DNA of 64,000 bases from Dendrobates tinctorius (lineage: Eukaryota). Below the pieces are notes generated by a model. It ran no database searches. It saw nothing but the letters and a program-made list of their open reading frames with translations, and was not told where the DNA came from. Below, one piece after another: positions 1 to 64,000 of this stretch. Both the position numbers and the translations under genes were made by a program. The first letter of the stretch is position 1. Each line of letters starts with the position of its first letter. The stretch spans positions 21,452,001 through 21,516,000 of the forward strand of contig NW_027361696.1 in the NCBI RefSeq assembly GCF_039654945.1, written 5' to 3'.

Positions 1-1423
1 GGAAAAATCTCTTCCTAGTGAAGGGACACCTATAGGAAGGGGTTGGCAGGGTAGGGAATTTTTTTATCGCCCCTGGCTTTCTCCAAAAGTTCATCTAGAA
101 CTGGATCGAAGAGATATTCTCCCTCACAAGGGATGGAGCAAAGACGGGATCTGGCCTGGATATCTCCAGGCCAGCACTTCAGCCATATAGCCCTTCGGGC
201 CGCATTTGATAGTCCTGCGGCTTTGGCCGTCATCCTTGCCGAATCTGCCGAAGCATCAGTTAAAAAGGCTGCAGCATTCTGGATTGTAGGAAGGGTCTTC
301 AGGATGGACTCTCTCTCGAGGCTCTGTCTTCTGTGACTCAAGCTGGTCCAGCCAGACCATCATAGATCTGGCTGTGCAAGTAGCTGCTACCGCCGGCTTT
401 AGGGCGCCAGCTGACATTTCCCATGTCCCTTTCAGATAGGAATCTGCCTTTTTGTCCAGCGGATCTTTCAAGACCATGTCGTCAAACGGAATAGCAGATT
501 TTTTGGATGCTTTAGCCACCTCTACGTCCAATTTTGGCGCTTTATCCCATCTGATCACCAAGGGGTCCTCAAAGGGATATCGTCGCTTAAAGGCCGGGGG
601 TAGGGAGCCCTTCCTTTCTGGTTTCTTCCATTCCCTATTGATCAGGTTCTGAACCTTGTCGTTTAATGGGAAGATTTACGTTTCCTGGGGTCCAAGCCGC
701 CGAACATCAGGTCTTGTGCTGACCGTTCTGGTTTTGCGTCCGATACCCCCATGGTGGCCCTTACTGCCTTGAGCAACTTATCCACCTGTTCTAGACTCAA
801 GCAGAAATGATTGGAGTCCTCCTCTGAAGAAGATGCAGAAGAAGTTGAGGGCTCTGAGGAATCTTCCATTTCCCCTAGGGCCAGCTGAGGAGTCCGACCC
901 TGAGAAACTCACTCCCTCGCATGACCTGTCGATTTGCCTGCTGGTCTCCCATTCTGGTCTCAGCCCGGCTTCAAGCTACTTAGCGGCTGACACCTGACAG
1001 AAGCAGTCACACAGCCTAGAAGGGCCGGTGGCCCGCAGGACGACTGCACCAGGAGCAGGATCCGGGGGTTCGGGGGGAAAAACTACTCACGTGCCGGCGC
1101 TGGCCCTGGAGACGGGCATCCTCCGGACCCCACTCCCACCTGCTCCACACACCGTCGTGGAGCCCTGCCCGGGCCCACCGTGGCGCTTCCAGGGGACCCC
1201 GTACTGACCGAGGTAGGAGACCCCCCCCCGCTACCTGAGTCAGTCAGCCAGCCTGGGGATTCCTCATCCATTATGGTACGATCTGTAGGGAATCCTGTCC
1301 TCCAGGAACAGGAAACCAACTAATGCGTGGGAGAGGTGCCGCCCTTGTGCATCTGTAGGATTTCCTGTTCCTGAAGGGCGGATCCCCTCTCTCAGGCGGT
1401 GCTGTCATAGACGATCGAATAAA
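1..1423 (-). mobile_element. DIRS1-like tyrosine-recombinase retrotransposon, 5' part (left ITR plus frameshifted gag), running off the window edge
   Basis: Minus-strand start TTTATTCGATCGTCTATGACAGCACC...GGATCCGCCC...GGAACAGGAAA resembles the left terminus of the DIRS at 56063. ORF fragments 663-869, 256-561 and 30-341 (LKDPLDKKADSYLK, ARRAIWLKCWPGD..PCEGEYLF) align with gag 56650-57777. Confidence 0.85.
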
Positions 1424-1523
1424 ATATGAAAGAATCTCAAAAACTAATGAAAAATCACTCATTGGAACTAGCTGCACAAAGACTTTTTTTTTTGCAAAAC
1501 AAACATACAGTGGGTAAGGAAAG

Positions 1524-1945
1524 TGTTGTGTCCCATGAATGGAACAACCTGTAATGTATATTTCTCTGTTTAGTTTTCCTCCAATCAGCAAAATTCCCAG
1601 TTGTTGCAAGGTAGAATTAGATTGTGTGAAAATTGTCCCTACTGTAGTTGAGCTCTGTATTAGGTTGCTCCTCCCTTCTTCAGTTTAGCCTAAAGCAGCC
1701 ATTACGCAAGACACATGTCTACTCCCCTGTACAGATTACTCCTTTTTACCTACTGTCCATTGTAAACTAGTACAAGATTTTGGAAGAAAACAGCATCGTT
1801 TCTCCTGGTCTTTCTACAGTTGCATTGTCAGTGGAGTTAAAACTATCTGAGGACGCCTGGTGGTATAAGTACAAGTTATACAATTATCTAAGAAGCTGAT
1901 AGTTAGAACGTTTGGGATTTACAGCCAGCAGGAAGAGACAGAATA
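1524..1945. mobile_element. Solo-LTR-like insertion (422 bp) with 5-bp TSD GAAAG
   Basis: Interrupts the Tc1 TIR. Begins TGTT and ends AATA (one change from AACA). GAAAG is duplicated at 1519-1523 and 1946-1950. Confidence 0.6.
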
Positions 1946-1994
1946 GAAAGTATTCAGATCCCTTTAAATTTTTCACCTTTTGTTTCATTGCAGC

Positions 1995-2868
1995 TGTAGT
2001 GAAATATGTACGGCTGTATGACCAGCAGTAATTAATATTTTTTCTAGGCTGCAGCTCTTCACAAAGGTCACAACCTATGTTATCCTGAGAAGACAGTTTT
2101 CCTGGTCCCTGACCCCCCAGGAGGCCTTCCTGATAACACACACAGAAATGGAAACATTTCACACCTCCTAGTGTCTTTGATGGGAAGACACCAAATTGAA
2201 GCCTATTTACTATGATAAAGAAAAGCTATACAAACAGCGTTCAGACAAAAAATAATGTATTCATTGGTAGAGTCGCCATAATCCAGTGACAAACCAGCAA
2301 TTAGAATATTAACATGAGAGGATGTTCTAGGAATCTGATCTCCAGGTTAAATCTATAAATTGGTCCTTTACACATAGAAAGATGTTCACAGACTGAGGGA
2401 CAGCCCAGCTGGTGCAAGCCATTCCATATTCATCCCCCCCAGGGAGCAGAATGCCAGACTGCAAGGTTTAGATATTTCTGTAAGTTTCTTACTTTTATAA
2501 CTGTTTAATATATTTGCATGTCATTTTTTATATCCATATTTTTTATATCCTTTTATTATAAGCACTGTACCTTTTCTATTAAAGCTTAAAACTTTAATAA
2601 GTTTGAACCTAGTATGCTCTAAAGAATCCATAACCTTAAAGTGTGTAACCCTGGTGATTGGCATATAGTAGTAGTGTTTCCGGGACTCATTGCCCATATG
2701 TTCGGTGAGTGGGTCAGCGTGTGTATGAAGCAGGGTATGTGATCTGTGTCGGAATTTATGCTCCCACTGCAGCATAGAACAGAGGTTGAATGCTGGCCTG
2801 AGAGAGGAGATAGATTAAGCCTTGCAGGTACAACCCCAAGTCACATGCTGAGACGTGGGTATATGACA
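1995..2868. mobile_element. Solo-LTR-like insertion (874 bp) with 5-bp TSD GCAGC
   Basis: TGT...ACA termini. GCAGC is duplicated at 1990-1994 and 2869-2873. Removing it restores the Tc1 TIR (ttcattgcagccattt). Confidence 0.7.
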
Positions 2869-3192
2869 GCAGCCATTTGTTAAATTCAAAAAAGTTCATT
2901 TTTCTTCTCATTAATGTACACTCTGCACCTCATCTTGACTGAAAATAACTAGAAATGTTTGCAAATTTATTAAAAAAGAAAAACTGAACTATCACATGGT
3001 CATAAGTATTCAGACCCTTTGCTCAGACACTCATATTTAAGTCACATGCTGTCCATTTCCTCGTGATCCTCGAGATGGTTCTACTCCTTCATTGGAGTCC
3101 AGCTATGTTTAATTAAACTAATAGGACTTGATTTGTAAAGGCACACACCTCTCTACATAAGACCTCACACCTTACAGCGCATGCCAGACCAA

Positions 3193-4318
3193 ATGACAAT
3201 CACGAGATCAAAGGAACAGGCCAAGGAGCTCAGAAACAGAATTGTGGCAAGGCACAGATCTGTTAGTTTACTGTAAGTGATATCTGTAATTTGTATGTAA
3301 CCCCTTCTCATCTATAGCACCATGGAATCAATGGTGCTATATAAATAAATAAAAATAATCTGGCCAAGGTTACAGAGGAATTTCTGCAGTACTCAGGGTT
3401 CCTAAGAGCACAGTGGCCTCCATAATCCTTAAAAGGAAGAAGTTTGGGACCACCAGAAGTCTTTCCAGACCTGGTAGTCCATCCAAACTGAGCAATCGTG
3501 GAAGAGCCTTGGTGAGAAAGGTAAAGAACCACCCCAAGATCACTGTGGCTAAGCCCCACAGATGCAGTAGGGAGATGGGAGAAAGTTCCACAAAGTCAAT
3601 TATCAATGCAGCCCTCCACAAGTCGGGCCTTTATGGTAGAGTGACCCAAAGGAAGCCTCTCCTCAGTGCAAGACATATGAAAGCCTGTATAGTTGGCTAA
3701 AAACAAAAACCACATGAAGGACTACCAGACTATGAGAAATAAGATTCTCTGGTCTGATGAGACAAAAATAGAACTTTTTGTTGATAGTTCTAAGTGGTAT
3801 GTGTGGAGAAAACCAGTCACTGCTCATCACCTGCCCAATACAATCCCATGAAACATGATGGTGGCAGCATCATGCTATGGGGGTGTTTTCCAGCTGCAGG
3901 GACAGGACAACTGGTTGCAATTGAAGGAAACATGAATGTGGCCAAGTACAGAGATATCCTGGATGAAAACCTCTTCCAGAGTGCTGTGAACCTCAGACTT
4001 GGCCGAAGGTTCACCTTCCAACAAGACAATGACCCTAAGTACACAGCTAAAATAACAAAGGAGCGGCTTCAGAACAACTCTGTGACCATTCTTGACTGGC
4101 CCAGCCAGAGCCCTGACCTAAACCCAACTGAGCATCTCTGTAGAGGCCTGAAAATGGCTGTCCAACAATGTTCACCATCCAACCTGATGGAACTGGGGAG
4201 GATCTGCAAGAAAGAATGGCAGAGGATCCCCAAATACAGGTGTGAAAAACTTGTGGCATCATTCCCAAGAAGACTCATGGCTGTACTAGCTCAAAAGGGT
4301 GCTTCTACCCAATACTGA
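3193..4318 (+). pseudogene. Tc1 transposase pseudogene
   Basis: Frameshifted pieces with WSDETK, GGSIMLWGCF and FQQDNDPK motifs; interrupted by a LINE tail. Confidence 0.8.
3263..3357 (+). mobile_element. 5'-truncated LINE (L2/CR1-type) 3' tail
   Basis: Hairpin TATAGCACCAT-ggaatca-ATGGTGCTATA followed by an AAAT-type tail. ATCTG is duplicated at 3258-3262 and 3358-3362 within the Tc1 coding region. Confidence 0.6.
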
Positions 4319-7300
4319 GCAAAGGGTCTGAATACTTATGGCCATGTGATATTTCAGTTTTTCTTTAATACATTTGCAAAAGTTTCTACATCTGTTTTTT
4401 TTCAGTCAAGATGGGTGCAGAGTGTACATTAATGAGAAAAAAAAAGAACTTTTTTGAACTTACCAGCTTGCTCCAATGAAACAGAGTGAAAAATTTAAAG
4501 GGGTCTGAATACTTTCTGTAACCACTGTATTAAACGGAGGGTGAAATTGTGGGCCACTTGCTAGCAACTATGGTTAACCCCTTAACCCCCAAGGGTGGTT
4601 TGCACATTCATGACCGGGCCAATTTTTACAATTCTGACCACTGTCCCTTTATGAGGTAATAACTCTGAAACGCTTCCATGGATTCTGACACTGTTTTCTC
4701 GTGACATATTGTACTTCATGTTAGTGATAAAGTTTCATTCAAATAACGCGTTTATTTGTGAAAAAAACGGAAATTTGGCGAAAATTTTTAAAATTCCGCA
4801 ATTTTCAAACTTTGAATTTCTATGCCCTTAAATCAGAGATACGGCACACAAAAAACTTAAGTTACATTTCCCACATGTTTACGTTACATCGGCACAATTT
4901 TGGAATCAAAATTTATTTTTGGTTAGGAAGTTATAAGGGTTAAAAGTTGACCAGCGATTTCTCATTTTTGCAACACCATTTTATTTTTACGGATCACATT
5001 TGAAGCCACTTTGAGGGGTCTATATGATAGAAAATACCCAAAAGTGACACCATTCTAAAAACTGCACCCCTTAAGGTGCTCAAAACCACATTCAAGAAGA
5101 TTATTAACCCTTCAGGTGTGTCACAGGAATTTTTTGAATATTTAAAAAAAAAAAAAAAAATTAACATTTAACTTTTTCACAAAAAAAAATACTTCAGGTT
5201 CAATTTTTTTTATTTTACCAAGGGTAACAGGAGAAATTGGACTGCAAAAGTTATTGTGCAGTTTGTCCTGAGTACGCCGATACCTGATATGTGGGGGGAA
5301 CCACTGTTTCAGCGCATGGAAGAGCTCAGAAGGGAAGGAGCGTTGTTTGACTTTTTCAATGCAAAATTGGCTGGAATTCAGATCGGACGCCATGTCACGT
5401 TTGGAGAGCCCCTGATGTACCTAAACAGTGGAAACCCCCCACAAGTGACCCCATTTGGGAAACTAGACCCCACAAGAAACTTAACTAGATATGTGGTGAG
5501 AACTTTGAACCCACAAGGGCTTCACAGAAGTTTATAACGTACAGCGGTACAATTAAAAAATCATTTTTTCCACAAAAATGATTTTTACCCCCAATTTTTA
5601 TTTTTCCAAGGGTAACAGGACCCTAAAAGTTATTGTGCAATTTGTCCTGAGTACGCTGATGCCCCATATGTGGGAGAAAACTACTGTATGGGCGCACGTC
5701 GGGGCTCGGAAGGGAAGTAGTGACGTTTTGGAATGCAGACTTTGATGGAATGCTCTGCGGGTGTCATGTTGCCTTTGGAGAGCCCCTAATGTACCTAAAC
5801 AGTGGAAACCCCCCATAAGTGACCCCATTTTGGAAACTAGACCCCCTAAGGAACTTATCTAGATGTGTGGTGAGCACTTTGAACCCCCAAGGGCTTCACA
5901 GAAGTTTATAATGCCCGGGCATGAAAATAAAAAAAATTGTATTTTTTTCCACAAACATGATCATTTAGTCGCCAATTTTTTTTTTTATTTTCCCAAGGGT
6001 AACAGGAGAAATTAGACCCCAAAAGTTGTTTTCAAATTTGTCCCGAGTATGCTGATACCCCATATGTGGGAGAAAACTACCGTATGGGCACACGTCAGGG
6101 CTCGGAAGGGAAGTAGTGGCGTTTTGGAATGCAGACTTTGATGGAATGGTCTGCGGGTGTAATGTGCGTTTGGAGAGCCCCTGATGTACCTAAACTATTG
6201 AAACAACCCCACAGGTGACACCATTTTGGAAGCTAGACCCCCCCACGGAACTTATCTAGATGTGTGGTGAGCACTTTGAACCCCCAAGTGCTTCACAGAA
6301 GTTTATAACGCCCGGACGTGAAAATAAAAAAATCATTTTTTTTTCCACAAAAATATTTTTGCCCACAATTTTTTTATTTTCCTAAGGGTAACAGGAGAAA
6401 TTGGACCCCAAAAGTTGTTTTGCAATTTGTCCCGAGTACGCTGATACCCCATATGTTGGGGTAAAACACTGTTTGGGTGCATGGCAGAGCTTGGAAGGGA
6501 AGGAGCACCATTTGACTTTTTCAACGCAGAATTGGCTGGAATTGAGATCAGACGCCATGTTGAATTTGGAGAGCCCCTGATGTGCCCAAACAGTGGAAAC
6601 CCTCCCAATTATAACTCCAACCCTAACCACAACACACCCCTAACCCTAATCTCAGCCCTAATGGGAAAATGGAAATAAATACATTTTCTTTTAATTTTAT
6701 TATCTTTCCCTAACTAAGGGGGTGATAGCGGGGGGTTTGATTTACTATTTAAGGCGGTTTTTATTTTTGGCAGCTGTCATACGCTAAGGCTATGTGCCCA
6801 CGTTGCGTTTAAATCCGGACACTGAAAACCGGACTCCTTCCCAGAAATCGCACGTTTTTTTCCCACACGATTATGTCCGCGATTTTGTCGCGATTTTCGC
6901 GTGCGATATTCAAGCACTTTGCAAGCGATTTGAAGCATCGCTTGGAAAGTGATTGACAGGTTGGTCACACTCAAACAGTGTTTGACAAGTGTGACCAGCT
7001 TTTTACTATTGAGGCCGCATATGCGGCCTCAATAGTAAAAGATAGAACGTTAAAAATGATGAAAAAAAATAAAATAAAAATTGGGGTATATTTACCTTCC
7101 GACGTCTCGCGCTGTCTCAGTGACGCTCCCATTCCCGGCGATGCCTTGCGAGACCTGTGATGACGTTGGTCTCGCATTGCTATAGCGATTTCACGAGACC
7201 GCTAGAGTCACGTGAGACTACGTCATCACAGGACCTTGCCGCAAGGCATTACTGGGAACGCTGAAGCCCGTTTAGGCAGCGCGGGACGTCGGAAGGTAAA

Positions 7301-8130
7301 TATACCCCGATTTTTTTTTTTTTTACAGGGGTATGGTACCCAGGGCCTGGAGGACAGTCTCCTCTCCTCCACACCGTGGGTACCAACCGCACATGAGACG
7401 CTTAATTTCGCGCATGGTGGGCATAGCCACATGCGGGAAGTAAGCGATTCTCATGCATTCCTATGGGTGCGGAATCGCGGCAATTCTTTGTGATTCCGCA
7501 CAAAAGAATGAGCATGCTGCGATTTTTTCAGCGATGCAAATCCGCTGCGGAAAAAAGCACAGCATTAGCACAGCATGTGCGGAATGCATGGGGGGGGGCG
7601 TTCTGTACACGATTTTTAAACGTTTTCGTGGCAAAAACGCTAAAAAAAAAAAAAAAAAAAAAGGAGATTTTTGTGTACTCACCGTAAAATCTCTCTCTCT
7701 TAGCCTTTAATTGGGGGACACAGAACCGTGGGTGTTATGCTGCTGTCCACTAGGAGGCGACACTATGCATAATCTGAAAAAGATTAACTTTGGCTCCTCC
7801 TCTGCAGTATACACCCCTGGACGGCGTCAGCCTTCTCCAGTTTTGTGCCAAAGCATAAGGAGGAACGTAACCAAATAACATAACCATGCCTGTAAGAAGG
7901 CTACTATGTACGAGCTCAAAAAACAATATAAGAACTCAACAGTAAACAACGGCCCGTAAGGGCAACAGGGTGGGAGCTGTGTCCCCCAATTAAAGGCTAA
8001 GAGAGATTTTACGGTGAGTACACAAAAATCTCCTTTACTCTGTCGCCTAATTGGGGGACACAGAACCGTGGGACGTCCCAAAGCAGTCCCTGGGTGGGAA
8101 GCAGTGGACGAATATTGTATTGACAGTTCC

Positions 8131-9174
8131 CTAGACTTGGGGTACTGCCGCCTGCAGAACCAGTCTACCCAGGCTCGCATCCGCTGAGGACTGGGTATGA
8201 ACACTGTAGTGTTTCCTAAACGTGTGTAGGCTAGTCCAAGTGGCCGCCTTACACACTTGTTGTGCCGAAGCCTGATGCCGAATGGCCCAGGAGGCCCCTA
8301 CTGCCCGTGTAGAGTGTGCCGCGATACCGGCCGGAAGAGGGGAACTGTTAAGTCGGTAGGCCTCATGTACGGTGGACTTGATCCACCTGGCAAGGGTAGC
8401 CTTGGAAGCCGGCAACCCCTTGCGACTACCTTCCGGAAGAATGAAGAGGGAATCAGATTTCCGGAAAGGTGCAGTCCTGGACACGTAAATCCGCAATGCT
8501 CTGACGAGGTCAAGCGTATGCAGAGCCTTCTCCACTCTATGAACCGGAACCGGGCAAAGGGAAGGCAGTGAAATCTCCTCATTAAGGTGAAAGTTGGACA
8601 CAACCTTCGGAAGGAAGGATGGTACCGTGCGGAGAACCACCTTGTCCTGGTGAAAGGCTAGGAAAGGCCGTCTGCAGGAAAGTGCTGACAATTCCGACAC
8701 TCTGCGTAACGAGGTGATCGCCACTAGAAAAACCACTTTCTGAGACAGAATGGAGAGTGGAACTCCTCTAAGAGGTTCGAAGGGTGGAGCTTGCAATGCT
8801 GTCAGGACCAGATTGAGGTCCCACGTATCCAGCGGACGTTTGTAGGGAGGAACCAATCGGGAAACTCCCTGGATGAAAGTCCTTACTTGCGGTTTAATAG
8901 CAATGCGCTTTTGAAAAAGGACTGAAAGCGCCGACACCTGACTCTTAAGCGAACTTAAGGATAGCTTGGCATCTAGTCCCGATTGAAGAAAACCTAGTAC
9001 CTTCTGGAGGGAATAAGGGAGTGGGACTTGTCCATGAGATTCGCACCAAGAAAAGAAAGCTCTCCAGGTACGATAATAGAGCTTGGCGGAGGCAGGCTTC
9101 CTTGCCCTGATCATAGTTGCAATGACTGCCGGTGAAAAACCTGCCTGGGTTAGAATCCAGGTTTGAAGGGCCAT
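8131..9174 (-). CDS. DIRS tyrosine recombinase (integrase)
   Basis: Catalytic R (TSLRRVSEL), H-x-x-R (AHSTR) and Y (FRKHY). The open frame extends to 9876, overlapping pol; the likely start is MALQTW at 9174. Confidence 0.9.
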   Translation of the reverse strand: MALQTWILTQAGFSPAVIATMIRARKPASAKLYYRTWRAFFSWCESHGQVPLPYSLQKVLGFLQSGLDAKLSLSSLKSQVSALSVLFQKRIAIKPQVRTFIQGVSRLVPPYKRPLDTWDLNLVLTALQAPPFEPLRGVPLSILSQKVVFLVAITSLRRVSELSALSCRRPFLAFHQDKVVLRTVPSFLPKVVSNFHLNEEISLPSLCPVPVHRVEKALHTLDLVRALRIYVSRTAPFRKSDSLFILPEGSRKGLPASKATLARWIKSTVHEAYRLNSSPLPAGIAAHSTRAVGASWAIRHQASAQQVCKAATWTSLHTFRKHYSVHTQSSADASLGRLVLQAAVPQV

Positions 9175-10943
9175 GCCGTCAAATTGAGAGCCCCTGAATT
9201 CTGGTGGAAGAACGGACCTTGAGACAGAAGGTCGTGACGGTCGGGTAGACGCCAGGGGGCGTCTGCCGTAAGTTGGACGATGTCGGCGTACCATGTACGT
9301 CTGGGCCAGTCTGGCGCGATGAGGATGGTCGGAAATCCCTCTTGCTTGATCTTCCTCACGACCCTGGCGATTAGGGGGAGGGGTGGAAAAATGTACAGGA
9401 GTCGGAACTGGGACCAGTCCTGGACCAGGGCATCCGCTCCGAGCGACCGCGGGTCGTGTGTCCTGGCCATGAAATTGGGGACCTTGGTATTGAGATGGGA
9501 TGCCATTAGGTCCACCTCCGGGGTTCCCCAGCATTGACAGATCTGGTAAAAAATCTCGGGATGGAGAGACCACTCCCCCGAGTCCATTCCTTGCCTGCTG
9601 AGGAAGTCGGCTTCCCAGTTTTCTACACCCGGAATGTGTACCGCAGAAAGTACCGACCTCGTGTCTTCCGCCCAGCGGAGGATATGAGCCACTTCTCTCA
9701 TCGCCTGGGCGCTGCGGGTCCCGCCTTGGTGGTTCACGTATGCCACAGCCGTGGCATTGTCCGACTGTATCCGTATGTGCGAGGCTGCAAGCAAGTGATG
9801 AAAGGCTCTCAGTGCCAAGAGGATGGCCCTGATTTCCAGAACATTGATGGGCAATGTCACTTCCCTCGGTGACCACTTGCCCTGTGATGTAGGTGCACCG
9901 CCCCCCAGCCTGTCAGGCTTGCATCGGTAGTCAGGATCTTCCATTGTCCTGAGAGGAATGGCTTCCCTCGTGTAAGCGAGGTTGGTTTGAGCCACCAATG
10001 CAGGGACCTCCTGGTTGATGACGTCAACCTGAACTCCCTGTCGAGGGAGAAGGGTTTCCTGTCCCAAGATCCGAGTATGGCTAGTTGAAGGACCCTGAGG
10101 TGAAACTGGGCAAATGGCACTGCCTCTATTGCTGCTGCCATCCTGCCGAGGACTCTCATGGCAAACCGGAGAGATCGAGGAGGACTGCGAAGGAGTGTGC
10201 GAACTCCCAGACGGATGGCCAGTGTCTTGTCCTTGGGAAGGAGCACCAGGCCCCTGGCGGTGTCGAATACCATTCCCAGGAATGTTAGAGTCCGAGTTGG
10301 GATAGTCGACGATTTCTGTAGGTTGACTAGCCATCCCAGGCGACTCAGAGTGTCTAGTGTGATTGAGACACTGACCTCGCAGTCTTTGAAAGTGGGAGAC
10401 TTGATGAGGAGGTCGTCCAGGTACGGGACGACTAGGATGCCTCTTGAGTGCAGGACGTCCATGGTGGCCGCCATGACTTTGGTGAACGTTCTTGGAGCCG
10501 TGGCGAGTCCGAACGGAAGGGCGACACTGGTAGTGGTTTTGGTTGACCGCGAACCTGAGAAACCTCTGGTGGGCGGGAGCAATTGGTATGTGGAGATACG
10601 CATCCTGTATGTCTATGGAGGCGAGGTATTCTCCCTGGTCCATGGATGCAATGATGGACCGGAGGGACTCCATGCGGAAATGACGGACCCGTACGTAATT
10701 GTTGAGCTGTTTTAGGTCCAGTATGGGTCGGACGCCGCCTCCTTTCTTGGGGACTACGAACAAATTTGAGTAGAATCCTCGGAATCTCACGTTCGCGGGA
10801 ACCGGCACCACAACTCCTGATTGAAGGAGAGAGGAAACCGCTTGGTGGAAAGCACGAGCCTTTTCTGGTGGTGTTGGAGGAATAGAAAGGAAGAACCGGT
10901 TCGGTGGAACGGAAGTGAACTCTATCTTGTATCCGGAAGACAC
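9150..10943 (-). pseudogene. DIRS pol: reverse transcriptase - RNase H - DNA N6-adenine methyltransferase-like domain, with two compensating frameshifts
   Basis: RPILDLK...SIDIQDAYLHIPI in frame 9150-10943; LPFGL/YLDD/TTDAS in frame 9857-10603; then back to INVLE, SDNATAVAY, VDLMAS, YIFPP, LIAPDWP. Confidence 0.88.
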
Positions 10944-11043
10944 TATTTCCCTGACCCACCTGTCTTCTGTAATAGGCAGCCAGACTTGCTGAAAGAGTAA
11001 AAGTCGGCCGCCTACTGGTGGGGTGTCTTCCGGAGGTCTCGAG

Positions 11044-12587
11044 TCATGATGAAGCGAAGTTCTGAGGTTTTTCTCCCTTGGGTTTCGCTTGGCCTGCTTT
11101 CGACTGCCAAGCCCTGTCCAGTCGCTGCTGCGTCCGTGGGTTGTCTCTGCGTGGAGAACGGTTGCGGTTTTGCACTGGGCGCGAAACGGACCAGCCCGAG
11201 GAATTCCGAAAGGATCGGAATCGCGTCTGGTTTCTTCGTTTAAACGTGCGTTTCGGTTTTAGTTGAGGGAGAGAGGTACTCTTACCCCCAGTGGCATTGG
11301 CTATCATGGTGTCCAACTTTTCGCCGAAAAGTCTTCCAGTAAAATACGGAAGTCGCGTGAGGGACTTCTTTGAGGCCGCATCCGCTTTCCATTCTCGCAG
11401 CCAGAGGATGCGTCGGATCGTGATGGCGTTTGATGCTATTCCCGCTACACCTCTGGCGGAATCCAGGGCTGCATGAGTCATGTAGTCTGCTACCACTGCT
11501 ATCTGGACCGCTTGGTCCGAGAGCTCAGGATTTGAAGCCTGAAGACCCTCCTGTAGTTTTTTGGCACAAGCCAGGATGGCCTTGGCTGCCCAAACTGAAG
11601 CAAACGCAGGGCCCAGAGAGGCGCCTGCCGCTTCGAAAATAGAACGAGCCATGCGTTCTACTTGCCGGTCTGCTGCGTCCCTGAGGGTTGAGCTATCCGG
11701 CAGAGAGAGTAAAGTCTGCACTGCTAGCCTAGAAACCGGAGGGTCCACTTCAGGTGGATCTGTCCATTGTTTGGTGTCTGTGGGAAGGGGTACTTCGCTT
11801 CCAAATATTTGCGACTAGCGAATTTTTTCTCAGGCTGCGCAAACTGTTTGGTATTTTCTCAAACTCATGGTGATTAGGGAAGACCTTAGGTGGTTTCTGA
11901 ACACTTTCGAAGCAAATCCTATGTTCTGGGACTTCCGGGGGCGACTCTGGAATTTTTAGCACCCGATGAATGGCAGAAATTATGTCCTCAACTAGCGCTG
12001 TATTGCTAGGGGGAGAAGGTACCACGGACCTGACCGTTTCGTTATCTGAGTCGGAGTCACAGATGCCCTCCGAATCCTGTGCCTCGCTAAGGTGATCCCT
12101 GGAGGGCGACCTGGGGCGGGGGATCCCTGTGGTAAATTGCACTGTCTGTGGCAGGGGACTGCCCAGGAGACCTGGAATGACGCTGTCTCTCCCTGGAGGG
12201 GGACGACCTTGTGCTATAGTGCGACTCAGGTGATTGAGACCTGTGGGTCCGCTTACGTCTGTGAGAGTCGTAAGCAGCATGTTCCTGAGACAAGCTGTCC
12301 GTTTGCTGTGTACCGTCCATAGCCGGGGCCCGACTCTTCAGAGCTTGCAGTAATGTAGCAGTTAGGTTGTCTATGGACTGTGACATAGACTGAGACATCC
12401 GAGTTGCCCATTCCGGCGTGGCCTGTGACACTGAAGCGTCAGTAGGGACTCCCTGGGGTTCTGACCCAGAGTTCTGGATGCAGTCCCGGCAGTGCGGATA
12501 CGTGCTGCCACTAGGGAGCGTGGCTTTGCAGGCTGTGCAGAATGCATAGAAACATTCCTGCCTGGTTCTCTTCCTTGAGCCCGGCAT
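11044..12587 (-). pseudogene. DIRS gag/ORF1 (frameshifted) with an N-terminal CxxC...CxxC motif
   Basis: ORFs 12087-12587 (CTAC...CRDC), 11750-12280 and 11044-11748 (RRILWLREW...GRLFGEKLD). Confidence 0.8.
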
Positions 12588-15000
12588 AGTGCACAGAGGC
12601 TGGCTATAAGGGATCGTACAGGGGTGGCTACGCAGAGGGAACCCACAGAGAGCCTTATAGGAAGTATAGATTCACAGCTGAGTAATGAGAACCCAGCTGT
12701 CAGCTTACCCCACCGGTGTGCCCCTAGGTCCAGCGCCGACAGATCCCAGTTCTGTGCCCCCCGGAGACCGCTGTGATGCTCCTCTCCTGGATCTCATCCA
12801 GAAAAAAAATGGCCACCGGGACTCTGAGGAGAGGGAGGAGGGGGCGGAGAGCTGAAAAGGGCACGCTGGGCTGTGTAAAAAACGCGCCCTTTCTGCCTCA
12901 ATCCACCCCTTCTATGACACTCCAGCGTGTCATTTTGGTCATCCGGGGGGGCGGGGAAAAGGCGGCGGCTTCGGCTAGGCCGAAGCCGCGGTCTAAATTA
13001 GAGGCCTGATGCCCAGGAGGGCTCCAGAGCGGCGCGGTAGTCCGGGGGGGGGGGGGGGGATTTGTACCAGACCCCCCCCCCCCCAGAATGGTCGACTGGA
13101 TAGCGGTGGGGGTAGCGGTTTCTGTATGGGGGGCCCCTGAAACGCTATGGAGCCGCTGCTGTTGCATAGACAGGGACGCAGAAAAGCCCTGTCTCTGCTG
13201 TGCCATCCAGTCCGCACCCTCCCCTGGCCCCAACAGGATCCCTCAGCCGGCCTGGGGTCCCTGGAAGCTGCGGAATGCTGCCTGATCTCCGACCCTACCT
13301 GAGGCGTCTCAACCTAATGCCCCCTGCGGGGGATTAGGGAGGGTGCGTCTGTCACCGTCAGGGGGTCTTCATCCTCGCCTCAACCTCAACCCAGACCCCT
13401 TAAAGGGGTTGGGGAAGGAGGGGGGTCTCGACCTCGAACCAGGACCCGAGGGACTGGGGAGGGAGCGACATGGGGAATAGCCACCTCGACCTCAACCAGG
13501 TACCCCTAATAGGGGACCGAGGAGGGAGCCATGCCGGGAGTCTCGCTGGAGACCCACTTTTCTTCATCTGTATTTCCGGACGAAAAAAGGAAAAAAAACG
13601 GAAGAAAAAAGGTGTGCCTCCTTGCGACACTAAGCAAAAACTGGAGAAGGCTGACGCCGTCCAGGGGTGTATACTGCAGAGGAGGAGCCAAAGTTAATAT
13701 TTTTCAGATTATGCATAGTGTCGCCTCCTAGTGGACAGCAGCATAACACCCACGGTTCTGTGTCCCCCAATTAGGCGACAGAGTAAATTGCATTGTGGGC
13801 ACACAGCCTAAAAGACACTTTTTATTGTAAAAATAGTTTTTGCATCACCACATAGTGAGAGCTAAAATTTTTCCATATTTTGACCCACCGAGTCATGTGA
13901 GGTCTTATTTATTGCGGGACGAGTTGACGTTTTTATTGGTATCATTTTTGGGCACGTGACATTTTTTGATCGATTTTTATTCTGATTTTTGGGATGCAGA
14001 ATGAAAAAAAACAGCGTTTTATGACTTTCTTTTGGGGGGTGCGTTTACACCGTTCCGCGTGCGGTAAAATTGATAAAGCGGTTTTATTCTTCGGGTCAGT
14101 ACGGTTACAGCGATACCTCATTTATGTCTTTTTAGGTTTTGGCGCTTTTATGCAATGAAAGCAATTTTATATAAAAAAATAATTATTTTTGCATCGCTTT
14201 ATTCTGCGAGCTATAACTTTATTTTTTTGCTGATGATGCTGTGTGGTGGCTCGTTTTTTTGCGGGACAAGATGACGTTTTCAGCGGTACCATGGATATTT
14301 ATATGCGTCTTTTTGAACGCGCGTTATTGGACTTTTTGTTCGGCGGTATGATAAATCATTTTTTGCTTTGTTTTTTATTTTTTAAGGGGTTCGCTAAAGG
14401 GGTTAACTAATGGGACAGTTTTATAGGGTGGGTCGTTACGGACGTGGCGATACCAAATGTGTACTTTTATTGTTTTTTTTTCTATTTCGAAAAAATGAAT
14501 TTGAATATTTTCTTTTTTTAAATTTATTTAGCGATTTTTTTAACTTTATTACATTGTCCCAGGTGGGACATCACTGTCCTGTGACAGATCAGCGATCTGT
14601 CACAGGCACTGCACAAGGCTTCCTCCTTGCCTGTACTTTGCAGGCATGAGGAAGCCAGCTCCCTGCAGGCCCCCGCCGCCATCTTGGATTCGGGGACCAG
14701 CAGGGATAGAGCCCCCCGCAGCAGCGCTGCACATTGCGCTGCTGTGGGGGGCTCAGAGAAGCACAGAGGGAGCACCCTCCCTGCCGATGCTTCCCTTTAA
14801 CCCCCCGGTACACCGCGATCGTGTTTGATCGCGGTGTGCAAGGGGTTAACATGTCGGGGGCGGTCCGTGACCGCCCCTGACACATTGTGCCGGGTGTCAG
14901 CTGTGATAATCAGATCGCTATGACGTACTATCCCGTTCCTGGGAATTAAGTCCCAGGGCACATGGACGGGATAGTACGTCACATTGGAGTAAGGGGTTAA

Positions 15001-17837
15001 AGCTCAAAATGGGTTCTCGTACATTTCTAGACTAGTCTCTGACACTGGGGTTGTGGTTAGGGAGGATGCAGATATTTTCCACACACTGCATAATTACTTT
15101 TCTAGTATTTATTGTTCTAGAAGCATCACCAATTCAGAAGAATTAGAGAACTTTTTAGCAACCATTTCATTACCACAATCAAGTCTAGAGCGGGATATAC
15201 TAGACAAACCAATTGAACTTGAGTAATTGGAGGAGGCCCCAGGCCCAGATGGGTTACCAGGAGAATTCTTCAAAACATAGCGAGAAATATTGCTTCCAAA
15301 TTTACTGGCAGTTTTTCAAGAAACTATTAGAATTGGTAACCTCCTGGATCTATGAAAGCGGCGGTGGCAGTTTTGATACTGAAACCCGGAAAGGATCCAT
15401 CACTGCCCGATTCTTATAGATCCATCTCCCTCCTCAAAACCAACGTCAAACTGCTGGCTAAATTCTTGCAAATAGATTATCCAAGGTGACTACAAGGGTA
15501 ATACAGGATGATCAAACTGGACTTATACCAAACAAGTCCACCGCAAATAACAGAAGGCAGTTATATATGGACATGCAGCACTTAGTTGAAAATCCACATG
15601 AACAAGGGCGATCCTTTCCTTAGACGCCGCCAAGGCATTTGAAGGAGTCAAATGGAACTTTTTGTGGGCTGTGTTAAAGGACATGGGATTCGGTGATAAA
15701 ATTTATTTCAATGATCCAGGTATTATACAGTGCTTCTAGGGCAAAACTCCAGGTTAACGGTCATATATCGGGATTGTTTGATCTGGCAAGAGGAACATGG
15801 CAGGATTGTCCTGTCACTCCCTTTTTGCAATAGTCATAGAGCCACTTTCCTGTTTGATACAAAATAATCCTGCAATCTTTGCTGTGGGTCGAGAGAGATG
15901 AAAATCACTCTATACGCGGATATGCTTCTTTTTTGGGGGGGGACCTAGGCACTTCTATAGGACTAGTAATGGACATAATTAAAACATACAGAAAATGGCC
16001 AGGCCTTCTAATTAACTGGAGCAAATTGGTACTTATGCTTGTTGATCCTCTTCCAGAGGAATACTCATTGGAGCATACACAAATCCACATAGTAAACTCA
16101 AATATTTTGGGGTAATAGCCTCTGCTAACACTCAGGACTTTCACTCGCATAGTTTAGCCCACCTGATGTTAAAATTTAGGTCTAATGTGGATACATGTGT
16201 CACCTCCCGATGTCTCCAGTGGGAAGATGTAATCTTTTGAAAATGATCCTAATGCCACTATTTTTTTTTCTTCATAATACTCCAATTTGGATTCCTGTGT
16301 CTTATATAAAATACATGGGCTATTTTGGGAACTCATCTGGAAAAAACAGAAACCCAGAATCAAACTTGAAACCCTGCGAAGGGGAAGAGATAATGGGGGC
16401 CCAGCAGTTCCAAAATGCTTGGTTATACTTCATAGCCTCGCAGATAAAGCAGTTTCAGGGCTGGGGTACAACTGACCACTGTGGAGCTTCGGGTCAGCTA
16501 AAGGAGGGCACTATAAATGGGAGACACCACTACTAGCTATTGAGAAAACCAGCCACGGGAAAATGAGTCAATGGTTCACACTCTAAATTTGGTCTATAAA
16601 ATCTGGAATAGCGGCAAGGACATTCTCTATATCAAGGGATTCACAAACTATTCCTCTCTGTGGCACAATTTTGCTATTGACCCAAATAATGACGGATCAA
16701 TCCACAGTTTTGATCAGATTCACTCTGGGTTTGGCATGCCACACAGAGCCTTCTATCAGTATTTGTAGCTTCTTCATGCCTTCCAGACACAAATTAAGAC
16801 TACTAAGGTAGATATCACTAAATCTTAGATTTAATCGCTACAGCATTTAATACGAAGAGCCTTATTTCCTCTATTTACAGGATATTATTACCCTTATATC
16901 TAGATAAGCATCCCATGTAGGTCAGATCAAGGTGGGAAGAGGATGTTGGCCCCATACCTGAAGAACAATGAAATAAAATACTAGAAACAACACCTATACT
17001 ATCTGAGTCCCAGAAAATGTCCCAAATCTTCATTATACAGAGGGTATATAAGACATAATATATTGTTTAAAATTGAGGCTCGGACTGAACACATGTCCGA
17101 GATGCGGTATGAATGGGGCTCATCTGATGTATATGCTATGGGAATGTGCTGATATAGGCCATTAATGGGTAGGGGTGACCTCTCTTATTAAACAAGTATT
17201 CGAGATACACATACAACTTGATCCTAGGGTGTGCATAATAGGCCTTCTGGGGGTGGGGGTAGATTTAAGATACCCTGTGCCTACCGCCATTTTGAGAATA
17301 CTGTTTCTGGCCAGGAAATTGTTAACATTGCACTGGTTAGACCGTAAGTTCCCAACATTGGAGGAATTCAAAGCTAAAATTAGTAATACCATATGCCTGG
17401 AGAGAGGTACTTACATTAAAAGAAACTCAGTAAAAGTTTATAATTATATGGGAATGGTGGCTGGTCACCCCTGGGGTGACCTCTGTGGATCTACTCAGAA
17501 TAACTGTACTAGACCGGTTGGCTATTTCGGCTTTTTAAATATTGTATGTTGAGGACATATAGATACCAATTATTTTCTGTTCGTAAACATGTTAGTGAAC
17601 ATACATGAATACTATTTTTGTTATAATGCCTGTATTTAATAACATGTCACCAGTCTTTGGGAAAATCTTCATTTGGACAAAATGAATAACTTTGCTTGGC
17701 ATTGAATACCTTGGCAGGTATGGGACTATATAAACTTTAAGGGTTAAACATGGTTATTAAGTTTACTGTGTTTGTACTATAATGTAATTGTTTATAAAAT
17801 AAAATAAATAAAAATGATCCGATTTAAAAAAAATAAA
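15001..17837 (+). mobile_element. 5'-truncated, degenerate L1 LINE (ORF2 RT pseudogene); its 5' stub lies at ~4532-4573
   Basis: Remnants of SYRSISLL, DQTG, SLDAAKAF, RGTWQDCP, LYAD and the C-terminal CPRC...HLMYMLWEC knuckle; AATAAA and an A-rich tail at ~17800-17837. Confidence 0.88.
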
Positions 17838-18033
17838 AGTCTTTTTGACCGCGCCCCTTCAATAATTACAATGTGGTGGGTCATACTGCTCTCAGAAATG
17901 AGCCCGATCTGTCCCCTCCGTTCTCCCCCTCACTTATTCTGTGAGCTTTGTCCAGCGACTGAAAGAAATCTAAGCTTGGTGCCCCCGGCATCAGTAAAAT
18001 AAATCGCATGGCGGTGATTCTGGGGATTGACCA

Positions 18034-18039
18034 TTTATT
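18034..18039 (-). promoter_or_regulatory. Putative polyadenylation signal of U2AF1L4
   Basis: AATAAA on the minus strand ~425 nt after the stop codon. Confidence 0.5.
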
Positions 18040-18462
18040 AAACCAATAATGTAATAAAAAGGGAGGCTGCATCAGCAATGAGCACAGACATCATGGAGGA
18101 CAGAGGCCGAGAGAAAGCTCAGCAAAGGAAAGAAACCTCGGGTGGCTCGGACACTACAACTGGCAGACAAATACAAAAGGAGACGGGGCTTAAAGGGATC
18201 TGTTCATTAAAAAGCTGCCCAGACATCAGTCAGGAATAACTCCCTGGAGTCCGGGGTCCTCCCTGCTGTCTAGGCGGCATTTTTAATGTAGGAGTACTAT
18301 CCGGTATGGTGGGCGATTCCTGGTCCCCTATAACTGCTGGGCAGAGACCAAGCACCGCTGCCTAAACCCCCCACACCGGGCCTGACCCCGTTTGCTGGAA
18401 GGTGAGAACTACGGACAGTTTGGTGCCAGGAGACTGTTGCTCCTCTTCATCTTCTTGACCCT

Positions 18463-21400
18463 TTAGAAGCGGCCATGTCGGTGCCTCGGTGAGCGTGAGC
18501 GGCGGCGGCCACCAGCATCTCTGTTGTTGTGCCGAGGCCTGTCAGGGAAGCGCTTTGGCGAGTGATGTCTGGGCGGAGATCCGGCCCTTGCCCTGTAATG
18601 GAAAACACAGAGACGTGAGGTCACAGAGAAAATTATTATACATTTATATAGATAATTATCACCCAAATCCCACAACCGGGGAGCGATCCTAACCATGGGT
18701 CCATGCACAGAGGTCCAAAAGACATCTGCCACCAATAATCCCCAGAGAACGTGCACACTAAGTCGTTGTGCATAGTTTTCAGAGGAGAAACGCCAAAGTT
18801 TTTGAGCAGGACTTGGAAGAGTTTTTACTGAAAAAAACCCCAAACCTCAGTGTACACGTAGCCTTAATGGGGTTGACCACAACAGCTCACTCACACATTG
18901 ACATTAACCCCTTCCCTATGACATATTACATCCTACATTCAGTCCCCACGGATGGCGCCATGTTATACACCTGACATCTGCATCGGCCAATCATTGCGTA
19001 GTTATCGCAGGCAGGGTCCTGGAGATCAGCAACTGATCACCTAAAAATGTGTTACCCCCAAATTAGTTTTCCAGCCACATTATGCAGTGATTAAAAGGAG
19101 TTCTCCGCTGCCACTCACCGACCTTGGGAGACAACAGGTGCCAGCCATGACGTGTGCACAGACGGAAGGTTTCATTGACCAGAATTGAACATCTGTGCAT
19201 GTCCAGGCAGGCAATTGTCAACGCACCATCATCAGTGACTATCACCTCCCAATGAAGAAGGGTAAGGAACCAGGGACCCCTTTAAGGCCAGGAAGGAAAA
19301 TGGTTGCGTCACATCAGCTCTCAGAAGTGCGACTTCGGGTTTTTCGGACTTTCCCGCTACAATGTGTCCTCTTGGGGGGACCCCTCGCAGTCAGTGACAG
19401 TATAGAGAGGTGCATCTCGAAACATTAGAATATCAAAAAGTTTATTTCAGTTCTTTAATAAAAAAAGTGAAACATTATATAGAGTCATTACAGAGCGATT
19501 TCAAGTGTTTGTTTCTCTTAATGTTGATGATTATGGCTTACAGCCAATGAAAATCCAAAGGTCATTATCTCTGTAAATAATACTTTTATAACACCAGCTT
19601 GAGAAAATTATTTTAAAATCCGAAATGTTGGCCTATTTAAATGTATGTTCTGTAAATGCACTCAATATTTGGTCGGGGCTCCTTTGGCATCAATTACTGC
19701 ATTTAATGCGGTGTGGCATTAAATAGAGTCTCTATGGGGTTAAGGTTAGGTGAGTTTGCTGGCCAATCAAGCACAGTGATACTGTTGTTTGTAAACAAGG
19801 TATTGGTACTTTTTTCAAGCTGGTGTTATAAAGTATTCTAATTTACTGAGATAATGACTTTTGCATTTTCATTGGCTGTAAGCCATAATCATCATTAACA
19901 GAAATAAACAATTGAAACAGATCACTGTTTGTAATGACTGTATAATATATGAGTTTCACTTTTTGTATTGAAGAACTGAAATAAATTAACTTTTTGATGA
20001 TATTCTAATTTTGTGAGATGCACCTGTAGGTGCTCCGCTCCCACCTATCCGCAGACATCCGGCACACAGGATGGAGCCTTGGACAGATGTGATTGGAGCC
20101 TTGTGTTCATCCAAGTACTCACTGTCGGTTACGGGCTCGACCGTACAGCTGCCTCCGGAGCGCGCTGGAGATAGGCTTCAAATGCATAAAGTTGCAAAAT
20201 CCGCCACGGTTACATTCACTGTTGGGGGAGAAGGACAATACGTTAAGTAAGGGTCAGAACGTCGGAGGTGAAGCAGACGACATGAGGAGTTGGCAACACT
20301 CACCCCATCTCATACTGCCGGCAGCAGGACTCCCTGAAGTCTGTGACGGGCGACAGCTCGGCGTGGATTGCCTGCCCGTTGAACCAGCGGTTGTTCAGTT
20401 CCACAAGGGCTCTTTCTGCGTCTTCCTCTCGACGAAACTGTAGGATAAAAGGCTAAAGAGTCAATGAAGGATCGAAGCAAGGAACCCTGGGAAATAGAAG
20501 AGTTGGACAAGCGTCACCTCCCTGCTGGCAGCTTAATATAGCCGTGCCTAATCCGGTTTATGGTAAATAGGATTGGACACCGAGATCTGGGGCAGACAGA
20601 CGAAGGAGACGCTGGACACAAACAGGTAATAAAGCCCCCGAGCACATATCGCTGATATATAGAACATATGATGCTGGTGGTGCGGGGGACACACTGTATA
20701 CGCTGATCGGGCGGGGGGGGCACACTAATTATACACCCTGACCAGGGGAGGCCATAGGCCTTCACCAACACTGACTCTAGCGCCCCGACCAGTCACCGAC
20801 ACTCAGACCCAACAGGGCCCCCAAATATTGCAAGAAGCTGGTTATTTCTGTCTACATGCCACCATACATATACATTTCTCTTATACCCACAGGCTCAATG
20901 ACACGGACAGAATATCAGTGCGGTGTTCACACTCCACCAATGCCCAAATTCGCAACCAGCATCACAATGGCCAGTGCGACCCCGCCAGCAGAGGGCTGCG
21001 ACACAGACAAAGGAGGCAGCCAGGAAGCCAACGGGTTGCGTTGTGGAACGGTGCAGCTCCCAAAGCCCAAGCAAGCGCTGGTTTTCCTTCCCCGACCCGC
21101 CACAGACACCGGTCGGTACCGAAGCATTCCCCAGAAGGTGAGAAGCCTAAAATATCACAAAGCGATCAACCTCAGAAATCCTACAAGATCGTAAATGTTA
21201 ATTGTCTCTTTCCCGCAGCCAGAATGTGTGGTGGCACCAACATGTGCAGCAAAGCCGACAGCACTGCCGGCTCAGGCGCACCCTCCGCTGCCAGTCCCGG
21301 ATATAATGCTGCGCAGCGCATACAAACGTCACATGAGCACCGCCGACGTGGGACATTCCAACCGGGCGCACCCGCAACAAAGCGTCTGCATCTCGGAGGA

Positions 21401-24400
21401 TCTTCTTAAGTTGCGCCGATCGTCCCTGAGAGAAGGTGGAGCAGCCAGCGCTCCCTGGTACTCTCAGCACGCCAGTGTGCCCGATATCACACAAGAACCT
21501 CGATACATTAACATGCCGCCACGATGGTTGTTTTCTGCCCCCCCGATGGGACCCGAGCGACCAGCTAAGCAACGCTGTAAGCTGATGGAAGCAGACCTCC
21601 ACCAAGGCAAGACATCCACCCGGCGGGAGCGACAGAGGTACGTGGCCAAAGACGGCAAGTGCCAGGTCAACTTAGGCCGCATTGAAGAAAAGGCTCGTTT
21701 CTTGTCGGACATTTTCACCACGATCGTGGACCTGAAGTACCGCTGGTTCCTGTTCGTCTTCATGATGTGTTATGTCATCACGTGGCTGCTCTTCGCCACC
21801 CTCTACTACCTGAACGCGCTCTTGCGCCAAGATTTGCTCCACCCGGATGACGAAGACTGGGCTCCTTGCTTCCAGAATGTGGACAGCTTCACAGCAGCGC
21901 TCCTCTTCTCTGTAGAGACCCAGCGCACCATCGGCTACGGCTCCCGCATGGTGACCACAAACTGCCAGGAAGGAGTGTATCTCATAATGGCCCAGTCTAT
22001 CGTGGGCTCCATGATCGACGCCCTCATGGTGGGTTGCATGTTCGTCAAGATCTCGCGACCTAAGAAACGAGCGCAGACGCTGATCTTCAGCCAGAACTGC
22101 GTGGTCTGCCCACGAGATGAAAAGCTTTGCCTCATGTTCCGCATCGGCGACCTCCGGGACAGCCACATGGTGGATGCCAAAATAAGGGCCAAGCTCATCA
22201 AGTCACGGCAGACATACGAAGGGGAATTCCTTCCCCTGGAGCAGTCAGAGATCAACCTCGGCTACGACACCGGAGAAGACCGACTGTTCCTGGTGGAGCC
22301 ACAGGTCATCTGCCACCTAATCGACCACCACAGCCCCTTCTGGGAGATGGGGCCGCAGCAGCTGCTTCAGGAGCAGTTTGAGATCATCGTCATATTGGAG
22401 GGGATCGTGGAAGCCACAGGCAAGTAGACAACTCCCTCTTGTACCCCCCAATACTTCCCTGCCCTCCAGGGTCTATGCATTATTTATAGAGATGCCCCCA
22501 ACAACCAGCTTAGTCTCCATACTGGACAACAACTCAAATTTTAACACTCTCACTAGATCAGAATCATAACCCCCATTCTTTATACTGCAGGCAAGTTTAT
22601 ATTAACAGGTTATTATGGGTGTTATTCATGTGGACATAATCCTAAAAGATACCACCAACTAAGGTTTAAAGGGGTTGTCCAGGGCAACCATATTGAGGAA
22701 ACATCCTCAGGATAAGTCGTCAATATCAGACGGGTGAGGGTCCGATGGTTTGCACACTGTTTTCTCAACTGCCATTGTGGCAATGGGCAATACGCAGAGT
22801 AGTGCGAAATGGTGTTTTTTCAGTATCATGGGACCATAACAGGGGATCGGTGGGAGCGTCTGGTGCCCGATCCCTACTGATCTGATGTGGATGACCCATC
22901 AAAATAACAGAGAGAGAAATAGAATCTGGCACTCAGCTTATATGCAGAAAACTTTTTAATGCAGTCCAGAACAATAAACGTTTCAGTCATCACTTAACCT
23001 TCATCGGTAAACCGACTGCTTCTAAATGAGGTTAGAGTGTTAATGCCTCAACTGTAATGCAGAAGATGAGTCAAGGTCAGGTATGTATTGATATGCAGAC
23101 AATGTTCTGAGAGGCATGAAAAAAATAATCTTGACCTGTGGGGCATGTAAAACTAGACCACTGTATTGTTTGGTTTACGTCCTATTCGGGTTATATGGTA
23201 GTGCGCACAACTAGAAATGGGTGGATGACTAAATGGTCATTGGCTGTGTGCCTGCATCCAACGCGGTGTCCACAGCTCGTCGACAATACAGAACATTGTC
23301 TGCCTATCAATACATACCTGACCTTGACTCATCTTCTGCACTACAGTTGAGGCATTAACACTAACATCATTTAGAAGCAGTCAGTTTACCGATGAAGGTT
23401 AAGTGATGACTGAAACGTTTATTGTTCTGGACTGCATTAAAAAGTTTTCTGCATATAAGTTGAGTGCCAGATTCTATTTCTCTATCATATTGGCTTAGGA
23501 ACCTATCTGTGCACAATTGTAGCTGTGCCACGATATGCTTTCTGCCATCAAAATAACAGGACATCAATATCATCCCTTTTAAGTGATCCCAATGAGATCA
23601 CCATTGAGATCGCTGGGGGTTAGTTCAGGGGTACCAGTATTGTAGTTGTACGTTGTTTGGACCTCACATTTCACACAAATCCCTCTCCCTACCCATCGCA
23701 GGAATGACTTGTCAGGCGAAAAGCTCCTACTTGGAAAATGAGATCATCTGGGGCCATCGCTTCGAGCCCTGCATGACCCTGGAGAAGGGGGCCTTCCGGG
23801 TGGACTACAAGCGCTTCCACAAGACGTTCGAGGTTCAGCTTCCTCGCTGCAGCGCTAAGGAGATGGAGGAGACGAAGGAGTTGGAGGGCTCGGAGTTCAA
23901 CTTCTACTGGGAGAACGGAGACTTCCTAACCGGACGCAGACACATGATGACAGACAGGGGCGACGATGAGGATGAGCGCAGCGGAAGACTCATCGGAAAC
24001 ATCACCGAAGAGCACAGCTCCAAGTTCAACGGCAGCGACTACAACCTGAGAGTCACCCCTCCAGTGATGGATGCTTGGCATCAGTAATTGCATAGGGTGT
24101 AATGAGCGCAGTTCCACTATAGACCAGGCTGCATTATGTAGATTGTGAGCAACAGAGGAGGAAGACACCACCGCGGTCTTGGGATATACATGGACTGATT
24201 AGCATCAAAAGGAAAAAAATAAAGAAAATATTTAATTAACTCTTCATTTCTCGCAGGAGCGCAGTGTAGATCCCGTCATGTCACCTGGTATCCCGACCTC
24301 AACATTTGTGCAGCTGAATCTGACGGCGGTGAATGCCACAGTGCTCCCTAAGTCCATTTCTGATGGGTGTATTAGGGCGGCACCATATGCATGCCTAGTC

Positions 24401-27400
24401 TTCCCAAGCAGCTGCGAGACGTTACCTTGACGTAGACGTTTCCCACTAGGTGATCGCCGAGGTTGTCACAGATATTCATCTCCTCGATCTCTCCGTATTT
24501 CTGCTCCACTTCAGTGAACACTTCCTGAGAGAGTGAAGAAATAATCAGACATGGTCAAGAAGCTGCACCTCCCCCTACTTGTCCTAATGGTCGCTGACCA
24601 GACATGCTGGAAGTAGTAGTGTCACCAGCCTTAGATTACATGCACACACACAAAAAGGCTTTTTCAGGCCGTTCTACTGTGTAACCCGCCTGAAAAAGCG
24701 CATTAAAAAAAAAAAGTGCTAAAAAGAATGGACATGTGCATTGCGACGCAAGAACGACCCGCTGATCATATGTCCAGGCTTCAAATGACTAAGATATCGG
24801 ACTGATGGCCAGGCGGCTTCAGACCTCAATAGTTTATAGATTAAAAAACCCAAAACAATGAAAAGTTGTTGGCGAGTCCACAGGAGACTCTCTCAGGCAT
24901 GCAAAACACAAGCCGCCGAGACACCATCACGTTTCTCAACGCAAGCAATGACTAGCCAGGTCTTTCCCCGGGAAGGAACAACCACGGGAAGGGCAGTCTC
25001 CAATGAAGGAAACCACTTATGCCGAAACATGGTATCCATCCACAGACAGCTGTTTCGGGGTATTGCCCCTCATCAGTGTGGAGTAGGAAACTGGCTAGTA
25101 GGAGCAATGCCTAGTAAAAAACTGAAAAATAAGGATGAATGAACTCATGGAGATCAACATCCAACACTGCGGAGACACCATCAATACCTTTTACTAGGCA
25201 TTGCTCCTACTAGCCAGTTTCCTACTCCACACTGATGAAGGGCAATACCCCGAAACAGCTGTCTGTGGATGGATACCATGTTTTGGCATAGGTGGTTTCC
25301 TTCATTGGAGACTGCCCTTCCTGTGGTTGTTCCTTCCCGGGGAAAGACCTGGCTAGTCATTGCTTGCGTTGAGAAACATGTGATGGTGTCTCCGCGGCTT
25401 GTGTTTTGCATGTTTTTGCATATTTCCCATGAGGGATGGGGGCATTGCTCTAGAATCACTGCGTTGAGAAACATGTGATGGTGTCTACGCAGTGTTGGAT
25501 GTTGATCTCCATGAGTTCATTCATCCTCATTTTTCTCAGGTAAAGTATTAAGAAGGTACCACTCACCTCAAAGAAGTCATCGTAATGTTCCTGCACCTCC
25601 ACATCACTGACGAGCGCTGCGAAAGAAAGAAGAGACGTGAATCATTGCACACCAAAGGAGACACCCAGAGACTACAGAGCTGCGGATGACCATCACTGAG
25701 GATGCCACCACTGATCTATCCACAGGATAATTAATATTGGGAGACCCCTTTAAGTGTCAGGCCTGCAGAATATTAAATATATGACCCTCCGTTAGTGGGG
25801 TACATGCAACATACTATTCTGCTCGCCCCTCATGGTCGTGGCTGAAATTGCCCCTCTACGTCAGCATTATTAGAGCCCACGTGGTAGGTCCCAACCGCAT
25901 GGGTTGCTGAAAGTGGCAATTCTTGTGTCCAGAAGAGGTGGTAAGGCCCCTTTAAGAGCAGGTACATGAGTATTATGTTGGCGCACTTACAGTGGGAGCC
26001 ATTGGCGCTCTGCGCCGTGTTCTGCGGGTTCCGGTAAAGGTTCAAGAGGACGATCGTCTGAAAAAAACCAAAACTAAATCATCAGCTGAGTAGCTACAGT
26101 GTCTAAAATCACATCCTTATGCTGACGAGGGGTCAGAACTCAGAGACCTCATCTGCATGAACTACTTATTAAAGGGGGAAGTCTATACACACTATTGCTG
26201 GGGTCCTAAAATGAAGCAATCACTGCACTGTGTAAGCCGCCTGAGCCCCTCCATCACTGATCAGAGCTGACTGAGTCCTGGGATTGTTCTTCATTCTGAC
26301 TGACTCCATTGTTGGGGGGGGGGGTTGGAGGTTGTGTGTCAGCTCAAATGTAACAGGACGTTACCAAACAAAGACCCCAAAACTACCATGGATGCCATCC
26401 TGCTATATACAATCCTGACTAATACACTGCTATGTATGCATGAAAGTGATTACATGATCTTTTCCGCTACCCAAAAACACACTTCAAGATGCATAGAGCG
26501 ACCGCAGGTCGTTCGACCTGAACATCACAACCTCAAGAGGAGGCCTGGGGCTGATCTGTGCTCGTGTGGATGAGACTGACCTCAGAAAAGCAGAGATTTC
26601 AGAATTTTATTGTTTCTTTTTAAATATACTACAGAGACACCTACAGAAACCCATCACATACACAGCAGGCTGCTAAAATACACCACTCAAATTCAAGGGA
26701 CTGTCCAGGTTTGAGAGCAGGATCTGCAAACGCTGTCACGTGGCGGCACGTCTGCCATCATTACACCGGCAGTCACATGGCGGCACGTCTGCCATCATTA
26801 CACCGGCAGTCACATGGCGGCACGTCTGCCATCATTACACCGGCAGTCACGCGCTGACTGGATGCAATAAGTTTCTTTCCAATCCATTCTAGAGGGTGAA
26901 GCCCGATGAGACCTTCATCCAGTAAAGCATCGGACGCCATGATTATGACCCCATAATAGTCAGTAGGATTGATCAGGTACGTCTGTGATATCTGTTTCGT
27001 AGGAGAGAACAGAAAGCCCAATTCCCTGCCACAGACGTGACAGGAGCCTAAAGCCCTCATACACATTAGACTAACACATCGCAGACATTGGGGCCCAGAC
27101 GACAGTCTGATGTGGGTGAGGGACCACATGACAGTCTGATACGTGTGGGGGCCCACATGGTGATGTCGGGGAGAGAAGGATCAGATATGCCCCATCTCTG
27201 ACTGACGATCCTGTTGATCTCCAGAATACAAGAAATGTCTGTCACTGGCTCTTGATCAGAACACAGGAGCTGAGCGAACGATCGTCTGACTGCCATCTGC
27301 TGTGTATGGGGTCCGCAGGTCACTACCAGAACAAAGTGTGCGGCCCCCAGAGTCCTCACCTGGCTGAAGGTGGGCTTGTTGTGGAGGCGGGAGCAGCGGT

Positions 27401-28334
27401 CTCCATGGCGACAAGCTCCGATTTTGAAGTAAAAGGAACAGTTGACCCTGAAGAACAGACAAAGGGGAGACTGTTATAAAAAGGCCCAAATATCCAACTA
27501 ATCCATCAGTGGCCACAAGAGATACACGCTATATATGCTGAGTCTTCTCCAGGGCCCCGTGCCCTCAGTGGCACCTCTGCAGCCCACTCTCGCCCTTCTC
27601 TGGGGCCAAGAGTCATCAGTGGCCCCCCTATAGCCCATTATCACCCTCCTCCAGGCCCCCCCCCCCCCCCCGTGTCCTCAGTGGCCCCTCTGCAACCCAT
27701 TCTTGCTTCCTCCAGGACCCCGTGTCCCAAGTGTCCCCTCTGCAGCCCATTCTCGCCTTCCACCAGGGCCCCACGTCCTCAATGGCCCCTCTGCAGCCCA
27801 TTCACGCCCTCCGCCAGGGACCCACGTCCTCAATGGCCCCTCTGCAGCCCATTCTTGCCCTCCGCCGGGGCCTCACGTCATCATTGGCCCCTGTGCAGCC
27901 CATTCATGCCCTCCGCCGTGGAGCGTGTCATCAGTAGCCCCTCTGCAGCCTACTCTTGCCCTCCTCCGGGGCCCTGTTTCCTCAGTGGCCCCTGTGCAGC
28001 CCACTCTCACCCTCCTCTGAGGCCCCATCTCTTTAGTGGCCCCTGTATAGCTCAGTCTTGCCCTCCTCTGGGGCGCCGTGCCCTCAATGGCCACTGGGCA
28101 GCCCACACTTGCCCTCCTCTGGGGCCCTGTTTCCTCAGTGGTCCCTGTACAGCCCACTCTCACCCTCCTCTGAGGCCCCGTCTCCTCAGTCGTCCCTGTG
28201 CAGCTCACTCTTGCCCTCCTCTGGGGCCCCGTGCCCTCAATGGCCCCCTGTGCAGCCCACTCTCGCCCTCTTCTGGGGTCCCACGCTTACTTATCCTTCT
28301 CAGTCCCGAAAATCGAGGCTAAGTATTCCGCCAT
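18463..28334 (-). CDS. U2AF1L4: U2 snRNP auxiliary factor small subunit paralog U2AF26 (235 aa)
   Basis: Exons 28291-28334, 27360-27447, 25991-26057, 25567-25616, 24426-24524, 20304-20437, 20123-20218 and 18463-18592 are all GT-AG and phase-compatible (708 nt). [35 protein letters not shown]; [23 protein letters not shown] and terminal HGRF are U2AF26-type. Head-to-head with PSENEN. Confidence 0.93.
19407..20026. mobile_element. Internally deleted Tc1-type element (MITE) in U2AF1L4 intron 7
   Basis: Long inverted arms AGGTGCATCTC...GAGATGCACCTG|TA with only short internal remnants. Confidence 0.75.
20898..24087 (+). CDS. Kir3/GIRK-like inward rectifier potassium channel (~608 aa), nested antisense in U2AF1L4 intron 5
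   Basis: Exons 20898-21137, 21219-22419 and 23702-24087 (1827 nt, open). Motifs [49 protein letters not shown]|MTCQAKSSY, with the phase-1 intron at the Kir3-type position. AATAAA at 24218-24223. The first exon and start codon are less certain than the core. Confidence 0.9.
22913..23483. repeat. ~195-bp inverted repeat with ~180-bp spacer, Penelope-like
   Basis: Arms 22913-23109 and 23289-23483 are near-perfect reverse complements and contain a decayed CCGATGA...GAAAC hammerhead-like core. Confidence 0.75.
25039..25082 (-). ncRNA. Minimal type I hammerhead ribozyme (intact core)
   Basis: UCCACA-CUGAUGA-GGGG-caaua-CCCC-GAAAC-agcu-GUC^UGUGGA: 6-bp helix I, 4-bp helix II, palindromic helix III, GUC cleavage site. 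Confidence 0.8.
25226..25269 (+). ncRNA. Minimal type I hammerhead ribozyme, inverted copy with a helix II mismatch
   Basis: TCCACA-CTGATGA-AGGG-caata-CCCC-GAAAC-agct-GTC-TGTGGA; the first helix II pair is A-C. Confidence 0.6.
26735..26851. repeat. Short tandem repeat, ~37 bp x3
   Basis: GTCACATGGCGGCACGTCTGCCATCATTACACCGGCA repeated. Confidence 0.8.
27545..28282. repeat. ~50-bp C-rich minisatellite in U2AF1L4 intron 1
   Basis: Recurring CCTCAGTGGCCCCTCTGCAGCCCACTCTTGCCCTCCTC units. Confidence 0.85.
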
Positions 28335-28760
28335 CTTCCACGGATTGTCTCCTCCCCCTTCTCAACAACCACCGACTTCCTGTTTATGGAGACGTCACTT
28401 CCGCTTCCGCTTCCCGCCTCTTTCTCCGCGGTCGTCCGCTGATTCCACATAGTTACAGAACATTTCACACTTTCCCTCCCCGGAATCCGTGTTTCATTCT
28501 CTCACGCTGCGCTCTGAATATCTTCACTCCACGTCATAATATGTGGATAAGACTACAACTGCTGATAGGCGTCGCTGCTTGGTTTCCGGTTGCACATGCG
28601 CACTGAATCGTGATGCTTTCCTAAACTACATTTCCCGACATTCCCGAGCGCTGGGTCTGGAGAAAGAGGAAAATAGGAGGGTGAGCGGAGAGCTTTCGTG
28701 TAATATCGACGATAATCGCGTTTGGGAGGACTACAGTTTCCATTATGCCCCATCAGAAAA
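28328..28760. promoter_or_regulatory. Bidirectional CpG-rich promoter U2AF1L4/PSENEN
   Basis: YY1-like CCGCCATCTT overlapping the ATG (28328-28337), GACGTCAC, (CTTCCG)n ETS-like sites, NRF1-like TGCACATGCGCA (28591-28602), ZNF143-like ACTACATTTCCC (28625-28636), and a candidate PSENEN first-exon donor GTGAGC at 28681. Confidence 0.7.
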
Positions 28761-30832
28761 TGTCCACATTAGCTGTTGGCACCTTATGGGTCATTGTTGC
28801 CATGGTAACACTTGTCCCAAGAGCTGACAATTCACTGCTGCCTTCTATGGGGCAAAAAAGAGCTTCCAGCTAGAAATGTGCAGGTTTCTCCCCTTTTATT
28901 TTGTCCACAGCCCTCGTTGTACCTCTGCTTGCTGTCAGTGAATAGCAGCCTCCCGATTTGCGCTGGGCTGCGTCTGTCGAGGTGATGTGACCTCCCAGGG
29001 ACATGTTTTGTGCTTCCGTCCGTGACAACACCGAGCGCAGGGCACGGACGAGGCCGAATCTGTCCGTATCCAGGCCCCACTGTAACTGATTCACCGTCCC
29101 GGACCCCAGAATCCCCCACATCCTGCGCTCCAAGACTTGACACTCGATGAATGCGGCTCCACTGAATGGCGTGGGGATGTGCCATTCCCTATGCGGCCGC
29201 CTCAAACTCCTGTACTCTGAGGTTACAGGTGTTAAAATTGCAAAGTGCTTGGAAAAACTAGAAAGTTTCTCCATTTTCAAGAACAGGGAATTATAATTTA
29301 CTGTTTGTTGCCCAGGTTACCAGCCACTGCTGCGGTCTATCAGAAGAAGTCGGTTTCCTAGGTAATAGGGTAGAGCTTGCCAGCTGTTTGCTATAGAGCT
29401 TGAAAATACTGCTCTGAAGGTCCCTACCCATCTCACCAGCCTCTGCGCTCCTCCGATGCTGCCGAATATGATCAACAATGTTCGGACTAGGTCAACCGTG
29501 TTGCTGGCCACATACCAACAGTCATCAGAGACACAGTTCTCCAGCAAGCAGGAGGCAGGGGAGCAGTGCGCTTACAATCTGTTTATTACAGAGTTTATAA
29601 GCGCTGTTCTGAAGATCCGGCCGGCTTCTGGGAGCCTGCGTTCCTCCGATGCTACAGCAATGTCCCCACCAGTTCAACCAGTCAGTCATCAGAGGCACTG
29701 TTCTTCAGCAAGCAGGAGGCAGAGGAGCAGTGTGCTTACAATCTGTTTATTATAGTTTATAAGCGCTGTTCTGAAGATCCGGCCGGCTTCTGGGCCCCTG
29801 CTATCTCCTGATACTGCAGAGGTAAAGCTGCTGTTGCAGGTTCAGAGAGCGCACAGTTTGGAGCAATGGTGCAGTCATGGCAATAACTTGTCAGCAGGCC
29901 CCCTGGATTTGGCCCGTCATCGAGCCCCCAGAATACAGGCCATCAGTGGGAGCCCAGGGTGGATAATACGGCGAACACACTGAGCATTAGCTCTCATTAT
30001 GATGGATGCATTATAGCATCCCCTTTACAGCTGTACGGTTTCTGGGGAGAGTAGGGGGCTGAATATTGCTGGTAGTTCCCCTTTCAGGGCTGTAATGTCT
30101 GCCTGGTGCGCCTGTCGACGGGCTGCGTCCTGGGGGCCCACTGGTGGCATGGCTGCACCATTGGTCCAAACTGTGTTCATTTACTTTCCATTGCATTCTT
30201 CAATTTACTACAATTGTATCGTCTCCGGACTGATACACTTACAAATTCTGCACAGAAGAGATGATTGCAGATATTATTGTAACAAACCCTCAGCTGTTCA
30301 TACATCTCTGATCTTGATAGTGGAAATGAGTATCAGTAACAGAAGGGTTAATCCCGCAGGCGCTCCGAGATTCTCCGACAATGAACCGTATCTCAAACAT
30401 TACCAAATACGGCCCTGGGAAGAATGGGGGCCGAGCGCCAAATACCTCAGCGCACAGACACGGCCTCTTCCTCATCCACTCTGCGGTAAATCATTACCGG
30501 GCCTTTCGTATATGGGTGGTCTCAGATGCTTTTAACCCCTTGTCTCCCAGCTCCATTATTGCTGGCGACGCTGAGGAATATTCAGATCCATTTCTCGGAC
30601 ATGAACTTCTGGCTGTCAGTCTTCAGTGCAGTTCTAGATTTCTGTTTATGAACCAGGAGGCTCAGGATGAGCAGTTTGTACCGAATCCTTGGGAATCATG
30701 GATTTGTGGGAGGCCCAGTAAAAATAGAATAAAAAAAAAAATATATATATATATGTGCCCATGTTCTCATTTTTCCCTTTAGAGGCAACATCCTGACCAA
30801 ACGTGTGAAGATCCGATCTCTCTGACACCACA

Positions 30833-32052
30833 ATGAACCTGGAGCGCGTCCCCAACGAGGAGAAGCTGCAGCTGTGCCGAAAGTATTACCTGGGTGAGAT
30901 TGAAGCTGCACAATACACAAGTCTATATATTTCTCTGGTGGCCTTTGGTTTTCTGTCCAGTCCCCGGCGACCGGAGGTTGAGCGTCCAGTCCCCGGCGGC
31001 CGGAGGGTGAGCGTCCAATCCCCGGCGGCCGGAGGGTGGGCGTCCAATCCCCGGCGGCCGGAGGGTGGGCGCCCAATCCCCGGCGGGTGGGCGCCCAATC
31101 CCCGGCGGCCGGAGGGTGGGCGCCCAATCCCCGGCGGCCGGAGGGTGGGCGCCCAATCCCCGGCGGCCGGAGGGTGGGCGCCCAATCCCCGGCGGCCGGA
31201 GGGTGGGCGCCCAATCCCCGGCGGCCGGAGGGTGGGCGCCCAATCCCCGGCGGCCGGAGGGTGGGCGCCCAATCCCCGGCGGCCGGAGGGTGGGCGCCCA
31301 ATCCCCGGCGGCCGGAGGGTGAGCGCCCAATCCCCGGCGGCCGGAGGGTGAGCGCCCAATCCCCGGCGGCCGGAGGTTGAGCGTTCAGTTCTTGGTACTC
31401 TTTGCCCTGGAACCTAGTGTCAGGTAGTATAATTTTTTTTGTCGGATGGTCTGTTCTCTACTTCCTCTTCTCGGCACTATCACATGCCTCCAGCACTGAC
31501 GGGCGCTATTAACCCTTTCACCTTGTGTTTTTACAGGGGGGTTTGCTCTGCTGCCGTTCCTGTGGCTCGTTAACGTCACGTGGTTCTTTAAGGAAGCGTT
31601 CTTCAAGCCGGCGTACACAGAGCAGCCGCAGATACAGAGCTGTGAGTGTCGGGGTGTGACTATAAGGGGGGCTTTTTTTTTAGTAACACTATTTGCTGGA
31701 GGATCATTATTCCTCCTCCAGAAGTTGTCATCTCACTTTTCCATGGGCCATGAGCGGCAAATCCTCTGATGAATCCAGTAACAGTAAGGATTCGGGGAAT
31801 GATTAGGTAGATGCACCGTCCAGGAACTTGGGGGGCTGATGTACACCCCTGCGGGAGTTTAGTGTTGGCTATACTGGTGGTCTCCCCACTTATTCTCTGT
31901 TCACCCCTGCAGATGTGAAGCGGTCGGCCTTTGGCCTCTTTGTGTGGGTGGTCATCCTCACCACGTGGATCAGCATCTACCAGACACATCGGGCCAGCTG
32001 GGGTGCCACCGGTGACTACCTCTCCTTCACTATACCCCTGGGCATTCCCTGA
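30833..32052 (+). CDS. PSENEN: Gamma-secretase subunit PEN-2 (101 aa)
   Basis: Exons 30833-30893, 31537-31641 and 31913-32052 (306 nt). [33 protein letters not shown]...[19 protein letters not shown] at 32190-32195. Confidence 0.97.
30955..31385. repeat. 29-bp GC-rich VNTR (~14-15 copies) in a PSENEN intron
   Basis: CCCCGGCGGCCGGAGGGTGGGCGCCCAAT units, mostly identical. Confidence 0.95.
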
Positions 32053-32608
32053 CGTCCACACCAGGGACCACCAGAACTATGCGGATCTACTCTCTGCTGC
32101 TCCGGACCTCGCTCTCCATTGCATTAACAAAGACCAATGAAGTGGCTCCGACCCAGGGGCTTCACCTTCCCCGGATCTGTTATTTCGCCAATAAAATGTT
32201 CAGTCCGATTGTTGTGTTCTTCATAAAGTTTGTAGCAGATGAGCGGAGGGTGCAGGGGGCTGTATAGATTCTGGAAGGTTCTCTACTTGTGCTCCCCCCA
32301 CAGGTGCTGCTCTAGAGGCAGCGATCATCTCAGATCCTATAAATGACCACAGGAGAGGTCACTGCAGATTATTCATAATCCCCCTGATGTTTGTCTATAC
32401 TGCCCCCTACAGGCAAAATCGCAGCACAGGAGGAGTTCACGAAATGTGACTGGCAATGGAAACATAGTCACCGGCTATAAATAATCTCCAGCGTCCTCCG
32501 GGGTCCATGATATCTGATAGGACACAAAGCAGGGAAAGATACACAGATCTCACAGCTGCTCTGATGGCATCACCACAGACAACTAAACAAACAGCAGAGT
32601 CACTATAT

Positions 32609-32825
32609 GGCCGGGATCACACTACCGTGTGCGATGCGAGAAACTCGCACGAGTCTCTCACATCAACACCCGCCGGCACTCAGGACCGGAGCTGCGGCTG
32701 CTTGTATTTCTATGTTTTTCTATGCAGCCGCAGCTCCATTCCTGAGTGCCGGCGGTAGCGCCGGGTGTTGATGCGAGAGACTCGTGCGAGTTTCTCGCAT
32801 CGCACACGGTAGTGTGATCCCAGCC
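32609..32825. mobile_element. Palindromic Harbinger-type MITE
   Basis: GGCCGGGATCACACTACCG...CGGTAGTGTGATCCCAGCC with a TAT duplication on both sides. Confidence 0.75.
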
Positions 32826-32844
32826 TATGCATCATTATCTTACA

Positions 32845-34110
32845 CTATACTCCAGAGCTGCACTCACTATTCTGCTGGTGCAGTCACTGTACATACATTA
32901 TTGATCCCGAGTTACATCCAGTATTATACTCCAGAGCTGCACTCATTATTCTGCTTGTGCAGTCACTGTGTACATACATTATTGATCCCGAGTTACATTC
33001 TGTATTATACCCCAGAGCTGCACTCACTAATCTACTGGTGCAGTCACTGTGTACATACATTACATTACTGATCCTGAGTTACATCCTGTATTATACCCCA
33101 GAGCTGCACTCACTAATCTACTGGTGCAGTCACTGTGTACATACATTACATTCCTGATCCTGAGTTACATCCTGCATTATACTCCAGAGCTGCACTCACT
33201 ATTCTGCTGGTGCAGTCACTGTGTACATACATTACATTACTGATCCTGAGTTATATCCTGTATTATACCCCAGAGCTGCACTCACTAATCTACTGGTGCA
33301 GTCACTCTGTACATACATTACTGATCCTGAGTTACATCCTGTATTATACTCCAGAGCTGCACTCACTATTCTGCTGGTGCAGTCACTGTGTACATACGTT
33401 ACTGATCTTGAGTTACATCCTGTATTATACCCCAGAGCTGCACTCTCTATTCTGCTGGTGCAGTCACTGTGTACATACATTACATTACTAATCCTGAATT
33501 ACATCCTGTATTATACCCCAGAGCTGCACTCACTATTCTGCTGGTGCAGTCACTGTGTACATACATTACATTACTGATCCTGAGTTACATCCTGTATTAT
33601 ACCCCAGAGCTGTACTCACTATTCTGTTGGTGCAGTCACTGTGTACATACATTGCTGGTCCTGAGTTACATCCTGTATTATCCTCCAGAGCTGCACTCAC
33701 TATTCTGTTGGTGCAGTCACTGTGTACATACATTGCTGGTCCTGAGTTACATCCTGTATTATCCTCCAGAGCTGCACTCACTATTCTGTTGGTGCAGTCA
33801 CTGTGTACATACATTACTGGTCCTGAGTTACATCCTGTATTATCCTCCAGAGCTGCACTCACTATTCTGCTGGTGCAGTCACTGTGTACATACATTACAT
33901 TACTGATCCGGAGTTACATCCTGTATTATCCTCCAGAGCTGCACTCACTATTCTGCTGGTGCAGTCACTGTGTACATACATTACTGATCCTGTACTGATC
34001 CTGAATTACATCCTGTATTATCCTCCAGAGCTGCACTCACTATTCTGCTGGTGCAGTCACTGTACATACGTTACTGGTCCTGAGTTACATCCTGTATCAT
34101 ACTGCAGAAC
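32845..34110 (+). repeat. 81/86-bp tandem satellite
   Basis: CCAGAGCTGCACTCACTATTCTGCTGGTGCAGTCACTGTGTACATACATTAC(ATTAC)TGATCCTGAGTTACATCCTGTATTATAC, ~15 copies. Confidence 0.95.
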
Positions 34111-34289
34111 TGCGCTCACTAAAACTGAAGTTAATGGGCCTGTAACACTTAAAAGTGTCAGAGTTGTTAGAAGATATTGGTATGATCTGAGGTTTTCAGC
34201 ACTGTAAATAATTTGATAACAGAGCAATAGACGATGTAACAGTTGGGATGGTCTGATCCTCTGTGCTGAGGATGAGTCACTGTCTCTGT

Positions 34290-34411
34290 GGCTATTTTTG
34301 CAGTTGTCGTTCCTGGATACTTTCCATGGTTCTGGCGGTGTCAGTGATGTTCCGGTTATTTCCAGAGCTTTCTTTGGGTCCGCGGAGGGGGGCACATATA
34401 TATATATATAG
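34290..34411 (+). promoter_or_regulatory. Putative small-HSP promoter: MEF2-like site, E-box, HSE-like motif, TATA
   Basis: CTATTTTTGC at 34292, CAGTTG at 34301, TTCcaGAGctTTC at 34360-34372, and a TA run ~45-55 nt before the ATG. Confidence 0.45.
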
Positions 34412-34452
34412 CCGCCGCCGCCGTCTCCGGAGCTCAGTCTGGGACCGCAGTC

Positions 34453-36469
34453 ATGGATATCACCATCCATCACCCCTGGATGCGCCGGCCTCTCATGGCT
34501 CAGCCGCTCTTCCCCAGCCGCATCCTGGGTCAGAGATTTGGAGAAGGGATCCTGGAGTCGGATCTGTTTGCATCTATGATCAGTCCGTATTATCTCCGCT
34601 CACCCAGCATTACCCCAGCGGAAGCGGGGCTGTCCGAGGTCTGCAAGCACTTGTGGGGTCACTGACTACAGGGTCCGACTGCGACCAATCTAGTGGATGA
34701 CGCACTGTTATGGGGGATAAAAAAAAGGAGCAGCCGACATCACATCAGATAATACTTAGGATGCACACTCAAAGTCCATAGAGCCAATTGGACAAAATAC
34801 AACAGAAAAAAGGAGCAGCAATGTTATGGGGGACCTGTGGATGACGCATTGTTATGGGCATTTGTGGATGATGCACTGTTATGGGGATCTGTGGATGACG
34901 CCCTGTTATGGGGATCTGTGGATGACGCACTGTTATGGGGGATCTGTGGATGACGCACTGTTATGGGGATCTGTGTGTGACACGCTGTTATGAGGGATCT
35001 GTGGATGACTCAGTTATGGGGGATCTGTGGATGACGCACTGTTATGAAGGATCTGTGGATGACGCACTGTTATGGGGATCTGTGGATGATGCACTCTTAT
35101 GGGGGATCTGTTGATGATGTACTGTTATGGGGATCTGTGGATGATGCAGTTATGGGGGATCTGTGGATGATGCACTGTTATGGGGATCTGTGGATGACGC
35201 AGTTATGGGTATTTGTGGATGATGCACTGTTATGGGGGATCTGTGGATGATGCACTGTTATGGGGATCTGTGGATGATGCACTGTTATGGGGGATCTGTG
35301 GATGATGCACTGTTATGGGGATCTGTGGATGATGCACTGTTATGGGGGATCTGTGGATGACGCACGGTTATGGGAATCTGTGGATGACGCCCTGTTATGG
35401 GGGATCTGTGGATGACGCACGGTTACGGGGATCTGTGTATAACGCACTGTTATGGGGATCTGTGTGTGACCCGCTGTTATGAGGGATCTGTGGATGACTC
35501 AGTTATGGGGGATCTGTGGATGACGCACTGTTATGAAGGATCTGTGGATGATGCACTGTTATGGGGATGATGCACTCTTATGGGGGATTTGTTGATGTAC
35601 TGTTATGGGGATCTGTGGATGATGCAATTATGGGGGATCTGTGGATGACTCACTGTTATGGGGGATCTGTGGATGATGCGCTGTTATGGGGGATCTGTGG
35701 ATGACGCGCTGTTATGGGGGATCTGTGTGTGATACACTGTTATGGGGGATTTATGGATGATGCACTGTTATGGGGGATTTGTGGATGACACTGTTATGGG
35801 GGATGTGTAGATGATGCACTGTTATGGGGACCTATGGATGACGCACTCTTATGGGGGGGTTTATGGATGACGCAGTTACTCCCACATATCACGACACCTA
35901 TCCTCCTCTGCACAGGTAACGCTGGATAAGGATCGGTTCTCGGTTCTTCTGGACGTGAAGCACTTCTCCCCGGAGGAGCTGACGGTGAAGGTGGTGGGAG
36001 ATTACGTGGAGGTTCACGCCCGGCACGAGGAGCGACAGGTAAGATTTTCGCTGACAATACAATCCCCATCATTGGCTCCTTGTTTTAGTGGGGTCCCCAA
36101 ATTGCCCCATTATCCTCGGCTGGTGGAGACTAATGATGATCATGTCCTGACATCACAGCTGAATCTTTGTTAAAATGTAGACATTCCCTCGAGAGCAGAA
36201 CTCTCGCTTCTCTCTGGACACCGATACAGTGTAACCAATCTTCAGCTGTGTTGCTGCCATATCCCTGAGCACTAACTGCCTCTTCTGTCTCGCAGGATGA
36301 ACACGGTTTCATCTCCCGGGAGTTTCACCGCCGCTACAAGGTCCCTGCGATGGTCAACCCTGCTGCAATAAGTTCTGCTCTCTCTGCGGAAGGTCTGCTC
36401 TCCATCCAAGCCCCCGTCACAGACAGCAGCAAGACGGAGGAGAGGAGCATACCCATCGCCAGGCAGTGA
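34453..36469 (+). CDS. HSPB6: Small heat shock protein HSPB6 (Hsp20, alpha-crystallin family, 160 aa)
   Basis: Exons 34453-34638, 35916-36038 and 36296-36469, all phase 0. [48 protein letters not shown]. The name is assigned from adjacency to PSENEN/LIN37/PROSER3; the termini resemble alphaB-crystallin. Confidence 0.8.
34693..35878. repeat. ~28-29-bp minisatellite filling HSPB6 intron 1
   Basis: GATCTGTGGATGATGCACTGTTATGGGG(G) units, with a ~100-bp unrelated insert at ~34718-34820. Confidence 0.92.
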
Positions 36470-36961
36470 GCCCCACAGGCTGCACCAACATTTAGGGCAC
36501 CAGCGCCTTCTAGTGGTCAAAAGTGTGTTTGCACCCCAAATTAACAGATGCCCTCACCCCTGTGGCTTTAATAGTTTGTTTATATACGGCAGCTAGAACA
36601 TCCCAGCGTGCTTTACATACACAGCTGCCATGTATGACCACAGTCGTTCCCCGGCCAAACATGGAGGCAGTGGAGAAAGCTTTACTGACCGATATCCGGT
36701 GAAGAAGTAAATTAAAGGGGTCGTCCGGGACTAAATTTGTAATAATTTTATATCCTAATGTTACTCAGTTTGCTATTAGTTGTGACACAATCCGGGAAGG
36801 GGCAATAATGGCCGGTGATGGTGCTGCCAGCCGCCATCTTGGTACTCCCGAGAGACCTGGCCACCCGGTGGACTTTATGCCTTTCACAAACACTGCAGTA
36901 TCAAGGTAGAGCGATAAGAAGACCCCTTAAGGGAAATTGAGAAATAAAATGTAATAATATA

Positions 36962-37227
36962 CAGTGGGTACGGAAAGTATTCAGCTCAAAAGGGTGCGTC
37001 TACTCAGTACTGAGCAAAGGGTCTGAATACTTATGACCATGTGATATTTTGGTTTTTCCTTTTTAGTAAATTTGTAAACATTTCTGTTTTGTTTCTGTCA
37101 AGATGGGGTGTAGAGTGTACATTAATGAGAAAAAAAAAAAAATGAACTTTTTTGAATTTACCAAATGGCTGCAATGAAACGAGGAGTGAAAAGCTTAAGG
37201 GGGCCTGAATACTTTCCATACCCACTG
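36962..37227 (+). mobile_element. Tc1 deletion derivative (same family as 1508-4527)
   Basis: TA|CAGTGGGTACGGAAAGTATTCAG fused directly to the transposase end and a full right TIR ...CCCACTG|TA. Confidence 0.8.
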
Positions 37228-37906
37228 TATACCTTATATAATATATAAAAATATTTAAAAAAACATTTTTAAAACTTAAAAACCAAAATTTGCTCATAGA
37301 AATAAAATTAAATCATTAATTGTCACCACTCCCGTAAAAGTCCAATGGGTGAAAAAGGAAAAACGTCATAAAGATTGAAATGCCAAAACAATTGCATCGC
37401 ACCCCCCAAAAGAAAAAAATGTTGTAAGAAGCGATCAAACATTCATATGTACCCCAAACCGGTATCAATAAAAACTACATCTGGGCACAGAAAAAAAAAA
37501 CCTTACACAGCGATAATAAAGTTACGGGAGGAGGGAAAACAAAAGTGCAAAACTTCCAACTTAAGGGATCAAATTCTGAAAGATATACTTAGTCCTGGAT
37601 GATCTCTTTAATACCCCGTATTCAGTTTCCATACTGTCACAGTAGCGCTTAGCGGGGGGCCGTTGGAAATAAAGGTGTAAAAATACCGCCAAAGCTCCAA
37701 AGTGGTGAGAAATAAATGGTTAATCACACCGGAGTCATTTTCTTCTTTAGTGGATCACCTTCGCGATTTAGATCAAGGAAGGATGACAGCGCCCCCCGGT
37801 GGTGAACACAGGAATGAAGGCGGCTCTACATGGATCTCCATCAGGATCTGGGCCGGTGCTGGCCACAATGATCCGTGCACCATACTTGGCCCAAATGTCC
37901 CACTTA

Positions 37907-38335
37907 GGCTGCTTTCACACATCCGGCTTTTTGAATCCGGCACGATGCGGCGAAAAGTGTGAAAACCGGATCCGGAATTGGATCCGGTTTTGGCACATAG
38001 AATTTAATGATCGCCGCATCGTGCCAAATGGACATGCGGCACCTCCGTTTTTAGCCAGAAGTGTAAAATCTGCGTCGTCCGGCGTCAGCAAAAAACGTTG
38101 CCTGCAACGTTTTTTTGCAGCGCCTGAACGGCTTTTTCAACAGTGCATGCGCAGACACTGTGAGGTTTAACCCACAAGTGCCCGGCGCGCACCTCTCTCC
38201 CCCCCGGTGCGGCTCCTTTAAAATGCTTTCCAACCGGATCAGGCATCGCATCTGCATCCGGTGTCACCGCTGCAGGCCTGATCCGGCGATACGGCTTTTC
38301 ACCGCACCCCTGACGCCGCATGTGTGAAAGCAGCC
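37907..38335. mobile_element. Harbinger-type MITE
   Basis: GGCTGCTTTCACACAT...ATGTGTGAAAGCAGCC with TTA TSD. Confidence 0.8.
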
Positions 38336-38921
38336 TTATCGTAATCCACATCGCAGAACCACTGAGAAAGACTCAAGAACCTCAGACTCCAGGACGGTCA
38401 GATTCAGTACTTTATCACATTCAATACGAATTAGGAGAAAACCAATAAAATAACACAAGACAGAGCTAGGGGATAACTCCTAAACTTGTGACTACCCCTT
38501 TAAGGGGGTCATCCATTACCTTCTTATTGATTCCAGTCTGCTGCTCTAAATAAAATTAAAAAAAGCCATCTTTACTTCCCCGGATAGGTGCCGCCTCTTG
38601 GCGGCCTCGTCTTGTTACGTGACCACCGCCGTATTCCCTCTTCGGTCAATGCAGTTGAAAGTCCCCACTGACAGAATAGGGAAGGGCTGACGATCTGATC
38701 GGCTGCAGCGGTCACCCGAGTGGTGGGAGACACAGCCCTGGACCGGGGATGGTAACCATTTAAGATTTTGCACAGCAGATTAGAATAGGTAAAAGAATCC
38801 AAAAGTTTAGAAATAAAATGTTGAAGTTCCACATTATGGCTGCAGCGGCCGGATTCAGATCCCCATCTTCTCCTCCAATGATGGCATCGAGCGATGGACC
38901 GTCAAAGCTGCGGCTGCTGCG

Positions 38922-51798
<12,877 letters not shown>

Positions 51799-52289
51799 GG
51801 TGGCCGGCAGCGCTAGTCCCGGGGTGTCAGATTCTACAAAGGAGTAACAAGAACAATGTAAATATCTGAAGACGACAACTGTAACAAGAAGATTCTCCAG
51901 ATTCTCCACAAAAAGTCTCTTGTGACTGATCCCCTTCAGGAGCAGCGTCTTCAGTATTTCGTAGACCCCTCTGGCTGTTATAACCTGCTGCACACGTGAC
52001 ATCACCAGACACCAGCTTGTGGCAGCTCCTGAGGAATCTGAGCCCAGTCCTCATAGGCGATAGCCTCAAGGTCACTAATATTCTTAGGTCTACAGCCTTC
52101 TTCACACCTCACCAGTTATTTTTTTGATGGTGTTAAAGTTAAGTGACTGACGGTGGCTCCGAAATCTTCCATGACGCCTTCTAGCACCAAACCTTGATTG
52201 TGAGTTGCTGGGATCATTGTCCAGATGGAAAGTTCAATTACCTCAGAGCGTCAGCCCCGGACTCTCCAGGTCTCCGTTACCGAGTCCGA

Positions 52290-52680
52290 CTGAACTCACC
52301 TTAAAATCCGCTCCTATACTAGCCACGCCTTCCGCCCCTCCATTTGTTGGCCCTTACTTCCAGACATAACTATTGGTTGTCATATGTGCACATCACAGCA
52401 ATTCAGCCAATCAGAGGTGTGTACACCACGTTACGGCTGGAGTACGTAATGACGTAATAGACGCAATATTATGCTGAAGGCATGACGGGGAATGTAGTTC
52501 ATTCTAACCTTTGTGAGAGACGTGGCCTCCCAGAATTCTCTGCGGCGAGGTGATAGTTGCTAAGGTGACCCGCGGCCGGAAACGGCGGGAGGTTCGAGTG
52601 CAGGCGAGAGCGAAGGGCAGCGGTGCAGGCAGGCGGCGGATGTCAGCGCGTCACATCCCGGACCCGACACTTCCTCCCGG
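52290..52680. promoter_or_regulatory. Bidirectional promoter LIN37/PROSER3
   Basis: GC boxes ~52323-52338, ATTGG at 52372, CCAAT at 52407, TGACGTAA at 52450, reverse ZNF143-like GGGGAATGTAGT ~52487-52498, CCGGAA at 52577; CpG-rich. Confidence 0.65.
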
Positions 52681-52784
52681 TATTTATCAGCTTCGCTTAT
52701 TGCTGCTTCTTTTCCGTTACAAGGTTAAAAGCGTCTGTCTGTTGTCACTAAACGTCAACCTGCGAGCTGATCTCTGAGTGACCG

Positions 52785-53750
52785 CTGATTGTCTGCAGCG
52801 GTATCATCATAGCCATCGTGCTGCTGACAATCACTGCTATCTACAAAGCTGCCGAGCTCAGAGATTGGCTGCAGCGGTGACGTCACAGTGCTGCTGACAA
52901 TCATTGCTGTCTACAGAGCTGCGGAGGTCAGTGATTGGCTGCACTGGTGTCATTATAGCGATAGTGCTGCCTACAATCACTGCTGTCTACAGAGATCCTG
53001 GATTGGCTGCAGTGTTCACAAGATGGTGCTGCAGACAATCACTGCTGTCTACAGAGATCCTGGATTGGCTGCAATGTTCACAAGATGGTGCTGCAGACAA
53101 TCACTGCTGTCTATAGCACCACAGGTCTTCAGGATTGGCTGCAGTGTTAACATGCTGGTGGTGCAGACACTCGATGCGGTCTACAGAGCTCCTTGATTGG
53201 CTGCAGTGTTCACAAGATGGTGCTGCAGACAATCACTGCTGTCTATAGCACCACAGATCTCCAGGATTGGCTGCAGTGTTAACATGCTGGCGGTGCAGAC
53301 ACTTGATGCTGTCTACAGAGCTCCTAGATTGGCTGCAGTGTCCACAAGATGGTGCTGCAGACAATCACTGCTGTCTATAGCACCACAGATCTCCAGGATT
53401 GGCTGCAGTGTTAATATGCTGGCGGGGCAGACACTCGATGCGGTCTACAGAGCTCCTTGATTGGCTGCAGTGTTCACAAGATGGTGCTGCAGACAATCAC
53501 TGCTGTCTATAGAACCACAGAGCCCCAGGATTGGCTGAAATGTTCACATGATGGAGGTGCAGACACTCGCAGTTGTCTACAGAGCTTTGAAGCTCAGTAG
53601 TTGTCTGCAGCAGTGACTTGATGGCGATAATGATGCAGGAATTGCTTTCTGCTATGGAGCTCAGGGATTGTCTGCAGCGTTGACAACGTAGCGCTAGCGT
53701 TGCAGATAATCATTGCCTTCTTAACATGACGTCACCGCTGCAGACAATCC
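52785..53750. repeat. ~60-bp (123-bp dimer) tandem repeat
   Basis: GATTGGCTGCAGTGTTCACAAGATGGTGCTGCAGACAATCACTGCTGTCTACAGAG units. Confidence 0.88.
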
Positions 53751-53915
53751 CTGTGATGTGGCACATCTTTCTGTGTAATGGCCGTGTTAGTTGTCACCCA
53801 ATTTTCCAATGTTTATTAGAAGAACTGACTCGTGTCCTCCTGATGATGATAATATTTTCTTGCAGAGATTTGAGGAATCGGGAAGGAAGGAGAACACTGC
53901 AGGGGTCCGACCACA

Positions 53916-56900
53916 ATGGAGAGCAGGTACACTGCGTCCCCGGATCAGCCCTCCCACACCTGCTGCTCATTAATGACACTCTGCCACAATGCTGCTCACT
54001 GTCAGGGGACCCCCATCTCGCCTCAATAGCTGGGGAGCTGCAGTACCATGTTTCCCTCTAGGGGGCGCTGGGGATATTACTTCCCTATGGATGCATAACC
54101 CCGGCTCCCGGTCACACACGTCTCAGAGCAGAGCGCCTCCCACTGGTGCTCATGTTCCGGTTCCGTGTGATCGTGCACTTGCCTTTTTCATCTCTTCTTT
54201 TGTCCGTGTACCTGAGACTGGAAGCCGATCCGCAGCCTTAATAATGAATGAGCCCCGGGCGGCTGTCACCGATACTGCATTTTCCAGGCTGCAAGTTTTA
54301 TCCATCGCCTCTTTGTACTGATATAATATAAAAAGCTATAATGATGGCGTGTGATATACAGTGACATGTAAAAGTCTGTGCACCCCTGGTCACAATTCCT
54401 GTTATTGTGACCAGTGAAACAAGTTGAAGATGAAATGATCTAAAAGGCCTAAAGTTACAGATGACACATTTCCTTAGTATTTTAGGCCCCATAAAAATAA
54501 TTTCATCTTTTACATTTTAAAAATTACAAAAAGGAAAATGTACCAATTCAAAATGTTGTGCACCCTGCATGGTCAGTACCTAGTAGCACCCCTTTTTGAA
54601 AGTATTATAGCTTGTAAATGCTTTTTGTAGCCAGACAAGAGTCTTTCAATTCTTGTTTGAGGGACTTTCCTCTGTTCTTCCTTGGAGAATTACTCCAGTT
54701 CTGGGAGATTCCTGGGCCGTCTTGCATCCTCTGAAAATCTGCGGAGAGACCTGAAAATAGCAATGATGATCGGATCAGGGGACTGTGAGCGCAATTATAA
54801 AACCTTCAGCTTCCGCCTTTTGAGGCCGCCTATTGTGGATTGTGACGTGCATTTAGGATCATTATCCATTTGTAGAAGCCATCCTCTTCCGCTCCTCACC
54901 TTCAGCTTCTTTACAGATGTGTTATGTTTGCATCAAGAATTTGTTGAAATATTATTGAATCCATTCTTCCCTCTACCCATGAAATGTTCCCCGTGTCATT
55001 GACTGCAACACAATCCCAAAGTATGATTGATCCTCCCCCATGCTTAATGGTTGGCGTTATGTTCTTTTCCTGAAATTCTGTGCCCTATTTCTCCACACAT
55101 ATCTGTGATCATTGTGGCCACAGAGATCTATTTTACCCTCATAGGTCCACAAGACTTATTTCCAATATGCATCAGTGTTATTTAGATGTTCTTTTGCATA
55201 CTTCTGACACTGAATTTTATAGTGAGGAAACAGGAGAGGTTTTCTTCTGATGACTCTTCGATGAAGGCTATATTTGTGCAGGGAAGAAACAAAAACAAAA
55301 AAAAGTGCACTCTGTAGTGCCAAACCAGGTCAATATGAAATATAAATAGCTATATGGCTTCTGGATACCAGGAAAAAGCTGAGGCGCTTAGCATATAATT
55401 TGGCTAATTCATGCATGCCCAGCAACCAACGACTAGGCGTTTTTTTTTGTTTGTTTTTGTTTTTATTGTATGTGGAGGTAGCTGCTCCTAGAATGCACCT
55501 GTTCACATTGGCTTGGAAGTGCCAGTCACTCTTTCGTAATATATTTGTTCTACTGTTCGGAAACCCCTGCACAATGTACCACAACTCCAGTCTGATAAAT
55601 CTTTCTGAAGGTCTTGTGCAGTCAAGCGGGTGTTCTGATTTGCCTTTTTACCAATCCTAAGAGTAGCTCTCCCTGAAATTCTGTTTGGTCTTCCAGACCT
55701 TATCTTGACCTTCACTGTTCCTGGTAACGACCATTTCTTAATTACATTTTGAACGGAGGAAAGGGCAACTTGAAAACGCTTTGCCATCTCCTTTTAGCCT
55801 TCTCCTGCTTTGTGGTCTCCACCGTTTTCGGAGTGTTCGACAGCGGCTTAGAAGAACCCGTGGCTGCTGGCTTTTAGCACAAGGTTAGAGGAGGCTGGGT
55901 ATTTATAAAGCTGGGCAATTTGTATCACCTTGCCTTTCAGAACGATGATTGTTAACGAACCATAACCTTAACAGGCAACTTGAGGTCTGAAACCTTGGTC
56001 AAAGTTATCTGAGCACACAAATCTCCAAGGTGCACAAACTTTAGCATCGGACCATTTTCCTTTTTACTCTTCGCCACGACAGCACCCACTGGAGGTATCG
56101 GATCCGCCCATTTGGAACAGGAAACCCTACAGGAAAGATAAAAGGGCGGTCCGCCTTTCCTCCTCAGCTTTGGTTTCCTGTTCCAAATGGAGCAGGATCC
56201 TGCAGGATCTTACCTGGGCCATGCATCCGCCTGTGCGGTCTCCTCGGGAACGGCAGGGGCTGCGGTCCGGAAGCAGCGTCGGGGGAGATTCCGTTTGACG
56301 GCTCCCCCCTCGTCTGGTGGCATAACGGTGATGTCCGGGGAGGGCCGCCCGGTCTTACCAGGGAGCGGGCCGGTCCGGCATCCGGAGGCAGAACTGCCCG
56401 CAGGAGCGAGGCAGCAGAAACTAGATCCAGACCGTCTCAGCCATCCGACCCGGTATTAAGCTTCACTGGGTGAGTGTGCAAAGTATATACTCTACCTATT
56501 AAGCTAACCTCCTCCCCTCCCCCCCCCCCCTCTTTACCTTTGACCTCCCACTTCAGTCAAAGAAAAAAGAAAAAACTAAACATAAAGAATGCGCATTATG
56601 TTCAGAGCCTCTCCCTGACTCCTACCCCAAAAAACTCTGCAAACAATGCATGAAAGAGACCAGGCAGGGGTCGACGATATCTTCTAAAGATATCCGAGCC
56701 ATAATTAGGGAGGAAATACAAGCCATCAACCGCGCCAGCACTCCCTCAGAGTCCAGTCATAAGAAACAGGTCATTGTTAGTTCAGAGTCAGAGGAAGAAC
56801 AGGAGTTAAATTCAGGCTCCGCATTCACGTCCTCATCGTCATCCTCGGAGATGGAAGGACGCGCATGTTTTCCACTGGACAGCGTAGATAACCTAGTAAA

Positions 56901-59900
56901 AGCGGTTAGAAATACTATGGGGTGTGAAGAGGAAAGGGGAGCCCAAACCGCGCAGGACATTATGTTTGCGGGATTGGCAGAAAAAAAGAGGAGATCATTT
57001 CCGGTGATACCGGCAATTAAGGACCTCATCAAAAGAGAGTGGGAAAAACACGACCAGAGGGGTTTTCTCCCATCAGCCTCAAAACGGAAGTATCCGTTCA
57101 CTGATGAAGACCTATTGAAATGGACTAAAATACCAAAGGTGGATCCCGTCATAGCCTCCACTTCCAAACAGACCTCGATCCCGGTCGAGCACGCAGGATT
57201 GTTAGCAGACCCATTAGACCGAAAGGCAGAATCTTCGCTCAAAAGGTCCTGGGAGTCCACCACCGGGGTATTCAAACCCGCAATAGCCAGCACATGTACT
57301 GCTAGATCAATGCTGGAATGGCTAGATCAATTAGATCAGCAGATCGAGCAAAGAGTGTCAAGGGAGAAACTGCGTGCAGCCATCCCGTTGATAAGAGGTG
57401 CAGCTGCCTTTATGGCAGATGCTTCAGCGGACACCCTAAGACTGGCAGCGAGGTCGGCAGCCCTGGTGAATAACGCCAGACGTGCGCTGTGGATAAAAAG
57501 CTGGAAAGGGGACGCACAATCAAAATCCAAAATTAGTGCAACCCCATGCGAGGGTGAGTTCCTCTTCGGGAAAGCCTTAGACGAAATTCTCGCCAAGGCA
57601 AAAGAGAGGAAAAAGGCCTTCAGTGATTCTCCCATTCCGTTTTATAGGAAAACCTTTAAGAGACGGCCATTCGGGAGAAGAAGACAGTCGGACAGAACGA
57701 ATAGATGGGCCACGAAAGACGAAAAGCAGAAGGGTACCATCTTCAGAGGGCCAACTTATAGGAGAGATAAAAATTAAGAGTTTAGACCCACCAGTTGGGG
57801 GTGGATTAAAATTTTTTGTTACCAAATGGGAACAAATTACGTTAAGCCCATGTATTTTAAACATAATCAAGGAAGGAATAAAGATTGAATTCCTTCAGAT
57901 CCCTTATGAGTTCTTTGTTATAACGCGCCTTAATTCCTCAGTTCAGCAAAAGGCTCTCGAAGACGAGATTCGAGTCCTACTAGCTAAAAAAGTTTTAGTT
58001 GACGTCCCTGAGGAACAAGAGGGTAGAGGCTTTTACTCTCCCCTGTTTTTGGTTTCTAAACCAGACGGTACGTTTAGAACCATTATTAATTTAAAGAAGC
58101 TTAATTCATTTATAAAAAATTATAACTTCAAAATGGAATCAATTAGATCCACTATAAAGCTTCTTTTCCCAAATTGCGTAATGGCAGGGATTGATTTAAA
58201 AGATGCTTATTATCATCTCCCTATTCACAATAGATTCCAGAAATACCTAAGAGTCGCAGTGGAAGTCGAGGGCAGGATTCGTCATTTCCAATACGCGGCC
58301 ATGCCCTTCGGGCTTTCCACGGCACCAAGGATATTTACCAAGGTGATGGCAGAAGTGATGGCCTACCTTCGCCAAAGGGACACACTGATTGTGCCGTATT
58401 TAGACGACTTCCTAATAATTGGGAATTCAGTCAAACAATGTACCGAACGCGTGACTGACGCAATCTCCTCTTTTCAGAGCCTTGGCTGGATCATCAATAT
58501 CCAAAAGTCCAGACTCGATCCACAATCTCTCCAGACATTTCTAGGATTTCAACTAGATTCCTTGACCCAGAGATGTCTACTACCTCAGGTAAAAATCACC
58601 CTCACGAAACAAAAAATACGAGCAGCTATCGATAGACCACGTGTGTCCTTGAGAGGAGCAATGTCACTATTAGGATCACTAAATTCTTGCACCCCGGCAG
58701 TCCGGTGGGCCCAGTACCATGTCCGTACACTACAACACCAGATCCTCCAAGAGGATAAGCGACATAGTGGTCATTTACAGAGCAAAATAACCCTGTCACA
58801 AGAAGTCTTGACTTCTCTAGAGTGGTGGTTAGATGATGACCATTTATGTTCAGGAGTTCCATGGGTTATAGTTCCATCCTGTATCGTAACCACCGATGCC
58901 AGTCCCCAGGGCTGGGGAGCCCACATGGAGAATGGGTTTCATCAGGGAAGGTGGAATAGAGAGGAATGCGAGTACTCATCCAATTTAAAAAACTGACTGC
59001 AGTGTTCTATGCTCTATACAACTTCCTTCCGCAGCTCCAACAGAAGCATGTCAGGATCCTATCGGACAACACCACCACAGTGGCCTATATAAACAGACAA
59101 GGAGGGACTCGATCAGAGACCCTGATGTCTTCAGCGGCAAGAATTTTAAACTTAGCAGAAAACTATTTTTTGTCCCTCTCGGCCCTTCATATCAGAGGCG
59201 AGAGCAATCAAAAGGCAGACTTCCTAAGCCGACACACTCTACGGCAAGGAGAGTTGTGCCTCAATCAGAAGGTCTTCAGGGACATAGTAGCCCTATGGGG
59301 ACAACCCGAGGTGGACCTTTTCGCCACAAAGGAGAACAGGCAGATAAAAACATTTGCCTCCCTATCTCCATCAGATCACCCAGACATACTAGACGCCTTT
59401 CTAGCTCCGTGGACTTTCAACCTGGCGTATGCGTTCCCTCCATTGATCCTCCTACCTCAAGTAATTCGGAAGATCAGAGACGACAAAGCAAGGATAATCT
59501 TAATAGCACCGTTCTGGCCAAAAAGACCGTGGTTTTCGTGGCTGCAGATTATGTCAATAACAGATCCTTGGGTCCTTCCTTCGACTCCCAACCTACTCTC
59601 CCAAGGCCCCTTTTTCCACCCTCAAGTGCTCAGCTTGCACTTGACGGCATGGAATTTGAGAGGCAGTTATTGAGGACAAGAGGATTCTCTGAATCTTTAA
59701 TTACTACACTACTACAAAGTAGAAAACAGTCCACAACCCAAATTTACACCAGAATATGGAAAAAATTTCTTCAATTCCATACAGTACCTCATACAGCAGA
59801 AGTTCCGATAATCCCAATCTTGGAATTTCTGCAGAAAGGGAAAGACTTAGGCTTAGCAGTAAATACGCTAAGAGTACAAATATCGGCATTAGGAGCACTA

Positions 59901-61752
59901 TATGGCCATAATATAGCAGGCAACAAGTGGATAACTCGATTCATTACAGCATGTGAACGAATAGCTCCAATCCACATACCCTCCGTCCCTACATGGGATC
60001 TAAATCTGGTCTTAGACGCCCTAACGGTAGACCCCTTTGAGCCGATCGACACAATACCCTTCAAATACTTAGCACTTAAAATGGCCCTCTTGGTAGCGCT
60101 GACCTCAGCTAGAAGAGTGGGTGATATCCAGGCCTTGTCAATAGATCAACCTTTTTTCCAAGAATACCAAGACAGATTGGTATTAAAACCAGACCCTGCC
60201 TACCTGCCAAAAGTGGCAACAAAATACCATAGATCTCAGGAGATACTCCTCCCAACCTTCTATAAAAATCCCTCTACTCCGGAAGAGCAGAAGTTCCATA
60301 CTCTGGACGTCAAAAGAACTGTCCTAAAATATATTGAGAGGTCCAACAGTTGGAGGCAGAGTAGGGCCCTATTTGTTTCATTTCAGGGCTGTAAGAAGGG
60401 GTATGGAGTCACGAAGAGCACCATTTCCCGGTGGATCAGAGAGGCCATTCGTTTAGCCTACTCCGCAAAGAACGAAGATCCTCCAGGGAACATCAGGGCA
60501 CATTCCACCAGGGCAATGGCAACTTCTTGGGCGGAAAAGGGAGATGTTCCGATTGAAACTATATGTAAGGCGGCAGTTTGGTCATCCCCTTCTACCTTCT
60601 ATAACCACTATAGACTTGATCTTTCATCAACCTCTGACTTAAGCTTTGGCAGGACTGTCCTTGGCACGGTGGTCCCACCCAGGTGATGGTCTCTGGAATC
60701 TCTCCAGTGGGTGCTGTCGTGGCGAAGAGTAAAAAGCCGGATTACTTACCGGTAATGCTCTTTTAATGAGTCCACGACAGCACCCGCTCACTTCCCTCCC
60801 TAAAGATATCAATAGTTAAAGTATATCAACCAAATAATGGATAAGAAAGATGTTAAAATAAGAGAACATTGCCTAATCCTTGGCGGTCCTTCTGGTACTC
60901 TGAAACGTAAAACTGAGGAGGAAAGGCGGACCGCCCCTTTTATCTTTCTGTAGGGTTTCCTGTTCCAAATGGGCGGATCCGATACCTCCAGTGGGTGCTG
61001 TCGTGGACTCATTAAAAGAGCATTACCGGTAAGTAATCCGGCTTTTTTGTAACTTTTAAAATATAAAAAGATTTATTTTTTGTGTTTGGCCTAAAATACA
61101 AAAGAAATGTGTCATCGGTAACTGTAGGCCTTCTAGAGATTATTTCATTGTCAACTTGCTGAACTGCTCACAATAACAGGAATTTTGACCAGGGGTGCCC
61201 AGACTTTTACATGCTACTGTACTTTGCACATTATATGGCACGTTGCTGTGTTTTGGTTTTTTTTCAGCGTTGCGGTGTTCTCCAAACAGGGTGACCCTTT
61301 CCCGACCCAAACAAGAGCCAGGACTCACTATCGCCCATCCATTCCCCAAACACTTAACGAGGCTCAGAAACAAACCGTAAGTGCTGTGCACAACCATGTT
61401 CGTACAAGGGATAATCCTGGGGAATATTTGGCAGCTGATAATCGCTCCGTACACACCGACGTCTGGCTAATCACGTGCGTCTCTTGCAGGTCCTCAGTCC
61501 GGATCGGCTCCGTTCACTTCCTCACCACCTGTCTGATGCCCTCAGCCCCACTGATCTCAGCTTCCTTGTGGGATCCCAGCGGCTGGTGCCCGGCCTTCCC
61601 GAGTCAGACTCGTCAGAGCCTTGTGATGAATCGTGGCCGTCCACAGAAGGAAGCATTAAGACCCCAGAGCGGGATGAGGGGCCGACTGCCACCAGTAGTG
61701 GAGGGACCGATAAGCAGAGAGTCCCGGGGTCTGAACGCTCAGTGCTGGCAAG
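53916..61752 (+). CDS. PROSER3: Proline and serine-rich protein 3, 5' coding exons (gene continues beyond the window)
   Basis: Exons 53916-53926 (MES), 61268-61376 (SVAVFSKQGDPF...RTHYRPS) and 61490-61752 (VLSPDR...DESWPSTEG...SVLAR), phase-compatible. Matches the N-terminal motifs of PROSER3 as I recall them, and the synteny. Confidence 0.75.
56650..57777 (+). CDS. DIRS gag/ORF1 (frame open from 56557, including a CxxC...CxxC motif)
   Basis: 375-aa ORF with PKVDPVIA, DPLDRKAE, RRALWIKSW, GEFLFG. Confidence 0.85.
   Translation: MKETRQGSTISSKDIRAIIREEIQAINRASTPSESSHKKQVIVSSESEEEQELNSGSAFTSSSSSSEMEGRACFPLDSVDNLVKAVRNTMGCEEERGAQTAQDIMFAGLAEKKRRSFPVIPAIKDLIKREWEKHDQRGFLPSASKRKYPFTDEDLLKWTKIPKVDPVIASTSKQTSIPVEHAGLLADPLDRKAESSLKRSWESTTGVFKPAIASTCTARSMLEWLDQLDQQIEQRVSREKLRAAIPLIRGAAAFMADASADTLRLAARSAALVNNARRALWIKSWKGDAQSKSKISATPCEGEFLFGKALDEILAKAKERKKAFSDSPIPFYRKTFKRRPFGRRRQSDRTNRWATKDEKQKGTIFRGPTYRRDKN
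57623..59673 (+). CDS. DIRS pol (RT-RNaseH-MTase-like), one frameshift at the A run ~58986-58992
   Basis: IDLKDAYYH, MPFGL, YLDD, TTDAS; then SDNTT, ADFLSR, VDLFAT, YAFPP, LIAPFWP. Confidence 0.88.
59649..60686 (+). CDS. DIRS tyrosine recombinase
   Basis: TSARRVGDI, AHSTR, FYNHY; the open frame starts upstream at 59256. Confidence 0.9.
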   Translation: MEFERQLLRTRGFSESLITTLLQSRKQSTTQIYTRIWKKFLQFHTVPHTAEVPIIPILEFLQKGKDLGLAVNTLRVQISALGALYGHNIAGNKWITRFITACERIAPIHIPSVPTWDLNLVLDALTVDPFEPIDTIPFKYLALKMALLVALTSARRVGDIQALSIDQPFFQEYQDRLVLKPDPAYLPKVATKYHRSQEILLPTFYKNPSTPEEQKFHTLDVKRTVLKYIERSNSWRQSRALFVSFQGCKKGYGVTKSTISRWIREAIRLAYSAKNEDPPGNIRAHSTRAMATSWAEKGDVPIETICKAAVWSSPSTFYNHYRLDLSSTSDLSFGRTVLGTVVPPR

Positions 61753-61784
61753 GTGACGAATAATACTGCTAATGTAATCTATGT

Positions 61785-62399
61785 ACCAGCAGAATGAGTG
61801 CAGCTCTGGGGTATAACGCAGGATGTAACTCAGGATCAGTAATGTATATGTACACAGTGACTGCACCAGCAGAATAGTGAGTGCAGCTCTGGGGTATAAT
61901 ACAGGATGTAACACTGGATCAGTACTGTAATGTATGTACACAGTGACTGTACCAGCAGAATTGTGAGTGCAGCTCTGGAGTATAATACAGGATGTAACTC
62001 AGGATCAGTAATGTAATGTATGTACACAGCGATTGCACCAGCAGAATAGTGAGTGCAGCTCTGGAGTATAATACAGGATGTAACTCAGGATCAGTACTGT
62101 AATGTATGTACACAGTGACTGCACCAGCAGAATAGTGAGTGCAGCTCTGGAGTATAATACAGGATGTAACTCAGGATCAGTAATGTAATGTATGTACACA
62201 GTGATTGCACCAGCAGAATAGTGAGTGCAGCTCTGGAGTATAATACAGGATGTAACGCAGGCTCTGTAATGTAATGTATGTACACAGTGACTGCACCAGC
62301 AGAATAGTGAGTGCAGCTCTGGAGTATAATACAGGATGTAACTCAGGATCAGTAATGTAATGTATGTACACAGTGACTGTACCAGCAGAATAGTGAGTG
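61785..62399 (-). repeat. 86-bp satellite (same family as 32845-34110, opposite orientation)
   Basis: CAGCAGAATAGTGAGTGCAGCTCTGGAGTATAATACAGGATGTAACTCAGGATCAG units. Confidence 0.93.
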
Positions 62400-64000
62400 A
62401 GCAGCAGCTGAACAGAGCTGCGTTGTGCTAATTGTGGGTGCGGTCGACACTGATCCTGCTATGTGTTCCTCAGCTCCAGAGAACCAACACCTCTCCACCC
62501 GGGGACCTGCTCGCTCTCCTACCCAGGGAGGGAGTGGGTTTCCTTGGATGAGTGAAGGAGCCAAGTCCCAGGCTTCTGTTTCCCGGTCCAGGCCGGCGGG
62601 GAACAGAAGAAACCAGCAACTGGCCTGCACATCAGAGGACTCGGGTGAGACGCTCCACCAGGAGTCGCAGCAATGTGGCTCCTACTCCCCCAGGATCTGC
62701 AGAGACCCAGAGAAGCCGTAAGGCTTCCAACATGGAGGCGAAGCCTGCTAGCAGCGTGCAAGATGGCGGTCCTCCCGGAGGAAAGCTGAGTGCTCACGGG
62801 GGTAAGGCTAACCTCGCTGAGGAAAGTTGGGGGCTGCTGAAACCAAAGGAGTCTGTGTCCACCTATGCCTCCTGGGTCATTAGCCACCTCCGTGAGTATG
62901 AAGAGGCAAGTAAGACCAACAGGAGGCTCCGGGAGGAGCTGCACAAGCGCCAAAGCTGCAGGTTCCTCCAGACCCAGGAAGACCCAACTCCAGGCGGAGG
63001 TAGAGAGACTGAAGCTGGATATTAATGAGCTGGAGGTGAGGAAAGCATTCCTAAGAGAAAAAAGTGGACCATTTAAAGAAAAACTAATGAATGAGGATAG
63101 ATTTAGAGAAATGGCTGATAACAGAGAGCAAAGGCAGATGGGGCTGCAGCTTGAGAGCCAGGTGGATGATGATGAGGACCAGCAGAAAGCCCCACCTGGC
63201 AGCCTGCAAAGTCACCCGCAGGCCACGTGCAGCGAGCTCCCTGCTGGATAGGCGACATTGGCATCTGGTCGCAGTTCTGCTGGCTCTGGGGAGGACAGTG
63301 ACAACAGCGGCCAGGGAGGGGCTCTAATGGCGGAGATGAAGCTCCTGGAGTCCACAGTGTGCATTCCGAACTTCCATCTTGGTGATGATTTACCAGAGTT
63401 GGCACCTGGGGGCCAGAAGAAAAAGGCAAAGACAACCAAACCAAAGCTCCAGGAAGTGGTGAGTTATGTATATGCCCCCCTCCCTGTACCCCCTCAGTTA
63501 GCTGCAGGGTCAGTTCGCTGTATAAGCCCTGTTGCCCAGCCCAGCCCAGGTTCTGCTGTGCATCCGGTGCAAAGGCGCAGGGAGAGTCCAGAGCACGGTA
63601 GTGAGGCGCAGAGCTCCGTCTCTGCTTGTAGTAGCGGGTTACGTAGCAGCAGGTGCATCAGCCGAGAGGCTGGACAGTGAGGGCGGCCCGGCGGTGGGTA
63701 TACGGTTAAGCCACGATACTATGGTGTGCTCCTCAGTGGGAGGGGGGAGCGGCCCAGTGTCGGGGGCAGCTCCGATAGCCTCGGCACCCCTGAATGCTGT
63801 TGCCGCTGATTACTTAATTGAGAAGCGGCCGCAGTGTAAGGGGGCTGTCGGGGCTGGGCATTCCGATCCTCCCAAAATCCTGTTCTGCTTTGGGGCCGCT
63901 GGTCAGCAAGATCCTGATGTAAAGGATCAGTGGCGCCTCACAGCGGCAAAAGATCAGCGGCGCCAAGTGAAGCAAATAAAATTACCAACTGATGATGCAG
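62400..64000 (+). mobile_element. Probable 5' end of a non-LTR retrotransposon (Tx1/L1-clade-like ORF1, frameshifted)
   Basis: Starts abruptly inside a satellite unit. A coiled-coil-like frame runs from ATG ~62732 (MEAKPASS...HLREYEE...LQAEVERLKLDINELE) with frameshifts, followed by low-complexity sequence. No diagnostic domain is in the window. Confidence 0.4.

Follow-up and report, generated by a model that had tools for sequence, protein, structure and literature searches.

An intact gene, very probably orthologous to a conserved non-mammalian Kir3-type subunit, with its coding sequence nested antisense in an intron of a U2AF1-type gene of Dendrobates tinctorius

What is a potassium channel reading frame doing inside an intron of a splicing factor gene, on the opposite strand, to which branch of the channel family does it belong, and does its position have any meaning for either gene? 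Inhibitory signalling in the heart and the brain depends centrally on GIRK channels, and the textbook accounts of them have been built on four mammalian subunits. The locus that raises these questions lies in the window, that is, the whole stretch of 64,000 nt of D. tinctorius DNA that was analysed, and the answer favored here is that the gene is very probably an intact ortholog of a conserved non-mammalian subunit of Kir3 type, belonging to paralog A of a lineage called here clade X, with its coding sequence nested antisense in the host intron.

The channel gene is read on the forward strand, and its three coding exons (20898-21137, 21219-22419 and 23702-24087) join in frame opposite the host, as the first-pass annotation had claimed, into an open sequence of 1827 nt that encodes 608 aa and ends in a TAA codon at 24085-24087. 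The first exon (80 codons, in frame with the second) begins MTRTEYQ, a start common to the frog and salamander orthologs, and forms the first portion of a long N-terminal extension in which Pfam recognizes no domain; its protein is conserved in X. laevis (56% over 81 aa, E 2e-18) and also in Nanorana. Intron 1 (21138-21218, 81 nt) is of the GT-AG type (CAGAAG/GTGAGA ... CCCGCAG/CCAGAA), and the junction that it leaves in the protein, ...PQK/PEC..., agrees with the orthologs. The second exon completes the N-terminal extension and goes on to encode the two transmembrane helices, the TIGYG pore and the greater part of the cytoplasmic domain, and the third the end of IRK_C, an acidic C-terminal tail and the stop codon. 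Intron 2 (22420-23701, 1282 nt), which had been taken at first for a GT-AG intron, is in fact GC-AG (donor CAG/GCAAGT, acceptor ...CATCGCAG/GA), and the second intron of X. laevis uses the same GC donor. A foldback inverted repeat, with arms at 22910-23109 and 23289-23486, is also found within intron 2. Between the stop codon, some 130 nt back, and the host donor, about 200 nt further on, an AATAAA read from the sequence (24218-24223, forward strand) is a candidate poly(A) signal.

The family to which the protein belongs is Kir/IRK: its TIGYG selectivity filter begins at residue 317, and Pfam finds IRK in exon 2 (1.4e-55) and IRK_C in exon 2 (5.2e-46, profile positions 1-114) and exon 3 (1.3e-19, positions 115-173), the latter profile being divided exactly at the exon 2/3 junction, between positions 114 and 115. 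Among solved structures the best match is Kir3.2, with 366 bits vs. 297 for Kir2.1 and 251 for Kir6.2. A phase-1 intron that interrupts the Gly of ..VEATG/M.. marks a site exclusive to GIRK genes (PMC1999503), and intron 2 of the window gene falls in this Gly codon and in this phase (..EATG/M..), with exon 2 ending in ...ACA G and exon 3 beginning with GA ATG; phase and position are the same in X. laevis, Nanorana, turtle and shark, and in Sebastes on the donor side only. Also exclusive to GIRKs are the KSRQ block and the Leu of LxxG, which in human GIRK4 is L339 and is involved in Gβγ activation (PMC1999503); a sequence test finds IKSRQT and MTLEKG in the window protein, both conserved throughout clade X, vs. 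VVFEKS in Kir2.3. To these are added the Asp of GDLRDSH, the PIP2 motif KISRPKKRA, and an N-terminal extension of about 215 aa that is rich in conserved short motifs. Judging from these residues, the channel would probably be an inward rectifier that depends on PIP2 and, most likely, is gated by Gβγ; strong rectification is to be expected because there is an Asp at the M2 controller site, and the extension of about 215 aa would probably be regulatory. In the literature searched, neither electrophysiology nor a measurement of G-protein gating was found for any member of clade X.

With regard to the branch, the protein is 68-90% identical to members of clade X vs. 59-62% to canonical GIRK2/4. 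Clade X obtained a support of 100 in a quick tree, and in a more careful tree, rooted on Kir2.3/Kir2.4-like sequences, the amphioxus GIRK-like sequence diverges first, and then the vertebrate Kir3 including clade X, with supports of 99/98 for vertebrate Kir3, 100/99 for clade X and 100/99 for clade A. In these trees, composed without Kir6, Kir1, Kir4, Kir5 or Kir7 sequences and without a GIRK5 sequence, the window gene belongs neither to the GIRK1 nor to the GIRK2/3/4 clade, and clade X is the sister of GIRK1 plus GIRK2/3/4; a search for representatives, in which clades A and B merge into one 50% cluster, was used for outgroups only. On that placement, and on its neighbours, which are PSENEN and the U2AF1-type gene and not KCNJ1, KCNJ10 or KCNJ15, a 1:1 orthology with KCNJ3, KCNJ5, KCNJ6 or KCNJ9 is rejected, and the first-pass proposal of an extra, non-mammalian Kir3 paralog is upheld, as is the kinship that it had supposed with the extra fish GIRK-like genes, since the members of clade X come from lamprey, shark, teleost and coelacanth, as well as from amphibians and sauropsids, birds included. 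No mammalian member was found among the sampled hits. Clade X is a third ancient vertebrate lineage of Kir3, which mammals would have lost.

Within clade X the window gene belongs to clade A, which also includes a coelacanth sequence and whose locus is the KMT2B-U2AF1L4-PSENEN neighbourhood; clade B is found beside ZW10/USP28 and corresponds to the published KCNJ5/9L, its turtle and elephant shark genes adjoining ZW10. All the sampled sauropsid sequences are in B and none in A. The possibility that the window gene is itself KCNJ5/9L was considered and rejected on its placement in clade A (100/99). The literature on kcnj19 and kcnj21 yielded incidental mentions only, and no link to clade X was found there.

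The host is a gene of U2AF1 type on the reverse strand. Its exons on either side of the nesting intron, recognized by their translation, are located at 24426-24526 (upstream, ending ...GNVYVK) and at 20304-20437 (downstream, from FRREEDAE... to CCRQYEMG), and in RNA contigs of three runs (X1, X2 and X3) 20437 is spliced directly to 24426, with exactly 3988 nt missing between them; the joint 20218/20304, which leads to the next exon (20122-20218, with the second zinc finger, identified by translation and covered by RNA contig pieces), is present in the same three runs. A motif scan and translation situate the 5′ exons of the host in 27354-28310, the first of them starting at 28310 and another being near 27440. 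Head-to-head with the host are the coding exons of PSENEN (PEN-2) on the forward strand (30827-32051), matched by the PEN-2 ORFs of X. laevis with 79-96% identity. The gene order with PSENEN is that of Phyllobates; KMT2B and PSENEN are neighbours of the orthologs in X. laevis and Nanorana, and PSENEN of that in Phyllobates, and there is a likely equivalent of the channel locus in a teleost. The PSENEN neighbourhood first described is thereby recovered as a KMT2B/PSENEN locus similar to human 19q13.12, and the earlier claim that the whole channel unit fits within the intron holds for the coding sequence and the AATAAA, which lie inside this RNA-confirmed intron, and for these two only; the channel promoter would presumably lie inside it as well.

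The first-pass annotation had counted against its own proposal both a 1:1 mammalian orthology and a nesting already annotated, and of these only the second is found: annotations of Phyllobates terribilis, Bombina bombina and Lissotriton helveticus place the whole channel gene inside the host gene. Neither the channel gene nor its nesting is a new discovery, both being annotated in related amphibians, and the literature on U2AF1L4 and nested genes contained no description of this nesting that could be found. The picture is different in other species. X. laevis has kept the channel gene, which is not nested because the host has been reduced to a single decayed relic exon without its zinc-finger cysteines, and no host exons were found near the channel gene in Nanorana or in Sebastes.

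The transcription of the two genes was followed in four RNA runs, in the form of Logan contigs, which have no strand information. The spliced channel junctions 21137/21219 and 22419/23702, which the first-pass annotation had pointed to as the mark of expression, appear in none of the four, and the channel's exons and introns alike are covered at a low, even depth, the pattern that host pre-mRNA or DNA would give. In these libraries the host transcript is abundant and its splicing correct, and channel mRNA was not detected.

These observations bear directly on whether the nesting has been maintained by selection, in such a way that antisense transcription of the channel would, as in the coupling suggested by the first-pass annotation, interfere with the transcription of U2AF1L4 or with the splicing of its neighbouring exons. 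The geometry would be suitable: a distance of 461 nt separates the ATG at 20898 from the host acceptor (20437), the poly(A) signal is some 200 nt away from the host donor (24426), and salamander, Bombina and dendrobatids all retain the nested arrangement. However, simple inheritance already predicts that conservation, the host is well spliced in libraries without detectable channel mRNA, and the retention of the channel gene in X. laevis beside a mere relic, and in Nanorana and Sebastes with no host exons nearby, argues against an obligatory coupling, which makes a regulatory role of the nesting very unlikely. The simplest reading is that the nesting is an accident of position passed on by descent, with no regulatory purpose.

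A second explanation would be a recent silencing, in which D. tinctorius has kept the frame open but lost the expression or function of the gene. The lack of spliced channel reads in the four runs would fit this, and also the loss of a conserved stop codon: nearly all the aligned orthologs terminate at ...SDYNL or at most two residues away, and at the ancestral stop position (24049-24051, forward strand) the window has AGA, a species-specific stop loss that adds 12 codons; position 24049 is T (TGA) in the contigs of two related organisms, B and C, and the contigs of organism A are as in the window. Unique changes in the N-terminal extension are about twice as many as in Phyllobates (23 vs. 11), with an excess at conserved motifs such as DLPKYRR, which has become DLLKLRR. 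In the channel core, however, the count is 4 vs. 5 in Phyllobates, with no acceleration of the rate, and 608 of the 608 codons are open over three exons with good splice sites. Moreover, the indels of exon 3 in the RNA contigs (polymorphic or from related species) measure 6 and 18 nt, multiples of three that preserve the frame, whereas just past the stop codon five of the six listed are not; and a channel of this type is expected to be tissue-restricted, the four runs being of unspecified tissue. Purifying selection is evident over a longer term: orthologs in more than 20 amphibians, frogs and salamanders, are 84-96% identical and mostly of about 600-615 aa, those of dendrobatid frogs being the closest, and dN/dS relative to Nanorana is 0.087 overall, 0.040 in the channel core and 0.166 in the N-terminal region, values that are approximate because dS is saturated at the distances of Nanorana and Xenopus, and undefined for the latter. 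The dN/dS near 1 that had been foreseen as fatal to the proposal is therefore not observed, a pseudogene is rejected on the intact frame and the low dN/dS, and recent silencing is very improbable. The channel gene is intact, strongly constrained and real.

That a canonical GIRK was recently duplicated or retrocopied into the intron, as a lineage-specific insertion, is hardly credible, even if nested genes often originate by insertion (a view cited in PMC8016131), and is rejected on conserved introns and synteny: the two introns at conserved positions mean that it is not a retrocopy, the orthologs of Xenopus, Nanorana and Phyllobates occupy the same neighbourhood, as a likely teleost equivalent does, the identity to canonical GIRK2/4 is only 59-62%, and clade A includes the coelacanth sequence.

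If the gene is accepted as an ortholog of clade X paralog A, the locus illustrates clearly a third Kir3 lineage older than the split between lampreys and jawed vertebrates, which fish, amphibians and sauropsids retain under strong constraint, and whose subunits could contribute, in frog, fish and bird, to GIRK currents now ascribed to GIRK1, 2 and 4. The nesting in itself is ordinary, and its value lies in a guest gene that has outlasted its host in Xenopus and Nanorana. A bolder proposal would see in clade X a functionally distinct class of G-protein-gated channels, characterized by the strong rectification of the M2 Asp, an Arg adjacent to the filter and the motif-rich extension of 215 aa, with the amphibian A copy co-regulated with U2AF1L4 by antisense transcription; if true, channel expression would feed back on a splicing factor, but this combination is judged to have very little likelihood.

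Extra GIRK genes absent from humans have been reported in Xenopus (PMC8016131); their products measure about 600 aa and, as with the window gene, they count as non-mammalian Kir3 genes with putative G-protein gating. The X. laevis protein P0020 (606 aa, 88% core identity), encoded between KMT2B and PSENEN and belonging to clade A, is likened to them by description rather than by accession, since that work lists the genes without synteny, nesting or function. Lovell et al. (2013, PMC3711925) described KCNJ5/9L in birds, lizard and frog, with USP28 and UBE4A on its flanks, as a gene that mammals have lost. It is of the same clade X and has in common with the window gene a long, motif-bearing N-terminal extension, the ETQ/SQ-R-TIGYG pore helix and the Asp of the M2 site; it differs in being the sister paralog B, located beside ZW10 and not U2AF1L4/PSENEN, with about 76-78% identity to the window gene.

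Xenopus GIRK5/XIR (Kir3.5) is likewise an amphibian GIRK whose N terminus is extended, and a nested gene is found at its locus too, Kcnj1 lying inside Kcnj5; GIRK5 is, however, the ortholog of human KCNJ5, beside Kcnj1 (PMC8016131), and identity with it is rejected for that reason, the window gene having other neighbours and not belonging to the GIRK2/3/4 clade. Finally, GIRK2/Kir3.2 (KCNJ6; PDB 3SYA), the closest protein of solved structure, shares with the window protein the PIP2 motif, the Asp of the Na+ site, the Leu of the βL/βM loop, the phase-1 intron, and a Ser at the position of GIRK4 S143 and GIRK1 F137. The two are not orthologous, their core identity being about 60%, and the window protein is distinguished from GIRK2 by an Asp in place of Asn at the M2 rectification site, by ETQR in place of ETET in the pore helix, and by about 215 additional N-terminal residues.

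The channel coding sequence runs on the + strand in three pieces (20898-21137, 21219-22419 and 23702-24087) that join in frame to give 1827 nt, that is, 608 codons closed by a TAA stop, and it lies, as the first-pass annotation had proposed, antisense within a 3988-nt intron of a U2AF1-type gene, followed by the AATAAA claimed as a candidate poly(A) signal at 24218 (+). U2AF1-type peptides are encoded on the - strand on both sides, the upstream host exon ending at the donor 24426 and the downstream one beginning at the acceptor 20437, and translation reveals further host exons (-), one at 20122-20218 and others near 27440 and 28310. Experimental confirmation of this intron comes from RNA contigs: in three runs, and at high depth, 20437 is spliced straight to 24426, and the 3988 nt left out have GT..AG ends on the - strand; across the RNA runs the host gene is abundantly and correctly spliced. 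PSENEN is found head-to-head with the host gene, at 30.8-32.1 kb of the window.

The earlier reading of channel intron 2 had to be corrected, as it is a GC-AG intron (donor CAG|GCAAGT), with GC also in X. laevis and GT in Nanorana, Sebastes and a turtle. Within it lies a long inverted repeat (22910-23109 and 23289-23486; arms of 129 and 74 nt, 96-97% complementary) with the look of a foldback or MITE-type insertion; in this region one contig of organism A, from the sequencing runs, shows 33 mismatches, and 134 nt of 22451-22586 are missing from a contig of the related organism C, an indel between close species. Elsewhere in the window there are DIRS-like retroelements (8131-12587 and 56650-60686), whose ORFs match a reverse transcriptase, a Dam-like methyltransferase, a tyrosine recombinase (a weak Phage_integrase match) and a LAP2alpha-like gag region, and, at 43394-45652, two Tc1/mariner-type transposase ORFs on opposite strands (HTH_Tnp_Tc3_2, DDE_3, Sleeping Beauty HTH), beside assembly gaps seen as N runs at 44230-44371, 45968-46140, 47067-47281 and 48865-49008.

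The protein carries, in Pfam, an IRK domain (1.4e-55) plus IRK_C, the latter divided exactly where exons 2 and 3 meet (exon 2 covers profile positions 1-114, exon 3 covers 115-173); exon 1 has no Pfam domain, yet its protein sequence is kept in X. laevis and Nanorana. Its top solved-structure match is Kir3.2 (366 bits), then Kir2.1 (297) and Kir6.2 (251), and in a length-restricted search its identity falls in a clear step, from 68-90% with fish, shark, lamprey, coelacanth, amphibian and sauropsid proteins to 59-62% with genuine GIRK2 and GIRK4. The gene has the signatures that Tanaka-Kunishima et al. (PMC1999503) defined as GIRK-exclusive, namely a phase-1 intron interrupting the Gly codon of ..EATG|M.., the KSRQ block and the Leu of LxxG, together with the Asp of GDLRDSH and the PIP2 motif.

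Two trees, one of 113 rows and a careful one of 51 rows that takes Kir2.3/Kir2.4-like sequences as its root, both built without Kir1, Kir4, Kir5, Kir6 and Kir7, are concordant. In the rooted tree an amphioxus GIRK-like protein branches first, and vertebrate Kir3 forms a single clade (99/98) that splits into GIRK1 + GIRK2/3/4 (91/83) and a third lineage, clade X (100/99), which holds a lamprey sequence and no mammal among those sampled. The window protein falls outside the GIRK1 and GIRK2/3/4 clades, in clade A of this lineage (100/99), whose other members are a single coelacanth sequence, one group of teleosts and the amphibian "3-like" proteins, and this bears out the proposal of an extra non-mammalian Kir3 paralog with fish relatives; clade B comprises a second amphibian protein set and all sampled sauropsids, and the protein matches included no amniote member of clade A. 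An identification with GIRK5 was rejected, since GIRK5/XIR has been shown to be the KCNJ5 ortholog (PMC8016131), in a paper that also reports extra Xenopus GIRK genes lacking in humans. Clade X is marked by an Arg directly ahead of the filter (ET/SQ-R-TIGYG), by an Asp as the rectification controller in M2 (SMIDAL), a residue shared with GIRK1 and Kir2 but not with GIRK2/3/4, which have Asn, and by an N-terminal extension some 215 residues long, in which A and B share LAYLPRPPTDTSRY.SFPQKPE, DLPKYRRxS and SVPNI. At 21900-22010, the pore helix ETQ-R-TIGYG and the M2 Asp are not specific to this frog, since clade X members as far apart as lamprey and birds keep them.

The reading frame is intact, and the orthologs, mostly of about 600-615 aa, share the MTRTEYQ start and the exon 1/2 junction (...PQK|PEC...), with an identity to the window protein of 87-96% in Anura (core) and 84-85% in Caudata. 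Against Nanorana, dN/dS (Nei-Gojobori) comes to 0.087 for the whole sequence, with 0.040 for the channel core and 0.166 for the first 215 residues, values that are rough because dS, at about 1.5, is saturated. Unique changes in the core number 4 against 5 in Phyllobates, without acceleration; for the N-terminal extension the counts are 23 and 11, about a twofold excess. Nearly all aligned orthologs end at ...SDYNL or within two residues of it; the codon at 24049 is AGA in the window species, which lengthens the frame by 12 codons, and with T it becomes TGA in contigs of two related organisms, so that an ancestral stop has been lost in the window species. In the RNA contigs the exon 3 indels (6 and 18 nt) are in frame, and, of the six listed for the 3' region, five have lengths not divisible by three. 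Exon 3 varies in length, in frame, within its acidic tail (23964-23973), with an extra GATGAG in a run of the same organism and 18 nt extra in a related one, and three runs carry T>G at 23973.

The nesting is already annotated publicly, and in this the novelty of the earlier claim is reduced, although the gene is no 1:1 ortholog of a mammalian KCNJ: in Phyllobates terribilis (where PEN-2 adjoins the pair), Bombina bombina and the newt Lissotriton helveticus the channel lies inside an opposite-strand gene of 234-240 aa (zf-CCCH, RRM, zf-CCCH), and the arrangement therefore goes back at least to the common ancestor of frogs and salamanders. In both X. laevis and Nanorana the channel gene stands between KMT2B and PSENEN, and a host gene is not called; at the X. 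laevis locus (L001:15852-15920, -), tblastn finds between the channel gene and PSENEN a lone decayed relic of host exon 2, FKTGAHEHRDRRSRLHPEPISSQ, whose zinc-finger cysteines are lost or replaced relative to the window exon, and at the Nanorana locus (L004) tblastn gave no host-gene match. The host appears to have been lost in Xenopus while its nested gene survived, and, with a relic only in one frog and nothing in the other, the channel gene has outlived its host at least twice. In the teleost Sebastes the A-type gene is flanked by a TNFR-domain gene and a BTB zinc-finger gene, possibly IGFLR1-like and ZBTB32-like respectively, and no U2AF1-type gene is called in the vicinity.

As to expression, the predicted junctions 21137/21219 and 22419/23702 did not appear, no spliced channel junction being found in four RNA runs; this is weak negative evidence, since the runs are only four and their tissues unstated. 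The contigs pass unspliced through both channel introns at low, flat depth (in the RNA data X15, a depth of about 10 across the channel gene compares with 7,000-36,000 for the host exons), and this signal looks like host pre-mRNA or DNA. The suggested coupling through transcriptional interference or splicing has no support beyond the geometry of the two genes, and the host-free genes of Xenopus, Nanorana and Sebastes show that the channel needs no host.

In summary, the finding is largely present in public annotation, where NCBI names the orthologs "GIRK3-like" or "GIRK4-like". The analysis adds that A and B together constitute a third Kir3 lineage, a deep one that has hallmarks of its own; that the window gene is paralog A, for which the matches included no amniote member; that the nesting is ancestral for amphibians, the host being lost later in some frogs; and the species-specific details of the GC-AG intron, the stop loss and the intron 2 foldback repeat. 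In human, KMT2B, U2AF1L4 and PSENEN are at 19q13.12 and ZW10 and USP28 at 11q23, and from these positions A and B may be ohnologs of the vertebrate genome duplications. Paralog B itself was described earlier (PMC3711925): the clade B genes of turtle and elephant shark adjoin ZW10, a linkage that fits the USP28-linked locus of the "KCNJ5/9L" of birds, lizard and frog, described as lost in mammals (Lovell et al., PMC3711925).

Follow-up and report, generated by a model that had tools for sequence, protein, structure and literature searches.

The inward rectifier (Kir) gene in the analysed window, a stretch of 64,000 nucleotides of Dendrobates tinctorius DNA, is best read as an intact subunit of a third Kir3 lineage that keeps ancestral "Kir2-type" residues. 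An arginine directly before its selectivity filter would be neutralised by an aspartate in TM2, and the channel would be a conducting, K+-selective inward rectifier less sensitive to Ba2+ than GIRK2/4. Taken as a whole, we consider this reading reasonably likely.

Gene structure and locus

The gene was modelled from splice sites and orthologs as three coding exons encoding 608 aa (Table 1). The second exon matches the Pfam families IRK (PF01007, 1.4e-55) and IRK_C (PF17655, 5.2e-46). Its best match among solved chains is GIRK2 (Kir3.2, PDB 3SYA; 1.3e-109), and Kir2.1 is matched at 3.9e-88. A 13-residue stretch around the filter contains T-I-G-Y-G and the Glu/Arg pair, and aligns without gaps to GIRK2 and Kir2.2. 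Exon 2 ends with ACA G and exon 3 opens with GA ATG, so that the junction is at phase 1 in a Gly codon. The GC donor of this intron is common to Xenopus laevis, Ranitomeya and the bird paralog. Four sequencing runs guessed to be RNA covered the introns and contained no exon-exon joint, which identifies them as genomic DNA.

Comparison with Ranitomeya over 257 codons gave a dN/dS of 0.074. A pseudogene was rejected on this low ratio (0.07), the intact frame and the in-frame indels of the tail. As judged from its sequence, the gene is an intact Kir channel gene under purifying selection.

Exons of U2AF1L4 are found on both sides of the channel gene on the opposite strand, so the channel gene is nested antisense between the exons of its host. 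The Ranitomeya ortholog also sits inside a minus-strand zf-CCCH/RRM gene, with KMT2B at the same locus, and the order in X. laevis is KMT2B, channel gene, PSENEN (PEN-2). A bird paralog is located between USP28 and UBE4A. The window gene is the paralog of the KMT2B-PSENEN locus, and its sister paralog is at USP28-UBE4A.

Table 1. Features of the channel gene and its host gene in the window (a slash in a sequence marks a splice junction)
Feature	Position	Strand	Observation
U2AF1L4 exons, end of RRM and zinc finger 2	20182..20470	-	left of channel gene; a 17-residue stretch and ...GGFCNFMH
Coding exon 1	20898..21137	+	starts at ATG of MTRTEY, where ortholog tblastn matches begin; spliced translation; first 80 aa of the ~217-aa N-terminal extension; donor AAG/GTGAGA
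Motif LPRP.TDT.RY..PQK	21075-21137	+	end of exon 1; kept in both paralogs and sturgeon
Intron 1	21138..21218	+	81 nt, GT-AG; ortholog proteins run ...PQK/PECVV across it
TAA within intron 1	21192-21194	+	in frame
Coding exon 2	21219..22419	+	Pfam IRK and IRK_C, GIRK2 and Kir2.1 chain matches; spliced translation; remaining N-terminus, slide helix, TM1, pore helix and filter, TM2, tether, most of cytoplasmic domain; ends with first base of the Gly codon in EATG
LKYR	21732..21743	+	Tyr for Trp of the LKWR lipid-interface motif
Arg (CGC) directly before TIGYG	21924..21926	+	in ETQRTIGYG, 12-residue stretch of pore helix and filter
TIGYG selectivity filter	21927..21941	+	canonical, then Ser-Arg; Glu-Arg pair behind filter kept
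Asp (GAC) in TM2, GSMIDA	22017..22019	+	gap-free alignment to Kir2.2 and GIRK2
Tether	22047..22079	+	11 residues; RPKKRAQT part identical to Kir2.2
CD loop RIGDLRDSH	22140..22166	+	Na+-site Asp at 22149-22151
Intron 2	22420..23701	+	phase 1, inside Gly codon of EATG/M; GC donor ACAG/GCAAGT, AG acceptor
Last coding exon	23702..24087	+	end of cytoplasmic domain; Pfam IRK_C 1.4e-20; aligned to Kir2.1 and GIRK1
G-beta-gamma Leu in CMTLEKG	23779-23781	+	
FYWEN motif	23902-23916	+	Kir2.1-like
End of last exon	24049-24087	+	acidic tail, SDYNL, then AGA at 24049-24051 (TGA stop in relatives); TAA stop at 24085-24087
U2AF1L4 5' exons	27381..28334	-	a 15-residue stretch at 28293-28334; zinc finger 1 at 27381-27440

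A third Kir3 lineage

The trees placed the window gene in a third Kir3 clade (support 100/100), within a subclade A that is also supported at 100/100. Kir3-like sequences were separated from Kir2, Kir6 and invertebrate sequences by a split of 100/99, and quick trees gave SH-aLRT values of 99-100. The branching order of the three Kir3 lineages had bootstraps of 31-42, and fish and lungfish sequences fall weakly with subclade A. The third lineage ranges from ray-finned fishes to birds.

GIRK genes have been reported to share a phase-1 intron in the Gly codon of (M/I)VEATG/M, exclusive to those of vertebrates and tunicates, a KSRQ block, and a leucine (L339 in GIRK4, L333 in GIRK1) that is key to activation by G-beta-gamma (PMC1999503). 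All of them were found in the window gene. The block reads LIKSRQT in exon 2, and CMTLEKG aligns with VISLEEG of GIRK1, where Kir2.1 has VLFEEK. Exon 2 as queried is 56-63% identical to representatives with a GIRK2/3/4-type filter. The window protein further shares the Na+-site Asp with GIRK2/4 and the TM2 Asp with GIRK1.

In contrast to this shared framework, the canonical Kir3.1-3.4 signature of ETE(T/A)TIGYG with LKWR is absent: the window protein has ETQR and LKYR, and its tether is not SQPKKRAET. It also differs from canonical Kir3 in its long N-terminus, its total length of about 600 aa and its reported absence from humans. From Kir2 it is separated by the tree position, by GDLR instead of the Asn-bearing CD loop, and by Leu instead of Glu at the G-beta-gamma site. 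By sequence, the window gene is a member of a third Kir3 (GIRK-type) lineage beside GIRK1 and GIRK2/3/4.

The lineage was previously recorded as missing from humans (PMC8016131, 2021), and the "KCNJ5/9L" of Lovell et al. (PMC3711925) shows that such a gene was known and absent from mammals. The bird USP28-UBE4A gene fits KCNJ5/9L, and the roughly 600-aa genes on Xenopus chromosome 7 (PMC8016131) fit the ortholog P0021 and its paralog. The passages of both papers on these genes say only that they exist and are lacking in mammals or humans, and KCNJ5/9L is the sister paralog of the window gene at KMT2B-PSENEN. Xenopus GIRK5 was considered as the window gene and rejected, since the literature treats GIRK5 as the KCNJ5 ortholog. 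Our literature search found no functional study of any third-lineage member, and its text search returned no match for QRTIGYG or TQHTIGYG.

Origin of the Kir2-type residues

A previous sequence-only reading described the protein as a mosaic of Kir2 residues on a Kir3 scaffold. The residues that it listed are all in frame, at or next to the positions assigned to them, and its comparison states agree with the solved chains: ETETTIGYG, SIVNA, SQPKKRAET and LKWR in GIRK2, and ETQTTIGYG, CIIDS and ARPKKRAQT in Kir2.2. The residues stand, but the mosaic framing is the less apt one. ETQ, the TM2 Asp, RPKKRAQT and GD(L/M)R occur in Kir2, GIRK1 or invertebrate Kirs, so the simpler view of most Kir2-type residues is that they are ancestral, kept in this lineage and later changed in GIRK2/3/4. 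The TM2 Asp, being present in GIRK1, is no stranger to Kir3. Gene conversion or recombination with a Kir2 gene was rejected as their source, because the Kir2-like states occur as isolated residues at scattered sites; it is also disfavoured because these states are common to invertebrates or GIRK1, and because the protein is Kir3-like over its whole length.

In this lineage itself, two changes appear to be derived: Arg at the site preceding TIGYG, and Tyr in place of Trp in LKWR. Representatives of the GIRK1 and GIRK2/3/4 types all have ETEA or ETET, and (K/Q)WR in most cases. More widely, the lipid-interface motif is (K/R/Q)WR in most representatives where it was found, and the window clade has Y, C or I in place of the Trp. 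The CD loop contains Asp in GIRK2/3/4-type and arthropod representatives, and Asn in GIRK1 and Kir2.

Conservation of the arginine and the aspartate

Without exception, the 120 best homologs contain E[TS]QRTIGYG, the TM2 Asp, LKYR, SRPKKRA[QE]T and GDLR.SH. They span frogs, salamanders, coelacanth, lungfish, birds, turtles, an alligator, a lizard and a sturgeon. About 105 teleost homologs also have QRTIGYG and the TM2 Asp, which brings the pair to about 225 homologs from teleosts to birds. The sequence-only reading had proposed that Thr or Ala in orthologs would point to a private mutation or an error, and the alignment gave the opposite outcome. A polymorphism, private mutation or base-call error in one genome, which has nothing in its favour beyond the rarity of Arg here in mammalian Kirs, can be dismissed, because about 225 homologs share the Arg, Xenopus encodes it by CGT, synonymous with the CGC of Ranitomeya and the window, and a same-species genomic contig (run X15, possibly the source of the assembly) spans 21609-21940 with 0 differing letters.

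In a few teleost members Met replaces Arg and the Asp is kept, so the Asp can be present without dependence on the Arg. The Arg/Asp pair has a single origin, and its constant co-occurrence is therefore no statistical evidence for coupling.

Among 139 Kir cluster representatives, Arg was confined to the clade of the window gene. The commonest residue at its position is His (58/139), mostly together with a TM2 Gln. The sequence-only reading had called a basic residue before TIGYG unusual, which is right for Arg but too broad for a potentially basic residue. The His belongs to ETQHTIGYG Kirs of invertebrates; the one looked up is a shrimp protein (Penaeus P0153). CAC and CGC differ by one base change, but the invertebrate proteins are outside the Kir3 group and nearly all of them pair the residue with Gln, not Asp. 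His in that setting is titratable and probably neutral.

Proposed Arg/Asp pairing and the predicted channel

The window Arg aligns with Kir2.1 T141, GIRK4 T148 and KcsA T74, and the TM2 Asp with Kir2.1 D172, GIRK1 D173 and GIRK2 N184. The two residues had been treated separately in the sequence-only reading; the link between them is added here from Kir2.1 mutagenesis. In the accounts that PMC2712977 and PMC3753602 give of Chatelain et al. (2005, Neuron 47:833), Kir2.1 T141K/R conducts only with D172; conduction is lost with D172N and restored by Asp at 169 or 176. The mutants showed reduced Ba2+ block, and monovalent selectivity and polyamine rectification were kept (PMC2712977, PMC3753602). 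Since the gap-free alignment places the window pair at T141 and D172, the behaviour of these mutants was taken as the prediction for the window channel. Kir2.1 is a different protein background from the window channel. The engineered channels are laboratory mutants of Kir2, whereas the window pair is natural and fixed in nearly all members seen of a vertebrate Kir3 lineage.

In the predicted channel, the Arg would lie at the pore-helix end that faces the cavity. Its charge would be balanced by the TM2 Asp, either within one subunit or between neighbours, leaving the cavity close to neutral and permeable to K+. The channel would conduct and be K+-selective, with inward rectification through polyamines and retained cytoplasmic acidic residues, and its Ba2+ sensitivity is expected to be below that of GIRK2/4. 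The TM2 Asp had suggested strong rectification to the sequence-only reading. The Asp is present, but that guess is weakened, because by analogy with Kir2.1 the Asp is probably a counter-charge to the Arg and need not be a free rectification controller.

Gating by G-beta-gamma and Na+ sensitivity are likely but weaker predictions. The sequence proxies are the G-beta-gamma Leu, the GDLR Asp and the basic tether, together with a Tyr for the Trp of LKWR. The sequence-only reading had also suggested a possibly more PIP2-avid or less G-beta-gamma-dependent channel; the retained GIRK leucine and GIRK intron argue for G-beta-gamma gating. Gating may also be altered, in ways that are hard to predict, by the Tyr at the lipid interface and by the 217-aa N-terminus.

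Alternative readings

Some Kir3 subunits, GIRK1 and GIRK3 among them, act chiefly as parts of heteromers, and the window protein might likewise be a silent or modulatory subunit. Its homotetramers, with four Arg under the filter, would then be nonconducting, and it would act through co-assembly with canonical GIRKs by altering their conductance, trafficking or gating. The positive charge at the cavity apex, the changed lipid-interface Trp and the long, conserved N-terminal extension with its motifs are consistent with such a role. However, Kir2.1 T141K/R with D172 conducts as a homomer, the pore helix has LFS as in GIRK2/4 and not the LFF of GIRK1-type representatives, and neither the filter nor the Glu-Arg pair that supports it is disrupted. 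We regard a purely modulatory role as unlikely.

Little credence is likewise given to a view close to the first guess of the sequence-only reading, in which the channel resembles Kir2: a strong rectifier, constitutively active and with little need of G-beta-gamma. Such a channel would agree with the TM2 Asp, the ETQ and the Kir2.2-identical RPKKRAQT tether. The C-terminal FYWEN/FCYENE stretch is also Kir2.1-like, and the last exon scores slightly higher against Kir2.1 than against GIRK1/2. These likenesses are outweighed by the tree, which puts the clade with Kir3 (100/99), and by the GIRK-specific intron and the G-beta-gamma Leu, where Kir2.1 has Glu. The Asp, moreover, is probably engaged by the Arg and unavailable to polyamines, although Kir2.1 T141K/R still rectified.

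It is quite improbable that the Arg makes the channel Na+-leaky or very low in conductance. The site can be sensitive, since T148I and T149insR of KCNJ5 (GIRK4), at or next to it, are listed among the mutations of aldosterone-producing adenomas (PMC7999899). It also adjoins the position homologous to the Q/R site of glutamate receptors, at which an Arg affects ion selectivity and polyamine block as well as conductance (PMC3753602). In contrast, Kir2.1 T141K/R showed no change in relative monovalent permeability, TIGYG and its supporting residues are canonical, and it is less simple, though possible, for purifying selection to have preserved a leaky channel through several hundred million years. 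The conducting, charge-compensated Kir3 channel is the reading that we retain.

Implications

What is known of GIRK physiology and pharmacology comes almost entirely from the four mammalian subunits, but the standard models zebrafish, Xenopus and chicken each have one or two further GIRK-type genes, for which no channel recordings are known. A lineage lost in mammals may have evolved both a permanently charged Arg/Asp pair in the central cavity beneath the filter and its own N-terminal regulatory domain of about 220 aa; this wider proposal is tentative and somewhat doubtful.

As far as found, the Arg/Asp pair is otherwise known from mutagenesis alone. Its natural occurrence makes possible a native test of the amount of charge that a K+ channel cavity can bear, and of how the end of the pore helix communicates with the inner helix. 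If the wider proposal is true, permeation and pharmacology would set the Arg/Asp channels apart from every Kir characterised so far, through Ba2+ resistance and a changed conductance or polyamine block, and the salt bridge would perhaps couple the filter to the inner-helix gate. This bears on the dissection of K+ currents with Ba2+ or tertiapin in non-mammalian preparations. Fish, amphibian, reptile and bird tissues would then contain an unrecognised G-protein-gated K+ conductance.

Membership of the window gene in the Kir3 group

All of the motifs listed in the sequence-only reading are present and in frame within one plus-strand ORF. This ORF matches the Pfam families IRK (1.4e-55) and IRK_C (5.2e-46), and among solved chains GIRK2 (1.3e-109) ranks above Kir2.1 (3.9e-88) and Kir2.2, followed by Kir6.2. 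The states quoted there for comparison were borne out by gap-free alignments with the window protein, in which GIRK2 reads ETETTIGYG, SIVNA, SQPKKRAET and LKWR, and Kir2.2 reads ETQTTIGYG, CIIDS and ARPKKRAQT.

Three features are reported as exclusive to GIRK genes (Tanaka-Kunishima et al., PMC1999503), and the window gene has all of them: the phase-1 intron in the Gly codon of ...VEATG|M, the KSRQ block, and the Leu equivalent to GIRK4 L339 (CMTLEKG in the window, VISLEEG in GIRK1, VLFEEK in Kir2.1). The gene lacks the canonical ETE(T/A) and LKWR signatures. Taken together, these observations place the gene, on sequence grounds, in the Kir3 group outside Kir3.1-3.4.

Mapping of ortholog proteins onto the window gave three coding exons and a predicted product of 608 aa, versus 606-615 aa in full-length frog orthologs; one Phyllobates model has an extra 5' exon near 20487-20630. 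The GC donor of the large intron (22420-22425) is also found in X. laevis, Ranitomeya and the bird paralog (loci L002:11997, L004:11108 and L001:11458), so this is an old GC-AG intron. Within it, 134 nt (22451-22586) are missing from the contig of one related species (run X3), a between-species indel. Four runs aligned to the locus had been guessed to be RNA; they cover the introns and contain zero exon joints, and are therefore DNA.

Features of the channel gene and its surroundings in the window
Feature	Position	Strand	Basis
U2AF1L4 (U2AF1-type) exons flanking the channel gene: zinc finger 1, end of RRM, zinc finger 2	20182-20470, 27381-28334	-	nesting as annotated in Ranitomeya (L004)
Exon 1, MTRTEY...PQK	20898-21137	+	ortholog mapping
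N-terminal extension	20898-21137 plus 21219-21629	+	comparison of 15 members
Conserved block LAYLPRPPTDT.RY..FPQKPE	21075-21137 (motif)	+	strong conservation in both paralogs and sturgeon
81-nt GT-AG intron, in-frame stop inside	between exons 1 and 2	+	ortholog mapping
ORF with all motifs in frame	21195-22427	+	translation
Exon 2	21219-22419	+	ortholog mapping
LKYR	21732-21743	+	translation
Pore helix-filter [12 protein letters not shown], Arg codon CGC	21924-21926	+	translation
TM2 GSMIDA, Asp codon GAC	22017-22019	+	translation
Tether [11 protein letters not shown]	22047-22079	+	translation
RIGDLRDSH	22140-22166	+	translation
1282-nt phase-1 intron splitting Gly codon of EATG|M, GC donor ACAG|GCAAGT	between exons 2 and 3	+	ortholog mapping
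Exon 3	23702-24087	+	ortholog mapping
N runs (assembly gaps or masked stretches)	44230-44371, 45968-46140, 47067-47281, 48865-49008

Conservation of the pore arginine

Nearest in sequence, with 95-96% identity, are 'GIRK3-like' predictions from dendrobatid frogs. The best 120 matches span frogs, salamanders, coelacanth, lungfish, birds, turtles, an alligator, a lizard and a sturgeon, and every one of them carries E[TS]QRTIGYG, the TM2 Asp, LKYR, SRPKKRA[QE]T and GDLR.SH. A further search, started from a cichlid member, listed about 105 teleost proteins, and QRTIGYG and the Asp were present in all of them. Thr or Ala in orthologs, which the sequence-only reading had set against its own interpretation, was thus not what these proteins carry. 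The window and Ranitomeya encode the Arg as CGC, Xenopus as CGT. Between the window and Ranitomeya, 257 codons give a dN/dS of 0.074; in the comparison with Xenopus, synonymous sites have reached saturation and pN is 0.06. A same-species contig spanning 21609-21940, including the Arg codon, has zero differing letters. The Arg is a fixed character of the lineage and is not private to one genome.

To place this residue in the wider family, an exhaustive search was reduced to one representative per 50%-identity cluster, and the position before TIGYG was readable in 139 of the best 150 representatives. His was the most frequent (58 of 139), mostly as ETQHTIGYG and with TM2 Gln in nearly all; the one His representative looked up is from a shrimp. 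Thr followed with 43, then Ala with 17 (the GIRK1 type, with TM2 Asp), Gln with 7, Val with 6, Met with 3, Ser with 2 and Pro with 1. Arg was found in two, both members of the Arg clade. Judged by these representatives, a titratable basic residue is common before TIGYG outside vertebrates, and a permanently charged one is limited to the Arg clade among the 139. The earlier view that a basic residue here is unusual thus holds for Arg and fails for His. A single transition (CAC to CGC) converts His to Arg. A minority of teleost-type clade members (P0122, P0125 and P0270, from teleost and unnamed contigs) have Met before TIGYG and keep the TM2 Asp; they may represent a second fish paralog.

A third Kir3 lineage with two paralogs

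In a careful maximum-likelihood analysis of 81 rows (ultrafast bootstrap/SH-aLRT), the Arg clade was supported at 100/100, GIRK1 at 100/100 and GIRK2/3/4 at 99/97. These three and a small ETQV group were separated from Kir2, Kir6, amphioxus and invertebrate rows at 100/99, and the branching order among the three Kir3 lineages received bootstraps of 31-42, with no order resolved. The ETQV group (P0148, P0157 and P0176, the first from JGI/IMG) lies among the Kir3-like rows and has ETQVT(I/V)GYG with TM2 Asp.

Within the Arg clade, the window gene belongs to a group, supported at 100/100, that unites coelacanth, salamander and frog 'A' sequences. A second frog copy, 'B', is about 78% identical and lies on the same chromosome, and the two are told apart by their neighbour genes. 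In X. laevis, A is flanked by a KMT2B-like gene and PEN-2/PSENEN, and the Ranitomeya A gene adjoins KMT2B, nested in a minus-strand zf-CCCH/RRM gene. USP28 and UBE4A flank the bird gene. On the human map these neighbours are at 19q13.12 (KMT2B) and 11q23 (KMT2A region), positions which suggest that the A and B copies arose in the vertebrate genome duplications.

No mammalian member was among the about 225 matches listed, and absence from mammals rests on two papers. The locus between USP28 and UBE4A in bird, lizard and frog was named 'KCNJ5/9L' and called lost in mammals (Lovell et al. 2013, PMC3711925), and two additional putative GIRK channels, absent from humans, were placed on Xenopus chromosome 7 (Rangel-Garcia et al. 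2021, PMC8016131). In the passages on these genes no discussion of pore residues or function of the lineage was found, nor was the arginine pore motif found in the searchable literature. The window gene is an ordinary ortholog within a GIRK lineage of non-mammals that is annotated but uncharacterised.

Probable ancestral states and lineage novelties

The Kir2-like residues that had been described as a mosaic pore are present, but each occurs elsewhere: ETQ in Kir2 and most invertebrate representatives, the TM2 Asp in Kir2, GIRK1, the ETQV group and echinoderm-type representatives, RPKKRAQT in Kir2.2, and the Asp of GD(L/M)R in GIRK2/3/4 and arthropod representatives. The simplest reading of these sequences is that the Kir2-like states are ancestral and were later changed to E, N and Q in GIRK2/3/4.

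Four characters are the clade's own. Besides the Arg, Tyr, Cys or Ile replaces the LKWR Trp, which other Kirs keep almost without exception. The third is an N-terminal extension with further conserved patches RPSV.I..DLP.YRR.S and SVP[DN]I; it spans about 217 aa in the window protein and 190-247 aa across 15 compared members, which represent both paralogs and range from sturgeon to birds. The fourth is the distinct C-terminal end, SDYNL in A and NDLDV in B.

In the distal C-terminus, FYWEN (23902-23916) aligns with FCYENE, the ER-export signal of Kir2.1, and for the last exon the Kir2.1 score is slightly above those of GIRK1/2. Near 23960-23973 the length of the acidic tail differs between sequences by multiples of three, with 6-nt insertions in same-species runs and 18-nt in related species. 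At 24049-24051 the window has AGA where two related species carry a TGA stop (A>T; runs X2 and X3), and same-species runs X1 and X15 match the window. Compared with those two species, this species alone thus has 12 extra residues after SDYNL, and these may hide a binding motif at the terminus.

A proposed Arg/Asp pair in the cavity

In the alignment, the Arg falls on Kir2.1 T141 and the Asp on D172. According to two accounts of Chatelain et al. 2005 (in PMC2712977 and PMC3753602), Kir2.1 T141K and T141R conduct only when D172 is present; current is lost with D172N and returns when an Asp or Glu is placed at 169 or 176. The basic residue lowers Ba2+ block, leaves relative monovalent permeability unchanged and still allows polyamine rectification. 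For K2P channels these accounts describe the same compensation within a subunit or between neighbours, not diagonally. As a caution, the adenoma mutations listed for GIRK4 include T148I and T149insR (PMC7999899).

The natural pair of the window gene is the same combination as engineered T141K/R with D172, and the TM2 Asp is therefore proposed to act mainly as a counter-charge to the Arg. By this analogy, from which we infer all functional statements on the channel, the cavity would be roughly neutral and the protein would work as an inward rectifier that is selective for K+ and weakly blocked by Ba2+. Read from the sequence, the acidic residues of the cytoplasmic region are kept, with Asp at the position of Kir2.1 E224 and Glu at that of E299 by our numbering of Kir2.1. 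The natural Arg/Asp cavity pair is the point of interest in this lineage, and it is directly testable.
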